Shown: positions 1 to 64,000 of the stretch, piece by piece
Position numbering within the stretch: position 1 is the stretch's first letter
Layout: every line of letters starts with the position of its first letter
From: Trypanosoma brucei
Lineage: Eukaryota
Assembly (NCBI GenBank): GCA_000002445.1
Contig: CM000208.1
Location: forward strand, 2,336,001-2,400,000
Direction of reading: 5' to 3'
Length of the DNA stretch: 64,000 bases
Program-made: the position numbers and the translations under genes
The notes under the pieces: model-generated
The model's database searches: none
The model's input: only the letters and a program-made list of their open reading frames with translations
Told to the model about the DNA's origin: nothing

Positions 1-509
1 TTTAATGTTTCTTTAACCACAATCATATACACTTTGGTGTGGTTTTTATTTTCCTCTGTGACCTTGTGGGGCACCTTACCTCATTTTGTTACTCATTTTT
101 TTCCTTTTCACCGTGCGATCATTTGTATTTACTGTCTGTTGACTTCGATTTTTTTTTCCTTTTTTTTCCTTTTCGTTGGTGGGGACGCACACCAATATCA
201 TGGGATATTCCATTCATATGTTTTGGTTCCTGTATTAAATGTTTCACTCCTCATGTTTTTTCCTCCCCCCTTCTCGTCATACTTTGCTACGTGATTCCGC
301 TCTATATATTTCTTGCACTCAATGGGAAGTACTCATTTTCTGTCTCGTATTTTCTTTTTTATTCTTTAAACACCTGTGGCTCTTTGGAAGGTAGTGTTTT
401 TTTATAGGTGGGTAGGAAGTCCCAGTTGGACTTGTTAACGGTGGGGATTCCGTTTTTTTTTTCTTTTCTTCCCTTTTCTTTTCCCCTTTCATTAGTTAGG
501 GGGAGAGCG

Positions 510-528
510 ATATATATATATATATATA
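510..528. repeat. (TA)n microsatellite
   Basis: tatatatatatatatata seen directly. Confidence 0.9.
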
Positions 529-785
529 AATAAATACATATATTTAACCAGAAACTACATATCACGCTTCTCCTTTGTTTTGATTTTAGACGTAGCCGTC
601 AGTTTCTGAGGACGGGCCAAAAGAAAGGGGAAAAAAGGAAAGAGGGAAACAATCTCTCCTTCCGTACTCGCGCATTCATTTTTTTTCTTTTTTGGACAAT
701 TGTTTGGTAGAGGCACTCGCTGTTATTACCATTATTATTGTCATTGCCGTTTCAATACCGCCATTCGGCTTGTGTGACTGTGTGA

Positions 786-1811
786 ATGAGTGGAAACTCA
801 CAAACTGCTAGAGCCCTTACGCGGGCTGCATCGGCTGATGGGTTTAATCCATCCAATACGGGCGCGTTTTCCCCCGATGTTGAGGATTTTGAAGCACTTG
901 AAACTCAAGCCCGCGCAGCACTGGAGGATTTGGCAGCGAATGGAAGTCGCAATGAGGCCTTAACGGTGGAGTACATGTGCATTTTAAGAACGTATCGACA
1001 GGCCTGTGAAAGGCGTGCGCAATATGTTGAAGCAGACCTCGTGCAGCGGGTGTTGCGGTACATGCGGTTAGATGAGGAGACGCGCCACGTGTGTGGTTTG
1101 ACGGAGCTTCAAAGGCAGGAGCGGGATGCCATTGAAACTTTACACCGTGAAGAGGTTCAGGAGTTTCACCATGCGTGGAACATGCGAATAGATGAATTGG
1201 AGGAAGAGCAACTGCGGTTGGAAACAGCGCTTATTGAGCGCCAAAATGCAGAGCTGCAGTCCTTCTATGAGGAGGTCAACAGTTTAAACCCGCACGCAGC
1301 AAAGTGTAGCAGGGGGTTGTTGTACGCGCGCGCAGTAGAGCACATTCTCGCGTCCCAGCGGGAATACGTACGCGCCCACAAGAAAAAAAAAGAAGCCGAT
1401 ACTATCGAGGCAAGAGATGCCGAGAGGTTTGTCCAGGCGAAGGTGGAACTGCTTGAGCGACGTGAGGCGATGATGCGGCAGAAGCATGAACAAGAACGAC
1501 ACGTGCTTGAGGTAAAAGCTAAAAGGCGCAGAGCGGAGATGGAGGCGGCCCGAAAGAGGGAACTTTACATCTTGCTGAGGCGGTATTTGAATGCACAGCG
1601 TGAGTTGGAACTTCACCAGAACATTGTTCGGAGTAAAACGGGAACTATTCTTCTGAAACACGCCAGCAACACCAAGGGAAATACGAGCGGAACTGCTGTG
1701 CTGGTGGAGAGCGCAGAGTCCGGCGCATTTGGGATAAGGGCAAGGAAGCAACATTTAGACAATTTAGTCGATTCGTGCACATTACCAAAAATTGGGACAA
1801 AGCCGAAGTAA
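786..1811 (+). CDS. hypothetical protein, predicted coiled-coil (341 aa)
   Basis: ATG-initiated ORF on the coding strand of the transcription unit. It is Glu/Arg/Leu-rich with a heptad-like composition, preceded by a polypyrimidine tract (676-693). No recognisable catalytic motif. Confidence 0.45.
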   Translation: MSGNSQTARALTRAASADGFNPSNTGAFSPDVEDFEALETQARAALEDLAANGSRNEALTVEYMCILRTYRQACERRAQYVEADLVQRVLRYMRLDEETRHVCGLTELQRQERDAIETLHREEVQEFHHAWNMRIDELEEEQLRLETALIERQNAELQSFYEEVNSLNPHAAKCSRGLLYARAVEHILASQREYVRAHKKKKEADTIEARDAERFVQAKVELLERREAMMRQKHEQERHVLEVKAKRRRAEMEAARKRELYILLRRYLNAQRELELHQNIVRSKTGTILLKHASNTKGNTSGTAVLVESAESGAFGIRARKQHLDNLVDSCTLPKIGTKPK

Positions 1812-3128
1812 ATGTAAATTCAGGCTCTGAGATGGTTTCTGGCGTACAATCCGGGACGGGGATGGAGTAATGATGGAAGGAAGAAATATAAGGAAGTGTG
1901 AAGAGAGGAAAAAGAAATTTGAAGTGATGGTGCGAACTTCCGCTAGGTGTTCAGGGCCGTTGACAAGGCTGTATATACTTCTGTTTAAAAGAGGAAACAA
2001 AAAGCCCGAAACATTTTATACTAGAGGGCCATCAAACTAAGCAGGTTGGGAAATCTGTGCTGCTCGGGCGTGTGTAACAGTGCTCAAGAATATCCCACCG
2101 TATCATGTAAATTAAGCACAAAAGCCTTCTTCTTTTGTTCGTGTCAATTTGTTCATTTTTGCTCGTCGGAGGCCTAGTCGATAATACGTACTTGCAAACA
2201 ATCGTGTGTACCTTCTCCCTTCCACATCACCAACACCACGTCCCAGCACTTTAAGAGCCTTTAAAAAAATAAAACAAAAATAGGTGAAATAAGGGTTGGA
2301 CCGCTGGTGGGGGAACATGCGAGTAGAAGGTCTGATTCGGTAACGTATGTGTGTATGTGTTTATGTTTTTTCTTTTCTTCTTTTTTTTTCTTGGTGGAGG
2401 AGGTGCGGTGTTGAGAGTGTTTTTCTTTGGGCAGTTGTTTAGGTATCAGACACAGGGACAGATAGAGCCCACCAAGGCGTCGCATTCTATTTCTTTCCTT
2501 GTGTATTTTCTTCTATGTCGTTACTATCTTGATGTATTTTTCTTTCACGGCAGGACTCCGCGAGAGGTTGATACCGTGTTGTTTTGGCCCATGCAAGAGC
2601 AAGTGGCCATGGATGGACCAATGGTTGGTTCCTGAAGTCTGTATCATATCCAGTACACTTGTTTTTTCTTTTGGTGCCTCTCCCGCCCTTTTGTTCCTTT
2701 GTTTCACTGTTATTGTTCCTCATGCGGGAAAATCAAGTAACTTTGTGGTGTCTGCTCGATGTTGTAACTGATGATTTGCTGCCGCCTCTTCTTTTTTTTC
2801 TTTGTTTGTCCCACGGTTACTTAGTACCCTCCCCGTATCTTCTTCCCGTTTTCACAATTTTTGTCACTCTACTGTTTGTGGGCGTGTTTGTGTTTGGGTT
2901 ATTCACACGTAGGGGAAAGGGCTCCCGAAGGAAGGGTGCATCCAAACGGTGAATTAAAAGCAGAAGGGAAAGATTTATACTCCTTACTTTTTTGTCGATT
3001 TCCGAGGGCTAACAGCGAATACATTTTTGACACATACCCTTTTTTTCTAGAGGACGGGTATTATATCTTGTGAAGGGTGCGAACACCGCCTCCGCACTCC
3101 GTTTCCTCTCTGCCATTACCTCAATATA

Positions 3129-6100
3129 ATGTTGAGCACCCTTTTCTTCGATGGTGCTGACGCTACCAGTGCACTTCACGTACGCACAACTCTTGAAGAT
3201 CGCTTGGGTGATGCACCTGCACGTACCGCAGCTGACAATGTTGTTTCATATCAGGCGATGGATTTCCCCAGTAGCGGGTCGATTCCGGTTCCATCACTGC
3301 GCGCCACACTTTTGTGGTGGTTGGATCGTGATGAGCCGCTGGTTCACATATTGCTAACGGGAAGCACAGTCGGAGATATGAGTTATTCTTCCCGTAAACT
3401 GTCAGTGGAGCTGGTATCACCGCGGCACACTATTATTGCCTGTGGTGTTACACACGTGCGAGATCAGGCGGTGTTTGCCGTGTCGTGGGTAACTTCTCTT
3501 CTCGAAGCAGGGGCTTTGCAAATTCAGCTGCAAAGGAGTAGTGATCATCACAGCCAATTGCTTATTGTTCCGGATGAACAAGCAGTACTAACATCGCGCT
3601 TCTCGGGTGTGGCGGCGGCGTTTGAGTATGATGCGTCAGTGGTTCAGGCGAAGTCAAATGGCAATGGAGGTAACGTCGATGACGAAGAGGGAAACGGGTC
3701 AGAACCCACATTGTGTGCCTCGGTTATTGCGAGCCTGCCGCAGGCCGCCGCCGCCGATGGGCTGCTTTCTGTCATTCTGTTAAGTAACGGCTGCAGGTTG
3801 TGGCGTGTGGAAATAGCCAGTGATGGTACCTTTGTTGAGCATGAGTTCAAAGATGCAAGTGGAACTAGTGATAGCGATGGGGAGTTTTTAGGCGGCAGTT
3901 TACTTCCGTCATGGCTCCTCACGTGGTCGCAAGATCATAGGGAAAAGAGCCACCGGCGGTACATCGCCGTGAGTTCCGTGCAGCTGACCCACTACTTTGC
4001 CATTCTTCGCTCTAATGGCTCAATAGGATTGTACGATGACTCCCTGTCCACCATTTCATCAGCGTCAGAGTGTGCCCTAACAAAGGATGAGATGGTTTTT
4101 AGTCACGCACTTCAGTGGTCCGCGCTTATCGGTAATGACGTGCATGTTGTCACCAGTTTTGGTAGGAAGGAAATTCGGCAGTGCTTGTGGGCTCGGATAC
4201 CCATCGCATCAACAAGCGGTGATGATCCCAAAACAGTCAAAATGACGATCCTCCCACCTTCGTCCACGAGCACCCTTTTGGGGTGTGTTGCCATAAACCC
4301 AACACGTCTTTCCCTTTTGTGGGGTATTGGGGCAGAGGAGGATGCATGTATTCGTTGTTCGCTTTCTGTTGGTTCACTCATGCATGCCAATGAGCAGGGC
4401 TTGTCAGGCATATTGCAAATCATTGATGCAGAGGAGGAGTTGGATGCAGATGGCGGTTCCATCAGTGGTTCTTGTGCTTATTCTTCACTCAGGGAGGCCC
4501 AGACTTTCTTCTGTCATTCTAAACCGCTGCATGCGCTTACGGCTGTGGGAGAAGAAATGGTACTGGTAGAAAAGGTTGATGAGAGCGTACGAGCTCATGT
4601 ACTCACCAGTGATATGAGTCCGCTCGAGGAGATGCTGGAATCTGCCTTTGCCGTTACGAGGCCGGTTGCGGCGACGACGCACTGCACACTACCACTTGCA
4701 TCCCTTCATCTGATTCCTACGGTGGTTAGAGAAAGCGGATGTGCGACGGCGGGAAAGCTTGAAGCATTTTATGAGGGCATAGAACTGGCTGCCTCATGTG
4801 CAGAGGCCGCGGATCACCTTTCGGCCCTTTTGATCAATGCAGTGCATTGTGTTCCAGTCGCATCCACCCTGGGTGGCTTTCAATTACTGCGCAGTGCCGC
4901 ACATTTACAGGGGTATACGCCCTCCGGATTTGTAAACGAGGACGCTATCAAGGCCGCCATCGAACACGCAACTATGTTTTTTGACGTTTCCACAAGGAAG
5001 GCATCGTTCTGTAGCTACTCGAGACACTTTATTCAACATACCATCGCACGGGATCTCTTGTTGCGCGTTGCTTACCTTACATGCTCTTTTATTGGTTGGA
5101 TGGGGTCGGACCCTGATTACCGAACGAGTCCTGAGATTGCCCGCGTCCGCGCTACTCTTGAACTTTTGTCCGCTGCGTACCATTCCGTAAGCGTCACAGG
5201 CCCTTCAACAGCAACCATCGTACCTGAAGTGCGTAAAACGGTCGTTGACGATGCCATTAGGTTGTTTTTACAATTTACGGTGGGCGAGGAAGCGGAGGGA
5301 AACGATGTGCTTTTTGCCGTCCGGGTGGCAAACAGGCTAAGGGCCTGCAATGAAGCTCGCGGTCCAAAAGCTTGTGCAACTTGGTGCAATCTACTTAGTC
5401 GTCGTTATCCGTGCTTGCAACACTTCCGAATTATTCGCTGCATCGAGGTAGGCCGGACGTCATGTCCCTCACAACTAGCTGCTATGTGCCTGGCGACCAC
5501 CTTTCACTTGGTGAACTGTCCTGTGCCAGTTGCCAAAGCGTTGTTGCTCGACTGTGGGTTGGCCATATACAACGACAGCACATTTCAAACTGCCTTCAAC
5601 GGTATAGACGTCAGAGAGTGGTGGGCGCTGCTAGACGATAGCGGTGACTCCAACGATGGAAAAATAAGTGCCGTCATCGCCTCTGTGTACCGTGTGGCGC
5701 TCCTTCGCTGCATTGTGCACCCCGGTACTTCACACCATGCGAGCGCTAGTGCATCGCTAGTTCGTGAGCTGTTTCTTGCGGAACTGATTCAACTCGGACA
5801 GCACCTTCAAGAGTCACGTCTTGACTGTCCTGGGATCCTTCGGGCACTCACAGAACTCCGCGTAGATACGCACATGTTTCTCGCGAGAGCGGCTCTCGAC
5901 GATCCCAACTTTGGGGATGCGTTCCGGTCGATTGCAGATGTGCAGCAGATCGCGGTGGGTCCTGATATAAAGACTGTGTGCATGGAGAAGATTGGGCTTT
6001 TGATTGGTGAGGTAGTCGAGATTGCGTCTTCATCCGATGAACTTACCGACTGCCTTGTCGACGTCACGCACTGTAGTGCTGAACTAGACACTCTTCTCAC

Positions 6101-7349
6101 GTCCAAGTGGTACTCGTTTATTGCACGACTAGCTGTCAGAAGCGGTTCAACAGAGGCAGAACAACTGCGATGGCGCGCAGCAATTGGCCTGTACCGTTAC
6201 CTTTGCAAGCGTCACGCATACGGGCAAGCCGGCCGGATGATGACAGACCTTACCACAGCCATACGTTGCTCATCGCTTCGTGCGAACGTTGTTGAAACAG
6301 TGGTGGAACTCACTTCACTGGCTGTGACCGCGGTGGAACTCATCTCTCCAATAGCTCCACTTCAGGTACAAGACAGCGAACCCTTGGATGGTGCTCAGGA
6401 ATCTTCCACATTTAGTGCGTGCAGTGGTACAGGGTGCTTTTTTACACCAGAGTACGCAGCTGTGAGGGAGCCGTTGGGTCGTGAGCACCTTCCATGGGTG
6501 CGGCGTCGCCATTATCAGGCATATTGTGAACAGCAACTCCTGAAGGCGAATCGACGTGTGGACTGCACGGATTTGTGGGTAGAAAATCCGCCACCAGCGG
6601 CGTACGCCGCTGCATTGAGACGCTTCGTGGAGGCACTCATGGAGGCGCGGCTATGGACTGAGGCTTTGCGGTTTGCAGCTATGGCAGGGGCTGATGTTGG
6701 TTTGGTGCTTCAAAATCACGCGCTGGACCTTATGAAACATACAAATTACACCTGCGACGAGGAGGCTCTTGAGGAGTGGGTTATGTTAGTGGCAAGTTGT
6801 GAAGAATTTTCCACACTTTCTAACAAGTATTCACCATTGCGTTCAACTGTTGTCACAGCACTTCTATGTGACTGCGAAAAGGTGTGCCCTGCGCTCCTAG
6901 ATTCTCTCCTAAAGGCCGACCGCTATGAAGCGCTACAAGCGCTTCTTGAGGTATTTGAAACGCTGCTTCGCAGAAATTCCTTCTCCGAAGGAGACGATAT
7001 GACCGACGGAGAGGACCGTAACCACGACTCCTTGACATCTGCCGCATGCAATGAGGAGGAAGGTGATGATAAAAGTGACGGTGCGTACAAACCATGGATG
7101 TTGCTGCTGAAGGCCCTTCAAATCGGTACCGCCGTTCTCATGGACTCGCTCTCGAATGAAGAAAAGTTTGAGCTAAACGAAGCACCGATGACGGCTGGTG
7201 TCTTTGATCCTATGGTGCGGAGGGCGAGTGAACTACTGAACTCACCGTTGTTGCTTCAACACCCTTCTCTTGTGAAAGCGGAGGGTACAGCAACGAACTT
7301 TTTGAAATTTGTTGGGTTGGTGAAGCAGAAGAAGTTAGCAGGGCTATAG
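3129..7349 (+). CDS. large conserved hypothetical protein (1406 aa); N-terminal beta-rich region then long alpha-helical region (beta-propeller/alpha-solenoid-like)
   Basis: Uninterrupted 4.2-kb ATG ORF in the sense orientation of the unit, with a long polypyrimidine tract upstream (2775-2850). No motif I can name; the architecture is inferred from composition only. Confidence 0.55.
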   Translation: MLSTLFFDGADATSALHVRTTLEDRLGDAPARTAADNVVSYQAMDFPSSGSIPVPSLRATLLWWLDRDEPLVHILLTGSTVGDMSYSSRKLSVELVSPRHTIIACGVTHVRDQAVFAVSWVTSLLEAGALQIQLQRSSDHHSQLLIVPDEQAVLTSRFSGVAAAFEYDASVVQAKSNGNGGNVDDEEGNGSEPTLCASVIASLPQAAAADGLLSVILLSNGCRLWRVEIASDGTFVEHEFKDASGTSDSDGEFLGGSLLPSWLLTWSQDHREKSHRRYIAVSSVQLTHYFAILRSNGSIGLYDDSLSTISSASECALTKDEMVFSHALQWSALIGNDVHVVTSFGRKEIRQCLWARIPIASTSGDDPKTVKMTILPPSSTSTLLGCVAINPTRLSLLWGIGAEEDACIRCSLSVGSLMHANEQGLSGILQIIDAEEELDADGGSISGSCAYSSLREAQTFFCHSKPLHALTAVGEEMVLVEKVDESVRAHVLTSDMSPLEEMLESAFAVTRPVAATTHCTLPLASLHLIPTVVRESGCATAGKLEAFYEGIELAASCAEAADHLSALLINAVHCVPVASTLGGFQLLRSAAHLQGYTPSGFVNEDAIKAAIEHATMFFDVSTRKASFCSYSRHFIQHTIARDLLLRVAYLTCSFIGWMGSDPDYRTSPEIARVRATLELLSAAYHSVSVTGPSTATIVPEVRKTVVDDAIRLFLQFTVGEEAEGNDVLFAVRVANRLRACNEARGPKACATWCNLLSRRYPCLQHFRIIRCIEVGRTSCPSQLAAMCLATTFHLVNCPVPVAKALLLDCGLAIYNDSTFQTAFNGIDVREWWALLDDSGDSNDGKISAVIASVYRVALLRCIVHPGTSHHASASASLVRELFLAELIQLGQHLQESRLDCPGILRALTELRVDTHMFLARAALDDPNFGDAFRSIADVQQIAVGPDIKTVCMEKIGLLIGEVVEIASSSDELTDCLVDVTHCSAELDTLLTSKWYSFIARLAVRSGSTEAEQLRWRAAIGLYRYLCKRHAYGQAGRMMTDLTTAIRCSSLRANVVETVVELTSLAVTAVELISPIAPLQVQDSEPLDGAQESSTFSACSGTGCFFTPEYAAVREPLGREHLPWVRRRHYQAYCEQQLLKANRRVDCTDLWVENPPPAAYAAALRRFVEALMEARLWTEALRFAAMAGADVGLVLQNHALDLMKHTNYTCDEEALEEWVMLVASCEEFSTLSNKYSPLRSTVVTALLCDCEKVCPALLDSLLKADRYEALQALLEVFETLLRRNSFSEGDDMTDGEDRNHDSLTSAACNEEEGDDKSDGAYKPWMLLLKALQIGTAVLMDSLSNEEKFELNEAPMTAGVFDPMVRRASELLNSPLLLQHPSLVKAEGTATNFLKFVGLVKQKKLAGL

Positions 7350-7770
7350 TTGCTCCCGAATAAGGAAAGGCCAGGTAGTGTGCGTCAAAATAGAGGAGTA
7401 ATTCTAAGGTAGGAGAAGAAGTGAAGCAAAAGTTGAAAACTTATATATATTATATTTTTCCTGGGGTGGCAACAAGAGTTGAGTCCAAGACATTTTTTGT
7501 CACCACAACTCTATCTGCGAACCATTTTGTTGGTTGGTTGTGGCGGCGGATCGTGAAGTTGCCAATGGGGGCGACAAAATTATCAAAAAAAGGCAATGAA
7601 AGGGGGATGTCACTCAAGCCCACCAAGGGGAGGGGAGGTGGTGAACGAATGGTTGGTAATCTCTTAAAAGGGAAACACTTTTTTTTGCCGCCGCGGCGTG
7701 CGGTTGAACTCTTGTGTGCGTGTGTGAAGGGGAGCCATGCCATTTTTCGCTACGTACACGCAGCTCTGTA

Positions 7771-7796
7771 CTTAATTCTCACTTTTACCCTCGTAG
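7771..7796 (+). promoter_or_regulatory. polypyrimidine tract plus AG, candidate trans-splice acceptor for the CDS at 7819
   Basis: cttaattctcacttttaccctcgtag lies immediately upstream of the ATG. Kinetoplastid SL-addition sites follow such tracts. Confidence 0.45.
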
Positions 7797-7818
7797 GTGG
7801 ACACCTTAGGAGCACACC

Positions 7819-10149
7819 ATGAAGCGGAACCGTAACCACAACGACCAAATGGGTCCAGCGGCTGCAGCGTTGCGCCGCCGCTCTGTTTTTCGTGATGCTC
7901 GCGCTTCTTCTACACAGTTGACTGATGCCCAGTTAATCGCAGGGGCGCTAGAGATGCAGCGTAGCATTGGCCCCTCGAACACAAGTACAACTGTTGTTAT
8001 CAACAGCCCAGAGGAACTTGCTCTTTACAGACAAAAAACGCGTGCTGAACTGGAGGAGCGGGTGAAACGCGGCTACACATTCCTTGGAAATTGGGTGAAG
8101 TATGCGAGGTGGGAGGCACAACAGAAAGACTACGAGCGCATGCGCAGCATACTGGAACGCGCCGTCAAGTTTCATGGCGCAAATCCCGTTCTCTGGCGCG
8201 ATTATGCTGAGTTGGAGGAGGAGGGTGGTTTTATAAATCATGCACGAGCGGTGTGGGAGCGTGGTGTCACTGCACTACCATCCGCGACAGACCTCTGGCT
8301 AAAATATATTGTGCTCGAACAGGCAGCAGGGCAGGACGGTAAGGTGCGCGACTTATTTAACCGTTGGGTGTCAGGGCCGACGCCACCTGCGTGCGCATGG
8401 GAGTTATTTGCGCTGTTCGAGGCGCAACAGCGTCGCGCTGAAAACTGTCGGGATATTTTGCGGCGGTATGTGGAGGCTCACGGCACTGTGGAGTGTTGGA
8501 TTTTCTATGGTAGTGCCGAGTTGAATGTGCTGAAGAATGCGGACCGTGCCGCCATGGTTTACGCTTGTGCGATGGAATCGTTGCCTAACGAATATATAAA
8601 TGGTGAGAAAGATTGTCGAATACCGCTTGCGTGGGCTGACGCCCTTGCCGCCGCACTGAAATTTGATGAAGCACGCGAACTATATCATCGTCTTTTGAAG
8701 GAGTGTACATCTGTGAAGGCACTGGACGCCATTTTCACGGCTTACAAGCGCTTTGAACGACTATACGGAAGTGCTGAGAACCATGAGACTATGACCTCAG
8801 TCATCGCCAGAGCAATGTACCAGCATCGCATCGCCCACAACCCTCGTGATTTTGATGCTTACGTTGCGCAGTTTCTACTTTTTCGTGATGCGACCCAAGG
8901 AGATAATGCAAGTGTGTGTGCGGGCCATGCTGTTAATGTGGGCAGTAAGGGAGGAGCGTGGGAGGAGGCACTCCAGTGTTTAACGGCTGCTGCTGGGATC
9001 CGTATTGATGGGGAGAAAGATGCTGTGTTGGCGCAACACCACGCTGTTGTGGTGATGGCATATGCGCGTTTGGTGGAGGAGCGTGGTGATGTGGCCGCTG
9101 CACGCTCAGCATTAGCGAAGTGCATCCGCCATTTCCCCTTTAAGACGGCATGTTGCCCACGACTCTGGATAGAGGCTGCAGCGCTTGAAGAGCGACATGG
9201 TGAGTTTGTTCAAGCACAAAAACTTCTCGCTGCGTCACTTAATATCTCACCCTGCCCCGAAGTATTCGATGCTGCGCTTCGCTTGGAGTCTAATGCTTGC
9301 GCAGCTGGTGAAGTTAGCGCAGAAAGTTGCGTTCAGCGCAGTCGTGCCATCTATGAGAGTGCGATTAAGCAGTTCCCACAAAATTTCGCCTTGTGGGAGG
9401 GCTACGCGAAGTTGGAGGAGAAAGAACGACAATTTCACCGCTCTGACGCCCTGCGTGCTGCATGCATACGTTCCTTCTCCGCAGTTGCGCGGTCGGTGGT
9501 CTCGTTGTCTGAGCGTTATGAAGTACTGGAGAAGGTGGACCAAGCTTGGGCGCGCCGCCTCGCTCTGAAGCGACGTCTCCTTCGCTCTGCCCGCAAGAAA
9601 ACGTGTGGAGGGCTCTCGGAGAGTGCTGAGGTGGAGGAACTTAACTTTTCCCTTCGTCAGCTATACCAAGAGCTGTTGGATTCCGTGTGGGATGAATACA
9701 TATATGAAGCATTACGTTGGAGGGGTAAAAATGCCTCAACAGTTGGGGTTCTCTCCCCGCCCCCATTGCGGCTGCCGGAGGTTCTTACACCGGCGACGGC
9801 CAGATGGGCAGAGGCCGTTAGTGCGGTGACAAATTTTGTTGTCTCGTCGACGACGGCTGATGGTCGACCGGAGGACTCGTCTGTGGAGTGGATGCGCACA
9901 ACATTCCGTAAGCGGCTTGAGAGGTACCGCCCCAAGTTGCTGCAAGAGTTTGGGGGGCTGGACAATAACGCCAGTTTTGAGGCGATACAACAGTCGAAGC
10001 GGTGGGTAGAATTCCTTCTGTCTCCGAACGGAACGGAGTGGCGGCGGTTTGAAGCAGCTCATGGGACATCTGATACGTTGGAAGCGGCGAAGGAATGCAC
10101 GCAACCAACTGCACGTCGCACGCGGTTGTTTGTGAAGAAAAAGGCATGA
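7819..10149 (+). CDS. HAT (half-a-TPR) repeat protein, crooked-neck/Clf1/Syf3-like pre-mRNA splicing factor
   Basis: Repeated W-x-K-Y-A-x-W-E ... E-R-A-R-x-I-x-E-R-A ... N-x-x-L-W-x-x-Y-A-E-x-E ... N-H-A-R-x-x-W-x-R units (for example WVKYARWEAQQKDYERMRSILERAV, LWRDYAELEEE, NHARAVWERGVTALP, LWLKYIVLEQ). This matches the crooked-neck HAT-repeat pattern. Polypyrimidine tract plus AG at 7771-7796. Confidence 0.65.
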   Translation: MKRNRNHNDQMGPAAAALRRRSVFRDARASSTQLTDAQLIAGALEMQRSIGPSNTSTTVVINSPEELALYRQKTRAELEERVKRGYTFLGNWVKYARWEAQQKDYERMRSILERAVKFHGANPVLWRDYAELEEEGGFINHARAVWERGVTALPSATDLWLKYIVLEQAAGQDGKVRDLFNRWVSGPTPPACAWELFALFEAQQRRAENCRDILRRYVEAHGTVECWIFYGSAELNVLKNADRAAMVYACAMESLPNEYINGEKDCRIPLAWADALAAALKFDEARELYHRLLKECTSVKALDAIFTAYKRFERLYGSAENHETMTSVIARAMYQHRIAHNPRDFDAYVAQFLLFRDATQGDNASVCAGHAVNVGSKGGAWEEALQCLTAAAGIRIDGEKDAVLAQHHAVVVMAYARLVEERGDVAAARSALAKCIRHFPFKTACCPRLWIEAAALEERHGEFVQAQKLLAASLNISPCPEVFDAALRLESNACAAGEVSAESCVQRSRAIYESAIKQFPQNFALWEGYAKLEEKERQFHRSDALRAACIRSFSAVARSVVSLSERYEVLEKVDQAWARRLALKRRLLRSARKKTCGGLSESAEVEELNFSLRQLYQELLDSVWDEYIYEALRWRGKNASTVGVLSPPPLRLPEVLTPATARWAEAVSAVTNFVVSSTTADGRPEDSSVEWMRTTFRKRLERYRPKLLQEFGGLDNNASFEAIQQSKRWVEFLLSPNGTEWRRFEAAHGTSDTLEAAKECTQPTARRTRLFVKKKA

Positions 10150-10424
10150 AGAAGCAGGGTTAGTGAATGCACGAGGCTGAGGAGAGGTGTGGTAGTATCA
10201 GAGAGTGTGGAAGCTGTAAATTGCTGTCACTTGCCAAACAGAAAGGCCCGTTTATTGTATATCATTGTAATTCTCTATTGGTCGCTCCTGCCTCTCGTGT
10301 TTCTATTTTACATGCATCTTCTTCTTTGTCTCATGCGATCATAAGAGCTTTTCACCTTGCAGCGACAAGCCGCCTAAACGCTTTTTGATGCTATTCGGGG
10401 ACCCTAAGAAGTATCGTGCCTTCA

Positions 10425-10497
10425 CACCGATTCTTCAACTTCTCGTAGGGCGTGTTTCACTCCAGATCGCCTTAAACTCTTGTTTCCCGGTCCACAG
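10425..10497 (+). promoter_or_regulatory. polypyrimidine tracts plus AG dinucleotides, candidate trans-splice acceptor region for the CDS at 10504
   Basis: ttcttcaacttctcgtag ... ctcttgtttcccggtccacag, ending 7 nt before the ATG. Confidence 0.4.
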
Positions 10498-10503
10498 GTA
10501 AAA

Positions 10504-13437
10504 ATGGAGCAGGCACAGCGGCCGCCGGACAATGTGATGGGTGTTATGCGTTGTGCTGTTGAGCGGGGTCGCAAGTCATTCGTTGCGTATAAGAAACGTT
10601 TTTGGGTTGTTGATGAGACACAAGGCCGTTTAGAGGTGTACAAAAATGATCAAGAGCCGGTACCGCTAGATAGGTTCTGCGCATCAGAGGTGCGTGGAGT
10701 CATTATATCTGGTGACAGACAGAACAAGTTTTATGGCCTTGTACTGCAACTTCGGCGTGGCCAAAACATCAAACTCCGACTTAGCTCTCTGGCGGAACGG
10801 GATAGGTGGTATGCCGCAATCACTCGTCTCATCGAACGATGCTCCACGTACAATCGTGACTATAATCTGTTGCGCGTCGCGCAACGGAGAACGCTGGTGG
10901 CAGGGCGTTTATTAGGGGTGAACATTACTTTGGCCGTTGCACGATTAAGTGATATCCCTGATGATCTTCTTCAGTACCTGGTGGAAGCCGTTGATGTTGC
11001 CATCGACACAATCTCCGCGGCGGTCCATGCATACGGTGGTGATGTGGAGGTGCCACGGCGGTACACGATCACAGTAGAAGCGGGCCAGGATCGTATTGAT
11101 ACGGGCCCACAGTATGACCCAACTACAGGTAGTCTCCTGCTAAACGTGTGGATTTCACGAGATGTAACAGGTAACGTTCGCTTCAATGTTGCGGATTCGG
11201 CGGAAGTGATGAAAATGACGCAGTCACACGTGTGGCGTGAACCGCGGATCGAGGGGTGGATCACAACAAATCCAAGTTGCGTTGCTGTTTGCCGTGAAAT
11301 TGGTGAAATGCTCGGAAGCAGGAACTTTTCATTTTCATTCCAGTGGGGCCAAAACTTACGGGATACGGAGAGGGTTGAACAATATTTGCATCAGTACGTT
11401 CATGAGGATTTTTTGCGTGCAATTCATCGGAATATCGTCGAGGTAGTGGAGGATTTCAGACGCTCTGATACAGACGCTGACGATTCGTGCTATCTCAAGT
11501 ACATTGGGGACTTTGTTTCTGGAATAGCTATTGTTCTGGATGAATCAACTGTAAATGCGGGGAAGCCACCTCTACTGCGTGTAACAACTACGGTTGAGTA
11601 CCAGCGGCGTTGCAGGCACGCAGTGGTGCTGAAGTCGAAATACTTTGAAGTGTACCGGACGCAGCGTGTGCTGACCAAGTCATTGAGGTTGCAACTTGTA
11701 GAAGTTATTCTCCTAGCAGACCTGAGCAAGCGGCTGAGTGACAGTAAAACTGCCCTAACTCAAGCCATTGGAGGCAACGAATGTGTGCGTATTATATGGG
11801 TTAACTTATTTCGCTCGTTTGCAAGCGTTGGCGCTCAGCTACCTCAATTTAAGTTATCTGATGTGGTCACTTCCATCACTAACACTTATTTGACCCGTCT
11901 AGAAAGCCTACAGCAGTTGGGGTCACTTGAGCTACCGTACGCTGGAGTGAAACCGCTTTACGCATCACTTTTTTCCAATGTCACCACTCTTGTCGTTGAT
12001 TTTGTGCCATTTAAGGAGGACGACGTTTCCCAACTGCCGGAGCCAAAGGTTCACGACGGTATATTGACGGATTACATTGTCTGCTGCACAGCCGCTCAAC
12101 AACGTGCTATGATGAATTTCATTTGTTCGCGAAGAGGTGTACCTCAGATTGATCGAGCCTATGTGCTGTTGAATGGTCTTTTTGCTTTTCCTTCGATGCC
12201 CGCAACTACCTTCAAGGAGTGGTGCGAGAAACAAGCATTTAATGGCGTGGAGGGATACAGTGGGGCGAATGACGATGATTCTAGCTCCCGCTCTTCTGGA
12301 GGAAGTGATGACTTGGGCGATGCTGTGGCGTTTGAGCGCAACGCGGAGGCACAAGTGCTCGATCTGCACCGTGTTGTGAGTACAATCTACGACTCGCAAG
12401 GTGCTGCCGTACACCTTAAGATCGGTGCGGATTCTATCCGTGATGCTATCGAAGCCCTCGAACAGGCATTTGACGGACGTCAGATTCGTAAGCACGATTT
12501 GGTGCGTGTACTTACAGCCAATCTACGTCGACTACGGGCTATTTATAGTCATGCTGTTGGAGGTGAAGTGATGACTCGTCTCGACTTAGATGCGGCAGGA
12601 CGGCTTCTTCGTTCTCTCTGTGAATACAAGGAAAGTGAACAAGGCCTTGATGAGTTGCTTCAGCGATGTGCCCAACAACGACAGCAGGCCGTGAGGCTGG
12701 GAAGCAGTGACTCGGTGCCCCAAGAAAGAAGATCGCTGTCCTGCAGCGCATCGGAAAGTATCTACGATTTTCAATGTGTATCGCAAGTGGCGCTAAACTA
12801 TGTTCTACCACGGGAGGTGAAGCTAGCCCGTAAAGCGTGGCGCGTCGGTCTTGTTGCGGGTCTTCAGGATGTTGGAAAAACGCTGATCCTCAACTCTCTT
12901 CACGGTGTCATACAACCGACATTTCCAACAATTGGACTTTCCCAGAGAGTAATCGCTTTTGAGGAGTGGGTGTTTGCGATGCACGAACTCGGTGGTCGAG
13001 AGAGTTTTCGTGAGAACTGGCGCTACTACGTTGAACGCATGGAGGAGGTCGATTTCTTGTTCTTTGTCGTAGACAGTATGAACAAACGCGCCTTCAAATA
13101 TGCCTCCAATTATCTGCGTGAGATTACCAATTATTTCGTGAATACTCCCCTTGTTGTGTTGTTCAACAATGTCCGTGTAGGCGTTAGAGGCGTTTCCTTG
13201 TTGGATCACTTGTCAGGTGCTGTTAAACTGGACAAAATAAAAAAACGGCAGCCAGAGAGATTCATCATCGTTGGGACATGTGATATTACTGTGGTGAGCT
13301 CGTCGCACCGCACAATTCCTCCGACACTTCTTGAAACTATGCAGCGTCTTGGGGAATATCTACGCCAAGTGTCACCACCGGAGCGAACGCCCAGCGAACC
13401 AAAGAAGGGATCTGGAGTTGAATACACAACGACATAG
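10504..13437 (+). CDS. PH-domain protein with C-terminal divergent Arf/Arl-like (pseudo)GTPase domain
   Basis: The ORF-track start at 10480 is TTG; the first ATG is 10504. The N-terminus (VMRCAVERGRKSFVAYKKRFWVVDETQGRLEVYKND...DRWYAAITRLI) looks like a PH domain. The C-terminus aligns to Arf1: GLQDVGKT (P-loop) ... PTIG ... HELGGR (the Arf WDVGGQ, Gln replaced by Arg) ... FVVDS ... VVLFNNVRV (the Arf NKQD replaced by NNVR). Confidence 0.6.
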   Translation: MEQAQRPPDNVMGVMRCAVERGRKSFVAYKKRFWVVDETQGRLEVYKNDQEPVPLDRFCASEVRGVIISGDRQNKFYGLVLQLRRGQNIKLRLSSLAERDRWYAAITRLIERCSTYNRDYNLLRVAQRRTLVAGRLLGVNITLAVARLSDIPDDLLQYLVEAVDVAIDTISAAVHAYGGDVEVPRRYTITVEAGQDRIDTGPQYDPTTGSLLLNVWISRDVTGNVRFNVADSAEVMKMTQSHVWREPRIEGWITTNPSCVAVCREIGEMLGSRNFSFSFQWGQNLRDTERVEQYLHQYVHEDFLRAIHRNIVEVVEDFRRSDTDADDSCYLKYIGDFVSGIAIVLDESTVNAGKPPLLRVTTTVEYQRRCRHAVVLKSKYFEVYRTQRVLTKSLRLQLVEVILLADLSKRLSDSKTALTQAIGGNECVRIIWVNLFRSFASVGAQLPQFKLSDVVTSITNTYLTRLESLQQLGSLELPYAGVKPLYASLFSNVTTLVVDFVPFKEDDVSQLPEPKVHDGILTDYIVCCTAAQQRAMMNFICSRRGVPQIDRAYVLLNGLFAFPSMPATTFKEWCEKQAFNGVEGYSGANDDDSSSRSSGGSDDLGDAVAFERNAEAQVLDLHRVVSTIYDSQGAAVHLKIGADSIRDAIEALEQAFDGRQIRKHDLVRVLTANLRRLRAIYSHAVGGEVMTRLDLDAAGRLLRSLCEYKESEQGLDELLQRCAQQRQQAVRLGSSDSVPQERRSLSCSASESIYDFQCVSQVALNYVLPREVKLARKAWRVGLVAGLQDVGKTLILNSLHGVIQPTFPTIGLSQRVIAFEEWVFAMHELGGRESFRENWRYYVERMEEVDFLFFVVDSMNKRAFKYASNYLREITNYFVNTPLVVLFNNVRVGVRGVSLLDHLSGAVKLDKIKKRQPERFIIVGTCDITVVSSSHRTIPPTLLETMQRLGEYLRQVSPPERTPSEPKKGSGVEYTTT

Positions 13438-14640
13438 CTCTTGATCTCGTTATGTTGCTGTGACTTGCACTATGTGGTCTCACGGCGTACTTGTTTGAAA
13501 CTCTCTTCGGAGATTCCCTCCCTTCTTTCCTCCCCCCCCCCACCGAGCGGCGCAGTCTTCAAACTTGGCACACGGGAATGGCCAGTAACTTATGCCTGTT
13601 TCATCATATCGTGCGCTTAATAACATTTCTGAAGGATTTACATGCGCCTTTTCCTTCGCTTTTGAGCACCTAGCGGCCGGTAGTTGCGGCAACCTTCGGT
13701 AGATCAATGTTCATTCGACTCACCTTCTTGAGTTAAATGTTGAATTTTAACGTATTCGTGGTTTTCAGTGATCTGCTAGTTGTGAACTCGTTCCTTCCTC
13801 CCCCCTCCTGCACTTCTTTTCGTTGAGTGGTAAGTCGTTGGTCGGCAGGTAGGTGTCATGTACTTCCATCCTCTCCATGTGGTTCCGTTGCTTGCTCCTG
13901 ATGTCTGTATCGGTCAGACCTTATTTGGCTCTTATTAGGTGGGAAGCTGATCACAAAGGAAGAGGTTGATGATATTTTTCACTTACACTTTTTGTTGATC
14001 ACTACACACCGAGGACTGTGTGGCAGTACAAAAGCAGTTGATGTGGGAAAGAAGAAGAGATGCCCCCCCCCCCCGTGGAGCGGAGCGGAGGTTTGCAGGG
14101 GGATGAGGGCTGATGATGGGACTCTTTGGCCCGCACGGTGCGCATGTTGGTGCCTTTTGTAAGGAATTGTGGTGTTGTTTAGGATGTTGCGTTCCCTCAC
14201 CGCCCACGTGAGGTGTTTACTTGCGACTGACAAAAGAAGGCTCCGGTGTGACGCAAGGGGAGGTCAGGTGTGTTCGTTTGAGTTCGAAAACGATGTTACC
14301 CATCAAACCGAATTCGTTTGCAGTGCCACAGCTGCTTAGCTCAATTATTACGTCATTGTTTTTCGTTATCATCGTCACCGGTTTATGTTAGCTTTCGTGG
14401 AGGGACTCTTCTTCGTAAGAGAGGAAAGCGAGTGGCGGATGTGGTGCGGTTGATATCACAACATGTTTCTTCCTGCTTTTTGTTTTTTTTTTGATCGTGA
14501 TCTGTCCAGGGATCAAACTCGCTTCGCGTCCTTTTCACTTGAAGTCACAATTGCTGCCGATTTTTTTCTGATTTGCTCCGTTTACAGCATACTTTGGAAC
14601 GAGGGAAAGCAAAGTAGGGGAGAAAGGAGGTGTATGCGTA

Positions 14641-14704
14641 TTCTTCTGTTTCACTCTCTTTCTACATCCAGAAGGAGGATATTTTTTCCTCCTTTCACAC
14701 TCTA
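14641..14704 (+). promoter_or_regulatory. polypyrimidine tracts plus AG, candidate trans-splice acceptor region for the CDS at 14718
   Basis: ttcttctgtttcactctctttctacatccag and ttttttcctcctttcacactctag. Confidence 0.45.
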
Positions 14705-14717
14705 GCCTAGTTGTGAA

Positions 14718-16121
14718 ATGAGTGTTTGCCTTGGCACGGATCCGTCTCCGCAACTGTTTGCAAGTTGGGCTAAGAAACAGGGCATCTTTCTCCACCCCGA
14801 TGTAGCCTTTCTTGTTCCTACCAAAACAATGGGAGCAGGTGTGTTCGCTCGGAGGCAGCTTCCAAAGGAAACTGTTATAGTCAGCTGCCCATTCAGCAGT
14901 TCCATTTCGCCGTATGCGGGGCCTTCCACCGTTGAAGCTCCCTGTGTGAAAGCACTTAATGATACCCAAGTAAAAGATAATGTATTGTACGTGACACTGC
15001 GCTTTATGGCAGAAGTTCTGCGGCCTTCATCGCCTTGGGTACCGTGGCTTAAAACGTGCCCGCGCATGTTAGACCACCTTTTTGGCAATGTGATTGATGA
15101 TAAAGCGTTTTGCTCTGCTACATGTACCTCATTAGGTACTGTTTCGACACGGTGGACATGTCTTTCGCAACAACTGCTCGAGATGAATGTTTCCCAGCGG
15201 TGGGGTCTTGCAGAAGAGATTATGAAACGCTATCCCGAACACTGGCCGGAGGATCGCGCTACGTTTCCTCTTTTTTGTGAGTGTCTGGCCCTGGTGCTCT
15301 CACGTAATTTCCACCGGGAGAACGTTGAGGGCCGTGAAGGTCCTTACTTACTCCCTGGTCTTGACATGGTCAACCACTCCTTTGAGGCGAACGCAATCCT
15401 GGAAATCCGTGGGGGCGGACGCAAGCATAGTTTAACCTTTTGTCTGGTCGCCTCCAAAGAGTTACGTCGTGGAGAGCAGGTGCTTCTTTCCTATGGAAAG
15501 ATTGGCGCCGCACGGTTTGCCGTGGAGTTCCAGTTCGTCACGGATTCTGTTGTAGGGGAGGATATGCTTCGATTTTCCGTTGATGTAATAGTGGACATAG
15601 TTGCAGCTATTATGGCATCGGGTGAAAGCACAAACGACACAGAATCGAACGTAAGGATGTTGCGGCAGCGCGTGGAGCGACTACAGCGCCTTGGGTTTCT
15701 CTTCGATGAGGGTCTTTACATCTCACGATTACCACGCACCTCAATCAACCGTGACTTAGATGCTGTCGGTAGTTCGTGTTCTGCCTCCACTTGGGGTGCC
15801 GAGATCGCACCTGCAACCGTTAAAGATGTTCAGCGGTTCTTTAATGTTTTCCATCTTATGACGGTAAGCACTGGTGAGTTTGACCATCTAATTCACACCA
15901 TAAACCGGGATTGGCAGGTGAAGCGCACAGATGCCTTGATGACCCTAGCGTCCAGGGTGATAGCTATGCGAGCAGAAGCAGCTCATCTGCAGCTGAATTT
16001 GGTTCAAGAGCAGTTTTCAGGGGAGGAACACTCCTCTCGTCGTAGGCTCATGGAAACTGTTCTGAACTCTGAGCTGCAGATGCTGGATACACTTCAGGAG
16101 TACGTGAAAGGAATGTGTTAA
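14718..16121 (+). CDS. SET-domain protein lysine methyltransferase (SETD6/Rubisco-LSMT-like class)
   Basis: N-terminal SET-N segment (GAGVFARRQLPKETVIVSCPF). Core NHSFEAN (an NHSxxxN-type motif) followed by GEQVLLSYG (the E-E-L-x-x-x-Y-G-like post-SET motif). C-terminal helical region like LSMT substrate-binding domains. Confidence 0.6.
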   Translation: MSVCLGTDPSPQLFASWAKKQGIFLHPDVAFLVPTKTMGAGVFARRQLPKETVIVSCPFSSSISPYAGPSTVEAPCVKALNDTQVKDNVLYVTLRFMAEVLRPSSPWVPWLKTCPRMLDHLFGNVIDDKAFCSATCTSLGTVSTRWTCLSQQLLEMNVSQRWGLAEEIMKRYPEHWPEDRATFPLFCECLALVLSRNFHRENVEGREGPYLLPGLDMVNHSFEANAILEIRGGGRKHSLTFCLVASKELRRGEQVLLSYGKIGAARFAVEFQFVTDSVVGEDMLRFSVDVIVDIVAAIMASGESTNDTESNVRMLRQRVERLQRLGFLFDEGLYISRLPRTSINRDLDAVGSSCSASTWGAEIAPATVKDVQRFFNVFHLMTVSTGEFDHLIHTINRDWQVKRTDALMTLASRVIAMRAEAAHLQLNLVQEQFSGEEHSSRRRLMETVLNSELQMLDTLQEYVKGMC

Positions 16122-16665
16122 GATTTTTTTCTTGTAGTCGCACAAGGGTTTCGGACGTACCGCTTGTAAATATATAGGGGGGGGGTGTCCAGTTCTTTTT
16201 TTTTTGAGGGTTCGGCGATTAAAGCTCTCAACGATCCCCTTCCTCCCATTTCGTCATTCGCTTTAATTATTTGGGGGCCGCTGGCTACTCTATAATTCCT
16301 GTTCCTGGTTGTTCTACTGTGGTACCATGACACTTCTTGTAGTGTTTACAGATGAGTCTCATCTATACGCACTGCCGCCATATTTTTCGATCTCTCCCAC
16401 TTTCCCTGTTTTCGCCCACCCTCAAGTCTCTCCTCTCCAAAGACGCATCTATATTTACTCTTCTGTATACGTGTGCACACAATTTTTTACACAACTGAGG
16501 TTAAGGTATTGTTGGATCATTGTGGTGAACAATCCTGACGCGTATCGTTGCGCGACGTGGGAAGAGGTCGTATATATATATATATATACTTGGTGAGTGG
16601 CTGTGTGTCTGTTCGTATACGTTTGCGTGGCGCAGCGTGGTACAAACATATATATATATGCGCTG

Positions 16666-19600
16666 ATGAATAAGCTGCTTATCACGCTACATGGCTGTCA
16701 TATAATGCATTCCCCGGGTCTCTCGACCGTTTCCCCTCGCGTATTAATAGTGGTGGATGGTGTGTACGAGTTCGTGGCTCACGGGAAAGCTAGCACCTTC
16801 ACATCCTACTTCAACGAGCTTTTCACAGTTGGTTACATTGACCGCTTAACAGTAGTTGAAGTACTTGTATACAATTCGTCAACCACGGGATGTGGAGACT
16901 ACAACGAACAACAGTTGCTTGGGACATGTCGATTATCCACCGTGTGGTTGTTCCAGGGGAAGACACCTAAGCGGCGACGCCATGTTTTGGCGAACGATGC
17001 CGGCATAGCCGGGACAGTTGAGCTCACTTTGATGCTTGACACCTCTAGGGAAGGTAAAGGCAGCTTTGAAGAAGAGACGAACGAGTGGTGTGCCTCGCGT
17101 TTGGTTCGTTTTCTGATGCACAATGATAAGGGCCGTTTGAGGGATGTAGACCTTTTGCTTTCCACAATGGAGACTGATGGAGCACCACTGAGGCCTCTAG
17201 CATCACCCCCAAAATGCGCAGCTGCTTCCTCTGAGAGTTCGCGAAGCTCTTGCGCGGCTTTTGAAGAATTAATGAGGAACCTGTGCGAGGAGTATCACTG
17301 TGAAGAACCTCCGCAGTGTCGGGTCCGGGTTGCTTTGGAAGGTTGTACCTCTCTTGAAGAAAGTGACAAGCACCACTCATCAAATGTAATTGTGGTGTTT
17401 CGGAGTACAGCCGAGGAGTTCGTGTCGCCGTCAAGGCCGTACACGTCTAACCCTGTCTGGGGATCAACGTTGGGTACGGCCACTTTCGACGTCTGTAACC
17501 CGGAGGACTTTGTGCTTGATGTTATTGTGTACCGCATCACTTCGTCATCGGGTTATGTTGAAGTTGGCCGGGCGCGAATACGTGTTTACATGCTCACAAC
17601 GGAATACTCTTCCAAAAGACAATATTTTATTTTCCGCCATGATAGTTACATAACGCCATGTGTTACAGGCGCCGTCCATATCACAATAAAACCGTTGGGG
17701 TTCGGACTGTCACCGAAAGATGCGGGTGGAACCGCCGACTTGTTCCATGCTCGGTTGAATCGTTTTTTTTACCGCTACGATCGTCGGCGACTGCAAGAGG
17801 TGGATATTATTCTCTACTCTCGCAGGAATAAACTGGATGAATTGATGGACGAATTGGAAGTTTACTACGGTCGTGAACCTGGCACGGCAGTACTGTGTTT
17901 GACTGTGGAGGAGGTGCAATCGTTATTGCATGTTGCATCTACGGACCTCGATGGTGAGGATGTAGTAGTTGTGGTCACAATGGGTAGCCAATCGAACCGT
18001 ACAGACGCTAAGCGAGTGACTGCGAACTCTCGAATAGTTTTTGGCAATGCTTTTCAGATTGACGTTGTTCGAGAAACTGATATGATACGGTTTGAAGTAG
18101 TGAAAGCAGGATGTGAGGACGTTGTGTACGGAAGCGTGGATTTTACTTGCCTCAGAATTCAGAAAGGTGTTGAGAATACCCGGACGCTGTATTTGGTAGG
18201 AGCTGCGGGCACAGAGAAGGCATTTCTAAGTGGAACAATAACAGTTACTTTTTTCAGTGAAAATTTGGGCCAGTCGTACACTGCTGATACAGAATCAGAG
18301 TGCATGTATGCAGGGCGTCTGCGTCGCTATGCGTGTCAGCACGCACCAGAAAAACTGCATCTTGTGGACGTGGCGGTTGCTACTGTTTTCGATACTGAGG
18401 GATTCATGAAGGAAATGAGTCGAGATTATGGCGAAGAGAATCCAACTTATGTGCTGTACATGACAGTATTGGGGTGTCGAAAGCTGAGGAAGCGTTTTGG
18501 GTTTACAATGAGTGCGTACGTTGTCGCTCGTATGGGCGTGGACCGCTACGAGACACGTGTAGTGAGAAATAGTACGAAGCCGGACTACTTTGAATTCTTT
18601 GAGTTTTTTATAGATCAGTTCGCGCACACGGAACTCACCCTAGTAGTTATGGATCAGTACGACATGGGTACCGACAAAGAGGTTGGCCGGACTGTCATTC
18701 CCTTGGAAAATGCAATCCCCGAGCATCAGTACAACCTCTGGTTGCCTCTCATGAAGGATGGGTGCTCCAACTGTGGGTTTGTGGGTGTGAAGTTTGTGGT
18801 AAAGGATCTTCAACTTCGCGACTCGTTGTGTGACCACGTCAAAGCAGGAACCTTCTCAGAGCGTTGCGGCCCTAGACAAGAGGAGCTTACATCGCCAAAT
18901 GAGTCACGACGGGCAACAGGTGTTACCAATTTTTCCAACGCGTTATACCACTTGTTTGGTGGGTGGGGCAAGAGAATATTCCGTGCGCCTCGGTGGCAGC
19001 CGTGGCGGGACGAGTCCAGCAAGGGGTTCTCCAAGCTCAAGGTATCTGAAGGGGTTTCGGGCTGTGAGCATGGATCAGATCACCCAGTGCTTGCGAACAT
19101 CATTGACGACGGCATCTACTCTGCAAGTGAGTTCTTGCGACCCAGAACAGCGAGAACGGCACCCAAGTTATTATCAAATCTTCTTGTTAAACAGCGTGCT
19201 CGTCACACCCTCGTCCCGCAAACACCTAACTCTACCACAGGAAGGCGGTTTTTACATGTACACCTCCACTACTGTGACGACTTGGAAGAGAGGCGTTTAG
19301 TTCCTCCAAGCCCATGTGTGATGCTCGCAACGCTCAGGACAACATACATTTCGAGAACAGCGTTCGAAACTTGTTCACCCCGATATGACGATGTGTTTCA
19401 TTTTCCCATCACTTGCCCAGATGAGGACTTTCTTACCATAACAGTCATGACAGACACGCCGTACGGTAGAAAAACTCTTGGGTTCTGTATGCTCTCCATA
19501 AAAAATGTTTGCTATGGCATGCCTCAAACGCGTTACGTAGCGCTGGTGGTCGCCCCTCATGGATCTGTGGCGCAACAACGTGGTGTGGTGTGTCTCTCCC

Positions 19601-22179
19601 TCCTTAGTGAGAATTTCGGTGTTGCCGTACCGCCACCCCTGGGGAGAGAGTGCAGCTTTCGGCAATGGTTGCAAAGCATCCTCGTGAAGTATGCGCCGAC
19701 GGAGCTGCATCGGCTCGAATGGTACGTAGGCGAGTATTCTGTCAAAGACAACAGAGAGGTGGAAGGCTTCTTCGTTACGAACACATACAAGAGGAGGGGG
19801 AAGGAGGAAGTCAATGTCCATATTTCCGTGGAAACGGTATCAAACTTGCATTGCGATGGTTTGGTCGTTGCCTCTGGTTCGTGTTCGATGACGGCGGAGT
19901 TAGGGGGAAGGACGGTCTGCCGTATCCCCGCTGTGGAGGGAAGCAACGGCTTCTTCAACATTTCAGGGGAATTCGATGTTGTCATCCCTCAACCACTAAC
20001 GCAGACACTGCGCCTTCTTGTGAGCGTCAAGGCAGGCTCAAAACGTAGCCACGGAGAATGTGTCATATCATTCGCGGATGTGCACCGCAAGGCAGCTCGT
20101 GGGCAAGCTCACTACATTGTGGAAGGCCCAGGACTCCCGTCGGCCTCCCCCATTGGTTACGTAACCGTCTCAATGTCCTGTGACCGTTGCGGCAGAGTGG
20201 GGACGCCATCAGATTATGCAGATAGGAGTCTATATACGAGGATGCGTGATTACTATTACTATTACATTCGTGAACGACTTCACGTGGTGAACGTCACTTA
20301 CAGCAAGAAAGTTGATGTGGACAACCATCTGAGAAAGCTGGTGGAGGTGTATGGCCCAGAACCCAGCACCCGTCAACTCCATCTAGAAATTGTGCAGTGT
20401 AATTTTCCAGGCATTGCCGACGGTACTCCCTATTTTGCTCTCGAAGTCGGACTCCTGCAGTATAGGACAGTACCTGTCGCCGACAACCCTGACTCCCATT
20501 TCAAAGGGTCATTTGACATTCATCTTGGATTACCCGAAAAGGATGAACTAAACCTGATAGTGTTTATGAGTCGTGCGTGTGAGTTGCTTGATGTGGAGGT
20601 TGGACGAACCTTGATACCCCTCAGGAACGTCGTGTGCGGGAAGAAAATGCTTTTCCGTCTCCCACTCGTGCGACAGGCTCAGACAAAATATGCTAAAATC
20701 CATGGCTCCGTTGAAGTTTTGCTTTACACCAATGATTTTGGTCTCCCGTCCGAGCAGCAGAGGCACGCTCTGCATCACAGCCTTTGCGATCGAGTACAGT
20801 GGGAGGTTTCTCATTCCAACCCAAAGGACATTCATCGGATCCCCAATTTTCTCGCGGGAATACAGGTGCAAAGCGGGTGGGTTAGCGGTCAAATGGAATG
20901 TAGATCGTTACCTCGGCCTGGCTCAGCGTCAGATAACGCAATCCGTGTTCTCTTTCTTGGGTTTCAATGCCTTCCTGAAAAAGGTGTCTACATAAAAGTG
21001 AAGTTGGATGGCTGTAAGAAGCTTCTACGCACAGGCGACCTGTCGGGGAAGCGGCTTGCTTGCGTCAATGAAGAATTCACCATTGAAGGTTCTGCTGTAC
21101 TGAAAAACACAGTTTTTACGTTGAAGTTAGCAGAAAGTAAGACAAATGAATCGCGCGCGTTATGTTACTGCGACTTCACTCTAGCAGATTGTCCCCCTGG
21201 ATGTGTGTCTAGAAAGTGGCTGCGTCTCTTCGACGACAGGGGCAGGTCTATGGGCCAACTAGGCATTCAGGTGGACGCACCAGCTTCCTCAAGCTCATTT
21301 TTCTCTCGCAGCAGCAGCAACCGGTCCCATCACGACGTGGAGCGAGTCACGGATGATGTCGTGTCACTTCTACAAAAGTACTTGCCGCAAGGGCTGCGGC
21401 GACTCGACCTGATAATTAACCATTCCGATAATGTGAGTGCCGTTCATCGTGTGCTTCGCAAGGAACTGGCACCCAAAGTGCAAGCGACAATATACTGCCA
21501 GGTTCAGCAAATCAGATTGCGAACTCCAGCAAGGATATACCCCCGAGTCGAGTTTTCTTCAGCTGACGAGGTTCAATACGTAACGGAGCGCACATACGGG
21601 GAGTGTATGGTGGACTCAAATACGCCATCCCGAAAGAGAGGGGCCGTTTACCTCCACTTTTCTTCAGTCCGTTTGGATGTGAACGGGGCAGATGCGCTGC
21701 GGATTTCTGTTCATGATGGTGAGGCGAGAGAGGGGTGTGAGAAGTTAGGGAGTGTGGTGCTTTCGTTGCGAGCACTTCTAACCCCGACACTGTACGGCAC
21801 AAATGAGATATTGAGGGCGCCGCTTGTCAAACTGTGGCGTACCGGGATTAAAACACGGGCAGTCGTGGCTGGAACCATAACCTTCCACCTTAGTATCCCT
21901 ATTTTTGAGCGGTACCCAGCGGCGCTATGCCTCTCCGAGATCTTTCCGTGCGCTGTGGACCGAGATGTGATACGATGTTATTTCAACAAAATATCTTCAG
22001 TGCTGCGGTGCCACGATACGGGTTCACTCGTGGACATCCACCGCAAGGTGTTTGAGGAGCTTGTCGTGAAACCAAATGGGTCGGTTGAGCTGCGCAACTT
22101 CCTCCACCAATTAGCGGAACGGTGGGGCGTGGACGTGAGTTCTCTTGACGCCACTTCCCCCGACTGGTCGTTTTGTTGA
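16666..22179 (+). CDS. giant multi-module protein (about 1837 aa) built from repeated C2-like beta segment plus helical module; paralog of 23669..27214
   Basis: The ORF-track start at 16597 is GTG and runs through a (TA)n tract; the first ATG is 16666 (the next is 16705). At least 6-7 copies of a helical module recur, for example SENFGVAVPPPLGRECSFRQWLQSILVKYAPTELHRLEWYVGEY, TNDFGLPSEQQRHALHHSLC, RRRLQEVDIILYSRRNKLDELMDELEVYYGREPG and RERLHVVNVTYSKKVDVDNHLRKLVEVYGPEPS. Each follows a beta-rich segment with the VEVGRTxIPL-type signature seen in C2 domains. Confidence 0.7.
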   Translation: MNKLLITLHGCHIMHSPGLSTVSPRVLIVVDGVYEFVAHGKASTFTSYFNELFTVGYIDRLTVVEVLVYNSSTTGCGDYNEQQLLGTCRLSTVWLFQGKTPKRRRHVLANDAGIAGTVELTLMLDTSREGKGSFEEETNEWCASRLVRFLMHNDKGRLRDVDLLLSTMETDGAPLRPLASPPKCAAASSESSRSSCAAFEELMRNLCEEYHCEEPPQCRVRVALEGCTSLEESDKHHSSNVIVVFRSTAEEFVSPSRPYTSNPVWGSTLGTATFDVCNPEDFVLDVIVYRITSSSGYVEVGRARIRVYMLTTEYSSKRQYFIFRHDSYITPCVTGAVHITIKPLGFGLSPKDAGGTADLFHARLNRFFYRYDRRRLQEVDIILYSRRNKLDELMDELEVYYGREPGTAVLCLTVEEVQSLLHVASTDLDGEDVVVVVTMGSQSNRTDAKRVTANSRIVFGNAFQIDVVRETDMIRFEVVKAGCEDVVYGSVDFTCLRIQKGVENTRTLYLVGAAGTEKAFLSGTITVTFFSENLGQSYTADTESECMYAGRLRRYACQHAPEKLHLVDVAVATVFDTEGFMKEMSRDYGEENPTYVLYMTVLGCRKLRKRFGFTMSAYVVARMGVDRYETRVVRNSTKPDYFEFFEFFIDQFAHTELTLVVMDQYDMGTDKEVGRTVIPLENAIPEHQYNLWLPLMKDGCSNCGFVGVKFVVKDLQLRDSLCDHVKAGTFSERCGPRQEELTSPNESRRATGVTNFSNALYHLFGGWGKRIFRAPRWQPWRDESSKGFSKLKVSEGVSGCEHGSDHPVLANIIDDGIYSASEFLRPRTARTAPKLLSNLLVKQRARHTLVPQTPNSTTGRRFLHVHLHYCDDLEERRLVPPSPCVMLATLRTTYISRTAFETCSPRYDDVFHFPITCPDEDFLTITVMTDTPYGRKTLGFCMLSIKNVCYGMPQTRYVALVVAPHGSVAQQRGVVCLSLLSENFGVAVPPPLGRECSFRQWLQSILVKYAPTELHRLEWYVGEYSVKDNREVEGFFVTNTYKRRGKEEVNVHISVETVSNLHCDGLVVASGSCSMTAELGGRTVCRIPAVEGSNGFFNISGEFDVVIPQPLTQTLRLLVSVKAGSKRSHGECVISFADVHRKAARGQAHYIVEGPGLPSASPIGYVTVSMSCDRCGRVGTPSDYADRSLYTRMRDYYYYYIRERLHVVNVTYSKKVDVDNHLRKLVEVYGPEPSTRQLHLEIVQCNFPGIADGTPYFALEVGLLQYRTVPVADNPDSHFKGSFDIHLGLPEKDELNLIVFMSRACELLDVEVGRTLIPLRNVVCGKKMLFRLPLVRQAQTKYAKIHGSVEVLLYTNDFGLPSEQQRHALHHSLCDRVQWEVSHSNPKDIHRIPNFLAGIQVQSGWVSGQMECRSLPRPGSASDNAIRVLFLGFQCLPEKGVYIKVKLDGCKKLLRTGDLSGKRLACVNEEFTIEGSAVLKNTVFTLKLAESKTNESRALCYCDFTLADCPPGCVSRKWLRLFDDRGRSMGQLGIQVDAPASSSSFFSRSSSNRSHHDVERVTDDVVSLLQKYLPQGLRRLDLIINHSDNVSAVHRVLRKELAPKVQATIYCQVQQIRLRTPARIYPRVEFSSADEVQYVTERTYGECMVDSNTPSRKRGAVYLHFSSVRLDVNGADALRISVHDGEAREGCEKLGSVVLSLRALLTPTLYGTNEILRAPLVKLWRTGIKTRAVVAGTITFHLSIPIFERYPAALCLSEIFPCAVDRDVIRCYFNKISSVLRCHDTGSLVDIHRKVFEELVVKPNGSVELRNFLHQLAERWGVDVSSLDATSPDWSFC

Positions 22180-23089
22180 TGGCGCCGCGCTTTACTGTGA
22201 AAGACTGTTAAGTACATATGTATGTTTATATTGTTTGCAGGGCTCGTGGAACGGTTCGGATGTAAGTGTTTGTGATGTGGTAGTCGTTCGTTTCTGTCAT
22301 GATGTTTAGTAGCGTAAAATAAAGTATTCGTTTATTTATTTGTTGTCCCTTTTTTTAAAAAAAAAATTGTGTAATACCCCTTCTCGCAAAAGTAACGGAA
22401 GAACGGGGCGGTTCTTCCTGAAAGACTGTGAAAATAAAAACAGTACGATACACCGCTGGTGTACAGGGGGAAAGGGGGAAAAAAGGAAAGTCAAGTATGG
22501 TATAGTATTTATTTGTTTGTAGTCTGCTGGCCCCGTGTATTATATGGCAAAACTGAATATAGTGGAACCGTACGTACGGCACTTCGTTCGGTGCCTTTTT
22601 TTTTTTGCGCTGTTTCGTTTATTTGATGCCCTTCATGACTTCTCTTTCCCCCACTGAATCTTACGGTTTTGGCATTACTTACTCGATGGTGGTAACGGGT
22701 TCCGTCATCTTGTCTTTTTATATTTTAAACCTCTTGTTAGCCCGGTTTTCGTTTTTTTCTTTTCTTAAAAAAAAAAAATAATCTAACTCCTGTTTGTGTT
22801 TTTTGGAACAGATCGATGTATGTGGTTGAGGTGTAGAGAGGACAACAGGCACAACAACTTGTGCGATATTACGTGTCGCATGTTAGTTTCCTACCCTTTT
22901 TGTTGCTGTTGTTGTCCTTCACTTCTGTCAGCGGCTTACTTGTTCGTAAAAGTGTCATGGGAGAGGAGAGAGTTCGATTGGAACACTTCCTGATGTGGAA
23001 AACGATTAAGTCTTTTTTCCCCCTTCTGTTCGCTGTGGCTTATTGGTAGACCCCTCATGTGAGCACTTTTATTCTGCTCCCCCTTTGTA

Positions 23090-23230
23090 CTGTTTTCCGT
23101 CTGTGCGAAAACCACTCGTGCCTCTTCTTGTATACTTCGTCATGATACCTTCTTTCTATTTTCTCCTTCTCATTCTTATCATCAATTTACCGTTTCCTTT
23201 CCCCCCTTTTTTTTCGCACTGCCCCCAAAG
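23090..23230 (+). promoter_or_regulatory. unusually long (about 140 nt) polypyrimidine tract upstream of the CDS at 23669
   Basis: cgtgcctcttcttgtatacttcgtcatgataccttctttctattttctccttctcattcttatcatcaatttaccgtttcctttcccccctttttttt. It would give a 5'UTR of about 400 nt containing a purine-rich element (23340-23470). Confidence 0.4.
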
Positions 23231-23668
23231 TGTTCATTTAAACCCCCACTATCACAGTGGTTGTGAACTGAGTGTGTAGAGTGCAGGAGGCGGATAACAA
23301 CAAAAGGGCTCCATCACTGACACTACGCTACCCGCCACCTGTGTTTTGAACGGTACGCACACACATAAGCACACAAGCAGAAAAAGAAAACGAAAAAAGA
23401 AAGGGAGACATTAGGGGTTTCAAAAGGGAGAGTAATTCGAAGAGCAGAGAAGGAAGGGGAACATCACGGCACATATTCCTAGAAGGGCGATTGTTAATAA
23501 TTTGCTCGGACGAGGGAGGGCTACGAGAGGAAGTGAGTGAGACGAACAGAAGTCACATTCTCACTGATAGTGTTGTGCGAGGGTTTTTGTGTTTCAAGAC
23601 AACGAGAATATTGTCCATTTAAGCAGGGTAACACTTCGTCACCCTCGTAGAAATATTTGCAAGTAACC

Positions 23669-26600
23669 ATGAAGGACAGTTATCGCGATCCCAACAGGGC
23701 AAAGAGCTACGCGTCGTCCGCCGATGCCTTTTCTTCTAGTGCGCAACGTTCATGTGCTGTCGGTAGTGCCACCTGGAACGGCTCGCCCTGCGATAATTCG
23801 CCCAGTAGCACATTTATAAGTAGCACCGGAAGAAACACTGGGAAGTTGCATAAGGTGGGGTTTCGGAAAAGAGAAACGACTGCCCCACGTGGTGAAACGC
23901 ATCCGCCGAGGGTCCCAAGAAAGCAGACGCCACCGACTGCGAGGAGCAGGCCGGTGCCCCCTTTGGCGTTGACGCAAACAGGTGCAAGAACAGAACGCGG
24001 TCACAGAATGGATTTGAGGGTACGTGTCGAGGGCGTCAAAAAATTGCTTCCCCCTAATAGCGCATCGAAAGCCCTACCCTCAACCTTCATTATGGTTCAA
24101 ACAGCAACAGGGCGTGGCAAAACGCCGGTAATTTTCAACAACGCTAATCCTCCTTTTAACGACGAGTTCGTGTTTACCGTTAGAGATCCCAAATTAGATG
24201 AAATTACGGTTGTATTAGTCTCGCACACACCATCTGGAAACAAAAAATTGGGACAGTGCGTTCTTTCTCCTGGAAATCTTGTGTGTGGCGAAGAGAAGAG
24301 GCGATGGGTTTCTATTGTCCGCCATCCTGGAACAGATCAAGCTCGCGACTACGCTCCCATGCTACTTAGTATGTATACTGAAGACTTCGGCCTTCGGTGT
24401 GGACCATCAGAAGCGAAAGAAAGTGAATTCCGCGAAAAGCTTCGTGCGCTTCTTAAAAACAACGCACCACGGGAGCTCCACCGTCTCGAGTGGTATGTGG
24501 GAAGTTGCGTAGGTGACTATGATGGTGCTTTTTCTCAGCTGTGCTCAAAGTATCGCAAGTCAAAGGGCACACCTGCGGCGTTTCAGCTTGTCATTAACGC
24601 AGTCTCTGACTTGACCGATGGTAATGGATCACCAAGCGCTTGTGAGACGTGCTGCGTGAAAATTTACGCGGGTCGGGTGAAACGGGTCACCCCAATGGCC
24701 TTGTATCGATCCTCGGCAGTATTTAACGAAGTCTTCAACCTGTCATTAGATGACCCCTTGTCGTCTGGAATAACTCTCTGCGTCTGTTCGCCACGCGGTA
24801 AGATTGGTGAATGCGTTGTCTCTCTGAGAGGGATCCAGAAGGGCGTCGCGAAGGAGCGCACAAATTCTCTTGTTTATGCTGCTGGGACCGGGGATGCAAG
24901 TCTCTGTGGAACCATTTCCTTTACCCTTTACTCACAGACGTTCGGAGTGGAAAATCCCATTGAAGAGGCAGAAGAGAACGCCAGGCGTACTCGGCTGCAG
25001 AACTATCTGTGGAATTATCTCCGAGATGACCTACATCGTCTAGACCCCATTCTATACTCCATCACTGACGTGGATTCCTTCATGAGTGTGTGGACGCGCA
25101 CGTACGGTCCGGAGCCCCGACAACACCTTCTACGGCTCCGAATTAAAAATTTGAGGCTCCTGACCAAACTGAAGAGTCCCGAAGAGTTTACGGTCGTATT
25201 ACGTACAGGACCAAATGCATATCGAACTTCCTGTGTTCGCTACTCACAAGACTTCAGATTCTGTGATGAATTGGTGGTCAGTGTGTGCACTCCATCCGCC
25301 GCCGAGTTCACTTTTATTGTGGTGAAAACATCGGACGTACACGAGGTAGAGATGGGTCGGGCCACCGTGTCCTTTGCAGATATTCCGCAGAGCTCTGTAT
25401 TCAAACGTGATATAATCATCTATGAGGACGCCTTACAGGTCGGCTCCAAAGACTTTGGTACGCTTTTTATTGAGGGGATTACGAACGACTTTGGTCTGCC
25501 GTCGGAAACCTTAACTCCTGAAAGGAGAGAATACTACAGACGACGTGTCGCATCGATTTTGTCCCGCTACAAACCGACTGAGGTATACCGTTGTGACTAC
25601 CTTCTTGGCACCCACTCGGGAATGGAGGAGCAGCTTGTGAGGCGTTTATCAGAGGAGTACGGCCCCGAAACCGGTAACGCGCACGTCAATATCCAAATTT
25701 TGGCAATTAATGACTTCATGCTCTCCTCTCCCTGCTACGTTAAGGTATACGTGGATGACGTTCAGGTACTTAGAACAAAGAGCCACCGCACAGCCCTGAA
25801 TATGCAGTTTGATATATCCCTGAACAACTCCGCAACGCTGCAGATAGAGAATCCCCTCCGCTCGCTACTGAGGTTTGAGTTGATGGAGCCTCGGAGGTTT
25901 CTGCGATCCCGGGTTGTGGGCGTGGCAGAGTTAAGCCTGGTCAAGATGGTACCGAATGAGAAGAATGTGTACCGGCTTCCAGTGTTTAACGCTGAGCGAA
26001 ACGGAGAGGTTGGAACTCTGAGTGTGGAAATAGAATCACCAAGTCTGAGGCACGACGTGTCAGCCATTTTCGACACTCCCCGCGAAGAAGATGACGCCGA
26101 GCTATTCGAAAATGTAATGAAAGATGTAACAACTCTGGTAAGCAAGTACTGCCCTCAGAACTTGCCCCATGTCCAGCCGATGGTGGCCAAGGCAGCGTCA
26201 TTGAGGGATGTCCACCGCGAGCTTAGGGACAAGTTCACACCAAAGCGGGTTGCTTTCACTTTTTACGTACATATTGACAAGCTGGACCTATCGAACCGCG
26301 AGGACATTGAGGCGTATGACGAGGGTCTTATTTCTGTCGAGGCTTACTTCATGAACGAGCGTGTTGTGCAGCCAATGAAGGTAAGTGATGTAAGCAAAGC
26401 AAGGGCGAGTAAGTTGTTTCCCGAAATTCGTTTCGATATCGTTCACCCACACTCATCAGAGCCTGACTGTAGCTTGCCCATACTTGAGATCGTGATGCAC
26501 AAAAAGAACTATAGTACCTTCAAACCCCTTCTAGCTGTTACGAGGCATGGCACTGCTGCTGCAGCGAAACCTCTGAACGTACAAACAACAGAAATGGGCC

Positions 26601-27214
26601 GTGTGGTTCTCTCGGCGCGGGCCCTTCTAACAGAGTGCATGTACTCCCTTGGAGAACCGGTTACTGTAGGTCTTGTCTCTTCAGGGGAACGCGCTCCACA
26701 GGGAGGTACCGTGTTTGGGGACATCGAAAGCTGTCAACGTGCCTACATTGGCGACCTAACGTTGCGCGTGACTGTTCCTTCATTTGAAACCATACCGCGA
26801 TGCTTACAGTTTAGCTCTCACGTCACACGAGATTTTCAACAGGATTACGTCCGTTATCACGCTGACCGAATCTTCAGTCTGTACCGAGCTCACGATCCAT
26901 GGAAGCTGCGTGAATTTTACTACTTGCTCTTCGAGAGGGATGTGGCTTTGGGCAAGTGGCCTCGATCACTACATAATTGGTTGGTAAATTGTATCAAACT
27001 GTATGGACCAGAGGCCCCTGGTACCTATGGACCGCCTCCCAAGCTTCGTTTGGGTTTGAAGGAGTGGGATCAGCAACGAGTCAATAGAACGACGGCGAGT
27101 ACTGCGTGCACATCAAGCGGGTATAACACAGCTCGAGGAAGCAGCTCCGCATTTCCTTCAAACGCATTCAGCGGCAGCGCCAGGCGTTCCCGGAACGGCG
27201 ATCATGGACAGTAG
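23669..27214 (+). CDS. multi-module protein (about 1181 aa), paralog of 16666..22179; Ser/Pro/Arg-rich N-terminus
   Basis: The ORF-track start at 23657 is TTG; the first ATG is 23669. It shares motifs with the upstream gene: NAPRELHRLEWYVGS versus APTELHRLEWYVGEY; TNDFGLPSE identical in both; VVLSARALLT versus VVLSLRALLT; LHRLDPILYS...YGPEP versus LQEVDIILYS...YGREPG. Confidence 0.7.
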   Translation: MKDSYRDPNRAKSYASSADAFSSSAQRSCAVGSATWNGSPCDNSPSSTFISSTGRNTGKLHKVGFRKRETTAPRGETHPPRVPRKQTPPTARSRPVPPLALTQTGARTERGHRMDLRVRVEGVKKLLPPNSASKALPSTFIMVQTATGRGKTPVIFNNANPPFNDEFVFTVRDPKLDEITVVLVSHTPSGNKKLGQCVLSPGNLVCGEEKRRWVSIVRHPGTDQARDYAPMLLSMYTEDFGLRCGPSEAKESEFREKLRALLKNNAPRELHRLEWYVGSCVGDYDGAFSQLCSKYRKSKGTPAAFQLVINAVSDLTDGNGSPSACETCCVKIYAGRVKRVTPMALYRSSAVFNEVFNLSLDDPLSSGITLCVCSPRGKIGECVVSLRGIQKGVAKERTNSLVYAAGTGDASLCGTISFTLYSQTFGVENPIEEAEENARRTRLQNYLWNYLRDDLHRLDPILYSITDVDSFMSVWTRTYGPEPRQHLLRLRIKNLRLLTKLKSPEEFTVVLRTGPNAYRTSCVRYSQDFRFCDELVVSVCTPSAAEFTFIVVKTSDVHEVEMGRATVSFADIPQSSVFKRDIIIYEDALQVGSKDFGTLFIEGITNDFGLPSETLTPERREYYRRRVASILSRYKPTEVYRCDYLLGTHSGMEEQLVRRLSEEYGPETGNAHVNIQILAINDFMLSSPCYVKVYVDDVQVLRTKSHRTALNMQFDISLNNSATLQIENPLRSLLRFELMEPRRFLRSRVVGVAELSLVKMVPNEKNVYRLPVFNAERNGEVGTLSVEIESPSLRHDVSAIFDTPREEDDAELFENVMKDVTTLVSKYCPQNLPHVQPMVAKAASLRDVHRELRDKFTPKRVAFTFYVHIDKLDLSNREDIEAYDEGLISVEAYFMNERVVQPMKVSDVSKARASKLFPEIRFDIVHPHSSEPDCSLPILEIVMHKKNYSTFKPLLAVTRHGTAAAAKPLNVQTTEMGRVVLSARALLTECMYSLGEPVTVGLVSSGERAPQGGTVFGDIESCQRAYIGDLTLRVTVPSFETIPRCLQFSSHVTRDFQQDYVRYHADRIFSLYRAHDPWKLREFYYLLFERDVALGKWPRSLHNWLVNCIKLYGPEAPGTYGPPPKLRLGLKEWDQQRVNRTTASTACTSSGYNTARGSSSAFPSNAFSGSARRSRNGDHGQ

Positions 27215-28846
27215 TTTGCCGGTTGGTTCCCACAGGAAATGGGCAGTTTTGGGGGGAGATTGTGGCTTATGAGTATGCCAGAACGGGTGCGCCACGATGG
27301 AGAAATAACATTAGAAAATCCTACGCCGTCATCCATATATGCGTATGAATGTATATATGTCTGTATAAAAAAAAAATGGGGTGGATGATGCTAGAAGATT
27401 GAATGAGAGATGTAAGACAGGCAGTGTAGGCGAAGCGAGGAGGGCAGGCGAGAGGGTGTGCTCGCACTGCACCCCTGTTTGTGTTCACACTTGTAGTGTA
27501 TGTATCTATATCTGCGACAAATGTACGAATTTTAAATTTCTGACTTTACAGTAGCGCCTTGATGCCTTTTTGGAGTGGAGTGCGCAGGTGAAAAAGAATG
27601 GGGAAGTTGAATGCGGTGGAAGTGCACTTGATGTGTGTGCCTGCGCATACATGTGCGGATGTGGATGTGCATGTGAGAGGTGGTGCGTGGCCGCAATCAG
27701 GATGCTGGAGCGTTTCCCGTTATTTTATCATCCTCTAGGGGAACTCTTTTTTTTTTTTTTTGCCATGCTTCGCATTCGCTATGTGGAATAAGACCGCCAG
27801 TTTACCTTCTCGGTATACTTCACTACCCTTTAGAGCATATGGGTAACCAGCTGAGGATGCACGGGCGAGCTCATGGTTTTGTCCATTTCCCTAAATTGAG
27901 GGTGGATGGGAAAACCAGTTGTCGAATCCAATCTCTCTTTTCTCCCCTCCCCCCCCCAAGTCAGTCCGCTGCGGCGGCACTCAAAATGCAAGTAGCATCA
28001 CGTATGACCTTCTGTTTTCTTCCTTTTTTTTCCTTCAGTTTTTTTTTCCTCCGCTATATGTTCACTTTTTTTTTGTGTGTGTGTGTGCACTGATTGACTC
28101 CGGTAGTGGTGGTTTCATTGAAGCATTTATTCCGTATTTCCTCCTCCTTTCGCTTTGTCAGATCCCTGGTCCTTCAGCGCAAGAACTAAACCGCACCATG
28201 TTTCCCGTTGCGCATTGTTTTTATTGTTTTGTCGCTTGCACTCTCCCTTGTATAGTTTTGTTTGTTTTTTTTTTTGTTTTGTCTCCTTCGCCGCTCCATG
28301 ACCCTTTTCCCCCTTTCTGAATGTGCTTTGCGACTATGGGAAACGAAAGTGTGGGAAATGTACAGCAAAATACGACAGAGTGGTACGTTTAGAAGGAAGG
28401 AAATGGAAAATGCAACCTGTGAGAAAAAGGGGGGAAATGTGCACGACAAGGAAGGAAGAAACCAAGGAGAAGTTGCCTTCATGATAGAAAACTGCTTGCT
28501 ACACGTTACGGATATCTTTTTTAATACTACAATGAGCTACCGAACATGTGTATAAGAGCATCATTTTTCTTCCTGTATTATCAGCTGTTGCGCATCTGAT
28601 GTGATTCTACCCTAACCTCCTTCATTATTTTCTTTTCTTTAGTCACTGATCCTACTTCCTCTGCATCGAGGTTGTTATTTCTGTCTTAACTAATCAACTG
28701 CTCGGGTACTGCGGCCACTCGGGCAGTGCAACACGTGTAAACGTACATAAGCAAATACATTCTTTCGTATATATATATATATATATTCGTATAGTTGTTG
28801 AAGCGGACCTCTTCCTATAGCTTTGTAGGCCAAGAAGGTAGCAAAA

Positions 28847-30559
28847 ATGTATCACTACGAGTACGATGACGACCACTCAACCAACCTCTCGCAAGCAATT
28901 AACGCCAAGTTGATTACGCGTAGGGGTATAACAACAGACAGCCCAGATCCCATTACTCCGGTTTTTTCGTCGACCGCGCCAACTCGCTCATCAACTGGAC
29001 TAACGACTGAATGGATACGACATCAAAAGCTTAGCGGAAGGGCTGTACCCCCGACCCTTGATACTCTAAAGGGGACAGGTAGTGGAAGGAAATACAAGAG
29101 TGTCACAAATTCCCAAGAAAACAATGTGGACCCAAACAGCATTAACCGCGGCACTTTGCTAGTTAACTCATCCTACTCGGCACCTTCACCAAGATATAAC
29201 CACGTCTCTTCAGTGGTAAAAAAGCTGATAGAAGGGAGAATAACGCCCCAAGAGGCGCGTCGTGCAAGTTCCTCTCGTCGTGGCAGCTCACGAACCACCC
29301 GACTGGTTGCCAGTAGCCGATTCGCTCCTGCCGATAGGCCATCAAGCGCCCCGAAACGTCTTCCGATGGGCAGCGGTAGGACTGGTGGGCTGCTGCCACG
29401 TCTAAGAATATCGTCAACACCACACATACCCGTCCGCACGCAGCAATGGATCCCTTCAAACTCAGCAAAACCAGCGACGGCGGAATGCCAAAAAAACATA
29501 TCGCCACGAGGTCCGGCAACCACGCAGTCATCGGGCAGCTCACGAAGGTTAAACATGTATCAAAGGGTGCCACTATCACGACAATGCGACTCTTTTCCGA
29601 GGAAACCAACAACTGTGGAGGAAAAACCGAAGCCCCCTCAGCCATTGTTCAGTCGGGTTCCGAGATGTGCGGCGGATATTCCAGATCATCGGAAGCCCTC
29701 TCCACGACACGATGTACAGTCAAGAAGGCCGTACGTGCCGCAGTCAGGACGTGAGGTACCGAAAGCGCATAAGACACCACTCTCCAGGGCATCCAGTTCG
29801 CCGAAATACAACAGTGCCCGGAGGAGGTACGTGCAGGACAAACAAACCAACGAAACATCTACTATCAGCGGAAGGCAACGAGTTCCTGTGAGTGCAGTAG
29901 ATGTAGGAAGCAGGGAGAAGGCTAACGTCAGCGAAAGGCAACGAGTTCCTGTAAGTGCAGTAGATGTAGGAAGCAGGGAGAAGGCTAACGTCACTGAAAG
30001 GCAACGAGTTCCTGTGAGTGCAGTAGATGTAGGAAGCAGGGAGAAGGCTAACGTCACTGAAAGGCAACGAGTTCCTGTAAGTGCAGTAGATGTAGGAAGC
30101 AGGGAGAAGGCTAACGTCACTGAAAGGCAACGAGTTCCTGTGAGTGCAGTAGATGTAGGAAGCAGGGAGAAGGCTAACGTCAGCGAAAGGCAACGAGTTC
30201 CTGTAAGTGCAGTAGATGTAGGAAGCAGGGAGAAGGCTAACGTCACTGAAAGGCAACGAGTTCCTGTGAGTGCAGTAGATGTAGGAAGTAAGGAGCAAGA
30301 AGACGGACGAGTCACCGCAATTTCTTCGGACTCGAGAGGCGCATTAAGTCAGACAAAGGCGATGGAGACACAAAAAGTCGTCGATCCGTTGTCAACAAAA
30401 GATATAATTTCCCACGACGCGGCTGGTCGTCCCAAACATAAATCTCTTAATGGTGGTTTAGTGATACCACAGGTGGAGGGGATTAAGTCATTACTGCTTT
30501 TTGATATCAAACCACCGAAACTGAGCGAGACTGGCGCTGTTGCCGCCACTGTCGGTTGA
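28847..30559 (+). CDS. basic Ser/Pro/Arg-rich protein containing 7 tandem 21-aa repeats (ERQRVPVSAVDVGSREKANVS/T)
   Basis: ATG at 28847. The composition looks intrinsically disordered. A 63-nt tandem array lies in frame at 29866-30306. The minus-strand ORFs 29686..30315 and 29744..30298 are mirror artefacts of that array. Confidence 0.6.
   Translation: MYHYEYDDDHSTNLSQAINAKLITRRGITTDSPDPITPVFSSTAPTRSSTGLTTEWIRHQKLSGRAVPPTLDTLKGTGSGRKYKSVTNSQENNVDPNSINRGTLLVNSSYSAPSPRYNHVSSVVKKLIEGRITPQEARRASSSRRGSSRTTRLVASSRFAPADRPSSAPKRLPMGSGRTGGLLPRLRISSTPHIPVRTQQWIPSNSAKPATAECQKNISPRGPATTQSSGSSRRLNMYQRVPLSRQCDSFPRKPTTVEEKPKPPQPLFSRVPRCAADIPDHRKPSPRHDVQSRRPYVPQSGREVPKAHKTPLSRASSSPKYNSARRRYVQDKQTNETSTISGRQRVPVSAVDVGSREKANVSERQRVPVSAVDVGSREKANVTERQRVPVSAVDVGSREKANVTERQRVPVSAVDVGSREKANVTERQRVPVSAVDVGSREKANVSERQRVPVSAVDVGSREKANVTERQRVPVSAVDVGSKEQEDGRVTAISSDSRGALSQTKAMETQKVVDPLSTKDIISHDAAGRPKHKSLNGGLVIPQVEGIKSLLLFDIKPPKLSETGAVAATVG
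29866..30306 (+). repeat. 63-nt tandem repeat, 7 copies (last degenerate), near-identical, in frame within CDS 28847..30559
   Basis: Unit cagcgaaaggcaacgagttcctgt[g/a]agtgcagtagatgtaggaagcagggagaaggctaacgt begins at 29866, 29929, 29992, 30055, 30118, 30181 and 30244. The synonymous gtg/gta position alternates strictly between units, and agc/act recurs at units 1 and 5. Confidence 0.9.
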
Positions 30560-31121
30560 GAGCGTATGTGTTCCATTACATCTTGGTACGTGTCTTCCAA
30601 GTGTAGCGTTTGTGTGTAAACTTTGCATTCAGTTTGGCGCAGAGCAGTTCAGTTCTTCCTCACCAAGGCAATTAATTTTGGTGACAGTTGGCAGTGAGTC
30701 TGGAAAGGGGGGAGGAGTGATGGAAAATCTCGTGGAACCTCCCACGATAGTACCAAATGAGAAGTTGAAATTTATTTTTTGGATACGGTGGGCAGTCCTT
30801 CCGCCGCTTCAACGCATGTGTGCGTCATCATGTATATGTGTATATATGTATTTTATTCGTACGGCTCTCCTTACTCACCTACACGTTTTTTCCCCTTACC
30901 GCCATATTTTGTTTCACTGGCACTTAGGGATTTCGTTTCCCCCCTCAACTCGAGTGTAGGGGGCTGTTGTTATTTTTTCCGGTGTTGTCTATTTTTAATT
31001 TTTCTATATTTATTCTTTTTACACCCTTTTGTTTCCCTTCACTTTCCCTTTGAAGTATGGTTTCTTTGAGTTTGTTTAAACTGCTAAAGTTGAGGAACCA
31101 GTGCCCACTCTACCAAAGTGA

Positions 31122-32123
31122 ATGTGGCGTCCAGCTGAAGTGAACGCTAATATCGGCACCCCACCGCATAAAGTATCTTCAATACCCGGTTTGGACGCGG
31201 GATTGGCTCCACTATGTGCAACAATGTGGGCCGGTGGTTTGTGTCCAACAAGGGACGTGACATTGTGGGGATTCGGTGATGGTGATGGTGTGGGTGGGGA
31301 ACAGCAGTTGCGTAACGTACAGCAGCACAGCGGTCCTTCTCCCTGTGCTGTAAAGGAAGGAGACGAAGTGTTGATGTATGCTCGTCCGCTTCCTTCAACT
31401 GCGAATGAAGAAGAGGATGAAGATGGTGCCGTAAGATTCGCTCAGTGGTGCACTCCCATAGAGCGGAAACACGCCTCTGATGCCGGAGACTCCAGTCAGT
31501 GTAGCATGACCGGTCATAAGGCACGTGCAGCGCTGGCGATGAAACGACACCACGGCGACCCCGGTGCTCCGACAAAATTACCCGAAAGTAGGGCATGTAT
31601 TTTTAGTGATGCTGATGAACTTACTGTTCCGTTTGCTAAGCGGTATCGGTCTTTTCAGTTGCAGGGTGTGGATGATGGTGACTCTAACAAGGTGAACGGC
31701 AGTAGCGTGCTAACTCCCTGTGATTCGTCTAATCTATCCCACATTACGCCACTGGATGAGGGTGGAGAGTCGATTGACCTTGCGAACCACATGTCAGGTC
31801 TCATATTAGCGGCATCCCCAACCCCAAAGAAACTGGATTTTGTCACTCCTCTTGAAGATGGTGAAGTGCACACGGGGGACAATGGCACATTTAATGCTCA
31901 GGATGGGGAAAATAGGCCACTCAGCGCATGTAGCAGCACCCATCGCCCCCTTCGGGGGAAGAGATTTCTTGACGATTTGGACCCGAACGTGGGAGTTGCA
32001 ACATCCCACTTATCAACCTGTAAGTCAATCAGAGAAGGCTGCCGAAAGTGCCGGCGGGTGGATGCACCGGAGGGTTGTGGGGAGGAAAAACGGCAGCGCA
32101 CAACCGATTCAGTGCGAATGTAG
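31122..32123 (+). CDS. hypothetical protein (333 aa), low-complexity, coding status uncertain
   Basis: ATG ORF in the sense orientation between two supported genes. No motif found; Gly/Asp/Ser-rich. Confidence 0.35.
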   Translation: MWRPAEVNANIGTPPHKVSSIPGLDAGLAPLCATMWAGGLCPTRDVTLWGFGDGDGVGGEQQLRNVQQHSGPSPCAVKEGDEVLMYARPLPSTANEEEDEDGAVRFAQWCTPIERKHASDAGDSSQCSMTGHKARAALAMKRHHGDPGAPTKLPESRACIFSDADELTVPFAKRYRSFQLQGVDDGDSNKVNGSSVLTPCDSSNLSHITPLDEGGESIDLANHMSGLILAASPTPKKLDFVTPLEDGEVHTGDNGTFNAQDGENRPLSACSSTHRPLRGKRFLDDLDPNVGVATSHLSTCKSIREGCRKCRRVDAPEGCGEEKRQRTTDSVRM

Positions 32124-32925
32124 GGAGGCCAAATCTCTTTTTTTTTTTTTTTGTTAGGATTATGGGCGCTGTACTGTTAGTATAAGAAACAGGGATGAGA
32201 AAGGAAGAACACTATAAAGGGTGCTGTTGAGAAAATATCAGTTTAAATTCAGTTTTCAGTGTATGTGCGCGGTTTATCCGCGGGTGATCTTTCTTACTGA
32301 AGGCTCTCACTGCTTTTCCAATCTAGCTATTATTGCGCGTTCTTTTGTTTAGTTTTGCTAATGGATGTGTCCCTGGGGTTATCTGTACTAGTGAAGTTAT
32401 TCCACTTCGGGAGGCATAGCAGGTGGCGCTGCTTTTCCCCATCTTTTTTTGTACCGTTCCCTCCCCATGTGTTGGCGGCGAATGTGATGGTGTGTCAATT
32501 GTGCGCGGCTCACTTCTCCGCATCCCGCTTTCTTCACACGCATTCCATGTCACTGTACTTGTATTTACCTCTCGTTGTACTTCACTCTTTCTCAGTTTCG
32601 GACGGCAGTGTTGTGCAGTGCTCCCTCCTTGGTGAACCACTGGCTTTGCGCACGTCGAGGCCACGACCGTGTTAATTCTAGTGTCTCTTATCTTCTTTCG
32701 ATCCATTTCCGTCTATTCACTTTTTATTTCCGCATGACTAAAGAAGAAAACTTAGCCGATAATCAAGGGAGAGCCAACCGCAAAAAGGCAAGCAGGCATA
32801 CAACCGTTGTATTTTGTACCGGTAAATAACGGAGGGAAAAAGAAAGGAAATATAGGGAGGTTCAACCGAGAGAAACGAAGGAGAGAAAGAGGGGAAGTGA
32901 AGGAACAGTCTCGTGAATAAACAAC

Positions 32926-34152
32926 ATGGCAACCAAGATGGTGACACCTACGGCAACGGCTAGCGACACAGATAATCCTGTGAGCACATACTTTCTGCAA
33001 AAGATTCAGGAGCTACGGGCTCAGGAAAAACGATTGCAGGATAATTATATGCGGCTGGAGGCTCAACGAAATGAACTTAACAGGCGTGTACGACATCTGA
33101 AGGAAGAAGTGCAACTTCTGCAGGAAAGTGGATCTATAGTTGCCGATGTCGTGCGAGTGATGAGCAAAGGCAAAGTGTTGGTGAACGTCAGCTCCAGTCA
33201 AGGGAAGCTAGTCGTTGATGTGGAGAAAACCGTTAATATCGATGACCTCTCGCGCAATGTTCGCGTGGCGCTTCGAAGTGGCACGTTTGCAATTCACTAC
33301 ATTCTTCCCACCAAGGTGGATCCACTTGTTTCCCTTATGAAGGTTGAAAACGCTGGTAGCGAGTCAACTTACGATGAGATTGGCGGCCTCTCTCGCCAGG
33401 TGAAGGAGATCAAAGAAGTGATTGAGTTGTCCGTTAAGCATCCTGAGCTTTTTGAAGCGTTAGGTATTGCCCAACCAAAGGGTGTGCTATTGTATGGGCC
33501 TCCAGGCACTGGAAAAACATTATTGGCACGAGCAGTGGCACACCACACCGACTGCACCTTCATTCGCGTGAGTGGCGCTGAGTTGGTGCAAAAGTACATT
33601 GGGGAAGGTGCTAGGCTCGTTCGTGAATTGTTCGTTATGGCCCGCGAGCACAGCCCATCTATAATCTTTATGGATGAAATCGATTCTATCGGTTCAACCC
33701 GTTTGGAAAATACGGGTCGTGGAGGTGACAGCGAGGTGCAGCGCACCATGTTAGAGTTACTCAATCAGCTCGATGGATTTGAGTCTACCCAGTCTATCAA
33801 GGTGATTATGGCCACGAACCGTGTGGATATACTAGACGAGGCGCTGCTTCGCCCGGGTCGAATTGACCGAAAGATTGAGTTTCCTGCACCCGACGAGCCG
33901 GCAAGGTTTGAGATTTTAAAGATTCATTCGAGGAAAATGAACCTGACACGTGGGATCAATCTCAGGACCGTAGCCGAGAAAACAAACCAATGTTCCGGTG
34001 CGGAGCTAAAGGCAGTGTGTACAGAGGCAGGAATGTTTGCTCTCCGCGAGCGCCGTGTGCACATTACTCAAGAAGACTTTGAACTTGCAGTCGCCAAAAT
34101 CATGCATAAGGACCAAGACAAGAGCGTCTCACTCAAGAAGATGTGGAAATAG
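32926..34152 (+). CDS. RPT6: 26S proteasome regulatory ATPase subunit RPT6 (PSMC5/Sug1 orthologue)
   Basis: Near-colinear identity to RPT6 across the AAA domain: [32 protein letters not shown] (Walker A), [11 protein letters not shown] (Walker B), [44 protein letters not shown], and an RPT6-type C-terminal ...KKMWK. The N-terminal coiled coil is also present. Confidence 0.92.
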
Positions 34153-35051
34153 CATTGTTTGCGTAAGGAAAGGAATATTTTTTCAAAGAGTAAAAACAAA
34201 TGCAACAGAAAAGGAACTTGTCGAGGAGGAGGTGGGCCCCGAGCAGAACACCTTTTTTCTCCACTTTTTTTCCTTCTATGGGGGTGGAGTTCGTTAGTTT
34301 GCCACCTTCAACATTCTTTTTGCTGTTTTCCTTCACTCTGTATCCCCTCACGTCTCAGTTTTTGCGGAGGATCACTACTGCCTGTCTACCGAGAAGGAGG
34401 GGCACCAGTATGTTGGTATATGTGCAGTTGCATGGAGGGGAGGAAGTTAATGGTGGGCGCTACAAGGGTGAGAGGGTAAATTCTTTTTGCACTGCAGCGT
34501 CGGAGCGCCAAATTTCGGTACCGAGTAGAGAGGACAGCGAAATGCAACCGGAGTCGAGTCGCATCAATGTGCATCCACTCTTTATGCTTTTTCGATAGCC
34601 TGCGGGTTCATATGTCTCACAGCTTTTTGTTTCGTGAATTTTCGAGGATTGGTTTGCCACTTCTATGCCATTTTTTTTTTTTCGTTTAGCCTACTTCGCA
34701 TATAAGTGTGCATACGGAATGAGGTAATCATTCCTCTGTGTCGATGACAGACAACGCGGTCAGTGGTGTTGATATCTGTACAGGAACTGATGTTAGTGGT
34801 TTATCACACATGGGGTGACATACCTGTGATGTGCTCACTTAAGTATGTGCGTTTTCTTTTTCTCTTTTCCCTTTCATATTTGCACTTTCTTTTTGTATAT
34901 TGACGGCTGTGACGACCTCACACATTTTGGAGTGTACGGGTCAGCCTAGTGGAGCGTGGCGCTGGGCCAGGTAACGGAAGGAACGCGGGAAGGCATTCGA
35001 ACCCCATAAAACGCGACTGGTAGCGGCACTTAGTGGTTTTAGCTTAACACC

Positions 35052-38000
35052 ATGGACGAAGAAACCACATTTCCACCTCAACAACAAGGGAAAGCGCTGA
35101 TCTCAGAGCTACGGAGTGTAGTTAATGACTACAGAAATAGGAAAACCGTGGAGGCTCGCGAAAAAATTATAGCAGCGATGGACAACACTTGTGCCTCTCT
35201 CTGCTTTGGTGATGAGGGGTTCATCCGCAACTTGAACCCTTGCAGTTTGGCGTCTGCTTTAGTTGCTGTCCTAACAAGTACTCTCGCAACTGATTACCCG
35301 GAGGTCCAATGCCTCGCGGTGCAGGCGCTGGCACTTGTGGCAGATCTTGTGCCACGAGGTGGTTTTGCTGTTGTAGCTGCAAGGGGTGTACAACCACTCC
35401 TGCTCCTCCTAAAGGAGCTGGATGCGTCAGAAAGCACGACACTGGAGGAGTTGTTGAGGTGTTTGACAAATCTCGCTTTTGAGGCTCACGAGCAGTTAAT
35501 GCAACACCAGGCATTTTCTGTTATTGTTTCCATTGAAAGGCGATTGGAAACTCATCGACTGCGTATGATGTGCCTCAAGTGTCTGTCACATCTTCTCACA
35601 TTGACCTCACCGGAAGAATGGAACATATATCTGTCCAAACCGTGTAGCTCGTTGATGGCAACATTTCATGAGGCGGTGACAAGACTTATGAAAGATGATT
35701 GTGCAGGTGATCGTCTGTCAAAAGACGACGAGGCTTATCTGCTGCGACTCCTCGAGTGTGTTGCATTAACGTTTGATAGGGTGCTGTGTTCGGCGAAAAT
35801 GATCGACAGGAACAGCAGGATGGTAGAGCAGCTTGTTTCGTCTCTCGTAGTGGTTATTAATGGAGCTGCTTCCATGGGTTCGCGCGGCACCGCCCTGCGT
35901 AATGCTGCGTGTTCGCCCCTTCTTACCCTTCTGTTCACAGACCCGGCTGTTACAGTGAGGATATTTCTTAAATGCCACGTGTTAGATTCTATATACAGTA
36001 ACATTTCTGGGCTACTCGAAAAGAGGCCGAAACAGGCTTCTTACAATGGCGCAGCCGTGATCTCTGCTCTCATGGAAGAGGATCTGACGGCCGTGCCGAG
36101 CGTAGCTGAGGAACAAAAGGTCATTCCCCTGCTAGAGTTTCTTCTAGTAGTTATGCCACCCTCATGCACTGCAAGTGATTGCGATTATTACACCACCTTA
36201 CCACACTATATTTGGCAGTGGGAAGATGACTTTCATAACTGGTGTGACTGCACCGAAGACTTAAGCAAACGACTAGAGGGGGAGTACATAAAACAGCGGC
36301 GACTCTCAGGATACACAGTTTTTGAAGTTTCTAATGCAACATCTACACTGAAGATTAACTTTTCTACCATGCGATACAGAAGCAGCGAAAGCCTGCACTA
36401 CCCTCACAACATTAGCCGTCGTCCATCTATTGCCGGATATATTTACCGGCGACCCATACGATGCCAGTGCGACGTTAAAGTTACACCGAACTCTTCATTG
36501 CCCGTCGAGGTGGCGTTGGGCAGGTTGGTTTCTCTCGGGGCAGGCACCACGACGGTTCTCGACGGTGAACCCGCCGTGGTGTCGGCCGGGGTACCGACGG
36601 GAAATGCGCATAGCAACGAACAATCTTATTGTGAAAGTGCATCATATAGTTTTGGCAACATCGCTGCTCCCTCGTCTTCGAACCAACCTTCAAGGGGTCA
36701 CGGGGCACATAATGGTGGTGTTGTGGAGGAGCGTGGGAGCCATTGCTGTTGTGTCAGCGTTTTGAGGTCACTGTTTCGTAAGTTGAAGGGTTCAGGACGT
36801 TCAACCGCAGTTCCCGAGGCCGGAAAATATGGTGCAGGGTCAGCGCTTACATCCTACGAAGTACTCGACGATGTTAGAGTGGAGCTTCTGCGCTGTGCTG
36901 CAACTCGTTCCAATTTCTTGCAGGAGCGGATGATCTACAGAATAATCCAACAGTATCTTCCAATTCTTATGCGTGTTGTGGATAGCACAGCCAATCTTAT
37001 CATCGTACGCCACTGTTCAGTACTGATTTTGCGCTGCGTTGACTTGGTGATAGGTTACTTTCGCTCAGGTGGGAGGGACCAGGGTCAACCTACCAGGACT
37101 CTCTGGGGCTTGTTTTGTGCCTTGGGCCCAAGTCTTGCGACGTCATTGTCCTATCTGACAACTTCCAGCACGACTCACGGATCGCTGACGCTATCGGCAG
37201 CACCCTTCAGGGAATTCCGGTGCGGTAGTGCGTTTGTGCTCGCGTTGTCAGCTTTAGACGTGACAGTTGGAACCCGGTTACCAGCAATGAATCTTGCTTG
37301 TGAAACTCAGCTGACCTCATTGAGTGCCCTGATGATGCTTTGCAGTCTCTGCCCCATAGGCGTGAAGGCGCTGACGAAGCAGCAGTCGCTCGCGTTATTG
37401 TGGAAACTGGAAAGGATTACTGGTCCCGCTGAACGCAGTTCACAAGGTGGCGTCCACCTGTTGCTTGAAGGACATAGAGTCCCGCCGTGTCCCTTTCACA
37501 CGAAGGCACTGCAAATTGAGGAACTGCGCAGAACGCTGGTTCAGCAGCTTTGTTCGTTACTGTGGACAAATGCAAGGGCGGTAGATCAAATGTTGCCCTT
37601 CAAAAAATGTTGTTTGGACATATCTGGAGACGATCAACAGGATAGTCAGCTTGGGGATTCCGTCGCCATGGGTTCACCTGAGGGGAGTGTGTCACCGAGT
37701 GCCAGTTGCACGAGCCTCACGTATATTTCTTCCAGTGGCGATCTGGACGGTGACACACCGCGTTCTCGCAGCACTCAGGTGATTAAACGATTAACACGGA
37801 TCAATGAGTACATGAAAGAGCACAGTAATGATCTCCCCGTGTTCTTGTATGATCAGCCGGAGCTGCTGAAGGATCTCGCTAGTGCTTTGCGCAGTGCTGA
37901 TGTAAGGGAGGTGATTGGTTCAAAGATGAATGAGGTCTTTTCCCAACTGATAAAGAGTTTGCTCCGCACCATCTGCAAGTACACGGGAATTGGCAGACTA

Positions 38001-40658
38001 GAGGAACCCCGCGCCGTAGAGCGTCAGTATTCGCGGTTTCAACGCCGTACCCGACGCAACAGGACTATGTTGATGGTGGTTGACTACCTGTGGACGCCTC
38101 TTCGGGTGAATCTTGTTAATACCCCTGTTCAAGCAGGTAAGAAGAGGAGTTTGTCTAAATTCTTTCGCTTGCAGAAAGACTCCACCAATGCGGCTGATGC
38201 GGGCTCACCAAATGCTCAGGTGAGGGAATCAGTGTTAAGCGTACTCCCAACGACTCCATTGAGTTACATTGCAAAGTATATTATAATGCGGTTAAATGAA
38301 GCTTGCAACAACACGTGTGACCCCAAATCAGAGGACGCGGAGCAGCAGCGGCAGCAAGAATTAGCTGAGGAAAGTAATTTCGGGGCGACGTTAGCCCACC
38401 AGGAGGCAGCCGACACTCCAGTTGGTGTCAATGGCGGCGTTGGTGAAGAAACTGCACTGGGAGGCAACGTGATAAACTTTTTAAACCGCAGAGAGTCTAG
38501 GTTGTCGGATGCTTCGGATGCCGACGACGAGGAAAGCGTGACTTCTGGTGATGCATCTGAGTTTTCGGAAGGCCGCGACGGGGATTACTTAAGTGAACAT
38601 GTTCTCAGCACTGTGTCGGCAACCGTTTCTATGGTGCCTCAAGCGCCCTCAAATATTTGCAGTGGGCCTTTAGGTGGACTGAGGGCCTCACAAGTTGAAG
38701 GTAGCACTTCCACCACAATTACCATCGACAATGTTGTCTTCTTCTGCGGGGGCAAGCCCGTAACAGACTTAAGCATATCCGTTTTAGACCTTTGTGGGAG
38801 TTCCTATTGTCAAGCTTCTGGTTGGTCCGATCTCCACCAGAGTGATTCCGACGAGAATTGCGGTGATAATGCACCTGTACGACACACTAGTGGTGAACGA
38901 CTTCACTACTTGATGAAAAATGTGCTTTCACTGTGGTCATCTGTACATACAATTAACTATTCCATTGTAGGAATGCGTGCCAATGAAGAGCGACGCGGTA
39001 CAGATGGCGAAGAGGTGTTGGATATGAATGAAAATTCCCCGGTCGAAGTTTTTTCTCGTTTGTCGTACTCCCCCAGAGGAACCCCATTTTTGTGGGCTGC
39101 GGCGGACCTTCTGAATGAAATGGGCCAGTTAGTGCGCGCTGCAGGTGGTGCTCTCTCCATGGATGATCCACTGGTGTCGAGCGCTTTGTTCCATGAATTC
39201 TACAATCACTTTGGTGTGTTGATGTTGCCCGCACTCGCGTATGGTATTATCCACGCCTACCTGGCGGATCAGCAGGACCGTTATCTCATTAGCTCCGTCC
39301 TTTGGAAGTACCCACAAACTTTCAGCTACGAAATTAGGCGGACACTGCTGCATTTGCTACTTTCAGTCCGACGTATACACACGCCAGCAATAGTTAAGTT
39401 GAAAGAATGGGCGTCAGGCTCAAGTCCCATACCTCCTGTCCAGGGTTTAGAATGGCTACGGCCCGATTTGAACATGCGTGGAACTTACAGGGTTCGAGTG
39501 CAGAGGTTTAACATTTTTGAGAGCGGCGCACGTGTGCTTCGTCGTCATGCAATGTGTCCACTTACGCTAAGTGTGGAGTTTGAGAATGAGCTTGGTGTTG
39601 GGGCGGGACCTGCAGTGGAGTTCTATAATTTATTGGCGAGGAAATTTCAAGACGTGCAACTTCACATGTGGCGCACAGAGGAATTCACCGATGAATCTGC
39701 TAAAACCGCGCGGCGCGTTCAACTCCCGCTGTTCCCTTCACTATTTCAGGATGACGAATCGCTTTCCAATTTTGAGCTCCTCGGGATGTTAGTGGGACGG
39801 GTGCTAATGGAGGAACGTGTGGTGGACCTTCCGCTGAGTGAGTGCTTTCTTCGTGGCATTCTAGGAGACTTGGATGACACTAACCGGCTGCCATATATCG
39901 ATCCCCAACTCGATAAGCAGCTGGATTCATTGCTTAAACTCACGGCCAATGAACTAGAGGAATGCGAACTAATGTTCGTAATTCAGCACGGGGACGCGGA
40001 GCACAACGGGGGTATTGTAGAACTCTGCCCTAACGGGGCCACAACTCAGGTTTCTGCTATGAATGTCAATGAGTATGTTCAGGAGGTGCGGCGGTACTAT
40101 TCGAAGACGGCCCTCGCACGGCCCGTCTCGCATTTCATCCAGGGACTCCGGTATACACTTATTCCTTACCATCTGCGACTCTTTGATGCCAGAGAGCTCC
40201 AGCTTGTCATATCGGGACCCGAAGGGAAGATATGGGAAAGTGCAGGAGACCTTCTGACCGTCATTACAACTAACCACGGTTATGACAAAAACTCCCTGGT
40301 TGTGGCTTATTTTGTGGAAGTGGTTAGCAGCTGGGATGTTTCTCTACAGCGGTCCTTCCTGCGCTTTGTGACGGGCTCCACTCGCATTCCCATAGGAGGA
40401 CTGCGACCCCCCATAACAGTGGTACGTCGTTCGGTGGAGGTGGCTCCCGGAGAGGCCACAAACCAGTTGGATACTACAAACAACTTTCTGATGGACGATC
40501 GAGCTGAGGTGTTACAAAACCTAATGGACGCCTCACTTCCTACCGTGAACACATGTGCGCACTACCTTAAACTTCCAAACTATAGTTCAAAGAAAATACT
40601 GGAGGAGAGGCTGAAATTGGCCATAACAGAGGGACAGGGTACATTCTCGCTAACGTAG
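35052..40658 (+). CDS. HECT-type E3 ubiquitin ligase with armadillo-like repeats and a WWE domain (TRIP12/UFD4-like), 1868 aa
   Basis: The C-terminal HECT domain ends ...LPTVNTCAHYLKLPNYSSKKILEERLKLAITEGQGTFSLT, with the catalytic Cys in the TC context about 35 residues from the C-terminus. An internal WWE-like segment reads YIWQWEDDFHNWCDCTEDLSKRLEGEYIKQRRLSGYTVFE. The N-terminus is ARM/HEAT-like. Confidence 0.75.
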   Translation: MDEETTFPPQQQGKALISELRSVVNDYRNRKTVEAREKIIAAMDNTCASLCFGDEGFIRNLNPCSLASALVAVLTSTLATDYPEVQCLAVQALALVADLVPRGGFAVVAARGVQPLLLLLKELDASESTTLEELLRCLTNLAFEAHEQLMQHQAFSVIVSIERRLETHRLRMMCLKCLSHLLTLTSPEEWNIYLSKPCSSLMATFHEAVTRLMKDDCAGDRLSKDDEAYLLRLLECVALTFDRVLCSAKMIDRNSRMVEQLVSSLVVVINGAASMGSRGTALRNAACSPLLTLLFTDPAVTVRIFLKCHVLDSIYSNISGLLEKRPKQASYNGAAVISALMEEDLTAVPSVAEEQKVIPLLEFLLVVMPPSCTASDCDYYTTLPHYIWQWEDDFHNWCDCTEDLSKRLEGEYIKQRRLSGYTVFEVSNATSTLKINFSTMRYRSSESLHYPHNISRRPSIAGYIYRRPIRCQCDVKVTPNSSLPVEVALGRLVSLGAGTTTVLDGEPAVVSAGVPTGNAHSNEQSYCESASYSFGNIAAPSSSNQPSRGHGAHNGGVVEERGSHCCCVSVLRSLFRKLKGSGRSTAVPEAGKYGAGSALTSYEVLDDVRVELLRCAATRSNFLQERMIYRIIQQYLPILMRVVDSTANLIIVRHCSVLILRCVDLVIGYFRSGGRDQGQPTRTLWGLFCALGPSLATSLSYLTTSSTTHGSLTLSAAPFREFRCGSAFVLALSALDVTVGTRLPAMNLACETQLTSLSALMMLCSLCPIGVKALTKQQSLALLWKLERITGPAERSSQGGVHLLLEGHRVPPCPFHTKALQIEELRRTLVQQLCSLLWTNARAVDQMLPFKKCCLDISGDDQQDSQLGDSVAMGSPEGSVSPSASCTSLTYISSSGDLDGDTPRSRSTQVIKRLTRINEYMKEHSNDLPVFLYDQPELLKDLASALRSADVREVIGSKMNEVFSQLIKSLLRTICKYTGIGRLEEPRAVERQYSRFQRRTRRNRTMLMVVDYLWTPLRVNLVNTPVQAGKKRSLSKFFRLQKDSTNAADAGSPNAQVRESVLSVLPTTPLSYIAKYIIMRLNEACNNTCDPKSEDAEQQRQQELAEESNFGATLAHQEAADTPVGVNGGVGEETALGGNVINFLNRRESRLSDASDADDEESVTSGDASEFSEGRDGDYLSEHVLSTVSATVSMVPQAPSNICSGPLGGLRASQVEGSTSTTITIDNVVFFCGGKPVTDLSISVLDLCGSSYCQASGWSDLHQSDSDENCGDNAPVRHTSGERLHYLMKNVLSLWSSVHTINYSIVGMRANEERRGTDGEEVLDMNENSPVEVFSRLSYSPRGTPFLWAAADLLNEMGQLVRAAGGALSMDDPLVSSALFHEFYNHFGVLMLPALAYGIIHAYLADQQDRYLISSVLWKYPQTFSYEIRRTLLHLLLSVRRIHTPAIVKLKEWASGSSPIPPVQGLEWLRPDLNMRGTYRVRVQRFNIFESGARVLRRHAMCPLTLSVEFENELGVGAGPAVEFYNLLARKFQDVQLHMWRTEEFTDESAKTARRVQLPLFPSLFQDDESLSNFELLGMLVGRVLMEERVVDLPLSECFLRGILGDLDDTNRLPYIDPQLDKQLDSLLKLTANELEECELMFVIQHGDAEHNGGIVELCPNGATTQVSAMNVNEYVQEVRRYYSKTALARPVSHFIQGLRYTLIPYHLRLFDARELQLVISGPEGKIWESAGDLLTVITTNHGYDKNSLVVAYFVEVVSSWDVSLQRSFLRFVTGSTRIPIGGLRPPITVVRRSVEVAPGEATNQLDTTNNFLMDDRAEVLQNLMDASLPTVNTCAHYLKLPNYSSKKILEERLKLAITEGQGTFSLT

Positions 40659-41235
40659 CAGGTATATGTATATGTGTGCGTGTAGTCGTCCACGAGGACA
40701 AACTACAGAAAGTTGGTATGGTGCATTATAGCTAATGTGGGGTGGAGTGAGTGCGAGTGCGATCAGCTGGAGGGACAGGAAAAGTAAGAATGAGGAAGAA
40801 TACAAGTATGGGAGCATGTGTATCAACTTATTGGGGTGATGTGTTGTTGTCATAGTGCCGTTATTTTGCTTGTTCTGGTTTCGATTGGGATATGTAAGTG
40901 ACACATCATTTGGGAAACCGCACGTGAAACTGTGATTTCATCTCCAATTTTTTTTTCTGGACATCACTATTCAGCGCGTGAGCGTCATCCCGCTCCCGCC
41001 ACAGTCCTTTCTCTCTCCCTCTTTGTTTCTTCACAGCCGTTTCTGTCAATTAGCTCCCAGCGGTACGTCGATGGTGTGTTATTTACTCTCCATGGCTTCC
41101 TTTGTGATTAACACAATCACCAGAAATGCTTTGTTTTTGTCTTTGGTCCGACGTTGGTGGGAAATGGAAGGGAACGTTGGCGCCATGACCTCTGCTACTT
41201 AAATAGTATTGTTTTCCTTTTTTTTTTCCTCCTTT

Positions 41236-41264
41236 TGTGTGTGTGTGTGCATGTATGTATGTGT
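41236..41264. repeat. (TG)n/(ATGT)n microsatellite
   Basis: tgtgtgtgtgtgtgcatgtatgtatgtg seen directly in the long spacer. Confidence 0.85.
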
Positions 41265-41961
41265 TTTCTTTGCCAGATTGTATTATTCATGTGTAGGAGT
41301 GAAGATAATGCGGGTATTGTGTTATACCAGCTATCCGCTACAGGATGTGCGAAAAGTAAGTGAATGGAGCGAGTAGCGGTGAGGATTGTTGTGCCGAGTT
41401 TGAGCTTTTTATTATTGTTATTATTATTGTTATTAACTCTGTGAGAACTCACCCCTTTTCCTCCCTCGGGTTAACGTAAAGAGGAGAGAAGCAACCAGCA
41501 ACCCACAGTGTCGTGGGATGTGAAGTTCGAGAAGTGAATTGAAGGGGAAAGATACAAGGCCCTCAACTCCCGTTCACTGAGCAGAACAAAGCAGGGAAGA
41601 TACAACACCTCCATAAGGTTATTTTGATGCTAAACCTATTGTTCCTGTTGTGTTGGATTTGAAGTTTAGCAACTTTGAGTAGTACCAATGAATGAGTTCA
41701 GACTTTTCATCTTGTAATTGTTGTCGCTCGTTTTAATGATGTTGTTTAGTGCAACTCTTCACAAGGTGGTGGAGGTTGAAAGGTGAGCGTGTAAAAATGG
41801 TAACAGTGCCCAAATTCTCAATTGTGTATGAATGTAGGTTGTGTTCTGTCGATGTGAATCAGCTGCCAGCAAACGGAAACGTGGTGTATTCCAAGGGTTA
41901 GAGCAGCCTGGAAAAAAAAAATTCAAAAAAAAAAAAGAAGAACGTTGGTGTGTCTTCAACT

Positions 41962-42025
41962 ATATGTAAATAAATAAATATAAATAAATTAATTAATAAA
42001 TATATATATATATATATATATATAT
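41962..42025. repeat. (TAAA)n followed by (TA)12 microsatellite
   Basis: taaataaataaatataaataaattaattaataaa then tatatatatatatatatatatatat. Confidence 0.9.
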
Positions 42026-42453
42026 GCATGTGTGTTTATGTGCAAACTTGTACCTACAGGTGCATGCACACACAAACATATGTGCGACATTTGCACATTG
42101 TTTAGCGGTAGAGGGGATGGAGAAAAGAAGAAATGCAAGAAAAGAAAAAGAGAAAAAGAGAAAAGCACAAATGGAAACAAGTAATTAATAAAAAGAAAAT
42201 GACGATACTACACTTTGTGCCCATTCACTGTTGTTGGATTTGCTTTGAAGTGACGAAGGCAATTGGTGCGTGAAGTCCCCTTTGGTCTTGAGGTGACTGC
42301 TCTCACCCACAAGATCTGTTTTTTTTTTTTCTTCTGACTCTCTCCTTCTTATTTCCCTTTTTTCTCTTTGCTTTCTTCGGGTAATCTCGTTTTTTTCCTT
42401 TTTTTTTCTTCTTTGTTGGAAACAACAAATCACGGAAACGAAGTCAACGGCAT

Positions 42454-42487
42454 TAATAATAATAAGTATAATAATTATTATTATTAA

Positions 42488-42533
<46 letters not shown>

Positions 42534-42540
42534 TATATAC
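42454..42540. repeat. (ATT)n microsatellite (about 24 units) followed by (AT)n
   Basis: aataataataagtataataattattattattaatattattattatt... then tatatatatatatata. Confidence 0.9.
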
Positions 42541-43036
42541 ATAAAAAAAAATCACCTGGTGTAGTATTTCCATCCCCTTTTTCTTATTTTACGAAATATT
42601 TGGTGGGTTCTGAGTTTGGAAGGAAGTGATATCAGTGACTGGTTTGTTCCCTTCTGTCCTTTTTTTTATTTTCTGTCTTTTGTTTTTTTTTTCCTTCGTC
42701 GACTATTATGTTGTCTGGAAAAGGAGTGACGAAGCGCGGAAGCATGCGATAGGACGAGGGACTTTCGGTAATCTGTTTTTTTTTTCAATCACCTGCTGTT
42801 GCTCCCTGTTATTCGACGATGGAGCAGGGAAAGTTGCGTGTGTTTGTGTCTGTAAGGAAAAAAAAGCTGTGGTAAATTCGGTTGATAAATTTCTCCTCCA
42901 TTCCGCGCGGCAGTTAACAACAATAAAAAAAAATTTTCTGCTCCTTGGGCTTTGACGCCTCAATGCTTGCGCTTCTATCTTGTATAACCACCTGTTCGCG
43001 CTGTTCAATTAAAGAAAAAAAAATGGTGGTGGTGGT

Positions 43037-43089
43037 ATTTGTTTCTCTTTCTCTTTCTTTTTCCCCCTCCACTCCCTCCCTCTTTTCAG
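43037..43089 (+). promoter_or_regulatory. polypyrimidine tract ending in CAG, candidate trans-splice acceptor for the CDS at 43516
   Basis: tttgtttctctttctctttctttttccccctccactccctccctcttttcag. Confidence 0.4.
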
Positions 43090-43515
43090 CCGCTGCACCA
43101 TCTATTGGAGTATAATAAAAGGTGAGAGTAAACACCTTCCCTTGTTTTTTTTTCTGAGCATTCCGCGTGTTCCTACATTTGTGGTTGTATATATGTACAT
43201 GCACAATGATGGTAAGATGGTTGTGCTGTTCCTTAAAGAAGGGAGGTGTCTCCACACGAATTGCTTCTTATGTAATGTTTTTAGCTGTTATTCCCCTTGT
43301 TGATGTGCTACGCATTCTGGAGTCTTTATATATCTTCGTGTTTTGTGCTATTTGCCAATGTGTAACATCTGTGTTTGCTACATCTTCTTCTTTATAAATA
43401 GTCTGGTTTCATTAGTCACAGTTTCCTCATTGAAGGGAGAGAGAGGCACTTGCAGGAGGAAGAGATAGTGACTCAGGGATTGTGTTTTTTGAAGGTGGAA
43501 TAAAGTGCTAGGAAG

Positions 43516-44571
43516 ATGCTGCTCACAAAACTTGCGCCCATGAGGTCTGCAGCACGTCACATGCCGTTACTGTGCATCCCACTTCATACCGCTCGTCACA
43601 CTGCCACTGTGGGTGCGAGCGGCGCCTCTGGGCGTGTAGGGGAGGACCACCGCCACAGTTCATTGGAAGAGACTTTACTTCATCCTCCTTTCATTGGTTC
43701 GTCTTCACGCTTCACGTATGCCTTACCTGCTTTAGACTCCGATGATATAGCGGCTTTGGAGAGGGAAACACTTAACCATCACGAACCAAACTGCTGGAAC
43801 GACTACTGCTGTGTCTCCCTTGTGAAACTGCTCCGCTGGTGTGCCGATAAGTTATTCCGTGAGCGTTACATTCACAGGGCTACAATGTTGAAAGCGATTG
43901 CGCCTGCACCGGCGATGGCTGGGGCCATCGTTGCCAACCTGCGGATGTATTTGAGGAAAAAGGACGCGACATATTTGCCAAGTGACGGCAACTTTTCGTC
44001 AGAGGTTCGAGTGCTAATGGCGCAGATGGAGTCCCACGCCGCACATGTCAATATCCTCTTGTCAATGTGCGAGATAACGACCGTTGAGCGCGTCGCCGCC
44101 GTTCTTCTTTATGGGCTTCATTATTTCATATTTACCCTTCTATTCCTCCTGTATCCGCGAATGGCGTTTCGGCTTATGGGTTACCTTAACGAGGAATCCG
44201 TAGTTATTTGGACGCACATGATAAACGACGTAGAGTTGGGGAAGATTGTTGAGCGACCAATACCTCGTGCGGCGCTTCAGTACTGGGGACTTCATCGTTT
44301 CCACCACCGCCAGAAACAACAATCTCATACAAAGAGCTATGTCACAGAAAAAGAGGAAGAGGGTAGGAGGGTCATGCATAACAATGAAGCCTCTTCTGCC
44401 AACCCCAGTGGTGACGGTGCCGCAGAGAATGGAGGGGAGGATGGAGATGTGTCGAAGCGTGGACTTACGCTGCGTTATATGCTGCTGTTATTGCGCTCGG
44501 ATGAGATGGTCTGGCGCGACTCATGCCACGCGGCTGCGGACGCTATAGACGAAATGCACGAGGTGCAATAA
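43516..44571 (+). CDS. alternative oxidase (AOX)-like protein with non-canonical di-iron motif residues
   Basis: It aligns to the AOX four-helix core: [25 protein letters not shown] against AOX [35 protein letters not shown] against [24 protein letters not shown] against [28 protein letters not shown] against RADEAHHRDVNH. The N-terminal presequence looks mitochondrial ([17 protein letters not shown]). Confidence 0.6.
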   Translation: [351 protein letters not shown]

Positions 44572-45104
44572 AACTTTGTTAACGCTTGTTCCTTCGTTTT
44601 CTTATCTTGGCTCTCGCGGGACGTTAGGCGATACATCCACCAACGGGGCAGGGGAGGGGGACATTTGCCCTGCTGTCGAGTTGCTTGGAGGAATTATGGT
44701 GTGACATAGTCTGTCGTTTTTGTTATTCACACAACTACCGCCCCGTTTTAACGAAGCACACAAACTGCGACCCGAATGCTATGAAGGTCAGAGAAGGAAA
44801 AGAAATAGTTGATGGGAGACGTATTATTTCTCAATAGTTTGTCTCTAGTGCAAATTTTCTCTCACATTTCTTTACACCGTGTAATATATACGTATACATG
44901 TGCGTATGTCATCTTTTATTAGACCGCCACCCCCCCCCCCATGCTGGTGGTTTGCCTTCTGGGGGTACTGTGTTCAAGTGTCACCTTCCGCATCCCACAT
45001 TATTGTGTAGCCACTCTCTTCGGGGCATCTTCTCCGTTAAATTTTGCAGTGACGAAAAAGGGTTTAACGTTGGGTCGTAGCTTACAGGTGGTGTTAGGGC
45101 TACC

Positions 45105-47459
45105 ATGACGACCCACTTGTGGGCAAATTTTGTTACATCCCTGGAGTCCCGTGGCATCTCATTTCAGCACGTGCAACACGCATCTGACCGGAGTGCCGTA
45201 ATTTCAGCGGCAGGCTTTGGGGACCCCATTAGCGTTGCTATTTTGGAGACGGAATGGATGAAGCGTTGTGCACCCACCAGCACCCAACATGCTTCACCCG
45301 TGGGCGTATCCGACAAGGGCGCATTTGCCCCTCCACCTCCTCTCCAAGCGCCACAGACTGCTGCGGCAACCGTGAGCAGTCCCACAAGGCTCGCCCCCCA
45401 GTTTTCTGACCACACGAAACTGGAAGACGTTCCCGAGGAAATTCAAGATCGTGTCATCACAGCGGAGGTACTAGCCGCAGCCGTCGGCAACGGTGGCTCG
45501 CTTTTGCAGGCATCACGGGACGGTTTCGTGGTATCGAGATATGTGCCCGTTTCGATGCGCGGCCTCTGCAAGACCATAGTTCCCATCGCAGACTCTTTCG
45601 TAGCGCTACGGAAAGTTGAACGTGCAGAGTATATGGGAAAGAGCCTTGTTGCTATGGCTCTGGGTGAAGCGGTATCAGAAATTTGCACCAGTTACGCACA
45701 CGAGATTGCAAACCTGCAGAGGTGGTCCCAAAAGAAAGCAATGCCGCTGATGGGGGTCGTCTCAGAAGTTCTTCGTGCCGGCCACCACATCGTGCGGTTG
45801 CGGCAGGTACTGCCCACAGATTCAATTCTGGAGGAAGAAGGAACACTCTCCATGGCTGGGTGGCGGTTGCTCAACCACATCCATGAACAGGCTGAAAAAC
45901 ATTCGGGAAGCAGGGAGGACGATGAATTGCTGAACTTGTTACTTAGACGAGCATCAGTACCATACCTGCGGGTGTTGCACAGGTGGGTGCACGAGGGAGT
46001 AGTTGAGGACCCGTACGGAGAGTTTTTCATATCAGACGCATCCCTCCCCACTGGAGCAGCATCCACTACCACCGCAGCACCAGTTTCTGCTGTGGCAGGT
46101 ATGAAAAAGAGTGCAGTGAGGCGCATATTTCCCCCGTGTGGCGGAGGAGGCGACGATTACGGCGAGACAGGAATGGATGATGCGCATGCCTTTGAACGGC
46201 GCTTCTCGATGAATAAGAACATGGTTCCTAATTTTATTCTCACAAACACAAAGATGGCGAAGATAGTGTTCTATACCGGCAAATACTGCTGCCTGCTGCG
46301 GGAGTACAACGGCGCTCTCCCATCGTTCGGGGAATTATCGAACCAAATACTTATATGGTCTGGTGTTGACGAGTTGCATCGGCGTATAGAGGAGTCATAT
46401 GAAATTGCGAGTGGAGAGGTGTTACAGTTGTTTCTGGGACCGCAGGTCGATCTTTTGGGGCACCTTACATCGTTGAAGAGTTATTTCTTGCACCAACGTA
46501 GCGACTGGCTGATCGATTTTTTAGACAGTGCTGAGGAACTTCTCCTGAAGTCACCTTTTCAGGTGAAGGCGCATTCCGTTCGCGTGTTACTCCAAGCAGC
46601 AATCGCTAGGTGCTGTGGGAAAGACTTGTACCATACTCTCATTGGATGCAGCTTCTCGGGCACAACTGTTGCACAAGACATTATCAACTCACACGAACGG
46701 CAGAACGACGAGTCCCCTCAACGCGCATCCACAAACGGCAGGAGGAGCGCCACGCGTATTGAGACACGTTGTTGTATAGAGCTGCTTCAACTTGAGGCTG
46801 ACCTAAAATGGCCACTCACAATGGTCATTGACCCCCCTGTTCTTGAGCAGTTCAACATCGTCTTCCGTCTTTTCACGTGGCTGAAAACCTGTGAACGGGA
46901 CGTTACCACGTCGTGGACGGGGGATACCGATTTGGATCCTCACTACCAGCGTGCATATATCATTAAGCATCAACTCATTCAGTTCATCAGGCAATTTCAG
47001 TTCTATGCAGCACATTTCGTTGTGGAGCCGCTTTGGGGTCGGATGATGAATCGGATATGCCAGGCTGATAGCATTTTCGCCGTAAATAGTGCATTGAAAG
47101 ATTTCTTCAAGGGTATCGAGCTTGGTCTGGTGCTTTCTAGCGCCACTCGTTTCCGTAGTCTCGCACGTATTCTGGAGATAGCCTCCGTTTTCAGTGAAAC
47201 AGGGAGACCAGGTGCGGCCCAGGGGCTTAGCGAGCAACGGCTGCAGGAAATATTACAGGATGTGGAAACGCAGTTTCTTAAAGCTCTTTCCGAGCTCGCT
47301 TCCCCTGTGGGAGCCGACTATCCACAACTTGTGCCGCTTTTGACGTGGATTGACTTCAGCGGCTATTACGACCGCAACGGAGTATACCGCGTGCTGTACT
47401 CCGCAAGTGCCGCTACCGAACCGGTGTCTTCCTCAGCCACGGACAGGCGAAAGCGTTGA
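45105..47459 (+). CDS. gamma-tubulin complex component (GCP/Spc97-Spc98 family; GCP2/GCP3-like)
   Basis: The length and conserved GRIP-motif regions fit the family: LNLLLRRASVPYLRVLHRWVHEGVVEDPYGEFFI (GRIP1-like) and KAHSVRVLLQAAIARC...LQLEADLKWPLTMVIDPPVLEQFNIVFRLFTWLKTCERDV...YAAHFVVEPLW (GRIP2-like). Confidence 0.7.
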   Translation: MTTHLWANFVTSLESRGISFQHVQHASDRSAVISAAGFGDPISVAILETEWMKRCAPTSTQHASPVGVSDKGAFAPPPPLQAPQTAAATVSSPTRLAPQFSDHTKLEDVPEEIQDRVITAEVLAAAVGNGGSLLQASRDGFVVSRYVPVSMRGLCKTIVPIADSFVALRKVERAEYMGKSLVAMALGEAVSEICTSYAHEIANLQRWSQKKAMPLMGVVSEVLRAGHHIVRLRQVLPTDSILEEEGTLSMAGWRLLNHIHEQAEKHSGSREDDELLNLLLRRASVPYLRVLHRWVHEGVVEDPYGEFFISDASLPTGAASTTTAAPVSAVAGMKKSAVRRIFPPCGGGGDDYGETGMDDAHAFERRFSMNKNMVPNFILTNTKMAKIVFYTGKYCCLLREYNGALPSFGELSNQILIWSGVDELHRRIEESYEIASGEVLQLFLGPQVDLLGHLTSLKSYFLHQRSDWLIDFLDSAEELLLKSPFQVKAHSVRVLLQAAIARCCGKDLYHTLIGCSFSGTTVAQDIINSHERQNDESPQRASTNGRRSATRIETRCCIELLQLEADLKWPLTMVIDPPVLEQFNIVFRLFTWLKTCERDVTTSWTGDTDLDPHYQRAYIIKHQLIQFIRQFQFYAAHFVVEPLWGRMMNRICQADSIFAVNSALKDFFKGIELGLVLSSATRFRSLARILEIASVFSETGRPGAAQGLSEQRLQEILQDVETQFLKALSELASPVGADYPQLVPLLTWIDFSGYYDRNGVYRVLYSASAATEPVSSSATDRRKR

Positions 47460-48490
47460 ATGTGACGCTATGACTTTCAGCTAAGGGAGAACGCAAAAAG
47501 AAAAAAATGTGTGAAAATATGGGGCAGTAGACGTGATGTGATGGCGTATCAGCCCCTTTCTGTATTTGCAGTGTCGTTATTCAACACACATAGGCGTTTA
47601 CACGCAAATACTCTTTTTCTCCCTTCCTGTCTTTGTTTTACTTGTAGGGCACAACTTTGTGGTTTGAGGAAAAATACGCATATTCGTGCCACCATGGGGG
47701 AGAAGGGGGCGGGTGTGGAGGTAATTGGCGAAACGTGACGGACGGGTATGAGACAAACAGATTTTGAATCAATTCGCTATGCTCCACTGTGTGCGAACCC
47801 ATGTTAACGCAAACCCATGCCATCAAAACGACGAAGAATAAATTCTGCGGTACAGAGCGCAGCACCCACACTCCCTTACCGTTCTGGGATCCGCAAGAGG
47901 GTTGTAGTTGGTGTGTTGTGGCTGCTTAGCTCAAGATTCGCATAAAATACGGAATAAGTTTTGTCATCGGGCGGACAGGCCGCAACGCACATAACCGTTC
48001 ACCCACCAACATCGGTGCCACCTTTTCGCACTGCAAGTCCAACTCGGAAGGTGTCCATGTGCGAAAAGGAGGGGTACCAATCATTCAACTCAACTCTCAA
48101 CTAATGCCGGAAATGTTCAGCGGTGTTCTCTCGTGGCATTTGTTGTTGTTCTTACCGGTGGGAGGGGGGTGCTGTGCTAAGGAAGAAAAGTTAGATGGCA
48201 TCAGTGTCGTGTGTACACATCATTTGCAATCATAACCGCTTAGTTGCTTGTATCCGTGGTTGAAGCATTGGGAGAGTGTAGAATAATTTCTACCATTTTG
48301 TCTTGAACCCGCTACGGCTCCGAAGTATGCCCTCCACCCTTGAAAAAGAAAAAGGGACCTCTAGAGCCCGCATTACCCCTCCTTGATACTATTCTTCTTT
48401 CAAACTCTCCGCACTTTCCACTCGTTTCGTTCTTCTTTCTTCTTTATTTATTTGCGCGCTCTCGCTTAACGATGTTGAAGGACGGCAAAC

Positions 48491-51127
48491 ATGTCACTGA
48501 AGAAGAAGACGCTAAAGCAGCGTCTTCGTAAGAATGAAATGAGGCAACGGCAGAAGGTCTCCAAAGATGTTCGGAAGCGCGTGCGTACCGGTCGCCGTCA
48601 ATGCAATCGCTTCGACGACATTGAAAGCGGGTCACGGCCCCTTCAAGAGTTAGTCGAGGAAATAGCAGCAGGTTCGGCCGCCCCTACGCGTGAAGTGGCC
48701 TTAGACCCACGAAGCCTTACCGATCTACTCCTTCAAACTTCAGCTTCTCTCAGTAACACCAACAGTGGTGGTAAAACAGCAGCAAAACCTAATGTTGGCA
48801 GGGGCAACAGTGAGTCTGATGGTAAACCAAGATTAGTCCTTCCGGAGGCACCGCTTCCAGAGGACCATCCCCTCGCTCTGCCAGAGGTTCAACTCGGTGA
48901 AGACGAGCTGGGCGGTGGGAAGGACACTAACTCAGTTCCAGGGGGAAAAAATCAGTATCGGCACCACGGTGATCCGTACGTCTTCTGGGAGCGTGTTGGG
49001 CTTCATCCACTCCTTCTTAAAGCCTTGAGAACTATGCGTTTCACCCATCCGACTCCCGTTCAGGAAGAGGTGCTTCCAAGTGTTCTCTCACAAAACGTTG
49101 ATGGTCGTGCAGTTGGAGGGAAAGAAAAGATTACCCCTGGAAAGGGCAAGTCTGGAGGACGTGGTTGGGAAAAAGATGTTATCATCTCTGCGGAGACTGG
49201 AAGTGGAAAGACTTTGGCCTTCGCAATCCCTATTCTGCAACATGTTTTGACCAACGTGCTGGTGAATGAAGTAACGCAAGGTCCGGACGGGAAAATTGGA
49301 AACGAGGAGACGGCGAATGCAGCAAAGGGAAAGGAGGGTAAGGGGAAAAAAACAAAAGGTGGAGGAAAATCTACTGAAAGGGGGAAAAGTGAAAGCTTTA
49401 AAAAAAGTCGAAAGCGGCTGCGCGAAGGAGAGGAGGAAGGGGAACAGCTCACTACAGCACCTCCCACAACTACCTTCAAACTTCAAGGTCGGCTCATGCA
49501 AGCGCTGATTGTTTCACCAACTCGTGAGTTGGCACTCCAAATTAGCGAGGCGATGCAGCAGCTTGTACAACACGCTCCTCAGGTTATCGTTGGTTGTGTT
49601 GTTGGTGGCATGGCACCAGAAAAGCAACAACGTGTGCTCAACCGCCACCCGCATGTTCTCATATGCACACCAGGTCGCCTCTGGGAACTGATGCAAAAGA
49701 ACGAGGGATGCTATTTGGGTCACAGCCTCAGCCGACGCCTTTCTTATGTAGTTCTTGATGAAGCCGATAAGCTCCTGCAGTCCGGTCGTTTCGAGGAGCT
49801 GAAAAATTTGCTGGAGCGTATCCACTGCGAAATATTACCCGCCGGTTACGTGCAGGAGCGGGAGGAAGGGGCGGAGGCGGGAGATGCAGAGCTTGAGGCC
49901 GGTTTTTGGGATGCGGAAAAGCAGAAGTTTGTGCCTTTTCCAAAGGATTCTCCCACTGGCGACGACGATAAGAAGGAAACGCCTCAGCTAAGGACTTCCA
50001 GGAAGGATGAGCCCCGCCTCATTCCAATGCCGCCAGATCCACCGGAAGGTCATCGCGTCACAACGTTTGTTACTAGTGCAACACTTTCGCTTCAAACAAA
50101 CTATGTGCGGAGAGACATGCGCGCCAAGAAAACTGTGATCCGTACCTCCAATGAAGACACAATGGGGAAAGTGTTACAGCAGTTGGAAATAAAGCCTTCA
50201 AACGCCCACGTCTTCACTATTTCACCCAAAGTTGATGTTGCCGCCAAAATACATGAGACGTACCTTCGTTGTCCCGGGGACAGTAAAGACCTTTATTTGT
50301 ATTATTTCCTCAAGATGTACCGTGAGAGGTCGATTGTGTTTGTTAATGCCATATCTATGCTTCGTCGCCTTGTAAAGTTGTTAGAAGTGTTGGGCATACC
50401 TGTGGCTGGTCTGCACGCTTCACTTCAGCAACGGCAGCGGCTAAAGTTCATTGACAAGTTTAGAAAGGGCGAGAAGCGTGTTCTGGTGGCTACCGACATC
50501 GCCTCTCGCGGGTTGGACGTGGAAGGAGTTCGGTACGTGGTTCACTTTCAGGTTCCGCGTTCTACCGATGCTTACATCCACCGCTGCGGTCGCACAGCAC
50601 GGTGTGGAGGGACTGGTCTTTCTCTTCTTATGGTAAATGCGCAAGAACATGTCTCATTTACAAAGCTAATGGGCTCTCTCGGGCGCAGCACTGGCGATTT
50701 GGAAGTGTTTGCACTTCAACCAACCATCGTTCATCAACTGCATGCACATCTAAAAGTAGCTTTGCAGATTGATAAGCTGCAAAAAGAGATTGACAAATCA
50801 AGGGCAAATAATAATTGGGCGCGCCGCATGAGCCGTGAGGCCGATGTGGATGTCGACGATTTGATCGACGATGACGCAGACACTGAAAATAAGGCGAAGG
50901 AAAAAGCAATCAAGATACTACGTAGACGTCTGATGCTTCTAGGAGAAAAAGATATGGGGACGTCAGGTGGAAAAGGAAGTTTCCGCAGCAGCGCCCAGGC
51001 GATAGGCGCAAAGCAGGCCGAATCCAAGCTTGTTGAACGTGCTCAACTGCAGGTTACTCAGAAGCCTAAGAAAGGGTCCAAGGTTGTGAAGAAAGCTGGA
51101 GCCCGAAAAAATACAGAGAAGGAGTAG
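48491..51127 (+). CDS. DEAD-box ATP-dependent RNA helicase, DDX24/Mak5-like (nucleolar type)
   Basis: All helicase motifs are present: AETGSGKT (I), PTRELA (Ia), TPGRL (Ib), VLDEAD (II), SAT (III), VLVATDIASRGLD (V) and HRCGRTAR (VI). An insertion of about 100 aa, Lys/Gly/Glu-rich, lies between motifs I and Ia, as in DDX24/Mak5. The C-terminal tail is basic. Confidence 0.8.
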   Translation: MSLKKKTLKQRLRKNEMRQRQKVSKDVRKRVRTGRRQCNRFDDIESGSRPLQELVEEIAAGSAAPTREVALDPRSLTDLLLQTSASLSNTNSGGKTAAKPNVGRGNSESDGKPRLVLPEAPLPEDHPLALPEVQLGEDELGGGKDTNSVPGGKNQYRHHGDPYVFWERVGLHPLLLKALRTMRFTHPTPVQEEVLPSVLSQNVDGRAVGGKEKITPGKGKSGGRGWEKDVIISAETGSGKTLAFAIPILQHVLTNVLVNEVTQGPDGKIGNEETANAAKGKEGKGKKTKGGGKSTERGKSESFKKSRKRLREGEEEGEQLTTAPPTTTFKLQGRLMQALIVSPTRELALQISEAMQQLVQHAPQVIVGCVVGGMAPEKQQRVLNRHPHVLICTPGRLWELMQKNEGCYLGHSLSRRLSYVVLDEADKLLQSGRFEELKNLLERIHCEILPAGYVQEREEGAEAGDAELEAGFWDAEKQKFVPFPKDSPTGDDDKKETPQLRTSRKDEPRLIPMPPDPPEGHRVTTFVTSATLSLQTNYVRRDMRAKKTVIRTSNEDTMGKVLQQLEIKPSNAHVFTISPKVDVAAKIHETYLRCPGDSKDLYLYYFLKMYRERSIVFVNAISMLRRLVKLLEVLGIPVAGLHASLQQRQRLKFIDKFRKGEKRVLVATDIASRGLDVEGVRYVVHFQVPRSTDAYIHRCGRTARCGGTGLSLLMVNAQEHVSFTKLMGSLGRSTGDLEVFALQPTIVHQLHAHLKVALQIDKLQKEIDKSRANNNWARRMSREADVDVDDLIDDDADTENKAKEKAIKILRRRLMLLGEKDMGTSGGKGSFRSSAQAIGAKQAESKLVERAQLQVTQKPKKGSKVVKKAGARKNTEKE

Positions 51128-51439
51128 GCACAAACGACGAATTGTTATCGGTTGTGAGGTAACCGCAGGGGTTATGCTCAGAAAGCGCAGCCCGTTGGAT
51201 ATACGTATGTTTGTATCCTTTAAATAAAATGGGCAACTCACGCATGGGTTTCGAGTAAATTAAGTGTAACAACGATAAGATGTCTCACAAACAAGTCTAT
51301 CTCTTCCTGCTTCCTCTGCTCCACCTTTCGTCCGTAGTGACACATGACAAGGTGGAGTAAATTCGCTGTGTAATCTTTTCTCACTCTCATATTTTTCTAA
51401 TCGAGGCGTAGATCGTGGAAAGGCCTCGGAAAGCAGGTA

Positions 51440-51985
51440 ATGAGACTTATTTCTTTAGCAACGAGAACTGTGTTTCACAGAATGAAGTGCTTCGTGACGC
51501 TTCACACGGTTCCTCTGATTGAGCAACACAGGTTGTATTGCTCTACACATGTTTTGCAGTTTGATATGAAACAATACGAAATGGAAAAGCGTCGGAAGCG
51601 GGAAATGGAGCGGGCGGGGGTTAGCGATGATGAAGACGACGCGCCGTGGATTGCTCCAGAGGAACAACAGCGGATTGACGAAGAGCAACAACAGCGTGAC
51701 AAAGAGGAGGCAGAACGTGTTCGTGAGATGCTCGAACGCCGGGAGCAAGAGGACATTATTAAGCGCAAGAAGTTCAAGGAATTCCGCGCAAAGCAACTAG
51801 CAATGAGCAAGAACCGCAAAGAAGCTGCCGCAGCCGCTAAGCAACAGCAGAGAGGTGGCAGTCGAGTAGTGGAGGAACTCGTGGACGACACGTCTAATAC
51901 AACCGGGGCACCACCACTATCCACTGCTGGATCTGCTGAAAACGACGCGACTCATGGGGCACCACACGAGAGTGGCGTGCGATAA
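51440..51985 (+). CDS. hypothetical highly charged (Glu/Arg/Lys-rich) protein, 181 aa, possible mitochondrial presequence
   Basis: ATG ORF in the sense orientation. The N-terminus MRLISLATRTVFHR is basic, hydroxylated and lacks acidic residues. Central ER/EQ-rich helix. Confidence 0.4.
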   Translation: MRLISLATRTVFHRMKCFVTLHTVPLIEQHRLYCSTHVLQFDMKQYEMEKRRKREMERAGVSDDEDDAPWIAPEEQQRIDEEQQQRDKEEAERVREMLERREQEDIIKRKKFKEFRAKQLAMSKNRKEAAAAAKQQQRGGSRVVEELVDDTSNTTGAPPLSTAGSAENDATHGAPHESGVR

Positions 51986-52147
51986 GAGGCTGCTTGGTGG
52001 AATTGGTGTTAATTTTAACACCGTGTTATCCGGTTCGTTACAGAGCGTGCGTGAAGTGTCCGTGGGCTTGTTTTGTTCTTATCGTGTTGACTTTGATGTA
52101 TCTGTTTGCTTCTTTCGTGTATTGCAGTAAACCCTGCTATTCAGCAT

Positions 52148-52203
52148 GCCTTTCATTGCCGTCTTCTTCGTCCCCTTCTTTTTCCTGTGTTTTCACCTAA
52201 CAG
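52148..52203 (+). promoter_or_regulatory. polypyrimidine tract plus CAG, candidate trans-splice acceptor for eL22
   Basis: gcctttcattgccgtcttcttcgtccccttctttttcctgtgttttcacctaacag. Confidence 0.45.
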
Positions 52204-52281
52204 GGAAGGAGAGAAGCTCCGGGGTTCACTTTTCCTTTCATTAGTTTTTGCACCGCGCTAGTTTGGTAATATTAGCCGCTG

Positions 52282-52674
52282 ATGGTTGCTGTTCGCGCAA
52301 AGGTCGGCTCCCGCGGCTTCACTCGCCAGAGGCAGCTTGCGAAAGGAAAGAAGGTGTTCAAGATTGACTGCAGCATCCCCGCCAGCGACGGTATCTTCAG
52401 TGATGATATCCTCAGCAACTTCCAGCAGTACTTCCAGGATAATGTGAAGCTAAACGGCCGCAAGGGAAAGCTCACCTCGAAGGTACGCGTCAACATGCGT
52501 GAAAACATTCTGTCCATCACGACGACTATGGCTTACCGCAAGAAGTACTTCAAATACCTGACGAAGAAGTTCCTCAAGAAGAAGGACCTCCGTGATTGGA
52601 TCCGTATTCTCGCCAAGGGGAAAGACACATACCAGTTGAAGTACTTCAACATCCAGGATCAGGAAGAAGCGTAA
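52282..52674 (+). CDS. RPL22: 60S ribosomal protein eL22
   Basis: Matches the eL22 signature throughout: KVFKIDCSIPASDGIF, KLNGRKGKL, YFKYLTKKFLKKKDLRDWIRILAKGKDTYQLKYFNI, and an acidic C-terminus. Polypyrimidine tract at 52148-52198 followed by CAG. Confidence 0.88.
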   Translation: MVAVRAKVGSRGFTRQRQLAKGKKVFKIDCSIPASDGIFSDDILSNFQQYFQDNVKLNGRKGKLTSKVRVNMRENILSITTTMAYRKKYFKYLTKKFLKKKDLRDWIRILAKGKDTYQLKYFNIQDQEEA

Positions 52675-53786
52675 ATCTTTTGCGGTTGCACGAGTAGGAG
52701 TGCCCCGAACATGTTGGTTTGCCCCTGCCTTTTTGCACTATTTTGTTCGTCATTTTGGGGTATGTGAAGTCTGTCCCGGCTCATTTCCTGTTTTCTTTTC
52801 TTTAATGATTTTGTTACTTCGTTTACCTCCTCTGCCTTCGGTTTATTCTCCCCCCATTCGTCTCCCGAACTTCTTTATAAGGGATGATGGGTGTGAAGGA
52901 TGAGGAAAGCACTCGAGTAGGCGTTGCAATTACTGTTTTGGTATACTGGTTCCACAGCAGAGGCACTTATCTTTTCCGGCCTTCATGTTTTCATTTGAAG
53001 GATTAACTTTCCCCTGATGTTTCTTTGGTTTTTTTTCTATTTGCCTGCATTTGTTCTTTACCAGCTAATGTAGTTGCACATGACCAAGCTGCTCAGACAT
53101 ATGCGTAGGTACAACTGCATACTCTTAGGCTGTGGCATGAAAACACCTCCCAAGTGCCAATGAAGGAAAGGGAGCGAAAGTTTTTTATTCCAGTCTTCCG
53201 TTGGGGCGGTGCGCTTCACACTAAAAGTTGTTGCGTAAACACCTCCGAACAACAGTTTCTTTGAGGAGTGGGGCGCCACACAGACATGAGAACGCAAGGA
53301 ATAGTAATCAAGGACACTTACGGTTTATCGTGCAATCGTGTATTGCTCGCTTAGGATTTGAAAGCGCATTGAAGGTTTGGTATTATTCCATGGGGAGCGT
53401 TGTTAGCCAGTCGGGGTGTAAAATACCATTGGTTCAGCCACCATTACAAAAGTAAAACACACATATCATGTTCGTTTTTGTTTGCTAGTTGTGACACTTT
53501 GCAACACCCTTCTGTGGGCGTCTGTTTTTATTTTTTGCTTCCCGCGCTGCCAACACTCCGTTGCGACTCTTATGAACATCTGTTTTGCTGTTGTGTTTTG
53601 AAAGGACAACATTATATACCTCCTTGGTGAGTGGGGGTTGTGCGTGAGACTGTCTCGTCCACTGATACACTTTTAAGTGTCGGTGAGACGTCGCATAAAG
53701 GAAAGGTTTTTACATTAGGAAGTGATTAAGAATACATAGGCGAGCGAACGAACGTGATAAAAGTATATTATTTATATATCGACAAA

Positions 53787-54692
53787 ATGGGCAGTAGTAG
53801 CAGCAGTGCTAATGATTCGAGTAGCGCCAATATGGACGCTGCATCTGGGAAGGGAATCATTAACTCGCCACCACCGGGTGAATCACCCGATGACAACTCT
53901 GAGACTACCGCAAAGTGCTCTAATGCGAGTGATCTCAACAGCTACCGTGAGTTCCGCGATCAGTTACTTAGCTTTTCCCTCGGGGAAAGTGCCTATGATT
54001 ACGCTGAAACGCTGTTTGCGAAGAACCCCTCCAGTCCTGAGGTGATGGCGCTTCTTGCAGAAACTACCGTACTGTACGACAAAACTAAGAACAAGTACGC
54101 CAGGGATCACTGGTGTGATCGCCTCGATCTGCTGCAGCGTGGGGTGGACGTCAGTCGCAAATGTATAAATGAGAACCCGGAATATGGCCCGTGTTACCGA
54201 ACCTACGTGTTGTCTGCTACACGTGAGGCAGAAGCCCTGTATTACATGAAAAGTTTGATGGGCTTTGGGCTCTTAGAGAACTATAACGCCATTATGCGTC
54301 GGGGGGAGAAGGGGATGGAACTGCTTCCCACTGATGCGGATATCCCTAACGCGCTTGGAGCTCTCAGTGCTCGTTGCGCTTATGTCTGGTATAACCCAAC
54401 CCGCCTATACGCACGTTGGTGCGGGGTTCCTGGCTGGAAGGAACTATGGGCAAAGAGTGTGCAGCTGCACAAACGCGCAGTGGAAAATGACCCTGCAAAC
54501 CTTGAGTTTGCTTGCAGGCTTGCGCAGGCTTACTTTCACAGCGGAGACTATCAAAACGCGCGGCGGTGGTATGGAAAGGTACGAGATGAAATGCCACCAC
54601 AAGACCTGAAAGATGAGCGGTGGCAAGCGATCGCACACACACACCTTTCCACAGCATTCGTAAAGACCAGTTGGAATGTTCCTTTCGCGTAG
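53787..54692 (+). CDS. TPR-like helical repeat protein with N-terminal myristoylation consensus (MGSSSSS); possibly RMD/FAM82-like
   Basis: The ORF-track start at 53754 is GTG; the first ATG at 53787 gives M-G-S-S-S-S (Gly2, Ser6). The rest is alpha-helical with TPR-like Y/A/L spacing. Family assignment is tentative. Confidence 0.5.
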   Translation: MGSSSSSANDSSSANMDAASGKGIINSPPPGESPDDNSETTAKCSNASDLNSYREFRDQLLSFSLGESAYDYAETLFAKNPSSPEVMALLAETTVLYDKTKNKYARDHWCDRLDLLQRGVDVSRKCINENPEYGPCYRTYVLSATREAEALYYMKSLMGFGLLENYNAIMRRGEKGMELLPTDADIPNALGALSARCAYVWYNPTRLYARWCGVPGWKELWAKSVQLHKRAVENDPANLEFACRLAQAYFHSGDYQNARRWYGKVRDEMPPQDLKDERWQAIAHTHLSTAFVKTSWNVPFA

Positions 54693-55019
54693 GGACCCCT
54701 GTGGATGGTCAGCGACGAAAGGGATGAGAACCAGAAAATGTCTTTACAGCTATCGCTGCGTTATGAGATATTCGGTTGTTGTTGTTGTTTTTACGTTGTC
54801 GTATTTGTGTATCTTCGCTTGGCAGTTCGTCATGCTGTGTCGTGTAACCCCGCCTTCGCCTTCTTTCCCCCCTTGTGGCTCGCTGTGTTTAACAATGATA
54901 ATAATCGTACTTATTGCAACGGCGCAATCATCGCTTCAGTAGTATATTGAATAGCAACAAGGTGACGGCGGGAAATTTTTAAAGAAATAGGGTAGAAACA
55001 TAGGTGCGTAAAAAAAAAA

Positions 55020-57047
55020 ATGTTGCGGCGTGTCACCCCCTTCACACTGTGTGCTTCAGGCTTCACTGCCTGCCGTTGGGCCGGACGAGTGCGTCATGGT
55101 GCGACGATTTGTTCAGCTGTCAGTGATGCAACCGCTGGGAAGCAAAAAAGCGCTTGTGTCACCGACGTGGAGGAAATACCCACACTTTCTTTCCTTTCGT
55201 CAAAGTCCATATTGTCGGAGACAGTTGATCGAACCATTGAGGTGTGTGACGCACTTCTAAACGAAATTCCAAAGGCCAAGAGCATAAAAGAAAAACACGA
55301 CCTTATTGACTCAACTAGTAACGTTCTATGTCTTCTTCTTGACCCCTGTGAGTTTGTGCGCCAGGTTCACCCTGATGCGGAGTACAAGCAGCATGCCTCG
55401 TACGCATTTCAAAAGGGATATGAGTACATGAGTAAAGTCAACTCCCGAAGGGATTTGTACGATGTTGTCCTTCAGCTTGACAGCACTGAGGGACACAAGG
55501 AACTCAGTAGTGAAGAAATTAAAAACGTGGCCCAACTTAGGCGGGACATGGAAAGTAACGGCATCCATCTCCCCGACAAACTACGTGAGAAGGTAACTGA
55601 AATGAACATTGAAAAGGAGGAACTCGCCATGCGCTTCCTGACGGAGCAGGGTTCGAAGAATCCCTTTGCAACACTCCGTTATCTTCTTCAGTGCCGTTAC
55701 GAACTCTCGCAACTGCTGGGGTTTGAGAGCTTCGCAGAACAACAACTTCGAGGGACAATGCTGGAAAATCAGCAGCGTGTTTGGCATTTCTTGTGTGGAA
55801 TTGCCCATAAGTACCGGAGAGAGGCCGAGAAGGAGATGGATATCATACGGAGCAACGTTGGAGAAGTACGTAATCGACAAAACATTACAGACGATGTCCG
55901 AGCTCGAGTGGCTCATTCACTAAGACGTGATGCGGAGCCGGAAACAGCGGCTGAGTATTTCTCCGTTGCAAACTGCATACGCGGTATTCAGTGCCTCTGT
56001 TTGGAGGTTTTTGGCGTGCGGTTGGAGGAAGTGCAGTTCGACAAAGATGAGATCTTCAACAACGACGCCAAAAAGTATCACGTGTATGACGAGAATAAGG
56101 CGTTTCTTGGAGTTATCGTACTCGATTTGTACGCGAGTGAAATGAAATATTGCCAAGCTGGCCACCTTACGTTGCAGCTTGGTTGTATACCCCACCAAGA
56201 GGCCTTGGCAAAGGTGGGGCTAAAGTTACCGAAACGCCAGTATCCCGTTGTTGTTTTAACGTGCAATGTTGGAGCCTGCTCGCCCGTGCAGCGACTCCCT
56301 AATGGTAGGTTTGACGATGAGTCTACGCTTATGCACCCCAATGAAGTGACAACAGTTTTTCACGAGTTTGGTCATGCGATGCACACCATTTTTGGCCAGA
56401 CGAAGGTACAGAACCTCGCTGGAACACGTGCTAGTATCGATTTTGTAGAGACATTCTCGCAGCTCTTTGAGCAATTCCTCACCTCCCATGAGTTTCTGCA
56501 GTTGTGGGCACACCGTATCAGCACGCGGGAACCCATCTCATTTGACATGGTCATGAAACGGAACGCAGCTGCTGACATGTTCAAGCACCTTGACATGATG
56601 GATCAAGTAGTTCTTTCGGCGGTAGATCAGACCCTTCATGGTCCTCAGCCATACACTGTGTACTTTCCTCGTGGAGACCAGGGGAACCTTGGGAAACGTA
56701 CACTTGGAGATATCGGCGACTACGGACGCGGTACGTACAACTTAGCAAAGGTCCTTATCGACATATGTACTCCTCTTTCTATTGTGACACCGACGGAAAC
56801 AGGCGTTTTGGGTACTCTTTCGTTTGAACACCTCTCCGGTTACCCAGCAGGTTACTACGGTTACCTTTACAGTCTTTCCATTGCTCGTCGCATATGGGCG
56901 AAGAAGTTTATGAAGGACCCGCTTAACCGTGACGCAGGGAGGGAGCTGGTGCAAAAAGTAATGCGCCACGGGGCTGCATGTAACCCTGTTGATGTCATTG
57001 AGAACTATCTGGAGGACAAACTCGATGAAATCGACATATGGGTGTGA
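55020..57047 (+). CDS. M3A-family zinc metallopeptidase, mitochondrial intermediate peptidase (MIP/Oct1)-like
   Basis: HEXXH zinc motif in the context FHEFGHAMHTIFGQTKVQNLAGTRASIDFVETFSQLFEQF, closely resembling the MIP FHEMGHAMH...GTR...DF.E.PS..E.F. The N-terminal MLRRVTPFTLCASGFTACRWAGRVRHG looks like a mitochondrial presequence. Confidence 0.7.
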   Translation: MLRRVTPFTLCASGFTACRWAGRVRHGATICSAVSDATAGKQKSACVTDVEEIPTLSFLSSKSILSETVDRTIEVCDALLNEIPKAKSIKEKHDLIDSTSNVLCLLLDPCEFVRQVHPDAEYKQHASYAFQKGYEYMSKVNSRRDLYDVVLQLDSTEGHKELSSEEIKNVAQLRRDMESNGIHLPDKLREKVTEMNIEKEELAMRFLTEQGSKNPFATLRYLLQCRYELSQLLGFESFAEQQLRGTMLENQQRVWHFLCGIAHKYRREAEKEMDIIRSNVGEVRNRQNITDDVRARVAHSLRRDAEPETAAEYFSVANCIRGIQCLCLEVFGVRLEEVQFDKDEIFNNDAKKYHVYDENKAFLGVIVLDLYASEMKYCQAGHLTLQLGCIPHQEALAKVGLKLPKRQYPVVVLTCNVGACSPVQRLPNGRFDDESTLMHPNEVTTVFHEFGHAMHTIFGQTKVQNLAGTRASIDFVETFSQLFEQFLTSHEFLQLWAHRISTREPISFDMVMKRNAAADMFKHLDMMDQVVLSAVDQTLHGPQPYTVYFPRGDQGNLGKRTLGDIGDYGRGTYNLAKVLIDICTPLSIVTPTETGVLGTLSFEHLSGYPAGYYGYLYSLSIARRIWAKKFMKDPLNRDAGRELVQKVMRHGAACNPVDVIENYLEDKLDEIDIWV

Positions 57048-57544
57048 AAACGCTCTTTACTCTTCTGCACTACACATACATGCTCACGGCCTTCACCGTG
57101 CTAGGTGCGGCGAGAAGCAACACATCAGGATGTGGCAGCTCAGTCGAATCCTTCGGTCTTTAACGTTCTACTAAATAAATGAAGTAGGGGTGCAGTGCCA
57201 TTTTTCTTTTTTAAAAAGTTTTTCTACCATGGTGCCGCGCGCGTGCGAAATTAAAGCAGTGCTACATGTGGCATTTTACCACCAGTCGCTGAGCGTCTGC
57301 AAACATAGGCCGCACTTTACCATTTATTTTTTTGTCGTTCTTTTCCGCCTATGGAGACAGGAAGCGACTGCACAACATAATTTGTGCTTGGTGCCGCTTC
57401 CCCTCCTTCCACTGTTTAGGTACGAATATCTACTCATTTTTGTAATTTTTTTTTTAAAGATAACAAATCGTGAGGTTTTCCCCCTAGGTACTTTAGTTGA
57501 CCATAGGTTCAAATAATACTTTGCGAGCGTGAGTGCAAACCATA

Positions 57545-58018
57545 ATGCGCCGCACCTTCATTTCCTTTTCTGCTGCATCGGCAGCTGCCGCCGCACCTGT
57601 GACAAGTACTAAAATGCAGACACTTCATAAACTTCTTACGGGAGAGGTGAGCTTCAAGAACAAGGCACCAGTAAAGGACTGCAACATTGTCCATCAGTTT
57701 GGGGAAAATTGGGCAACGGAGCTATCTGCTTACGCCAAGACTCTACCGGCGGAGCAGCAGAAAATTATTGTACGACAAATTGCACGTGTTAAGTTAACAC
57801 GTTATACCGTGGCTGAGCTTGCGGCATACTGTGGCGATGGACCTGCACTCTTGGATGAAACGGCACGGGCAGCCAATATAGAGCAGGGTGTTGCTTTTGT
57901 AAAGGCAAAAGGGGTTGAGGCATTTGAGAAATATGTTGCAGAGGAATCGACGAACGCAAATTGGAAGCCAGAGGAGGCAAAGAAATTTATCGAAGATGTG
58001 AAAGCAAAGGCTAAGTAG
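57545..58018 (+). CDS. small hypothetical protein (157 aa) with predicted mitochondrial presequence
   Basis: The ORF-track start at 57533 is GTG; the first ATG at 57545 gives MRRTFISFSAASAAAAAP..., followed by a helical Lys/Glu/Ala-rich domain. No family recognised. Confidence 0.45.
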   Translation: MRRTFISFSAASAAAAAPVTSTKMQTLHKLLTGEVSFKNKAPVKDCNIVHQFGENWATELSAYAKTLPAEQQKIIVRQIARVKLTRYTVAELAAYCGDGPALLDETARAANIEQGVAFVKAKGVEAFEKYVAEESTNANWKPEEAKKFIEDVKAKAK

Positions 58019-58941
58019 ACTCTGATGTGCGAGTATGTGTCTCTGTGATGAAGTGGTGCCCAAACTTTGAAGCAGCGGAAGACAAATGAGTTAAGAGGGT
58101 TGGAAAGGAGGAAATGAATAAAGAAGGTGCGGATCCAAGGAATGGTGGAATGAGTGTGAAGAAACACCGGGATCTGAGGGTTAGGAATAATCACTCCTCG
58201 TGCCGGCTGTTGTGAAGAGGATGCGGGGTGGGGGGGAACCATTTACATATTTACATTTATATTTATATATGTGTAAGTGTTTGTGTGTATGGCTCGATGA
58301 ACGATTACTTTGCTCTCTCCTCCCCCCTTACATGCACATGTGTTTATGCTTGTTGCGTTGTGAGATTAGTTGTAGGAAGTCATACTCGTAGTGGGCGTGC
58401 CATCCGTGTGGGGCGGGGTGTAAGATGTTTTATTCCACTTTTCCCCACCTTAGTAATCCTTCGACTTTCCTTTAGCTTACATCTGTTGGGTACTGTAGGA
58501 GGTGTTAGGGAGGAATTGCCTTTTCACTTGGAATATGGTAATAACGTAGTTGGACACGAATTTACGCGGTGCATTTAAACAGTTGCGCGTACCAGTGACG
58601 TGATGAAAGTGTGTACACACAAATAAAATAGGAAGAAGCGTGCATGTACACTAACTTGTACCGATGACGCACTGGTTGTCATTATGTGGCCGTTCGTGCG
58701 CATATTTTTTTTTCTTTTTTTCTTTTCCCATCTTCACCGGATGGTCGCGTTAGACACCTAGGTTGATTCAAATTGTGTCAAGGGTGGAGGCTGTGAAGAG
58801 GACTTGCAACGAAAATTCAAAGAAAAAAAAGAAGAAAGGGAGAGTTTCCGGCCTGCAATAAACACCAGAGCGGAAAGCGAAGTAGTGGAAGCGTCGCATC
58901 GACAAACAACAAAAGAAAAATACAACGCTAACAAACAAGTT

Positions 58942-59730
58942 ATGGTCTCCAAGAAATCACTGTATGATGTACTCGGCCTGTCACGAGATGCTACGGCTGC
59001 TGACATCACGCGTGTCTACAGACGTTTAGCACTGCAGTATCATCCCGACCGCAACCCCGAGGGCGCAGCAAAGTTTAAAGAAATTTCCAACGCATACAGT
59101 GTGCTCTCTGACGAAAAGGACCGTCGTACTTACGATGCGACTGGAATAGTGCCGGGCGCAGCGAGTGGGAGAGGCGATGAAATGTCGGAATCACAGCGAT
59201 CTGCTGAAATGCAACAACGTGTACATCAATTTTACGCCACATACGCGGGATCACATGAGGAGGAGGAAGATGTTATTGAACGATTCAAAAAGTGTAAGGG
59301 TAACTTTGGTCGAATGATACGAGAGGAGTTATTGTTTGACAACGGTAAAGTCGAGGAGGTTAAGCGACTACAAGACCTTGTGCGCTCCCTTGTGAAAAGG
59401 GGGAGCTTGGAATCTACGGAGGCGTGGGAGATTACATCCACAGAAGCGGCACGAAAGCGCATTGAGCGGGCCATGGCGAAAGAACGGAAAAGGGCTGTTG
59501 AAACACTCGACGCAATGGGGTTGAGCACCAAGAAGAGTGGAGCAGGGAGCATGCAAGAGCTTCAGGCCATTATCTCACGTAACCAAGAGAAGCAGTGGGC
59601 TGATATGCTTGGTAATCTGGAGGAAAAGTACGTTAAGCGAAAGAATGTAGCTGAGGAACACGCCGGGAAGAAAAAGAAGCGGGAACAGCAGGAAAGTGCA
59701 TCGGCACCTCGAAAAAAGACAAAGAAATAA
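58942..59730 (+). CDS. DnaJ (J-domain) protein, DNAJC9-like
   Basis: The ORF-track start at 58804 is TTG; the first ATG at 58942 puts the J domain at the N-terminus: SLYDVLGLSRDATAADITRVYRRLALQYHPDRNPEG...KFKEISNAYSVLSD...RRTYD, with the HPD motif. The downstream EDVIERFKKCKG and LQAIISRNQEKQWADMLGNLEEKY segments and the Lys-rich tail resemble DNAJC9. Confidence 0.7.
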   Translation: MVSKKSLYDVLGLSRDATAADITRVYRRLALQYHPDRNPEGAAKFKEISNAYSVLSDEKDRRTYDATGIVPGAASGRGDEMSESQRSAEMQQRVHQFYATYAGSHEEEEDVIERFKKCKGNFGRMIREELLFDNGKVEEVKRLQDLVRSLVKRGSLESTEAWEITSTEAARKRIERAMAKERKRAVETLDAMGLSTKKSGAGSMQELQAIISRNQEKQWADMLGNLEEKYVKRKNVAEEHAGKKKKREQQESASAPRKKTKK

Positions 59731-60309
59731 GTCTACGCATTATTCTCAGCTAGCCGTGTGCATGCCACAACTACATCCGAAAGCGGTGTATCGATGACCA
59801 TAGATTCTGGAGACTAACTTAGCTGTGTTGGTTTGGGAACTTCGCACTGCGTGAACACTAATGCATTCAGTTTGGTCGAAACATTGTGACGGCACGCTAG
59901 TGACAACTACCTCAACATCACACTTCCAATAGAGTTAGTTTTTTTTTTCACTTTCTGACTTTTTTTTTATGTTGAGCCATCCCACAAGTGCACGCGTATT
60001 CGCGTATAGACGCTCTCATGAAAGCACAAAGGCAGAGAGCGCGCTGCTGCAAGTGTCTACCGCTGTTTTTCTACTTTTCAAAAATCCTTCGTTTCTTGTC
60101 TCGACGCATATTTATTCATTGATTCATTAAATCACTAAGGTAAAACAGCTGTGTCTCCGCGCCGCGGTGTTTGTTTGTTTGTTTCTTTCTTTCTTTGACC
60201 AAGGAGAGAAACGAAGGATTTGGGAATAGGAAGAACACTTTTATTTGCTAAGGTGCTAAGTTGCTAAACACCCTAGGTCGCTACTACCCTTTTTAGTGTT
60301 GGTGTCCCA

Positions 60310-61998
60310 ATGCATTCAGTCCACGAATCGCTCTTAGGGGATGACGCTGCCGCGCGCAATACTGGTCGCCAGTCAACCATCAACCGAATTTCAATGCTAG
60401 TTGCTCAAAGACTTTCTGTTGTTGGAATGGAGGAGGAGGTTCGACATGGATCGGTCGCTGGCGCCTCTGTCAACACATTATGTAATGTTATTGGGGCAGG
60501 TGTGCTCTCTCTACCACTAGCAATGCATGAGGCATCTATTGTCGGTGGATTTACGCTGATGTTGTTTATGGCGCTGCTGGGAGGTCTTGCAGCGTTTATG
60601 GTCATTATGGGATGTGAAGCAACGCAGCGGTTTTCCTTTGCTGAAGTAGTAGCGCACGCCCTGTTCCCATCTTACACATTCGAGGATTTTTGTACGAAGG
60701 TGGGTAAACTGGCACTTCATGACCTTGGTTGTGTGGGGGGTGGCGCAATGGAAACGGAGGAACTGCATCGCAAACACAAGGAGAGGGAGGCGGTAAGCAG
60801 ACGTAAACGTCGGGCTGTGATTGTTCTTCTTGAGCTATTGGTGTTTATTAACAACTATGGAACGCTTATCATATATTCTCGGGTCATTGGTGACTCCATA
60901 CCTCCGGTCGTGAGCAGCCTCCTGCACACCTCTGGCATTATTGTTACCAGAACCTTTTGGCTGGTTACGTCCGGGGTCATTTTCTTCTTGCTCAGCTGCG
61001 TCCGGCATATGGACGAACTCAAGTGGACGTCTTTTCTGGGATTTATCACTATATTGTACATAGTCGTCATCGTTGTCGTACGTTATGTCACCAGTCTACA
61101 AAATCCCCCATACCCCGATGTGGACCCTGCCGCGCTCGAGGGAATCAACTGGTGTAAAATTAGTGTGAACATACTTCGCAGCGTATCAACATACAGCATT
61201 GCCTTTTCCTATCATAGCAACATTCCCTACTTTTATCGGGAGCTAAGGGACCGCAAACCCTACACGATGCTCAAAAGCGTCTATATTGCGTTTCCCATTG
61301 TTACAGTGTGCTACGCTACGACAGGTTTCTTTGGCTACTTGACATTTGGTACGTTAGTCGCCAGTCCCGCTGCCGGTGGTGACATTGTGCGAAATTACCC
61401 AGCGGACGATTTATTGGTTAATATCGGGCGTTTTGGACTCTTTCTACATTTTGCCTGTGTCTATCCCATTCTTTCGGTGTGCGCAAGGCGCGGTCTTCAC
61501 CGAGTTATTATGCATGCACTAACTTGGAACCGTCTGAGCACCCCAGACGAGGAGGACGAAACCCCACCAGCGAATGAAACTACCAAGTACTACTCCACAG
61601 ACCACAGGTATAAAATGTCGGGAGGCAGTGATGAATTGCCTTTGAGCGATGACGCTGACAGAGATGTTGGCTCTCCGGAAGACACCACCACTCTAGCTAT
61701 TGTTTTGGAGGCGCTCTTCATTGTGTGCACATCTGTGGTGCTCGCCGCTTACATCTCCGGTATATCCGTTGTGATTGACTTCCTTGGAACACTCCTCGGG
61801 ACGGTTATGATGTTTACCGTCCCTGGCTTCACAGGTTGGTGTATCTTATCACGTGCGTCGCCGCTTGGTGGTTCTACTGTGGTTTCGCACACCCGCCTCT
61901 TCATGGTTCTTACCTTCCTACTCGTGGTGATGGGAATTGCTTGCACATCGCTGGGTTTGCTGTTTCTTATCAAACAGTACGTCCTTCCTGCTTTGTAA
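60310..61998 (+). CDS. amino acid transporter (AAT / Aa_trans family), about 11 transmembrane segments
   Basis: The N-terminal signature SVAGASVNTLCNVIGAGVLSLPLAM is typical of eukaryotic AAT permeases. Multiple hydrophobic helices run through the protein, with a large hydrophilic loop in the middle. Confidence 0.75.
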   Translation: MHSVHESLLGDDAAARNTGRQSTINRISMLVAQRLSVVGMEEEVRHGSVAGASVNTLCNVIGAGVLSLPLAMHEASIVGGFTLMLFMALLGGLAAFMVIMGCEATQRFSFAEVVAHALFPSYTFEDFCTKVGKLALHDLGCVGGGAMETEELHRKHKEREAVSRRKRRAVIVLLELLVFINNYGTLIIYSRVIGDSIPPVVSSLLHTSGIIVTRTFWLVTSGVIFFLLSCVRHMDELKWTSFLGFITILYIVVIVVVRYVTSLQNPPYPDVDPAALEGINWCKISVNILRSVSTYSIAFSYHSNIPYFYRELRDRKPYTMLKSVYIAFPIVTVCYATTGFFGYLTFGTLVASPAAGGDIVRNYPADDLLVNIGRFGLFLHFACVYPILSVCARRGLHRVIMHALTWNRLSTPDEEDETPPANETTKYYSTDHRYKMSGGSDELPLSDDADRDVGSPEDTTTLAIVLEALFIVCTSVVLAAYISGISVVIDFLGTLLGTVMMFTVPGFTGWCILSRASPLGGSTVVSHTRLFMVLTFLLVVMGIACTSLGLLFLIKQYVLPAL

Positions 61999-62655
61999 CT
62001 CCTTCAATGCCAAGCGCGCCTTTTACTTTTAGCCGCTGCTATTCAGAAAGCCGACTCTTGACTCCCTTCTTTCATTTGGTATTCGGTGTGTGAAACCGAT
62101 GAAGGTTGTTCAAGCCACCCCTCCTCGTACAAGGGAGATTCCTTACGGAATGGGAGAGAAGAGCAGAGAGAGTGTGTGTGGGTTTCAACATTCTAATTGA
62201 CGATTTGTGTGCCCCCATTTTTTTTTTTTCGTTGCCACTCACCCCACGTTTGGACGGTTCCGCTCGATTAGGTGTCTATTTGACTTACTTTTACGCTATA
62301 AAGGTTTTGTAGCTGCATCCACCGGCTGCTAACGTGTACCCATGTTGTTTTTCCTTTGATGTCATGCCTTGTTCATACCCAATTTTGCGGTCGATGAAAA
62401 CTGACACCTTACTTTTTTTTTTACGTATATTTGCGCACTTAACTTTCTCTATGGCAATTAAAACCCGACAACCAACCATAAATTACTTATTCTATGGATT
62501 TACTAGACGCTTACGAGAACATTGGTATAGAACTACCCGTCGTTTTCGGTGCTTGTCTGATTTGCCGGTACTCAATTATCGCTCTCGCATCAGAGGCGAC
62601 GAATTCCGTCAGGTGTGGCACAGAAGCCTGGAGCTGAGTGACATATTTTGAATAT

Positions 62656-63918
62656 ATGCGTCGATGGCTGCGTAACGTTCGTGGGGGATTACTTCATCCT
62701 CGGGCAGCACGGCTTATGGTTTCCTGTGGGAAGACTCATGGCCTGCACATGGTCTCTACTGTTAGTAGAAACACTGAAACTGAAGATGAAGAAATTAGGG
62801 ACAACGAATCGTTTCCACATCAAGATGATGATGACGAGTCCGTGACGGAAATAAGCGAGGAGATGATGCGATCTCTTCCGAAAGCTCCTCCGAAACTGAG
62901 GTCAGCGGGGTCACTACTCTCCACCGAAGAGCAGGAGCAACTTACAAGGATGATTTTCAAGGCGCACTATGCGGGGGAAGGGATGGGGGAAAACGATCGA
63001 GCGATGTGGTACCAAAGTGCACTGGAGATCCATTGGCTGGAGGAATGGGCGTACGAGGAATTTGACGGGCAAACACAAAGGGATGTGGCACGTCGTGCCG
63101 TGAAGAAGGCAGTTCTTCAGCGTGTGGATCTACACAAACCGCTTGCTTATATTATTGGGCACCAGCCATTTTACGGTTGTGATATTCGTTGTTCCCCACC
63201 TCTCCTTTGTCCGCGACCGGAAACAGAGATGTGGACCCATTGGCTCGTTCGCACATGGCTTTCGAAAATACCTGAAACGACCCAACCCTTGCGTGTTTTG
63301 GATATGTGCTGCGGGACCGGCTGCGTTGGTATTGCCATCGCCAAGCATGTGCCCTCCGCACAAGTTACTGCCGTGGATATCCTGGATGAGGCGATTGGGG
63401 CATCAGAGGAAAATGCAAAACTGAATGGGCTTGAAGCGAGTCGCTTTTGCACTTTAAAGAGCGACATGTTCGAATCCTTTCTTGTCTCGAATAGCGGGAG
63501 TCTCACCGGAGAGGACACAAAGTTAGACCTCAAGAAGAAAGAACCAGCAGCAGAGCATGCTGGTTCTTTTGACATCATAGTGTCCAATCCGCCCTACGTG
63601 TTGCCGGATCAGTACACTGATTTACCACCTGGTATTAAGTTGTGGGAGTCCAAGTTGGCCTTGGTGGGCGACGAGAAGCGCGAACAGCAGCAGTATCTTT
63701 ACTTCCAAGAGCTGTCCGAATTTGGTTCTTTGTTACTGAAGCCCAAAGCGATGCGAAACCCTGCGCTTTGCGCAGCGCCAAACATTGTTATTGAGGTAGG
63801 TCTACAGGCAGAACAGGTTGCGTCCGTCATGGAGAAGAGTAAACTATGGGAAAATGTGGAGATTCACTTGGATTACGCGCAGCAGATGCGATGGATTACC
63901 GCCTCTTCCTCCCACTAA
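62656..63918 (+). CDS. HemK/PrmC-family S-adenosylmethionine-dependent (glutamine-N5) methyltransferase-like protein, probably mitochondrial
   Basis: The ORF-track start at 62638 is GTG; the first ATG at 62656 gives a presequence-like MRRWLRNVRGGLLHPRAARLMV. SAM-binding segment LRVLDMCCGTGCVGIAIAKHV. Catalytic motif IVSNPPYV (NPPY). Confidence 0.6.
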   Translation: MRRWLRNVRGGLLHPRAARLMVSCGKTHGLHMVSTVSRNTETEDEEIRDNESFPHQDDDDESVTEISEEMMRSLPKAPPKLRSAGSLLSTEEQEQLTRMIFKAHYAGEGMGENDRAMWYQSALEIHWLEEWAYEEFDGQTQRDVARRAVKKAVLQRVDLHKPLAYIIGHQPFYGCDIRCSPPLLCPRPETEMWTHWLVRTWLSKIPETTQPLRVLDMCCGTGCVGIAIAKHVPSAQVTAVDILDEAIGASEENAKLNGLEASRFCTLKSDMFESFLVSNSGSLTGEDTKLDLKKKEPAAEHAGSFDIIVSNPPYVLPDQYTDLPPGIKLWESKLALVGDEKREQQQYLYFQELSEFGSLLLKPKAMRNPALCAAPNIVIEVGLQAEQVASVMEKSKLWENVEIHLDYAQQMRWITASSSH

Positions 63919-64000
63919 TCTCTCGGAACGGTATCCACGCGCTAAACACCGCAACGGTCGCTCACTGGCGCAAGTTTTTCGAAACTCATGCTGCTGTGGA

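What the first reader, a model, noticed from the sequence alone, without database searches (positions are those of the whole stretch)
10504..13437. PH-domain protein ending in an Arf-like pseudo-GTPase (catalytic Gln replaced by Arg, NKxD lost)
The C-terminal 170 aa align along their length to Arf1/Arl. The P-loop is intact (GLQDVGKT) and the interswitch PTIG and FVVDS hydrophobic core are kept. The switch II catalytic motif DVGGQ reads HELGGR, so the catalytic glutamine is arginine. The guanine-specificity motif NKQD reads NNVR, and the SAK-like motif is degenerate (GTCDITV). Such a domain may bind nucleotide without hydrolysing it, may be a constitutively GTP-locked Arf-like module, or may be purely structural. 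It is fused to an N-terminal PH-like domain and a central helical region of about 500 aa, an arrangement I do not recognise from canonical Arf/Arl families.
Basis: partly seen in the sequence, partly recalled or inferred. Interest (0 to 1): 0.65.

Follow-up and report, generated by a model that had tools for sequence, protein, structure and literature searches.

The report
Known trypanosome PH-Arf atypical GTPase protein

Summary
[quoted passage not shown] A multiple alignment confirms G1 GLQDVGKT is intact, G3 DVGGQ reads ELGGR, G4 NKQD reads NNVR and G5 reads CDI.

The protein is already on record. It is 100% identical to XP_823190.1 (Q38A08), listed as "TbrPH-Arf" in Vargova et al. 2021 (PMC8358228), which describes PH domain, long linker and ARF domain in trypanosomatids. 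By gene order it is Tb927.10.9670. I found no functional study.

What I add:
- In 29 family members the phosphate/Mg positions are kept in 29/29, the G3 Asp is Glu in 29/29, the G4 Lys is Asn in 28/29, and the specificity Asp is lost in 28/29.
- Arg at the Gln position is in 22/22 kinetoplastid-type sequences and in no diplonemid.
- The family extends to diplonemids; the choanoflagellate look-alike shows no homology.
- The "helical linker" is a compact 470-aa alpha/beta domain with no detectable relative, followed by an EF-hand-derived helical module.

Best reading: an atypical, probably non-cycling nucleotide-binding Arf-like module in a membrane-tethered scaffold. Gln-to-Arg alone does not prove inactivity, since LRRK2 has the same change.

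The parts
10504..13437 (+). Complete coding sequence of PH-Arf (977 aa plus stop). Identical to XP_823190.1 / UniProt Q38A08; inferred gene ID Tb927.10.9670.
   Evidence: The gene order NUP152 (Tb927.10.9650), SYF3 (Tb927.10.9660), then this gene comes.
10537..10839 (+). PH domain (aa 12-112). It carries the family-wide KNDQ motif (aa 47-50) and a basic YKKRF at the start of strand 2.
   Evidence: Pfam PH scores 27.1 bits against a 25.1 cutoff on the N-terminus alone. The ORP11 PH domain matches at E=0.007. PH scores above cutoff in the diplonemid and bodonid-like homologues. K47, N48 and Q50 are in 12/13 and D49 in 13/13 sequences.
10855..12258 (+). Central alpha/beta domain (aa 118-585) with no detectable relative.
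12259..12321 (+). Acidic/Ser-rich, low-confidence linker (SGANDDDSSSRSSGGSDDLGD).
   Evidence: pLDDT is below 50 for aa 580-619. Sequence checked.
12319..12699 (+). Helical module (aa ~606-732). It holds the conserved YDSQ and KHD motifs and a degenerate EF-hand-like loop (aa ~680-695).
   Evidence: Helices are predicted. Diplonemid homologues have canonical-looking EF-hand loops at the aligned position, with only weak Pfam EF-hand hits.
12769..12831 (+). Conserved helix directly before the G domain (FQCVSQVALNYVLPREVKLAR), at the position of the Arf N-terminal helix.
   Evidence: Helix H756-776 in the model. F756 and L764 are in 12/13 and P769 in 13/13 sequences.
12817..13383 (+). Arf-like G domain (aa 772-960).
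12859..12882 (+). G1 P-loop GLQDVGKT, intact.
   Evidence: G, G, K and T/S are each in 29/29 sequences. Coordinates checked.
12922..12936 (+). Switch I / interswitch FPTIG, with the G2 Thr (T809).
   Evidence: T or S in 29/29 sequences.
12985..12999 (+). G3 / switch II ELGGR. Glu replaces the canonical Asp and Arg replaces the catalytic Gln.
   Evidence: E in 29/29 and GG in 29/29. R in 22/22 kinetoplastid-type sequences; S/G/Q/A in the 7 diplonemids.
13165..13176 (+). G4 NNVR in place of NKxD.
   Evidence: First N in 29/29. K is replaced by N in 28/29. The specificity Asp is replaced by R, P, G and others, and survives in one diplonemid only.
13279..13290 (+). G5 CDIT in place of CAT/SAK.
   Evidence: C-[D/N] in 22/22 kinetoplastid-type sequences; variable in diplonemids.

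Best explanation
The gene encodes TbPH-Arf, a protein specific to kinetoplastids and diplonemids. Its parts, in order, are a PH domain, a 470-aa orphan alpha/beta domain, an EF-hand-derived helical module and a divergent Arf-family G domain. I think the G domain is an atypical GTPase that still binds a nucleotide triphosphate and Mg2+ through its intact P-loop, switch-I Thr and ExxG. It has lost guanine-specific recognition, because the NKxD Lys and Asp are gone and G5 is remodelled. It also lacks the canonical Gln-based, ArfGAP-type hydrolysis mechanism. On this reading it does not run a standard GEF/GAP-driven Arf cycle. It acts as a stably loaded, or only weakly and unspecifically loaded, interaction or conformational module inside a scaffold that the PH domain tethers to a membrane. 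Shown here: the domain identities, the motif states and their conservation, and the taxonomic range. Inferred: nucleotide binding, lack of cycling, membrane targeting and the scaffold role.
Against: There is no biochemical evidence at all. The switch regions are the least confident part of the model (pLDDT below 50 for aa 811-836), so the pocket geometry cannot be assessed. Loss of the NKxD Lys and Asp could abolish nucleotide binding altogether. An Arg at the Gln position is compatible with real hydrolysis in LRRK2, so 'non-cycling' may be wrong for kinetoplastids. The PH match is weak and lipid binding is only a motif-level inference. No localisation, interaction or phenotype data were found.
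Confidence: 0.45

Rival explanations
1. The domain is a genuine, cycling GTPase with a non-canonical catalytic mechanism. The invariant kinetoplastid Arg832 would act as an in-cis gamma-phosphate sensor or catalytic residue, as proposed for LRRK2 R1398. Guanine would be recognised by non-canonical residues, for example the conserved G5 Asp/Asn.
For: LRRK2 Roc has DFAGR with Arg at the Q61-equivalent position and still binds and hydrolyses GTP. Arg is fixed in 22/22 kinetoplastid-type sequences and C-[D/N] in G5 is fixed in 22/22, which suggests new functional constraints and not decay. All phosphate/Mg positions are conserved.
Against: Diplonemid members have S/G/Q/A at this position while sharing the rest of the signature, so the Arg is not essential to whatever function the family shares. 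The guanine-specificity Asp is absent in 28/29 sequences. There are no biochemical data.
Confidence: 0.2
2. The domain is a nucleotide-free, purely structural pseudoGTPase (class I). It would serve only as a protein-protein interaction surface.
For: The NKxD Lys and Asp and the canonical G5 are lost. Some ARLs, such as ARL14 and ARL15, purify without nucleotide or with very low affinity.
Against: All P-loop, switch-I and G3 glycine positions are conserved in 29/29 sequences across kinetoplastids and diplonemids. That would be unexpected if the phosphate site were unused.
Confidence: 0.2
3. The domain has switched nucleotide specificity, to ATP or to promiscuous NTP use. RhoBTB3, a Rho-related domain reported to use ATP, is the analogy; I recall this from memory and did not verify it here.
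For: The pattern of an intact phosphate site with the guanine-specific residues replaced by other conserved residues (N889 in 28/29; D/N in G5 of kinetoplastids) is what a change of base specificity would look like.
Against: This is pure inference. There is no modelled or measured base contact, and diplonemid G5 is variable.
Confidence: 0.1

Closest known systems
PH-Arf of kinetoplastids (TbrPH-Arf, TcrPH-ARF, LmaPH-Arf, BsaPH-ARF) in Vargova et al. 2021, Genome Biol Evol 13:evab157 (PMC8358228)
   Same: It is the same protein. The window product is 100% identical to XP_823190.1, which the paper lists as TbrPH-Arf with a PH domain. [quoted passage not shown]
   Different: The paper leaves the group unannotated and treats the middle as a linker. 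It groups these proteins with choanoflagellate ones and does not mention NKxD, the catalytic glutamine or a G4 motif anywhere in its main text. Here the linker turns out to be a folded orphan domain plus an EF-hand-derived module. The G-motif pattern is quantified, diplonemid members are added, and the part of the choanoflagellate protein I could test shows no homology.
Atypical ARLs that lack the switch-II glutamine (ARL10, ARL13A/B, ARL15, ARL16)
   Different: The Arl16 and Arl13 sequences I read keep an Asp at the fourth G4 position (TKTD in the alignment; NKQD and NKKD). PH-Arf has lost both the G4 Lys and Asp and also has Glu in place of the G3 Asp. No orthology to any ARL group was assigned ('unannotated').
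LRRK2 Roc domain (DFAGR, R1398)
   Different: It belongs to a different family (Roco, with a COR domain and a kinase). From established knowledge, LRRK2 keeps a guanine-specific G4. In Pfam, Arf (61.6 bits) far outscores Roc (19.5 bits, below its cutoff).
IFT22/RABL5 and IFT27
   Same: They are small GTPases that mostly lack the catalytic Gln and behave as stable complex subunits. IFT22 co-purifies with GTP but binds its partner independently of nucleotide.
   Different: They are Rab-like single-domain proteins, with no PH or central domain.
Choanoflagellate 'PH-like + Arf' proteins (MbrArlX, SroArlX)
   Same: They share the order of generic domains: a PH-like N-terminus and an ARF-family C-terminus.
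   Different: The Monosiga linker is low-complexity Ser/Thr/Pro/Lys-rich sequence. hhalign of the family profile against its first 429 aa matches only 28 columns in the PH region at 1.4% probability. No such protein appears among the multi-stretch profile hits. The architecture is probably convergent.

Membership tests
ARF family of small GTPases (Pfam PF00025) | Significant match to the family profile, scoring above related GTPase families | tested here: met
   Arf scores 59-61.6 bits against a 22.3 cutoff, E=5e-16 to 8e-17. The next best is SRPRB at 25.8 bits. Roc, MMR_HSR1 and G-alpha fall below their cutoffs.
ARF family of small GTPases (Pfam PF00025) | Arf-type fold | tested here: met
   [not shown]
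ARF family of small GTPases (Pfam PF00025) | Arf signature around the interswitch and switch II: PT[IV]G, then GGxxxxRxxWxxY | tested here: met
   PTIG aligns with PTIG, and ELGGRESFRENWRYY aligns with DVGGQDVLRPLWRHY. R836 is in 13/13 and W839 in 12/13 sequences.
ARF family of small GTPases (Pfam PF00025) | Canonical G motifs: G1 GxxxxGK[ST], G2 T, G3 DxxGQ, G4 NKxD, G5 [CS]A[KT] | tested here: not met
   G1 and G2 are met (29/29). G3 is ExxG[R/x], G4 is NNxx and G5 is C[DN]x or variable. It is therefore a divergent member by homology, not a canonical GTPase by motifs.
ARF family of small GTPases (Pfam PF00025) | N-terminal amphipathic helix, often myristoylated, that couples nucleotide state to the membrane | tested here: inconclusive
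   A conserved helix (aa 756-776) directly precedes the G domain. It is internal, so it cannot be myristoylated at Gly2, and the paper also lists the protein as having no such Gly. I did not analyse whether it is amphipathic or whether it acts as a toggle.
ARF family of small GTPases (Pfam PF00025) | GTP binding and GAP-stimulated hydrolysis | not testable with these tools
   This needs recombinant protein assays.
PH domain (Pfam PF00169) | Profile match at or above the gathering threshold | tested here: met
   The N-terminus alone scores 27.1 bits against 25.1. In the full-length scan it scores 23.2, below the cutoff. Homologues score 25.9 and 30.0 bits, and the ORP11 PH domain matches at E=0.007. 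The match is marginal but consistent across the family.
PH domain (Pfam PF00169) | Phosphoinositide-binding basic signature K-Xn-(K/R)-X-R in strands 1 and 2 | tested here: inconclusive
   R16 ... K30-K31-R32 fits the pattern by eye, and K30, K31 and R32 are invariant in trypanosomatids. Diplonemids have H/Y-K-R. The first 31 residues are modelled at pLDDT below 50. Lipid binding is untested.
PseudoGTPase (classes of Stiegler and Boggon 2020, as summarised in PMC12722892) | Lacks one or more motifs needed for nucleotide binding or hydrolysis | tested here: met
   The Gln is absent in 28/29 sequences and the NKxD Lys and Asp are lost. Class definitions are quoted.
PseudoGTPase (classes of Stiegler and Boggon 2020, as summarised in PMC12722892) | Assignment to class I, II or III, which requires measured nucleotide binding and hydrolysis | not testable with these tools
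   The sequence pattern favours retained phosphate binding (class II or III rather than I), but this is inference.
Zincin-like metallopeptidase fold (considered for the central domain) | HExxH (or inverted) metal-binding motif and a convincing structural match | tested here: not met
   [not shown]
EF-hand (considered for the helical module) | Canonical 12-residue Ca2+-binding loop and a profile match | tested here: not met
   The T. brucei loop (SHAVGGEVMTRLDL) is degenerate and has no Pfam hit. Diplonemid homologues have canonical-looking loops but only weak, sub-threshold Pfam hits (E 0.035-0.13).

The most novel reading that the evidence does not exclude
PH-Arf could be a nucleotide-operated intramolecular switch of a new kind. 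On this reading an Arf-derived domain has changed its chemistry, using ATP or any NTP, or hydrolysing through an in-cis Arg as in LRRK2. Its interswitch and pre-G helix toggle would be wired to a lineage-specific orphan domain instead of a myristoylated helix, controlling a process at a membrane that is peculiar to kinetoplastids and diplonemids. The fixation of new residues (E828 and N889 family-wide; R832 and D927 in kinetoplastids) would then reflect a new function and not decay.
Probability: 0.15. Interest if true: 0.65.

Novelty: already known. Interest (0 to 1): 0.3.

Why it matters
The gene and its architecture are already published, so the finding is not a discovery. Its remaining value is as a well-defined, untested case. 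An Arf-family domain has been conserved since before kinetoplastids and diplonemids diverged, with the phosphate site strictly kept and the guanine-recognition residues replaced. It is joined to a 470-aa domain with no detectable relative, in organisms that include major human pathogens and have no human orthologue of this protein. If it binds a nucleotide other than GTP, or hydrolyses through the Arg, it would be a second and independent example of the LRRK2-type Arg solution, and would widen what an Arf fold is known to do. If it is inert, it joins the growing list of pseudoGTPase scaffolds.

Tried and rejected
1. A shifted eye-alignment: rejected.
2. A novel architecture: rejected. The exact protein is TbrPH-Arf in Vargova et al. 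2021.
3. Functional literature: no hits for 'PH-Arf' with Trypanosoma, for Tb927.10.9670, or for guessed Leishmania syntenic IDs. My first guesses at the gene ID (Tb927.10.10160-10190) were wrong. The ID was then fixed from the neighbours NUP152 and SYF3.
5. The JGI product name 'L-rhamnose mutarotase' on a metagenomic homologue has no support from Pfam, so I treat it as annotation noise.
6. Homology with the choanoflagellate PH-like Arf proteins: rejected for the N-terminal 429 aa of MbrArlX.
8. I could not confirm in the library that IFT22 is an example of a small GTPase that binds GTP without NKxD. I cite it only for the absence of Gln and for nucleotide-independent complex binding.
Full report
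**1. What is there**

Window 10504..13437 (+) is a single open reading frame of 977 codons plus a stop. The TTG at 10480 that the ORF lister reports is a bacterial-code artefact. The ATG at 10504 matches the start of the database protein.

The product is 100% identical over its full length to a protein shared by T. brucei brucei TREU927 and T. equiperdum (XP_823190.1, EAN78362.1, UniProt Q38A08). So the window is Trypanosoma brucei-group chromosome 10.

The upstream genes fix the gene ID:
- The 1406-aa ORF at 3129..7349 fits TbNUP152, Tb927.10.9650.
- The 776-aa HAT/TPR-repeat ORF at 7819..10149 fits SYF3, Tb927.10.9660, 87.6 kDa.
- This gene is therefore Tb927.10.9670, inferred from gene order.

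**2. Checking the observation**

Pfam Arf (PF00025) matches aa 772-926 at E=5.4e-16, far above its cutoff and above every other GTPase family. Pfam PH matches aa 24-110 and passes its cutoff only when the N-terminus is scanned alone.

I aligned four family members with Arf1, Arl1, Arl2, Arl3, Arl6, Arl8, Arl16 and Sar1, using sequences from the supplement of PMC8358228. The result:

| Motif | Canonical | This protein |
|---|---|---|
| G1 | GLDAAGKT | GLQDVGKT |
| Switch I | PTIG | PTIG |
| G3 | DVGGQ | ELGGR |
| G4 | NKQD | NNVR |
| G5 | CAT / SAK | CDI |

No alternative Gln or NKxD lies nearby.

**3. It is already described**

Vargova et al. [quoted passage not shown]

Their supplementary table lists TbrPH-Arf = XP_823190.1, along with TcrPH-ARF, LmaPH-Arf and BsaPH-ARF. 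All are "unannotated" as to orthologous group. That is exactly the protein in this window. Public records already call it "ADP-ribosylation factor family, putative" or "PH domain-containing protein".

The main text of that paper contains no mention of NKxD, a catalytic glutamine or a G4 motif. I found no paper on its function: no hits for "PH-Arf" with Trypanosoma, for Tb927.10.9670, or for guessed Leishmania syntenic IDs. Supplementary tables of other papers are not searchable here, so high-throughput data may exist.

**4. What the comparison with relatives adds**

A word-indexed search found 13 trypanosomatid orthologues. A full HMM search with their alignment found 29 proteins at E<1e-30. 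These include:
- Phytomonas;
- several unnamed metagenomic or transcriptomic sequences with the complete architecture;
- giant versions of 1500-3157 aa with low-complexity insertions;
- a second tier of about 940-1020-aa proteins from the diplonemids Namystynia, Flectonema and Diplonema papillatum.

The family therefore predates the split between kinetoplastids and diplonemids. Perkinsela and Euglena are not listed with a PH-Arf in the paper's tables.

The choanoflagellate proteins are different. Their linker is low-complexity sequence, and a profile comparison with the first 429 aa of the Monosiga protein matches only 28 PH-domain columns at 1.4% probability. That architecture is probably convergent.

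**5. The G-motif census**

I aligned 22 kinetoplastid-type and 7 diplonemid sequences to T. brucei Arf1:

| Position | State across the family |
|---|---|
| G1 Gly, Gly, Lys, Thr/Ser | 29/29 each |
| G2 Thr/Ser | 29/29 |
| G3 Gly-Gly | 29/29 |
| G3 Asp | Glu in 29/29 |
| Catalytic Gln | Arg in 22/22 kinetoplastid-type; S, G, Q or A in diplonemids |
| G4 first Asn | 29/29 |
| G4 Lys | Asn in 28/29 |
| G4 specificity Asp | R, P, G and others; Asp in only one diplonemid |
| G5 | Cys-[Asp/Asn] in 22/22 kinetoplastid-type; variable in diplonemids |

Every position that contacts phosphate or Mg2+ in a canonical small GTPase is under strict constraint. The positions that read the guanine base have been replaced, partly by newly fixed residues. 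The Arf-signature residues after switch II are also kept (R836 in 13/13, W839 in 12/13).

**6. The rest of the protein**

- Predicted alone from a 10-sequence alignment, aa 118-585 fold as a compact mixed alpha/beta domain (pLDDT 80, pTM 0.71).
- It has no Pfam hit at E<=10 and no PDB sequence hit below E=1.
- Foldseek against PDB finds nothing significant.
- No HExxH motif exists in any of 24 members.

I treat it as an orphan domain.

An acidic/Ser-rich disordered stretch follows, then a helical module (aa ~606-732). At one loop of this module the diplonemid homologues carry canonical-looking EF-hand loops, such as DPDRTGGVQLSD and DKNNSGAINAPD, with weak Pfam EF-hand hits. The kinetoplastid loop is degenerate.

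A conserved helix (aa 756-776) runs directly into strand 1 of the G domain, at the position of the Arf N-terminal helix.

**7. How it most likely works**

The conservation pattern argues that the phosphate/Mg site is still used, so the domain probably binds a nucleotide. Loss of the G4 Lys and Asp and of the canonical G5 argues that binding is no longer guanine-specific in the usual way. Loss of the Gln argues against ordinary ArfGAP-type hydrolysis.

My best reading (confidence about 0.45) is an atypical, probably non-cycling nucleotide-binding module that serves as an interaction or conformational element in a PH-tethered scaffold. All of this is inference.

- Absence of the Gln is common in atypical ARLs (ARL10, ARL13, ARL15, ARL16) and in IFT22 and IFT27.
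- An Arg at exactly this position occurs in LRRK2 (DFAGR, R1398), which still binds and hydrolyses GTP and where the Arg is proposed to sense the gamma-phosphate.

So the Arg may be functional rather than a loss. Against that, diplonemid members do without it.

The rivals are a true GTPase with a catalytic Arg (0.2), a nucleotide-free structural domain (0.2) and a switch to ATP or promiscuous NTP use (0.1). Simple binding and hydrolysis assays would separate them.

**8. Verdict**

The thing itself is a catalogued but unstudied protein family, so I rate novelty as "already known" and interest as modest.

The additions made here are incremental:
- the motif census;
- the Glu-for-Asp change;
- the Arg as a state fixed in kinetoplastid-type members and absent from diplonemids;
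- the diplonemid members;
- the lack of detectable homology with the choanoflagellate protein;
- the folded orphan central domain;
- the EF-hand remnant.

Noticed in passing
window 12541..12588 (aa ~680-695), compared with P0035, P0037, P0040 and P0045: Diplonemid homologues have canonical-looking EF-hand Ca2+ loops (DPDRTGGVQLSD, DKNNSGAINAPD, DPSHTGRVRVSE) in the helical module before the Arf domain. The aligned kinetoplastid loop (SHAVGGEVMTRLDL) is degenerate. This suggests an ancestral Ca2+-binding module that kinetoplastids lost.
   Followed up: partly
P0019 (1711 aa), P0022 (1495 aa), P0024 (3157 aa), P0029 (1787 aa): Some family members are hugely expanded by low-complexity Gly/Ser/Glu/Lys-rich insertions between the conserved blocks, yet keep ELGGR and NN. 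Their source organisms are unnamed (EukProt and Logan assemblies).
   Followed up: no
P0026 and its cluster (JGI/IMG metagenome contigs up to 92 kb): A full-length PH-Arf homologue from metagenomes is named 'L-rhamnose mutarotase' by its source. Pfam finds only PH and Arf in it, so the name looks like an annotation error on eukaryotic metagenome contigs.
   Followed up: partly
[not shown]
   Followed up: no
window 16597..22179 (+) and 23657..27214 (+): Two large neighbouring ORFs (1860 and 1185 aa as listed, from non-ATG starts) each carry two C2 domains (Pfam E=3e-36 and 2e-24) and nothing else recognisable. They look like a tandem pair of multi-C2 proteins just downstream.
   Followed up: no
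window 786..1811 (+) and 14718..16121 (+): A 341-aa ORF has no Pfam match, and a 467-aa ORF has a SET domain split across aa 39-260 (E=9e-8). Neither was examined further.
   Followed up: no
window 1..64000: All seven ORFs of at least 200 aa in the first 27 kb are on the + strand. GC skew is positive in 31 of the 32 two-kb windows, and cumulative skew reaches 2.30 by the end of the window. This is consistent with one trypanosomatid polycistronic transcription unit, so gene neighbourhood says nothing about function here.
   Followed up: no

What the first reader, a model, noticed from the sequence alone, without database searches (positions are those of the whole stretch)
16597..27214. Adjacent pair of giant paralogous genes built from a repeated, apparently uncharacterised two-part module
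The neighbouring + strand genes 16666..22179 and 23669..27214 are clear paralogs. Shared strings include TNDFGLPSE (identical), AP(T/R)ELHRLEWYVG, VVLS(L/A)RALLT and L(Q/H)...D.ILYS...YG(R/P)EP. Within each protein the same architecture recurs at least 5-7 times. Each copy is a beta-rich stretch of roughly 100-130 aa with a C2-domain-like signature (VEVGRTLIPLRNV, EVGRTVIPLENAI, VEMGRATVSFADIP, GECVVSLRGIQKG). It ends in an acidic [ED]-[ND]-F-G-[LV]-(P) motif (SENFG, SENLG, TNDFGLP, TEDFGL, SQTFGV). A helical module of about 60-70 aa follows, with consensus R..L...L..Y.P.ELHRL(E/D)...(G)....L......YGPEP. I cannot assign this module to a named domain family, and it may be kinetoplastid-specific. 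The genes look like an old tandem duplication that has diverged. Multi-C2 scaffolds of this kind are typical of ciliary, basal-body or membrane-contact machinery.
Basis: partly seen in the sequence, partly recalled or inferred. Interest (0 to 1): 0.75.

Follow-up and report, generated by a model that had tools for sequence, protein, structure and literature searches.

The report
Paired trypanosome C2-rod genes (FAZ22 locus)
Two neighbouring Trypanosoma brucei genes (one is the known flagellum-attachment-zone protein FAZ22) are ancient duplicates built from 5 and 9 copies of a rigid unit, a C2 beta-sandwich plus a small three-helix domain, and that helical domain belongs to an unnamed repeat family also found in many proteins that have no C2 domain.

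Summary
The window is T. brucei TREU927 chromosome 10. Gene A (16666..22179, 1837 aa, XP_823192) and gene B (23669..27214, 1181 aa, XP_823193) are colinear paralogs (BLASTP 5e-65). Both are chains of units of about 185 aa, each a C2 domain followed by a three-helix domain: 9 units in A and 5 in B. Repeat significance holds in profile-profile tests against reversed controls.

The interpretation needs three corrections.
- Gene B is not uncharacterised. Its 132.6 kDa mass, three Pfam C2 matches and position match Tb927.10.9700, which is FAZ22, scored "whole FAZ" by TrypTag and first found by CIF1 proximity labelling.
- The helical module has no Pfam or PDB match, but it is not confined to this family. 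It is homologous (hhalign 99%, E 5e-18) to a free-standing repeat of about 48 aa (RL..FY.KY.P.K...VD..L.KY.G.E..L...L..KYGPEP). That repeat occurs in long tandem arrays in at least 50 other protein clusters, some of which also carry a PH domain.
- None of the 14 C2 domains keeps the canonical Ca2+-binding aspartates.

The tandem pair is syntenic in Novymonas, so it predates the Trypanosoma/Leishmaniinae split. Most likely these proteins are Ca2+-independent rod-like scaffolds of the flagellum attachment zone. This is a new variant of a known kind and of moderate interest.

The parts
16666..22179 (+). Gene A: 1837-aa, 206-kDa multi-C2 protein (XP_823192 / UniProt Q38A06). Presumably Tb927.10.9690. 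Its localisation is not known to me.
   Evidence: Exact match to the deposited protein. Pfam C2 2.3e-36. Mass. No literature hit for Tb927.10.9690.
23669..27214 (+). Gene B: 1181-aa, 132.55-kDa protein (XP_823193 / Q38A05) = Tb927.10.9700 = FAZ22.
   Evidence: Exact match. Mass 132.55 kDa against 132.58 kDa and 'C2 domain x3' for Tb927.10.9700 in Table S1 of PMC10953051. Named FAZ22 / LmxM.36.4330. TrypTag 'Whole FAZ'.
16666..17331 (+). A unit 1: C2-1 (aa 1-130) plus divergent helical module H1 with an insertion (aa 131-222).
   Evidence: hhalign A_C1 to A_C5 92%. A_L1 to A_L2 96%.
17317..17886 (+). A unit 2: C2-2 (aa 218-345) plus H2 (aa 346-407, ...YYGREPGT).
   Evidence: Local C2 HMM 102 bits. 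An HMM built only from repeats of C2-less proteins scores H2 at 28.5 bits.
17887..18450 (+). A unit 3: C2-3 (aa 408-533) plus H3 (aa 534-595).
   Evidence: Free-repeat HMM 21.5 bits.
18451..19245 (+). A C2-4 (aa 596-715; best Pfam C2 stretch 597-695), followed by a poorly conserved basic (+8) insert of 145 aa (aa 716-860) in place of a helical module.
   Evidence: Conservation profile. Charge.
19246..19815 (+). A unit 5: C2-5 plus H5 (APTELHRLEWYVG). Paralogous to B unit 1.
   Evidence: hhalign A_C5 to B_C1 100%. A_L5 to B_L1 99%.
19816..20376 (+). A unit 6: C2-6 plus H6 (...VYGPEPSTR). Paralogous to B unit 2.
   Evidence: A_C6 to B_C2 99%. A_L6 to B_L2 98%. Free-repeat HMM 14.9 bits.
20377..20940 (+). 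A unit 7: C2-7 (VEVGRTLIPLRNV, TNDFGLPSE) plus degenerate H7. Paralogous to B unit 3.
   Evidence: A_C7 to B_C3 98%. A_L7 to B_L3 84%.
20941..21483 (+). A unit 8: divergent C2-8 plus H8. Paralogous to B unit 4.
   Evidence: A_C8 to B_C4 88%. A_L8 to B_L4 98%.
21484..22176 (+). A unit 9: divergent C2-9 with an insert (VVLSLRALLT) plus terminal helical module H9. Paralogous to B unit 5.
   Evidence: A_C9 to B_C5 98%. A_L9 to B_L5 99%.
23669..24001 (+). B N-terminal disordered, basic (net +12), Pro/Ser/Thr/Arg-rich region (aa 1-111).
   Evidence: pLDDT below 30. Poorly conserved. Charge.
24002..24568 (+). B unit 1: C2-1 (strands 114-237) plus H1 (helices 248-295).
   Evidence: AF2 model. Pfam best C2 stretch 116-215.
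24569..25123 (+). B unit 2: C2-2 (303-422) plus H2 (helices 433-450, 452-464, 468-479; YGPEP). This unit was modelled on its own.
   Evidence: AF2 with a 33-unit alignment: pLDDT 95.2, pTM 0.89.
25124..25675 (+). B unit 3: C2-3 (486-605; VEMGRATVSFADIP, TNDFGLPSE) plus H3 (617-664; EEYGPETG).
   Evidence: Free-repeat HMM 32.6 bits.
25676..26248 (+). B unit 4: C2-4 (671-789) plus H4 (808-856).
26249..27043 (+). B unit 5: C2-5 with disordered inserts (861-1035; VVLSARALLT) plus H5 (1058-1112; KLYGPEA).
27044..27211 (+). B C-terminal tail (aa 1126-1181, net +5): one predicted helix (1130-1148), then disordered.

Best explanation
Genes A and B are an ancient tandem pair encoding rod-like cytoskeletal scaffold proteins of the trypanosome flagellum attachment zone (FAZ).

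Architecture (shown). Each protein is a head-to-tail chain of rigid units of about 185 aa. A unit is a type-II-topology C2 beta-sandwich whose last strand ends in the [ED]-[ND]-F-G motif. About ten residues later comes a compact three-helix domain that ends in YGPEP and runs almost directly into the first strand of the next C2. B has five such units between a basic disordered N-terminus and a short tail. A has four units, a disordered hinge of about 145 aa, then five units colinear with those of B. The helical domain is a captured copy of an older, free-standing 'YGPEP' three-helix repeat.

Localisation (from the literature). B is FAZ22 and lies along the whole FAZ.

Mechanism (inferred).
- The three-helix domains pack on the C2 domains and fix the spacing and orientation of successive C2 domains. 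The result would be a stiff multivalent rod rather than beads on a flexible string.
- The C2 domains lack the Ca2+-ligand aspartates and are close to electrically neutral. They probably act as Ca2+-independent docking surfaces for FAZ partners or membrane, not as Ca2+ sensors.
- The basic disordered N-terminus of B may provide an electrostatic anchor to microtubules or acidic lipid.
- A probably works in the same or a neighbouring cytoskeletal structure.
For: Identity and paralogy.

Unit architecture.
- The AF2 model of full-length B shows five beta-sandwich plus three-helix units.
- A single unit models at pLDDT 95.2 and pTM 0.89, so the helices are placed confidently against the C2.
- Unit length is constant at 181-193 aa, with no long linkers between units.

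Ca2+ ligands are missing in all 14 C2 domains when aligned to Syt1, PKC-alpha and cPLA2 C2 domains.

No transmembrane segment: maximum 19-aa hydropathy 1.33 and 1.55; TMHMM 'no' in PMC10953051 Table S1.

FAZ localisation of Tb927.10.9700 / FAZ22: TrypTag source data 'Whole FAZ'; Table S1 and text of PMC10953051, citing Zhou et al. 2018 CIF1 BioID; PMC10295485.

A family of about 900 aa with an N-terminal region whose only Pfam matches are coiled-coil families and a C-terminal C2-plus-helix unit also matches the profile across C2-2 and the start of H2. This is the architecture and size reported for the essential FAZ-filament protein CC2D (105 kDa).

Age of the pair: SET / A / B synteny in Novymonas, with the downstream gene matching B at 3e-109.
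Against: - There are no functional data for either gene in what I could read. The primary FAZ22 paper (Zhou et al. 2018) is not held.
- The localisation of gene A is unknown to me.
- Rigidity between units is inferred. The full-length model has pTM of only 0.42, so inter-unit geometry is not established.
- Loss of Ca2+ ligands rests on a MAFFT alignment with reference sequences recalled from memory.
- Neutral net charge does not exclude local basic lipid-binding patches.
- L. mexicana FAZ22 could not be tagged, so conservation of the localisation is untested.
Confidence: 0.6

Rival explanations
1. Ferlin-like Ca2+-regulated membrane fusion or repair proteins: a multi-C2 protein that bridges and fuses membranes in response to Ca2+.
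Confidence: 0.05
2. Membrane-contact tether or lipid-transfer protein of the extended-synaptotagmin, tricalbin or MCTP type, acting at the FAZ-associated ER.
For: E-Syt2 C2A-C2B and plant or T. brucei E-Syt C2 domains are among the best structural matches. The FAZ includes a specialised ER domain (PMC10953051).
Against: There is no SMP domain, no transmembrane hairpin and no other Pfam domain besides C2. The matches cover single C2 domains only (TMq at most 0.56).
Confidence: 0.1
3. Peripheral membrane-to-filament linker. The C2 arrays bind the inner leaflet of the cell-body membrane directly, independently of Ca2+, and staple it to the FAZ filament. This is a variant of the main explanation in which the C2 ligands are lipids rather than proteins.
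For: C2 domains are classically lipid-binding. The free-standing YGPEP repeat co-occurs with PH domains, another lipid-binding module (P0047, P0064, P0069). The termini of B are basic. The protein localises to the FAZ.
Confidence: 0.2
4. The recurring motifs are chance or low-complexity similarity, not true internal repeats.
For: The last two units and A-H1 and A-H7 are too divergent to score on their own.
Against: hhalign probabilities reach 99% against at most 31% for reversed controls. An HMM built only from unrelated C2-less proteins scores the linkers up to 32.6 bits against 4.5 bits for the best of 400 shuffles. The multi-unit alignment is nearly gap-free. The AF2 models are confident.
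Confidence: 0.01

Closest known systems
FAZ22 (Tb927.10.9700; L. mexicana LmxM.36.4330)
   Same: Gene B is this protein. It has the same mass and the same count of three Pfam C2 matches, and it lies two gene numbers before REAP-1 (Tb927.10.9720).
   Different: In the papers I could read, FAZ22 appears only as a FAZ-localised protein with 'C2 domain x3'. They do not mention the five-unit C2 plus three-helix architecture, the neighbouring paralog, or the loss of Ca2+ ligands.
CC2D (Tb927.4.2080), the coiled-coil and C2-domain FAZ-filament protein
   Same: It is a C2-containing FAZ protein. Its depletion blocks FAZ assembly and detaches the flagellum (PMC4827413). A protein family with this architecture and size (P0123, 918 aa, 105.7 kDa) carries a C-terminal C2 followed by '...TDDFG...' and two helices ('APERLHAVDVYV'). 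That region matches the FAZ22 profile over C2-2 and the start of H2.
   Different: It has a single C2 unit behind a long N-terminal region (coiled coil by its Pfam matches and heptad-like sequence), not a chain of units. I could not confirm by name that P0123 is CC2D.
Ferlins (otoferlin, myoferlin, dysferlin)
   Same: They are large proteins with 5-7 C2 domains and some helical inter-C2 elements. They are the top full-length fold matches.
   Different: Ferlins have a C-terminal membrane anchor, FerI/FerA/FerB/DysF elements and Ca2+-binding C2 domains. None of these is present here. The global TM-score is 0.15.
Centriolar and ciliary Ca2+-independent C2 arrays (CEP120, C2CD3, RPGRIP1/1L)
   Different: No specific sequence relationship was found. 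Those proteins do not have a YGPEP three-helix domain after each C2. The localisation is FAZ, not centriole.
Unnamed free-standing 'YGPEP' three-helix repeat (consensus R.RL.RFY.KY.P.KL..VD..L.KY.G.EEEL...LV.KYGPEP)
   Same: It is homologous to the helical module of A and B. The alignment is gap-free, hhalign gives 99.0% and E 4.7e-18, and HMM hits are reciprocal.
   Different: In those proteins the repeat stands alone in arrays of 3 to 21 copies separated by low-complexity spacers, sometimes with a C-terminal PH domain, and without C2 domains. In A and B each copy is fused to and packed against a C2 domain, and the central 'KY.G.EE' segment is replaced.

Membership tests
C2 domain (Pfam PF00168) | Sequence match to the family model above the curated threshold | tested here: met
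   A scores 124.6 bits and B 86 bits against a cut-off of 22.
C2 domain (Pfam PF00168) | Eight-stranded beta-sandwich fold | tested here: met
Ca2+-binding C2 domains (synaptotagmin / PKC / cPLA2 type) | Cluster of about five Asp/Asn ligands in loops 1 and 3 | tested here: not met
   None of the 14 C2 domains has the full set. Only A C2-3 keeps the loop-1 'DPY' Asp, and only A C2-4 has loop-3 Asp residues.
Ferlins | C-terminal transmembrane anchor | tested here: not met
   Maximum 19-aa Kyte-Doolittle hydropathy is 1.33 for A and 1.55 for B, in beta-strand sequence. TMHMM 'no' for Tb927.10.9700.
Ferlins | FerI / FerA / FerB / DysF elements between the C2 domains | tested here: not met
   No such Pfam family matches at E<=1.
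Ferlins | Overall arrangement of the C2 domains | tested here: inconclusive
   Foldseek E is 6e-24 but TM is 0.15. The query's own inter-domain geometry is low-confidence (pTM 0.42).
Extended synaptotagmins / tricalbins | SMP lipid-transfer domain and N-terminal membrane hairpin | tested here: not met
   Only C2 is found by Pfam. There is no hydrophobic segment.
FAZ proteins (operational class) | Localisation along the flagellum attachment zone (gene B) | not testable with these tools
   Literature only: Tb927.10.9700 is 'Whole FAZ' in TrypTag source data and is listed as FAZ22.
FAZ proteins (operational class) | Localisation along the flagellum attachment zone (gene A) | not tested
   Tb927.10.9690 does not occur in the main text of any held paper or in the TrypTag supplements as stored, some of which are truncated.
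Unnamed YGPEP three-helix repeat | Unit of 46-50 aa with conserved R, L, [FY], Y.P, L..[VL]D, L, YGPE; significant reciprocal profile matches | tested here: met
   The kinetoplastid-only HMM finds 273 near-full-length copies at or below 1e-3 in 50 hit proteins outside the close ortholog set, most of them without any C2 match. An HMM from 40 repeats of C2-less proteins hits A H2, H3, H6 and B H1, H2, H3 at 7.9-32.6 bits against a shuffled maximum of 4.5. hhalign gives 99.0%.
Unnamed YGPEP three-helix repeat | Three-helix fold | tested here: met
   Met for the copies in B. Not modelled for the free-standing copies.
CC2D family | Long N-terminal coiled coil followed by a single C-terminal C2 | tested here: not met
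   Neither A nor B has a long helical or coiled-coil region outside the units. They share the C2-plus-helix unit, not the architecture.

The most novel reading that the evidence does not exclude
The three-helix 'YGPEP' module is an undescribed and widespread eukaryotic domain family. It is absent from Pfam-A (2025 copy), from PDB sequences and from the searchable literature, and it travels with lipid-binding domains (PH in the free arrays, C2 here). In kinetoplastids it was captured once as a rigid spacer. That capture created a lineage-specific family of C2-rod cytoskeletal proteins: FAZ22, its 206-kDa neighbour, a chromosome-11 paralog, and probably the C-terminus of CC2D. These proteins would build or measure the flagellum attachment zone.
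Probability: 0.4. Interest if true: 0.6.

Novelty: new variant of a known kind. Interest (0 to 1): 0.4.

Why it matters
The FAZ sets trypanosome cell shape and the position of cytokinesis, yet most of its roughly 60 listed components are known only as names with a localisation.

- Seeing FAZ22 and its neighbour as chains of a defined, confidently modelled C2 plus three-helix unit gives a concrete structural hypothesis: a stiff multivalent rod that does not respond to Ca2+.
- It also gives clean domain boundaries for truncation, binding and structural experiments.
- It ties FAZ22 to a second, untested gene next door, to a chromosome-11 paralog, and probably to the essential protein CC2D through one shared unit.
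- Independently, the helical unit exposes a repeat family with no Pfam model. It occurs in many clusters of C2-less proteins, which is worth a domain-database entry and a first structure.

None of this overturns current views. It refines the annotation of a known class.

Tried and rejected
- The first representative search with alignment A1 failed because the profile exceeded 1200 positions. I repeated it with the trimmed alignment A2.
- The word-indexed search with the helical profile returned only 15 short, mostly unnamed proteins and gave no taxonomy.
- Cluster look-ups gave no organism names for the free-repeat proteins. Contig look-ups for two of them were uninformative. Their taxonomic origin therefore remains unresolved. 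Only indirect hints (Dictyostelium-like poly-N/Q tracts in P0054, environmental sources) suggest non-kinetoplastids.
- Literature searches found nothing relevant for accession numbers, motif strings or Tb927.10.9690/9710.
- The primary FAZ22 paper (PMC6200942) is not held, and PMC12047770 supplements do not mention the genes.
- My first guess of gene numbers (A = 9700, B = 9710) was wrong. The molecular weight corrected it.
- The apparent Pfam 'hits' of the repeat arrays (Myb, Surp, PA28_N and others) have no qualifying stretch. I rejected them as summed noise over many repeats.
- No other ORF in the window carries either module.

Full report
**Source and identity of the genes**

The window is Trypanosoma brucei brucei TREU927 chromosome 10. 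The products of 16666..22179 (gene A, 1837 aa) and 23669..27214 (gene B, 1181 aa) are identical to XP_823192/Q38A06 and XP_823193/Q38A05. Both are annotated 'hypothetical protein, conserved / C2 domain-containing'. The longer GTG and TTG ORFs arise from the bacterial start-codon rule.

Neighbouring genes fix the locus:
- The ORF at 28847..30559 carries seven 21-aa repeats and is REAP-1, Tb927.10.9720.
- An M3 peptidase ORF lies at 55020..57047, where Tb927.10.9820 should fall. A paper on mitochondrial intermediate peptidase mentions that ID, but I did not open it to confirm.
- An alternative oxidase gene and a gamma-tubulin-complex gene lie between them.

**Check of the observation**

- A and B are colinear paralogs. 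BLASTP gives 5e-65 and 24% identity, with A 881-1821 aligned to B 137-1113.
- Pfam finds only C2, at 2.3e-36 for A and 2.4e-24 for B.
- I sliced ortholog alignments (six species per family) at each putative module and compared the slices by hhalign.
  - Helical linkers A_L1, L2, L3, L5, L6 and B_L1, L2, L3 form one cluster at 90% probability or more. Reversed controls reach at most 31%.
  - C2 slices A_C1 to A_C7 and B_C1 to B_C3 cluster in the same way.
  - The last two units are divergent but pair strongly between paralogs: A8/B4 at 88-98% and A9/B5 at 98-99%.
- Thirty-three complete units from ten positions align end to end at 181-193 aa.

The repeats are therefore real. A has 9 C2 and 8 helical modules, with a 145-aa poorly conserved insert after C2-4. 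B has 5 of each.

**Structure**

- AlphaFold2 on full-length B with 13 homologs gives mean pLDDT 69 and pTM 0.42. It shows five beta-sandwiches, each followed by a short helical module (three helices after C2-2, C2-3 and C2-4), between disordered termini.
- One unit (B 300-487), modelled with the 33-unit alignment, reaches pLDDT 95.2 and pTM 0.89. It has eight strands, then helices 134-151, 153-165 and 169-180. The C2 and helical parts are therefore predicted as one rigid body.
- Foldseek never exceeds TMq 0.56.
- Foldseek of the full model ranks ferlins first, but with TM of only 0.15.

No solved structure contains the two-part unit.

**The helical module is not private to this family**

- A profile of the five-unit region, searched against 1.84 billion representative proteins, gave 874 hits at E<=1e-3.
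- Using HMMs built only from the kinetoplastid units, I classified the top 150 hits. They fall into three groups:
  - alternating C2-helix proteins, which are orthologs and paralogs;
  - pure C2 arrays;
  - at least 50 clusters made of 3 to 21 tandem copies of the helical module alone.
- The named proteins in the first group are all kinetoplastid: T. vivax, a 2560-aa T. congolense chromosome-11 protein, and a Bodo saltans protein.
- Examples of the third group are P0047 (21 copies) and P0054 (11 copies).
- The free copies align without gaps to the A and B linkers. The consensus is R.RL.RFY.KY.P.KL..VD..L.KY.G.EEEL...LV.KYGPEP.
- In the reciprocal test, an HMM built from 40 repeats of proteins with no C2 match scores A-H2, H3, H6 and B-H1, H2, H3 at 7.9-32.6 bits. 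The best of 400 shuffles scores 4.5 bits. hhalign between the two profiles gives 99.0% and E 4.7e-18.
- The repeat has no Pfam family, no PDB sequence relative and no trace in the searchable literature.
- Three of the free arrays end in a PH domain.
- I could not establish the organisms of the free-array proteins.

**What is already known**

- Table S1 of PMC10953051 lists Tb927.10.9700 as a 'Flagellum attachment zone protein' of 132.58 kDa, with no transmembrane segment, 'C2 domain x3' and ortholog LmxM.36.4330, citing Zhou et al. 2018.
- The text of that paper names it FAZ22.
- Gene B computes to 132.55 kDa and has three Pfam C2 stretches. Gene A is 206 kDa. B is therefore FAZ22, and A is presumably Tb927.10.9690.
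- TrypTag source data classify Tb927.10.9700 as 'Whole FAZ'.
- LmxM.36.4330 co-purified with LmxFused in one experiment and could not be tagged in L. mexicana.
- I found nothing on gene A.

**Age of the pair**

- T. theileri orthologs carry adjacent locus tags.
- In Novymonas esmeraldas the order is SET-domain gene, A ortholog (2193 aa), then a 1559-aa gene that matches B at 3e-109. In the T. brucei window the SET-domain gene likewise lies just upstream of A.
- The duplication therefore predates the Trypanosoma/Leishmaniinae split.
- Units A5 to A9 correspond one-to-one with B1 to B5. The four N-terminal units of A are additional.

**Function**

- None of the 14 C2 domains keeps the canonical Ca2+-ligand aspartates (reference sequences from memory).
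- Net charge per C2 domain ranges from -6 to +5. The N-terminal 111 residues of B are disordered with net charge +12. Neither protein has a hydrophobic anchor.
- A family of about 900 aa combines an N-terminal region whose only Pfam matches are coiled-coil families with a C-terminal C2, then '...TDDFG...' and two helices. It matches the profile across C2-2 and the start of H2. This is the architecture and size reported for CC2D, the FAZ-filament protein whose loss blocks FAZ assembly.
- From this I infer that A and B are Ca2+-independent, rod-like multivalent scaffolds of the FAZ or cortical cytoskeleton, in which the three-helix domains act as fixed spacers between C2 docking surfaces.
- The unit structure and the homologies are shown. 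The FAZ location of B comes from the literature. Rigidity between units, the ligands of the C2 domains and the role of A are inferred.

**Rivals**

- A ferlin-like Ca2+ fusion role and an E-Syt-like tether role each fail defining features: a membrane anchor, Fer or SMP domains, and Ca2+ ligands.
- A direct lipid-stapling variant remains open.
- Chance similarity is excluded.

**Verdict**

The finding is a new variant of a known kind: a named FAZ C2 protein and its paralog, with a previously undescribed unit architecture and an unnamed helical domain family that extends well beyond these proteins. Interest is moderate.

Noticed in passing
window 28847..30559 (+): This is REAP-1 (Tb927.10.9720), with seven tandem 21-aa repeats (ERQRVPVSAVDVGSREKANV[TS]). 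An RNA-editing review lists it as a mitochondrial RNA-binding factor. TrypTag source data, however, place Tb927.10.9720 in the 'Anterior tip' class of cell-cortex proteins. The two do not obviously agree.
   Followed up: partly
P0123, P0137, P0157, P0138, P0144, P0148, P0142 (representative hits): This family has an N-terminal region whose only Pfam matches are coiled-coil families and a single C-terminal FAZ22-type C2, followed by 'TDDFG' and two helices. P0123 (918 aa, 105.7 kDa) fits the published description of the essential FAZ protein CC2D (105 kDa). If it is CC2D, then CC2D and FAZ22 share one specific unit. I could not confirm the identity by name.
   Followed up: partly
P0043 (T. congolense TCIL3000_11_11660, 2560 aa), P0051 (Bodo saltans CUG88199, 1118 aa): These are further proteins with the C2-helix unit architecture: a third trypanosome paralog on chromosome 11, and a member in the free-living kinetoplastid Bodo saltans.
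   Followed up: no
P0047, P0064, P0069 (representative hits): Arrays of the free YGPEP repeat end in a PH domain (E 1e-10 to 1e-12), and in P0047 a long coiled-coil-like tail follows. P0054 has Dictyostelium-like poly-N and poly-Q spacers.
   Followed up: partly
P0184 (T. grayi DQ04_00711110, 75 aa): This small trypanosome protein consists of little more than one YGPEP helical module plus the start of a second. Kinetoplastids therefore also have free-standing copies.
   Followed up: no
window 10480..13437 (+): A 985-aa protein with an N-terminal PH-like match (23.2 bits, just under Pfam's 25.1-bit cut-off) and a C-terminal Arf-family GTPase domain, which is an unusual combination.
   Followed up: no
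window 3129..7349 (+) and 786..1811 (+): A large ORF (1406 aa) and a 341-aa ORF have no Pfam match at all.
   Followed up: no
window 42001..44000: This is the lowest G+C in the window (0.406 against about 0.48-0.50). It covers the long intergenic stretch (40659..43515) upstream of the alternative-oxidase-family gene at 43516..44571 and the start of that gene.
   Followed up: no

What the first reader, a model, noticed from the sequence alone, without database searches (positions are those of the whole stretch)
29866..30306. Near-perfect 63-nt tandem array inside a CDS shows a higher-order period, suggesting recent block amplification
Seven 63-nt units encode ERQRVPVSAVDVGSREKANV(S/T). The units are almost identical at the DNA level. 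A synonymous third-codon position (cct gtg agt versus cct gta agt) alternates g,a,g,a,g,a,g from unit to unit. The Ser/Thr codon agc/act reads agc only in units 1 and 5. That pattern points to a 4-unit (252-nt) block that was itself duplicated, so this is recent expansion or concerted evolution, not an ancient repeat. Repeat number is likely polymorphic and may be collapsed or expanded in the assembly. The host protein (28847..30559) is basic and Ser/Pro/Arg-rich. That is typical of kinetoplastid cytoskeleton- or microtubule-associated repeat proteins, and of immunodominant repeat antigens.
Basis: seen in the sequence. Interest (0 to 1): 0.55.

Follow-up and report, generated by a model that had tools for sequence, protein, structure and literature searches.

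The report
Known 21-residue repeats of REAP-1
The near-perfect 63-base tandem array is the already published 21-amino-acid repeat domain of REAP-1, a mitochondrial RNA-binding protein of Trypanosoma brucei; its copy number does vary between strains, but the proposed four-unit block duplication is no better supported than simple amplification of a two-unit block.

Summary
There is a 63-nt array, TRF 29872-30295, 6.7 copies, 96% matches, in frame in the ORF 28847..30559.

[quoted passage not shown] It is used as a mitochondrial marker that shows precursor and mature forms. It is not a cytoskeletal or surface repeat antigen.

Copy number is polymorphic:
- 4 units in T. b. gambiense and in T. equiperdum.
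- 7 units in this window.
- 8 units in the original GenBank protein AAD45351.
- 8 units, by inference, in the TriTrypDB v8.1 model of the same strain. Its listed mass of 64.376 kDa equals the window protein plus exactly one Ser-type unit.

GTG and ACT occur only in TREU927, and the T. congolense ortholog has no repeat. Recent turnover by copying is therefore supported.

The robust higher-order period is two units (126 nt; 1/35 by chance). Once that dimer is granted, the four-unit block rests on a 1-in-3 coincidence, and it needs as many events as dimer amplification plus one conversion.

Verdict: already known, low interest.

The parts
28847..30559 (+). REAP-1 coding sequence (Tb927.10.9720), 570 aa plus stop
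   Evidence: The ORF is. It is 100% identical to P0003 = XP_823194.1/EAN78366.1/Q38A04. The gene id comes from review PMC12936278. The protein is detected by mass spectrometry with 20 peptides and 47.7% coverage.
29870..30289 (+). 63-nt / 21-aa tandem array in codon register: U1-U6 complete (29870, 29933, 29996, 30059, 30122, 30185), U7 truncated (30248-30289)
   Evidence: TRF; unit table; lag analysis. DNA homology extends 5 nt upstream, to 29865.
29890..30268 (+). Synonymous Val-codon third base, one per unit (29890, 29953, 30016, 30079, 30142, 30205, 30268): G,A,G,A,G,A,G. This defines a 126-nt dimer period.
   Evidence: Exact enumeration gives 1 of 35 arrangements that alternate. GTG is absent from T. 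b. gambiense and T. equiperdum.
29930..30247 (+). Ser/Thr codon at the end of each full unit: AGC in U1 (29930-29932) and U5 (30182-30184); ACT in U2, U3, U4 and U6
   Evidence: ACT differs from AGC at two adjacent bases, is identical in four units, and is absent from the other subspecies.
28847..29365 (+). N-terminal 173 codons that are missing from the original 418-aa REAP-1 entry (AAD45351, which starts at M174 = 29366)
   Evidence: Alignment. This stretch holds the best-conserved block shared with the T. congolense ortholog. Its substitution rate is 0.39%, against 1.29% in the upstream intergenic region. The chance of 173 stop-free codons is about 1e-4.
29183..29272 (+). Conserved motif SPRYNHVSSVVKKLIEGRITPQEARRASS (aa 113-142), predicted helical
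   Evidence: BLASTP against T. congolense TCIL3000_10_8630. AlphaFold2 models helices at 118-128 and 134-142, with low confidence (pLDDT about 52).
30476..30526 (+). C-terminal conserved block EGIKSLLLFDIKPPKLS
   Evidence: It aligns to GVQPLLLFDVEPPRLA of the T. congolense ortholog.
28615..28642 (+). Polypyrimidine tract followed by AG: the likely trans-splice acceptor region for the REAP-1 mRNA (inferred)
   Evidence: There is no ATG between this tract and 28847, and no comparable tract between 28847 and 29366.

Best explanation
The array is the 21-amino-acid repeat domain of REAP-1 (RNA-editing-associated protein 1, Tb927.10.9720). REAP-1 is a nuclear-encoded mitochondrial RNA-binding protein of Trypanosoma brucei. 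The window is T. b. brucei TREU927 chromosome 10.

The DNA units stay almost identical because the array is continually remodelled by copying: unequal sister-chromatid or allelic exchange, replication slippage, and short-tract gene conversion.

In the TREU927 lineage two new variants arose once each, a synonymous GTA>GTG and a two-base AGC>ACT (Ser>Thr). Both were then spread by amplification of a two-unit (126-nt) block. This gave three dimers plus a truncated unit. The middle dimer differs at one Ser/Thr codon.

Copy number changes quickly, from 4 to 8 units among close relatives.

What is shown: the identity of the protein, the copy-number variation, the lineage-private variants, the absence of the repeat from T. 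congolense, and expression of the protein.

What is inferred: the recombination mechanism, and the idea that the repeats act as a multivalent, mildly basic RNA-binding or spacer module. That function rests on my recollection of the REAP-1 literature and was not tested here.
For: Identity and location.
- The protein is 100% identical to XP_823194.1/Q38A04 'RNA-editing-associated protein 1', T. b. brucei TREU927.
- The gene id Tb927.10.9720 and the label 'RNA binding' come from PMC12936278.
- The title of the 1998 description names 'repetitive domains' (reference lists).
- Mitochondrial location is supported by precursor and mature forms on import knock-down (PMC4389251; PMC5436138).
- The protein was detected with 20 peptides.

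Copy number.
- TREU927 has 7 units, DAL972 has 4, T. equiperdum has 4 and AAD45351 has 8.
- The TriTrypDB v8.1 TREU927 model weighs 64.376 kDa, which equals the window protein plus one Ser-type unit. The calculation was calibrated on Tb927.10.9760, listed at 39.673 kDa, the same as the window ORF.

Spread by copying.
- The other subspecies carry only GTA + AGC. GTG and ACT are TREU927-only, and each is present in four units.
- Apparent divergence in the array is 2.4-3.6%, against 0.4% in the flanking coding sequence.

Periodicity and origin.
- Dimer alternation arises in 1 of 35 arrangements by chance.
- The T. congolense ortholog TCIL3000_10_8630 aligns on both sides of the array but has no repeat.
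Against: - The higher-order analysis rests on only two informative sites, so the order of events cannot be resolved.
- The window's unit order may not be the only one for this strain: an 8-unit model exists.
- The role of the repeats in RNA binding was not tested here. The primary REAP-1 papers (PMC1170961, PMC1869032) were not readable.
- The AlphaFold2 model is poor, with mean pLDDT 36.8.
- No Pfam family reaches its curated cut-off.
Confidence: 0.88

Rival explanations
1. A four-unit (252-nt) block, gS-aT-gT-aT, formed first and was then duplicated, the second copy being partial. The true higher-order period would then be four units.
For: At lag 252 there is one internal mismatch in 168 positions (GGA/GAA in U1), plus one at the point where U7 diverges. 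At lag 126 there are 6 mismatches in 294. Exact enumeration of the two variable sites gives joint lag-4 consistency in 1.7% of arrangements.
Against: - Most of that 1.7% comes from the g/a alternation, which is itself a period-2 signal.
- Conditional on three dimers with one variant, the tetramer pattern appears whenever the variant is the middle dimer, a 1-in-3 chance.
- There are fewer than two full blocks (1.7).
- Dimer amplification plus one AGC>ACT conversion needs three events, the same as dimer duplication plus conversion plus partial tetramer duplication.
- The 8-unit TriTrypDB model has three Ser-type units. That count does not fit two copies of the 4-unit block, which would carry 2 Ser-type and 6 Thr-type full units.
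Confidence: 0.3
2. The unit number or unit order in this window is an assembly artefact, or a mosaic of two alleles of the diploid TREU927 genome. The apparent higher-order pattern would then not be a real haplotype.
For: A later model of the same strain's gene (TriTrypDB v8.1) corresponds to 591 aa, one more Ser-type unit than the window.
Against: - The whole array is only about 430 nt, which a single Sanger read can span (my own knowledge of read lengths).
- A collapse would not by itself create a strict g/a alternation.
- The 7- versus 8-unit difference could equally be two true alleles.
Confidence: 0.25
3. The host is a cytoskeleton- or microtubule-associated repeat protein, or an immunodominant repeat antigen.
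For: Only composition: the protein is basic (pI 10.7) and rich in Ser, Arg and Pro, and it carries near-perfect tandem repeats.
Against: - The protein is identical to REAP-1.
- It behaves as an imported mitochondrial protein with precursor and mature forms.
- It belongs to the mitochondrial reference set.
- The only hits beyond the T. brucei group were the T. congolense ortholog and period-matching repeat proteins at 14-44% identity. One of these was inspected and judged a periodic artefact at 18% identity.
Confidence: 0.03
4. The repeats are a functionally neutral, disordered spacer. Their number would drift freely, and RNA binding would reside elsewhere, for example in the conserved N-terminal helix or the Arg/Pro-rich region.
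For: - The repeat is absent from the T. congolense ortholog, while the N-terminal motif and the C-terminal block are conserved.
- Copy number ranges from 4 to 8 with no frame disruption.
- Structure confidence is low.
- Gly/Glu, Asp/Gly and Ser/Thr replacements are tolerated at unit positions.
Against: - The frame and the unit sequence are kept intact in every allele seen.
- As I recall, without verification here, the REAP-1 literature links the repeat region to RNA binding.
Confidence: 0.3

Closest known systems
REAP-1 / KREAP1 (Tb927.10.9720; XP_823194.1, Q38A04; original entry AAD45351/Q9Y0C7; Madison-Antenucci et al. 1998, EMBO J 17:6368)
   Same: The window protein is residue-for-residue identical to the TREU927 entry. 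The 21-aa unit is the same as in the original entry.
   Different: - The original entry starts at M174 of this ORF. It has 8 units, all of the Ser type.
- The window has 7 units, with Thr in four of the six complete units.
- The TriTrypDB v8.1 model for the same strain appears to have 8 units.
T. congolense IL3000 TCIL3000_10_8630 (G0UXH0), the only ortholog found outside the T. brucei group
   Same: It aligns to aa 11-307 at 31% identity and to the C-terminal block. The motif RYNHV.SVVK.LIEGRITP.EAR.ASS is conserved.
   Different: It has no 21-aa tandem repeat. The best single-unit match is not better than shuffled units (p = 0.14-0.39).
Higher-order repeat organisation of tandem arrays (as in alpha-satellite) and concerted evolution of coding minisatellites
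   Same: Neighbouring units differ at fixed sites, while units two apart are more alike. The variants are lineage-private and were spread by copying.
   Different: The array is tiny, at 6.7 units, with only two informative sites. Only the two-unit period is statistically supported.
Kinetoplastid tandem-repeat cytoskeletal proteins and repeat antigens
   Same: Near-perfect in-frame tandem repeats with variable copy number in a basic protein.
   Different: There is no sequence relationship, and the published location is mitochondrial.

Membership tests
REAP-1 (Tb927.10.9720) | Sequence identity to the reference protein | tested here: met
   100% identity over 570 aa to P0003 = XP_823194.1/EAN78366.1/Q38A04.
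REAP-1 (Tb927.10.9720) | Tandem 21-aa repeat domain | tested here: met
   Seven units of ERQRVPVSAVDVGSREKANV(S/T). The same unit is present in AAD45351.
REAP-1 (Tb927.10.9720) | Syntenic position on chromosome 10 | tested here: met
   The same neighbours occur in T. b. gambiense and T. equiperdum chromosome-scale records: a C2-domain gene upstream, and a 333-aa gene plus an AAA ATPase downstream. The neighbour Tb927.10.9760 matches the window ORF 43516-44568 by exact mass.
REAP-1 (Tb927.10.9720) | Mitochondrial location and RNA binding | not testable with these tools
   Literature only: precursor and mature forms on ATOM knock-down, and listing as 'RNA binding'.
Higher-order repeat with a 4-unit block | Units one block apart are more alike than neighbouring units | tested here: inconclusive
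   Lag 252 gives 2/168 mismatches and lag 63 gives 14/357. However, lag 126 already explains the alternation, and the extra support for lag 252 amounts to a 1-in-3 coincidence.
Higher-order repeat with a 4-unit block | At least two complete copies of the block | tested here: not met
   There are 6.7 units, which is 1.7 blocks.
Higher-order repeat with a 2-unit block | Strict alternation of unit types along the array | tested here: met
   G,A,G,A,G,A,G at the Val codon; 1 of 35 arrangements.
Kinetoplastid cytoskeletal / microtubule-associated repeat proteins and repeat antigens | Homology to a known member, or cytoskeletal or surface location | tested here: not met
   An exhaustive phmmer search of 1.84 billion representatives found only REAP-1, the T. 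congolense ortholog, and period-matching repeat proteins at 14-44% identity. One of these was inspected and is a periodic artefact at 18% identity. Published data place the protein in the mitochondrion.
Catalogued RNA-binding domains (RRM, KH, RGG, PPR and others in Pfam) | Match above the family's curated score | tested here: not met
   The only Pfam hit is TX13_rpt at 20-22 bits, against a cut-off of 40.3. There is no PDB relative.

The most novel reading that the evidence does not exclude
The repeat domain may be a T. brucei-specific addition to an older, fast-evolving protein found in African trypanosomes. On this reading, copy number (4 to 8) differs between subspecies and probably between the two TREU927 haplotypes, and it tunes how many RNA molecules or sites REAP-1 can hold.

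Separately, the classical 418-aa REAP-1 used in earlier biochemistry would lack a 173-residue N-terminal region. That region carries the only strongly conserved motif of the family.
Probability: 0.3. Interest if true: 0.35.

Novelty: already known. Interest (0 to 1): 0.15.

Why it matters
It matters little beyond housekeeping. The array is a published feature of a well-known marker protein. Three points are useful in practice.
- The REAP-1 repeat number is not fixed. It seems to differ even between releases of the reference strain, which affects predicted mass, peptide mapping and primer or probe design.
- The window's unit order should not be read as proof of a 252-nt duplication.
- The genome ORF extends 173 codons upstream of the original REAP-1 start. 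That extension holds the only motif strongly conserved with T. congolense, which is relevant to anyone expressing or tagging the protein.

Tried and rejected
- Single 'proto-unit' in the T. congolense ortholog. An apparent DVG..AN resemblance was seen, but the best local alignment scores no better than shuffled units (p = 0.14-0.39).
- Degenerate older units upstream of the array. An xRVPxS motif recurs near aa 239, 269 and 295, but it is not significant (p about 0.08).
- Distant homologs of the repeat. Sixteen hits match the repeat region only, at 14-44% identity. The best of them (P0005) was inspected and is a period-21 artefact at 18% identity. Three others were read but not compared.
- Profile search with a T. 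brucei + T. congolense alignment found no further orthologs.
- Pfam gave nothing above the curated cut-offs. The precomputed tag PF18244 on P0002 was not reproduced.
- The PDB sequence search found nothing.
- AlphaFold2 gave a low-confidence model, mean pLDDT 36.8. I therefore ran no fold search, because its matches would be meaningless.
- Rfam and tRNA scans of the window found nothing.
- The bacterial promoter/terminator scan is irrelevant for this eukaryote and found no more sites than expected from shuffles.
- Minus-strand ORFs across the array (209 and 184 aa) are a by-product of a stop-free repeat. All 19 ORFs of at least 250 aa lie on the + strand.
- The primary REAP-1 papers could not be read.
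- Exact-sequence look-ups for the TREU927 and AAD45351 proteins returned no contigs.

Full report
**Observation**

The region was read directly. Tandem Repeats Finder reports a single strong array at 29872-30295: period 63, 6.7 copies, 96% matches, no indels, score 785. The repeat finder places copies exactly 63 nt apart from 29865.

The array lies in frame in the ORF 28847..30559, which is 570 aa. In codon register the units start at 29870. Six are complete. The seventh keeps only 14 residues before it diverges. U1 starts with Gly (GGA) instead of Glu (GAA).

- The third base of the Val codon reads G,A,G,A,G,A,G.
- The last codon of the unit is AGC in units 1 and 5 and ACT in units 2, 3, 4 and 6.

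The protein is basic (pI 10.7) and rich in Ser, Arg, Val and Pro.

**What it is**

The word-indexed protein search found two clusters, both named RNA-editing-associated protein 1 of Trypanosoma brucei. Cluster members include XP_823194.1/EAN78366.1/Q38A04 from T. b. brucei TREU927. That entry is 100% identical to the window protein over all 570 residues. The window is therefore TREU927 chromosome 10, and the gene is REAP-1.

A 2026 review lists REAP-1 as KREAP1, 'RNA binding', Tb927.10.9720. [quoted passage not shown] I could not open that paper or the 2007 null-mutant paper.

Two import studies use a REAP-1 antibody as a mitochondrial marker. Both report that unprocessed precursor accumulates when the outer-membrane translocase is depleted. 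The protein is also in their mitochondrial reference set and was identified with 20 peptides at 47.7% coverage. So the gene is expressed, it is not a pseudogene, and its product is not a cytoskeletal or surface repeat antigen.

All 19 ORFs of at least 250 aa in the window are on the + strand, as expected for one polycistronic unit. The long minus-strand ORFs across the array are a by-product of a stop-free repeat.

**Comparison with relatives**

I fetched the orthologous loci of T. equiperdum (L001) and T. b. gambiense DAL972 (L002). Both have four units, and every unit carries GTA and AGC. T. b. gambiense adds its own GGA and GGT variants. The original GenBank protein AAD45351 has eight units, all of the Ser type. 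Copy number is therefore 4, 4, 7 and 8.

GTG and ACT are private to TREU927, yet each sits in four units. ACT differs from AGC at two adjacent bases, and no intermediate codon is seen. That pattern is only explained by one origin followed by copying.

Apparent divergence from the other subspecies is 2.4-3.6% in the array, against 0.4% in the flanking coding sequence. This is what spread of a few variants by copying produces.

An exhaustive phmmer search of 1.84 billion representatives found one true ortholog outside the T. brucei group, T. congolense TCIL3000_10_8630. It aligns to residues 11-307 and to the C-terminal block but has no repeat. A single-unit match there is no better than chance. 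A profile search added nothing further. The other hits match the repeat region only, at 14-44% identity. The best of them, P0005, is a period-21 artefact at 18% identity.

**Higher-order structure**

Mismatches by lag are 14/357 at 63 nt, 6/294 at 126, 10/231 at 189 and 2/168 at 252. Exact enumeration shows that strict G/A alternation arises in 1 of 35 arrangements. Consistency of both variable sites at lag 4 arises in 1.7% of arrangements.

Written as dimers, the array is [g S a T][g T a T][g S a T] followed by a truncated g unit. Once the dimer is accepted, the four-unit reading only needs the single variant dimer to be the middle one of three, which is a one-in-three chance.

By my count of events, two histories are equally parsimonious at three events each:
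- Two dimer duplications plus one AGC>ACT conversion.
- One dimer duplication, one conversion and one partial tetramer duplication.

The two-unit period is therefore supported. The 252-nt block duplication is possible but not established.

**Assembly question**

The ImportOmics tables give the theoretical mass of the TriTrypDB v8.1 TREU927 model of Tb927.10.9720 as 64.376 kDa.
- The window protein weighs 62.111 kDa.
- Adding exactly one ERQRVPVSAVDVGSREKANVS unit gives 64.376 kDa.
- As a calibration, the neighbouring gene Tb927.10.9760 is listed at 39.673 kDa, identical to the window ORF 43516-44568.

So another release of the same strain's gene has eight units with three Ser-type units. This is either the second allele or a correction of the assembly. 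In either case the unit order in this window is not the only one on record for this strain, which weakens any fine history read from it.

**Mechanism**

The evidence for turnover by copying is listed above. The process itself is inferred: unequal exchange or replication slippage changes the unit number, and short conversion tracts move variants between units.

Each unit has four basic and three acidic residues. The AlphaFold2 model is of low confidence, with mean pLDDT 36.8 and about 50 in the repeats, which it draws as strand pairs. No Pfam family reaches its curated cut-off and no PDB relative was found. I recall that the REAP-1 literature describes binding to pre-edited mRNA and a role in mitochondrial RNA stability, but I could not verify here which part of the protein binds RNA. 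That the repeats give multivalent RNA binding is therefore a hypothesis. The rival is that they are a neutral disordered spacer.

**Side finding on the start codon**

The original 418-aa entry begins at M174 (29366), but several lines favour the start at 28847:
- The frame is open from 28847, and the chance of 173 stop-free codons is about 1e-4.
- A polypyrimidine tract with an AG lies at 28615-28642. No ATG occurs before 28847, and there is no comparable tract inside the extension.
- The extension evolves as slowly as the rest of the coding sequence (0.39%), against 1.29% in the upstream intergenic region.
- The extension contains the best-conserved motif shared with T. congolense, aa 113-142, which is predicted helical.

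One point remains unresolved. The N-terminus MYHYEYDDDH is acidic, whereas the sequence after M174 looks like a mitochondrial presequence.

**Verdict**

The feature is already known, and interest is low.

Noticed in passing
window 28847-29365 (and 29366): The original REAP-1 entry (AAD45351, 418 aa) starts at M174, but the ORF is open for 173 codons further upstream. That extension holds the motif best conserved with the T. congolense ortholog (aa 113-142). Its N-terminus is acidic, while the sequence after M174 looks like a mitochondrial presequence.
   Followed up: partly
window 29870-30289, versus the TriTrypDB v8.1 model of Tb927.10.9720: The mass listed for the same strain's gene model in a 2017 proteomics supplement (64.376 kDa) equals the window protein plus exactly one Ser-type unit. 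Two releases, or two alleles, of TREU927 therefore differ by one repeat.
   Followed up: yes
window 29555-29770 (aa 237-307): A weak xRVPxS-like motif recurs three times upstream of the array (QRVPLS, SRVPRC, PYVPQS). It hints at older degenerate units but is not significant (p about 0.08).
   Followed up: yes
window 28768-28787: A (TA)n microsatellite lies about 60 nt upstream of the REAP-1 ATG, within the predicted 5' UTR.
   Followed up: no
window 41409-42693: A cluster of AT-rich microsatellites ((ATT)17, (AT)15, a 10-mer and a 12-mer) sits in the low-GC intergenic stretch (GC 0.41-0.44) between the HECT-domain gene and the alternative-oxidase-like gene.
   Followed up: no
window 43516-44571: This 351-aa ORF corresponds to Tb927.10.9760 ('alternative oxidase' in TriTrypDB). 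Its calculated mass matches the published table exactly, and it served as the calibration for the mass argument.
   Followed up: partly
P0002 (Q9Y0C7): The protein database carries a precomputed Pfam tag, PF18244.7, on the original REAP-1 entry. hmmscan did not reproduce it even at E <= 10.
   Followed up: partly
window 16597-27214: Two large neighbouring ORFs (1860 aa and 1185 aa) each carry two C2 domains, a possible tandem pair of related genes just upstream of REAP-1.
   Followed up: no

Follow-up and report, generated by a model that had tools for sequence, protein, structure and literature searches.

The window analysed here (the whole stretch of DNA under study, 64,000 nucleotides) contains a complete gene for a protein related to alternative oxidase (AOX), hereafter called AOX-L, which lies between the gene of a HECT ubiquitin ligase upstream and that of the gamma-tubulin complex protein GCP2 downstream (Table 1). 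The order HECT – AOX-L – GCP2 was found in the window and also in T. cruzi, T. c. marinkellei, T. theileri, T. melophagium and L. donovani. Among the loci that we compared, the HECT gene was located upstream of AOX-L in L002, L004, L005 and L009, and a GCP gene downstream of it in L002, L003 and L005 to L009. The HECT gene marks positional orthology only and has no functional link to AOX-L. All open reading frames of at least 200 residues in the window (n = 20) are on the forward strand, except for one antisense frame nested inside another, a single-strand layout that fits a trypanosomatid polycistronic unit.

Table 1. Features of AOX-L and of the flanking genes used as synteny anchors (window coordinates)
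Feature	Position	Strand	Basis or remark
HECT ubiquitin ligase gene, upstream synteny anchor	35052..40658	+	Pfam
AOX-L coding sequence, complete	43516..44571	+	ATG start, TAA stop, 351 aa
N-terminal 42 residues, presequence-like	43516..43641	+	Composition: 5 Arg/Lys, 0 Asp/Glu, Ala/Ser/Thr-rich
AOX-fold domain, residues 79-342 (N-terminal arm and long-helix bundle)	43750..44541	+	Pfam stretch, AlphaFold helices, Foldseek matches to TAO
K126 codon, at TAO iron ligand E123	43891..43893	+	Alignments; K in Trypanosoma, V/T/L in Leishmaniinae
H174-A-A-H177	44035..44046	+	H174 replaces bridging ligand E162; H177 is the retained H165
N225-E-E-S-V-V-I-W232	44188..44211	+	N225 replaces ligand E213; W232 replaces catalytic Y220
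Acidic disordered α5-α6 insertion, residues 288-314	44377..44457	+	Alignment, pLDDT < 50
E330-M-V-W333	44503..44514	+	Ligand E266 retained as E330; ligand H269 replaced by W333
GCP2 (gamma-tubulin complex protein) gene, downstream synteny anchor	45105..47459	+	Pfam GCP N- and C-terminal domains

Several other features of the window were recorded. The gap between the HECT and AOX-L genes (40659-43515) is unusually long (2.9 kb) and AT-rich, with a GC content of 0.41 for positions 42001-44000 compared to about 0.49 elsewhere, and an (ATT)17.7 microsatellite lies within it at 42474-42526; the gap is presumably made of UTR and trans-splicing sequence. A DEAD-box helicase gene also neighbours AOX-L and gave only distant sequence matches in the PDB. 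The 570-aa reading frame at 28847-30559 (+), to which no convincing Pfam family could be assigned, includes at 29872-30295 a 63-bp tandem repeat (6.7 copies, 96% matching) that encodes a 21-residue repeat. A 985-aa reading frame at 10480-13437 (+) has a C-terminal Arf-family GTPase (residues 780-934) as its only recognisable domain, preceded by an N-terminal extension that is unusually long for an Arf-like protein.

The AOX-L reading frame matched the Pfam AOX family (PF01786) with a score of 189.6 bits (E = 7.6e-56, for a cut-off of 22.7 bits), its residues 79-342 aligning in a single stretch to positions 4-216 of the 216 of the profile. When PDB sequences were searched with phmmer, the T. 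brucei AOX (TAO, 3vv9) was the sole significant match (E = 1.3e-11), the remainder being chance matches with E > 1. No solved trypanosome complex containing AOX-L was found in this search, which gave just TAO, and membership of AOX-L in such a complex was rejected on this result. The best matches to the window protein were AOX-L proteins of Trypanosoma and Leishmania. An identical sequence was absent from the protein database, and the nearest one (99%) came from a read-archive assembly; the two genes differ by five non-synonymous and three synonymous changes, which are too few to interpret and do not by themselves show constraint. The annotation of alternative oxidase is carried in T. brucei by two genes, Tb927.10.7090 (TAO) and Tb927.10.9760. 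Because Tb927.10.9770 is named GCP2 (PMC3988969) and the reading frame that follows AOX-L in the window carries both GCP domains, the window gene is by gene order and numbering the positional orthologue of Tb927.10.9760, in agreement with an origin in the T. brucei group. The family has already been described: a preprint entitled 'Alternative oxidase in trypanosomatids' (bioRxiv 10.64898/2026.09.27.754813, September 2026) treats it as AOX-L, formerly AOX2 or TAO-like. The sequence-only observation on the window gene was read correctly and the finding itself is already known; the independent checks reported here agreed with the preprint at every point that could be tested.

In the NCBI records of five Trypanosoma species (P0003, P0005, P0006, P0007 and P0010), the AOX-L orthologue goes under the name 'GTPase activating protein of Rab-like GTPase'. 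We rejected this identity, as the precomputed Pfam domains of the orthologues comprise PF01786 only. The RabGAP reported in T. cruzi (PMC3060929) was likewise rejected as a candidate, since its identifying peptide is absent from the AOX-L sequence. The name looks like a propagated misannotation. A small Arf/Ras-like GTPase gene located just after GCP2 in T. cruzi and in one environmental contig might be connected to it.

We then mapped onto AOX-L the di-iron ligands of TAO, which belong to two ExxH motifs (E123, E162, H165, E213, E266 and H269; list from PMC6213860). The first three motifs were placed by HMMER pairwise alignment with TAO, and all ligand positions by a MAFFT alignment of 145 family members, obtained by searching 1.84 billion representative proteins with a profile; helix α6 was also covered by the Pfam match and by a Foldseek alignment. 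Only two of the six ligands were kept (H177 and E330), the other four (E123, E162, E213 and H269) being gone. The TAO segment FLETVAG reads MLKAIAP in AOX-L, placing K126 at the position of E123; this position varies within AOX-L and hence is not conserved there. In the region of EAENERMHL, E162 is replaced by H174 and H165 is kept as H177, and this HxxH pair is nearly invariant across trypanosomatid AOX-L. YLEEEAV reads YLNEESV, with E226 and E227 retained and with N225 at the position of E213, occupied by G or A in other species. In helix α6, RADEAxH reads RSDEMVW: E266 is kept as E330, and H269 is replaced by W333 in the window protein and by F or Y in Leishmaniinae, while a histidine persists in some deep-branching environmental AOX-L. 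A previous sequence-only reading of this DNA had recognised an AOX-like core and had reported each of these four motifs as altered, from a LET(V/I)A glutamate changed to lysine to the altered NERMHL, LEEEA and RADEAHH; all of this was reproduced by alignment. Its estimate that at least two of the six ligands were missing understated the loss, and the contrary outcome that it had considered, a profile alignment with the full ligand set or without significant AOX similarity, was not observed.

The substitutions extend beyond the ligands themselves. The catalytic Y220 of TAO corresponds to W232, and AOX-L has also fixed replacements at further sites where canonical AOX never or hardly ever varies (E158Q, Y198F, H206F and A216S), the Y198/H206 network being represented by F210 and F218 in the window protein. 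In the same MAFFT alignment, E/E/H/E at positions 123, 162, 165 and 213 and Y220 were present in 107/107 canonical AOX sequences, and E266 and H269 in nearly all of them, the exceptions being mostly truncated or gapped at those positions. Since canonical enzymes keep the full set almost without exception, the pattern of loss is neither an alignment artefact nor a matter of chance. The preprint reports that AOX-L lacks E123, E162, E213, Y220 and H269, losses that our alignments all located in the window protein, as well as about half of the quinone-contacting residues.

In order to compare folds, an AlphaFold2 model of AOX-L was built on 15 orthologues. Its core was confidently predicted (pLDDT 80-95 within most of the stretches 80-260 and 320-345), with helices at residues 94-113, 118-145, 160-182, 189-212, 214-240 and 319-350, and it was disordered (pLDDT < 50) at residues 1-62 and 288-314. 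A Foldseek search against the PDB returned 14 matches at E ≤ 0.001 (E about 1e-9), all 14 of them TAO chains, with a target-normalised TM of about 0.70 and an rmsd of 2.7 Å over about 283 columns at 19-20% identity. The insertion between α5 and α6 was poorly conserved and differed in length between species, being far longer in Leishmania; the same loop is described in the preprint, according to which AOX-L keeps the AOX fold and the membrane-binding surfaces, with a modelled cavity that is constricted. The AlphaFold predictions of the preprint further yielded AOX-L homodimers (ipTM 0.63-0.84).

Residues 1-62 were unconserved in sequence. The N-termini of the orthologues were all basic and poor in acidic residues. 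This composition agrees with the earlier suggestion of a mitochondrial presequence, which the N-terminus of AOX-L would then constitute. The most hydrophobic stretch of the protein is formed by residues 193-211, and AOX-L is probably a monotopic protein that its hydrophobic helices hold to the inner membrane on the matrix side. The preprint, citing proteomics, reports an enrichment of AOX-L within the integral-membrane fraction, and it gives a low expression level (about 20 TPM) in procyclic T. brucei.

A protein that has lost four of six ligands, is expressed at a low level and carries disordered insertions of variable length could be a decaying, functionless relic of an oxidase. The conservation of the gene makes this explanation extremely improbable. 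The reading frame was intact in every Trypanosoma and Leishmania species returned by the search, the orthologues being 59% identical in T. congolense, 48-53% in T. cruzi, T. c. marinkellei, T. rangeli, T. theileri, T. melophagium, T. conorhini and T. grayi, and 32-35% in Leishmania species. Across the two genera, 62 alignment columns were invariant, including columns specific to AOX-L. Nei-Gojobori estimates of dN/dS were 0.18 between T. cruzi and T. c. marinkellei (dS 0.19) and 0.22 between T. theileri and T. melophagium (dS 0.62). From these two independent species pairs, the gene is under purifying selection and is not decaying; with synteny also kept out to environmental contigs, the pseudogene explanation is effectively refuted.

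The ligand-deficient sequences formed a single clade of 35 leaves in a neighbour-joining tree, apart from canonical AOX. Whole-domain distances were 0.77 between AOX-L and canonical AOX and 0.55 within either group. The tree shows monophyly and does not discriminate between an ancient duplication and an independent origin of AOX-L. In the tree of the preprint, AOX-L is also a lineage separate from canonical AOX and no recent duplicate of TAO, and its distribution is described as patchy and limited to kinetoplastids.

The profile search also retrieved more divergent members of the AOX-L clade (P0022 to P0035), mostly from environmental assemblies, with one from the prokinetoplastid Papus. On the contig of P0023 the order of genes is AAA-ATPase – HECT – AOX-L, while P0035 is flanked by a HECT gene and by a GCP gene; on both contigs all long domain-bearing genes are on one strand and the antisense strand has only a few short called frames. 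Because they share this gene order and single-strand layout, P0023 and P0035 are likely positional orthologues in free-living kinetoplastids. Extra genes, absent from the trypanosomatid locus, are present between HECT, AOX-L and GCP in L002 (4757-9622 and 11512-17044) and L003; those of the environmental kinetoplastid-like contig encode a 1621-aa HSP70-domain protein, a GH20 hexosaminidase and an MRJP-family protein. E123 and E213 were lost in all the divergent members, and N161 and H269 were still kept in P0023, P0025, P0027, P0032 and P0035. The retention of H269 and N161 in some divergent AOX-L suggests that the iron ligands were lost in steps.

The residues that remain in trypanosomatids raise the question of whether AOX-L is still a metalloprotein, with H174, H177 and E330 forming a remodelled mononuclear site of the 2-His-1-carboxylate type that would serve another reaction or metal or redox sensing, and with E172, E226, E227 and D329 as a possible second shell. 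Conservation speaks for such a site: H174 was found in 95% and H177 and E330 in 100% of trypanosomatid AOX-L, and E172, E226, E227, D329 and H338 were invariant as well. Moreover, E162 gave way to histidine, itself able to bind metals, and not to a hydrophobic residue filling the space, as one might expect. However, the triad is not family-wide, since deeper AOX-L branches have R, Q or A at the position of E162 and some have D or H at that of E266. In addition, the half of the site formed by E213 and H269 holds G/A/N and W/F/Y instead, the residues Y220, Y198 and H206 are lost, and the cavity is modelled as constricted in the preprint. On balance we consider a remodelled metal site unlikely. 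We regard as an equally long shot the broader proposal that a di-iron oxidase was rebuilt through H174/H177/E330 into a mononuclear-metal or ligand-sensing protein, with a new essential mitochondrial function in all trypanosomatid parasites that is absent from their hosts. If this proposal were true, the partly decayed sites of deep-branching, syntenic environmental orthologues, in which H269 and N161 are kept, would record the stepwise conversion of the di-iron site.

Another question is whether AOX-L acts on the canonical enzyme. The sequence-only reading had placed it alongside canonical TAO. This holds for a few species only, as most carriers of AOX-L (T. cruzi, T. rangeli, T. theileri and Leishmania) are devoid of AOX according to our database search and to the preprint. 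Phytomonas is a point of conflict between published sources. Orthologues of both Tb927.10.7090 and Tb927.10.9760 were reported in a high-molecular-weight native-gel band of Phytomonas serpens (PMC8312217, 2021), while the preprint assigns to Phytomonas AOX only and no AOX-L; either one of these assignments must be wrong or Phytomonas must have two canonical AOX copies. By analogy with the AdoMetDC prozyme of trypanosomes, AOX-L might regulate canonical AOX, by forming heterodimers with it or through competition for membrane or quinone sites, and heat shock does raise both mRNAs (13.6-fold for AOX and 2.1-fold for Tb927.10.9760). Against this, the carriers without AOX keep AOX-L under selection, an AOX/AOX-L heterodimer was not predicted in the preprint (ipTM 0.12-0.13), and the authors of the preprint ascribe activity differences to the architecture of the respiratory chain. 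Such a regulatory role therefore appears very unlikely to us, and the absence of AOX from most carriers implies that AOX-L fulfils its role independently of the canonical enzyme.

Altogether, we favour with good confidence the explanation that AOX-L is a nuclear-encoded, probably mitochondrial protein of the AOX fold that has no di-iron centre and neither oxidises ubiquinol nor reduces O2. The sequence-only reading had likewise suspected a pseudo-enzyme or structural paralogue unlikely to act as a ubiquinol oxidase, an opinion that the conserved fold, the loss of the ligands and of Y220 and the purifying selection support, and that the preprint shares. AOX-L is thus probably catalytically inactive, as the preprint also considers on sequence grounds. 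As H177 and E330 survive and a histidine occupies the position of E162, it may still bind some metal.

We propose that AOX-L would be imported into mitochondria through its N-terminal presequence, attach to the inner membrane on the matrix side by its hydrophobic helices, form homodimers as modelled in the preprint, and act there in a non-catalytic manner, serving as a scaffold, as a partner in interactions or as a subunit that senses lipids or quinones. A scaffolding or regulatory role would be the default explanation for a conserved dead enzyme. Several residues were invariant in AOX-L and variable in canonical AOX: the N-arm motif F59-x-G61-x-S63-x-R65-F66, W108, R115, E116, R165, V230, N237, D238 and K243; a segment T-x-M-[IV]-N-D-[IVY]-[DEV]-[LF]-[GR]-K was found at the end of helix α5. 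The AOX-L-specific conserved surfaces (F-x-G-x-S-x-R-F, W108/R115/E116 and the α5-end segment) are probably those used for this role. AOX-L is conserved among the pathogens that cause sleeping sickness, Chagas disease and leishmaniasis, and mammals lack it; a real function of the protein, if confirmed, would be of interest to mitochondrial biologists and to drug-target researchers. It also offers a clean example of an enzyme fold retained for a non-catalytic purpose. Our additions to the preprint are modest: the environmental gene order, the intermediate ligand sets, the dN/dS close to 0.2, the surface motifs that are invariant in AOX-L specifically and the HxxH…E remnant. They may help to reconstruct how the di-iron site was lost.

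Among known systems, the closest is the kinetoplastid AOX-L of bioRxiv 10.64898/2026.09.27.754813, which is the same family and by position the same gene. The replaced residues, the fold, the α5-α6 loop and the spread over Trypanosoma and Leishmania all coincide, and nothing substantive distinguishes the window gene from it. TAO (Tb927.10.7090; PDB 3VV9) belongs to the same Pfam family and shares the fold at about 19-20% identity. AOX-L retains the TAO residues R96, R118, L122, H165, E214, E215 and E266 together with the D-E motif in helix α6, and differs from TAO by the absence of four of the six iron ligands and of Y220, Y198 and H206, and by its extra disordered loop. The AdoMetDC prozyme, an analogy also drawn in the preprint, is like AOX-L a conserved trypanosome paralogue that lacks catalytic residues and is under selection. 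However, the prozyme heterodimerises with its active partner, whereas AOX-L persists in species without an AOX partner and is not predicted to form a heterodimer. Finally, the wheat 'AOX-like' isoforms (PMC6213860) are also AOX homologues in which part of the six di-iron residues and part of the cavity residues are missing, but they are recent plant paralogues from which an entire motif is absent, whereas AOX-L is an ancient separate lineage that carries point substitutions within a conserved full-length fold.
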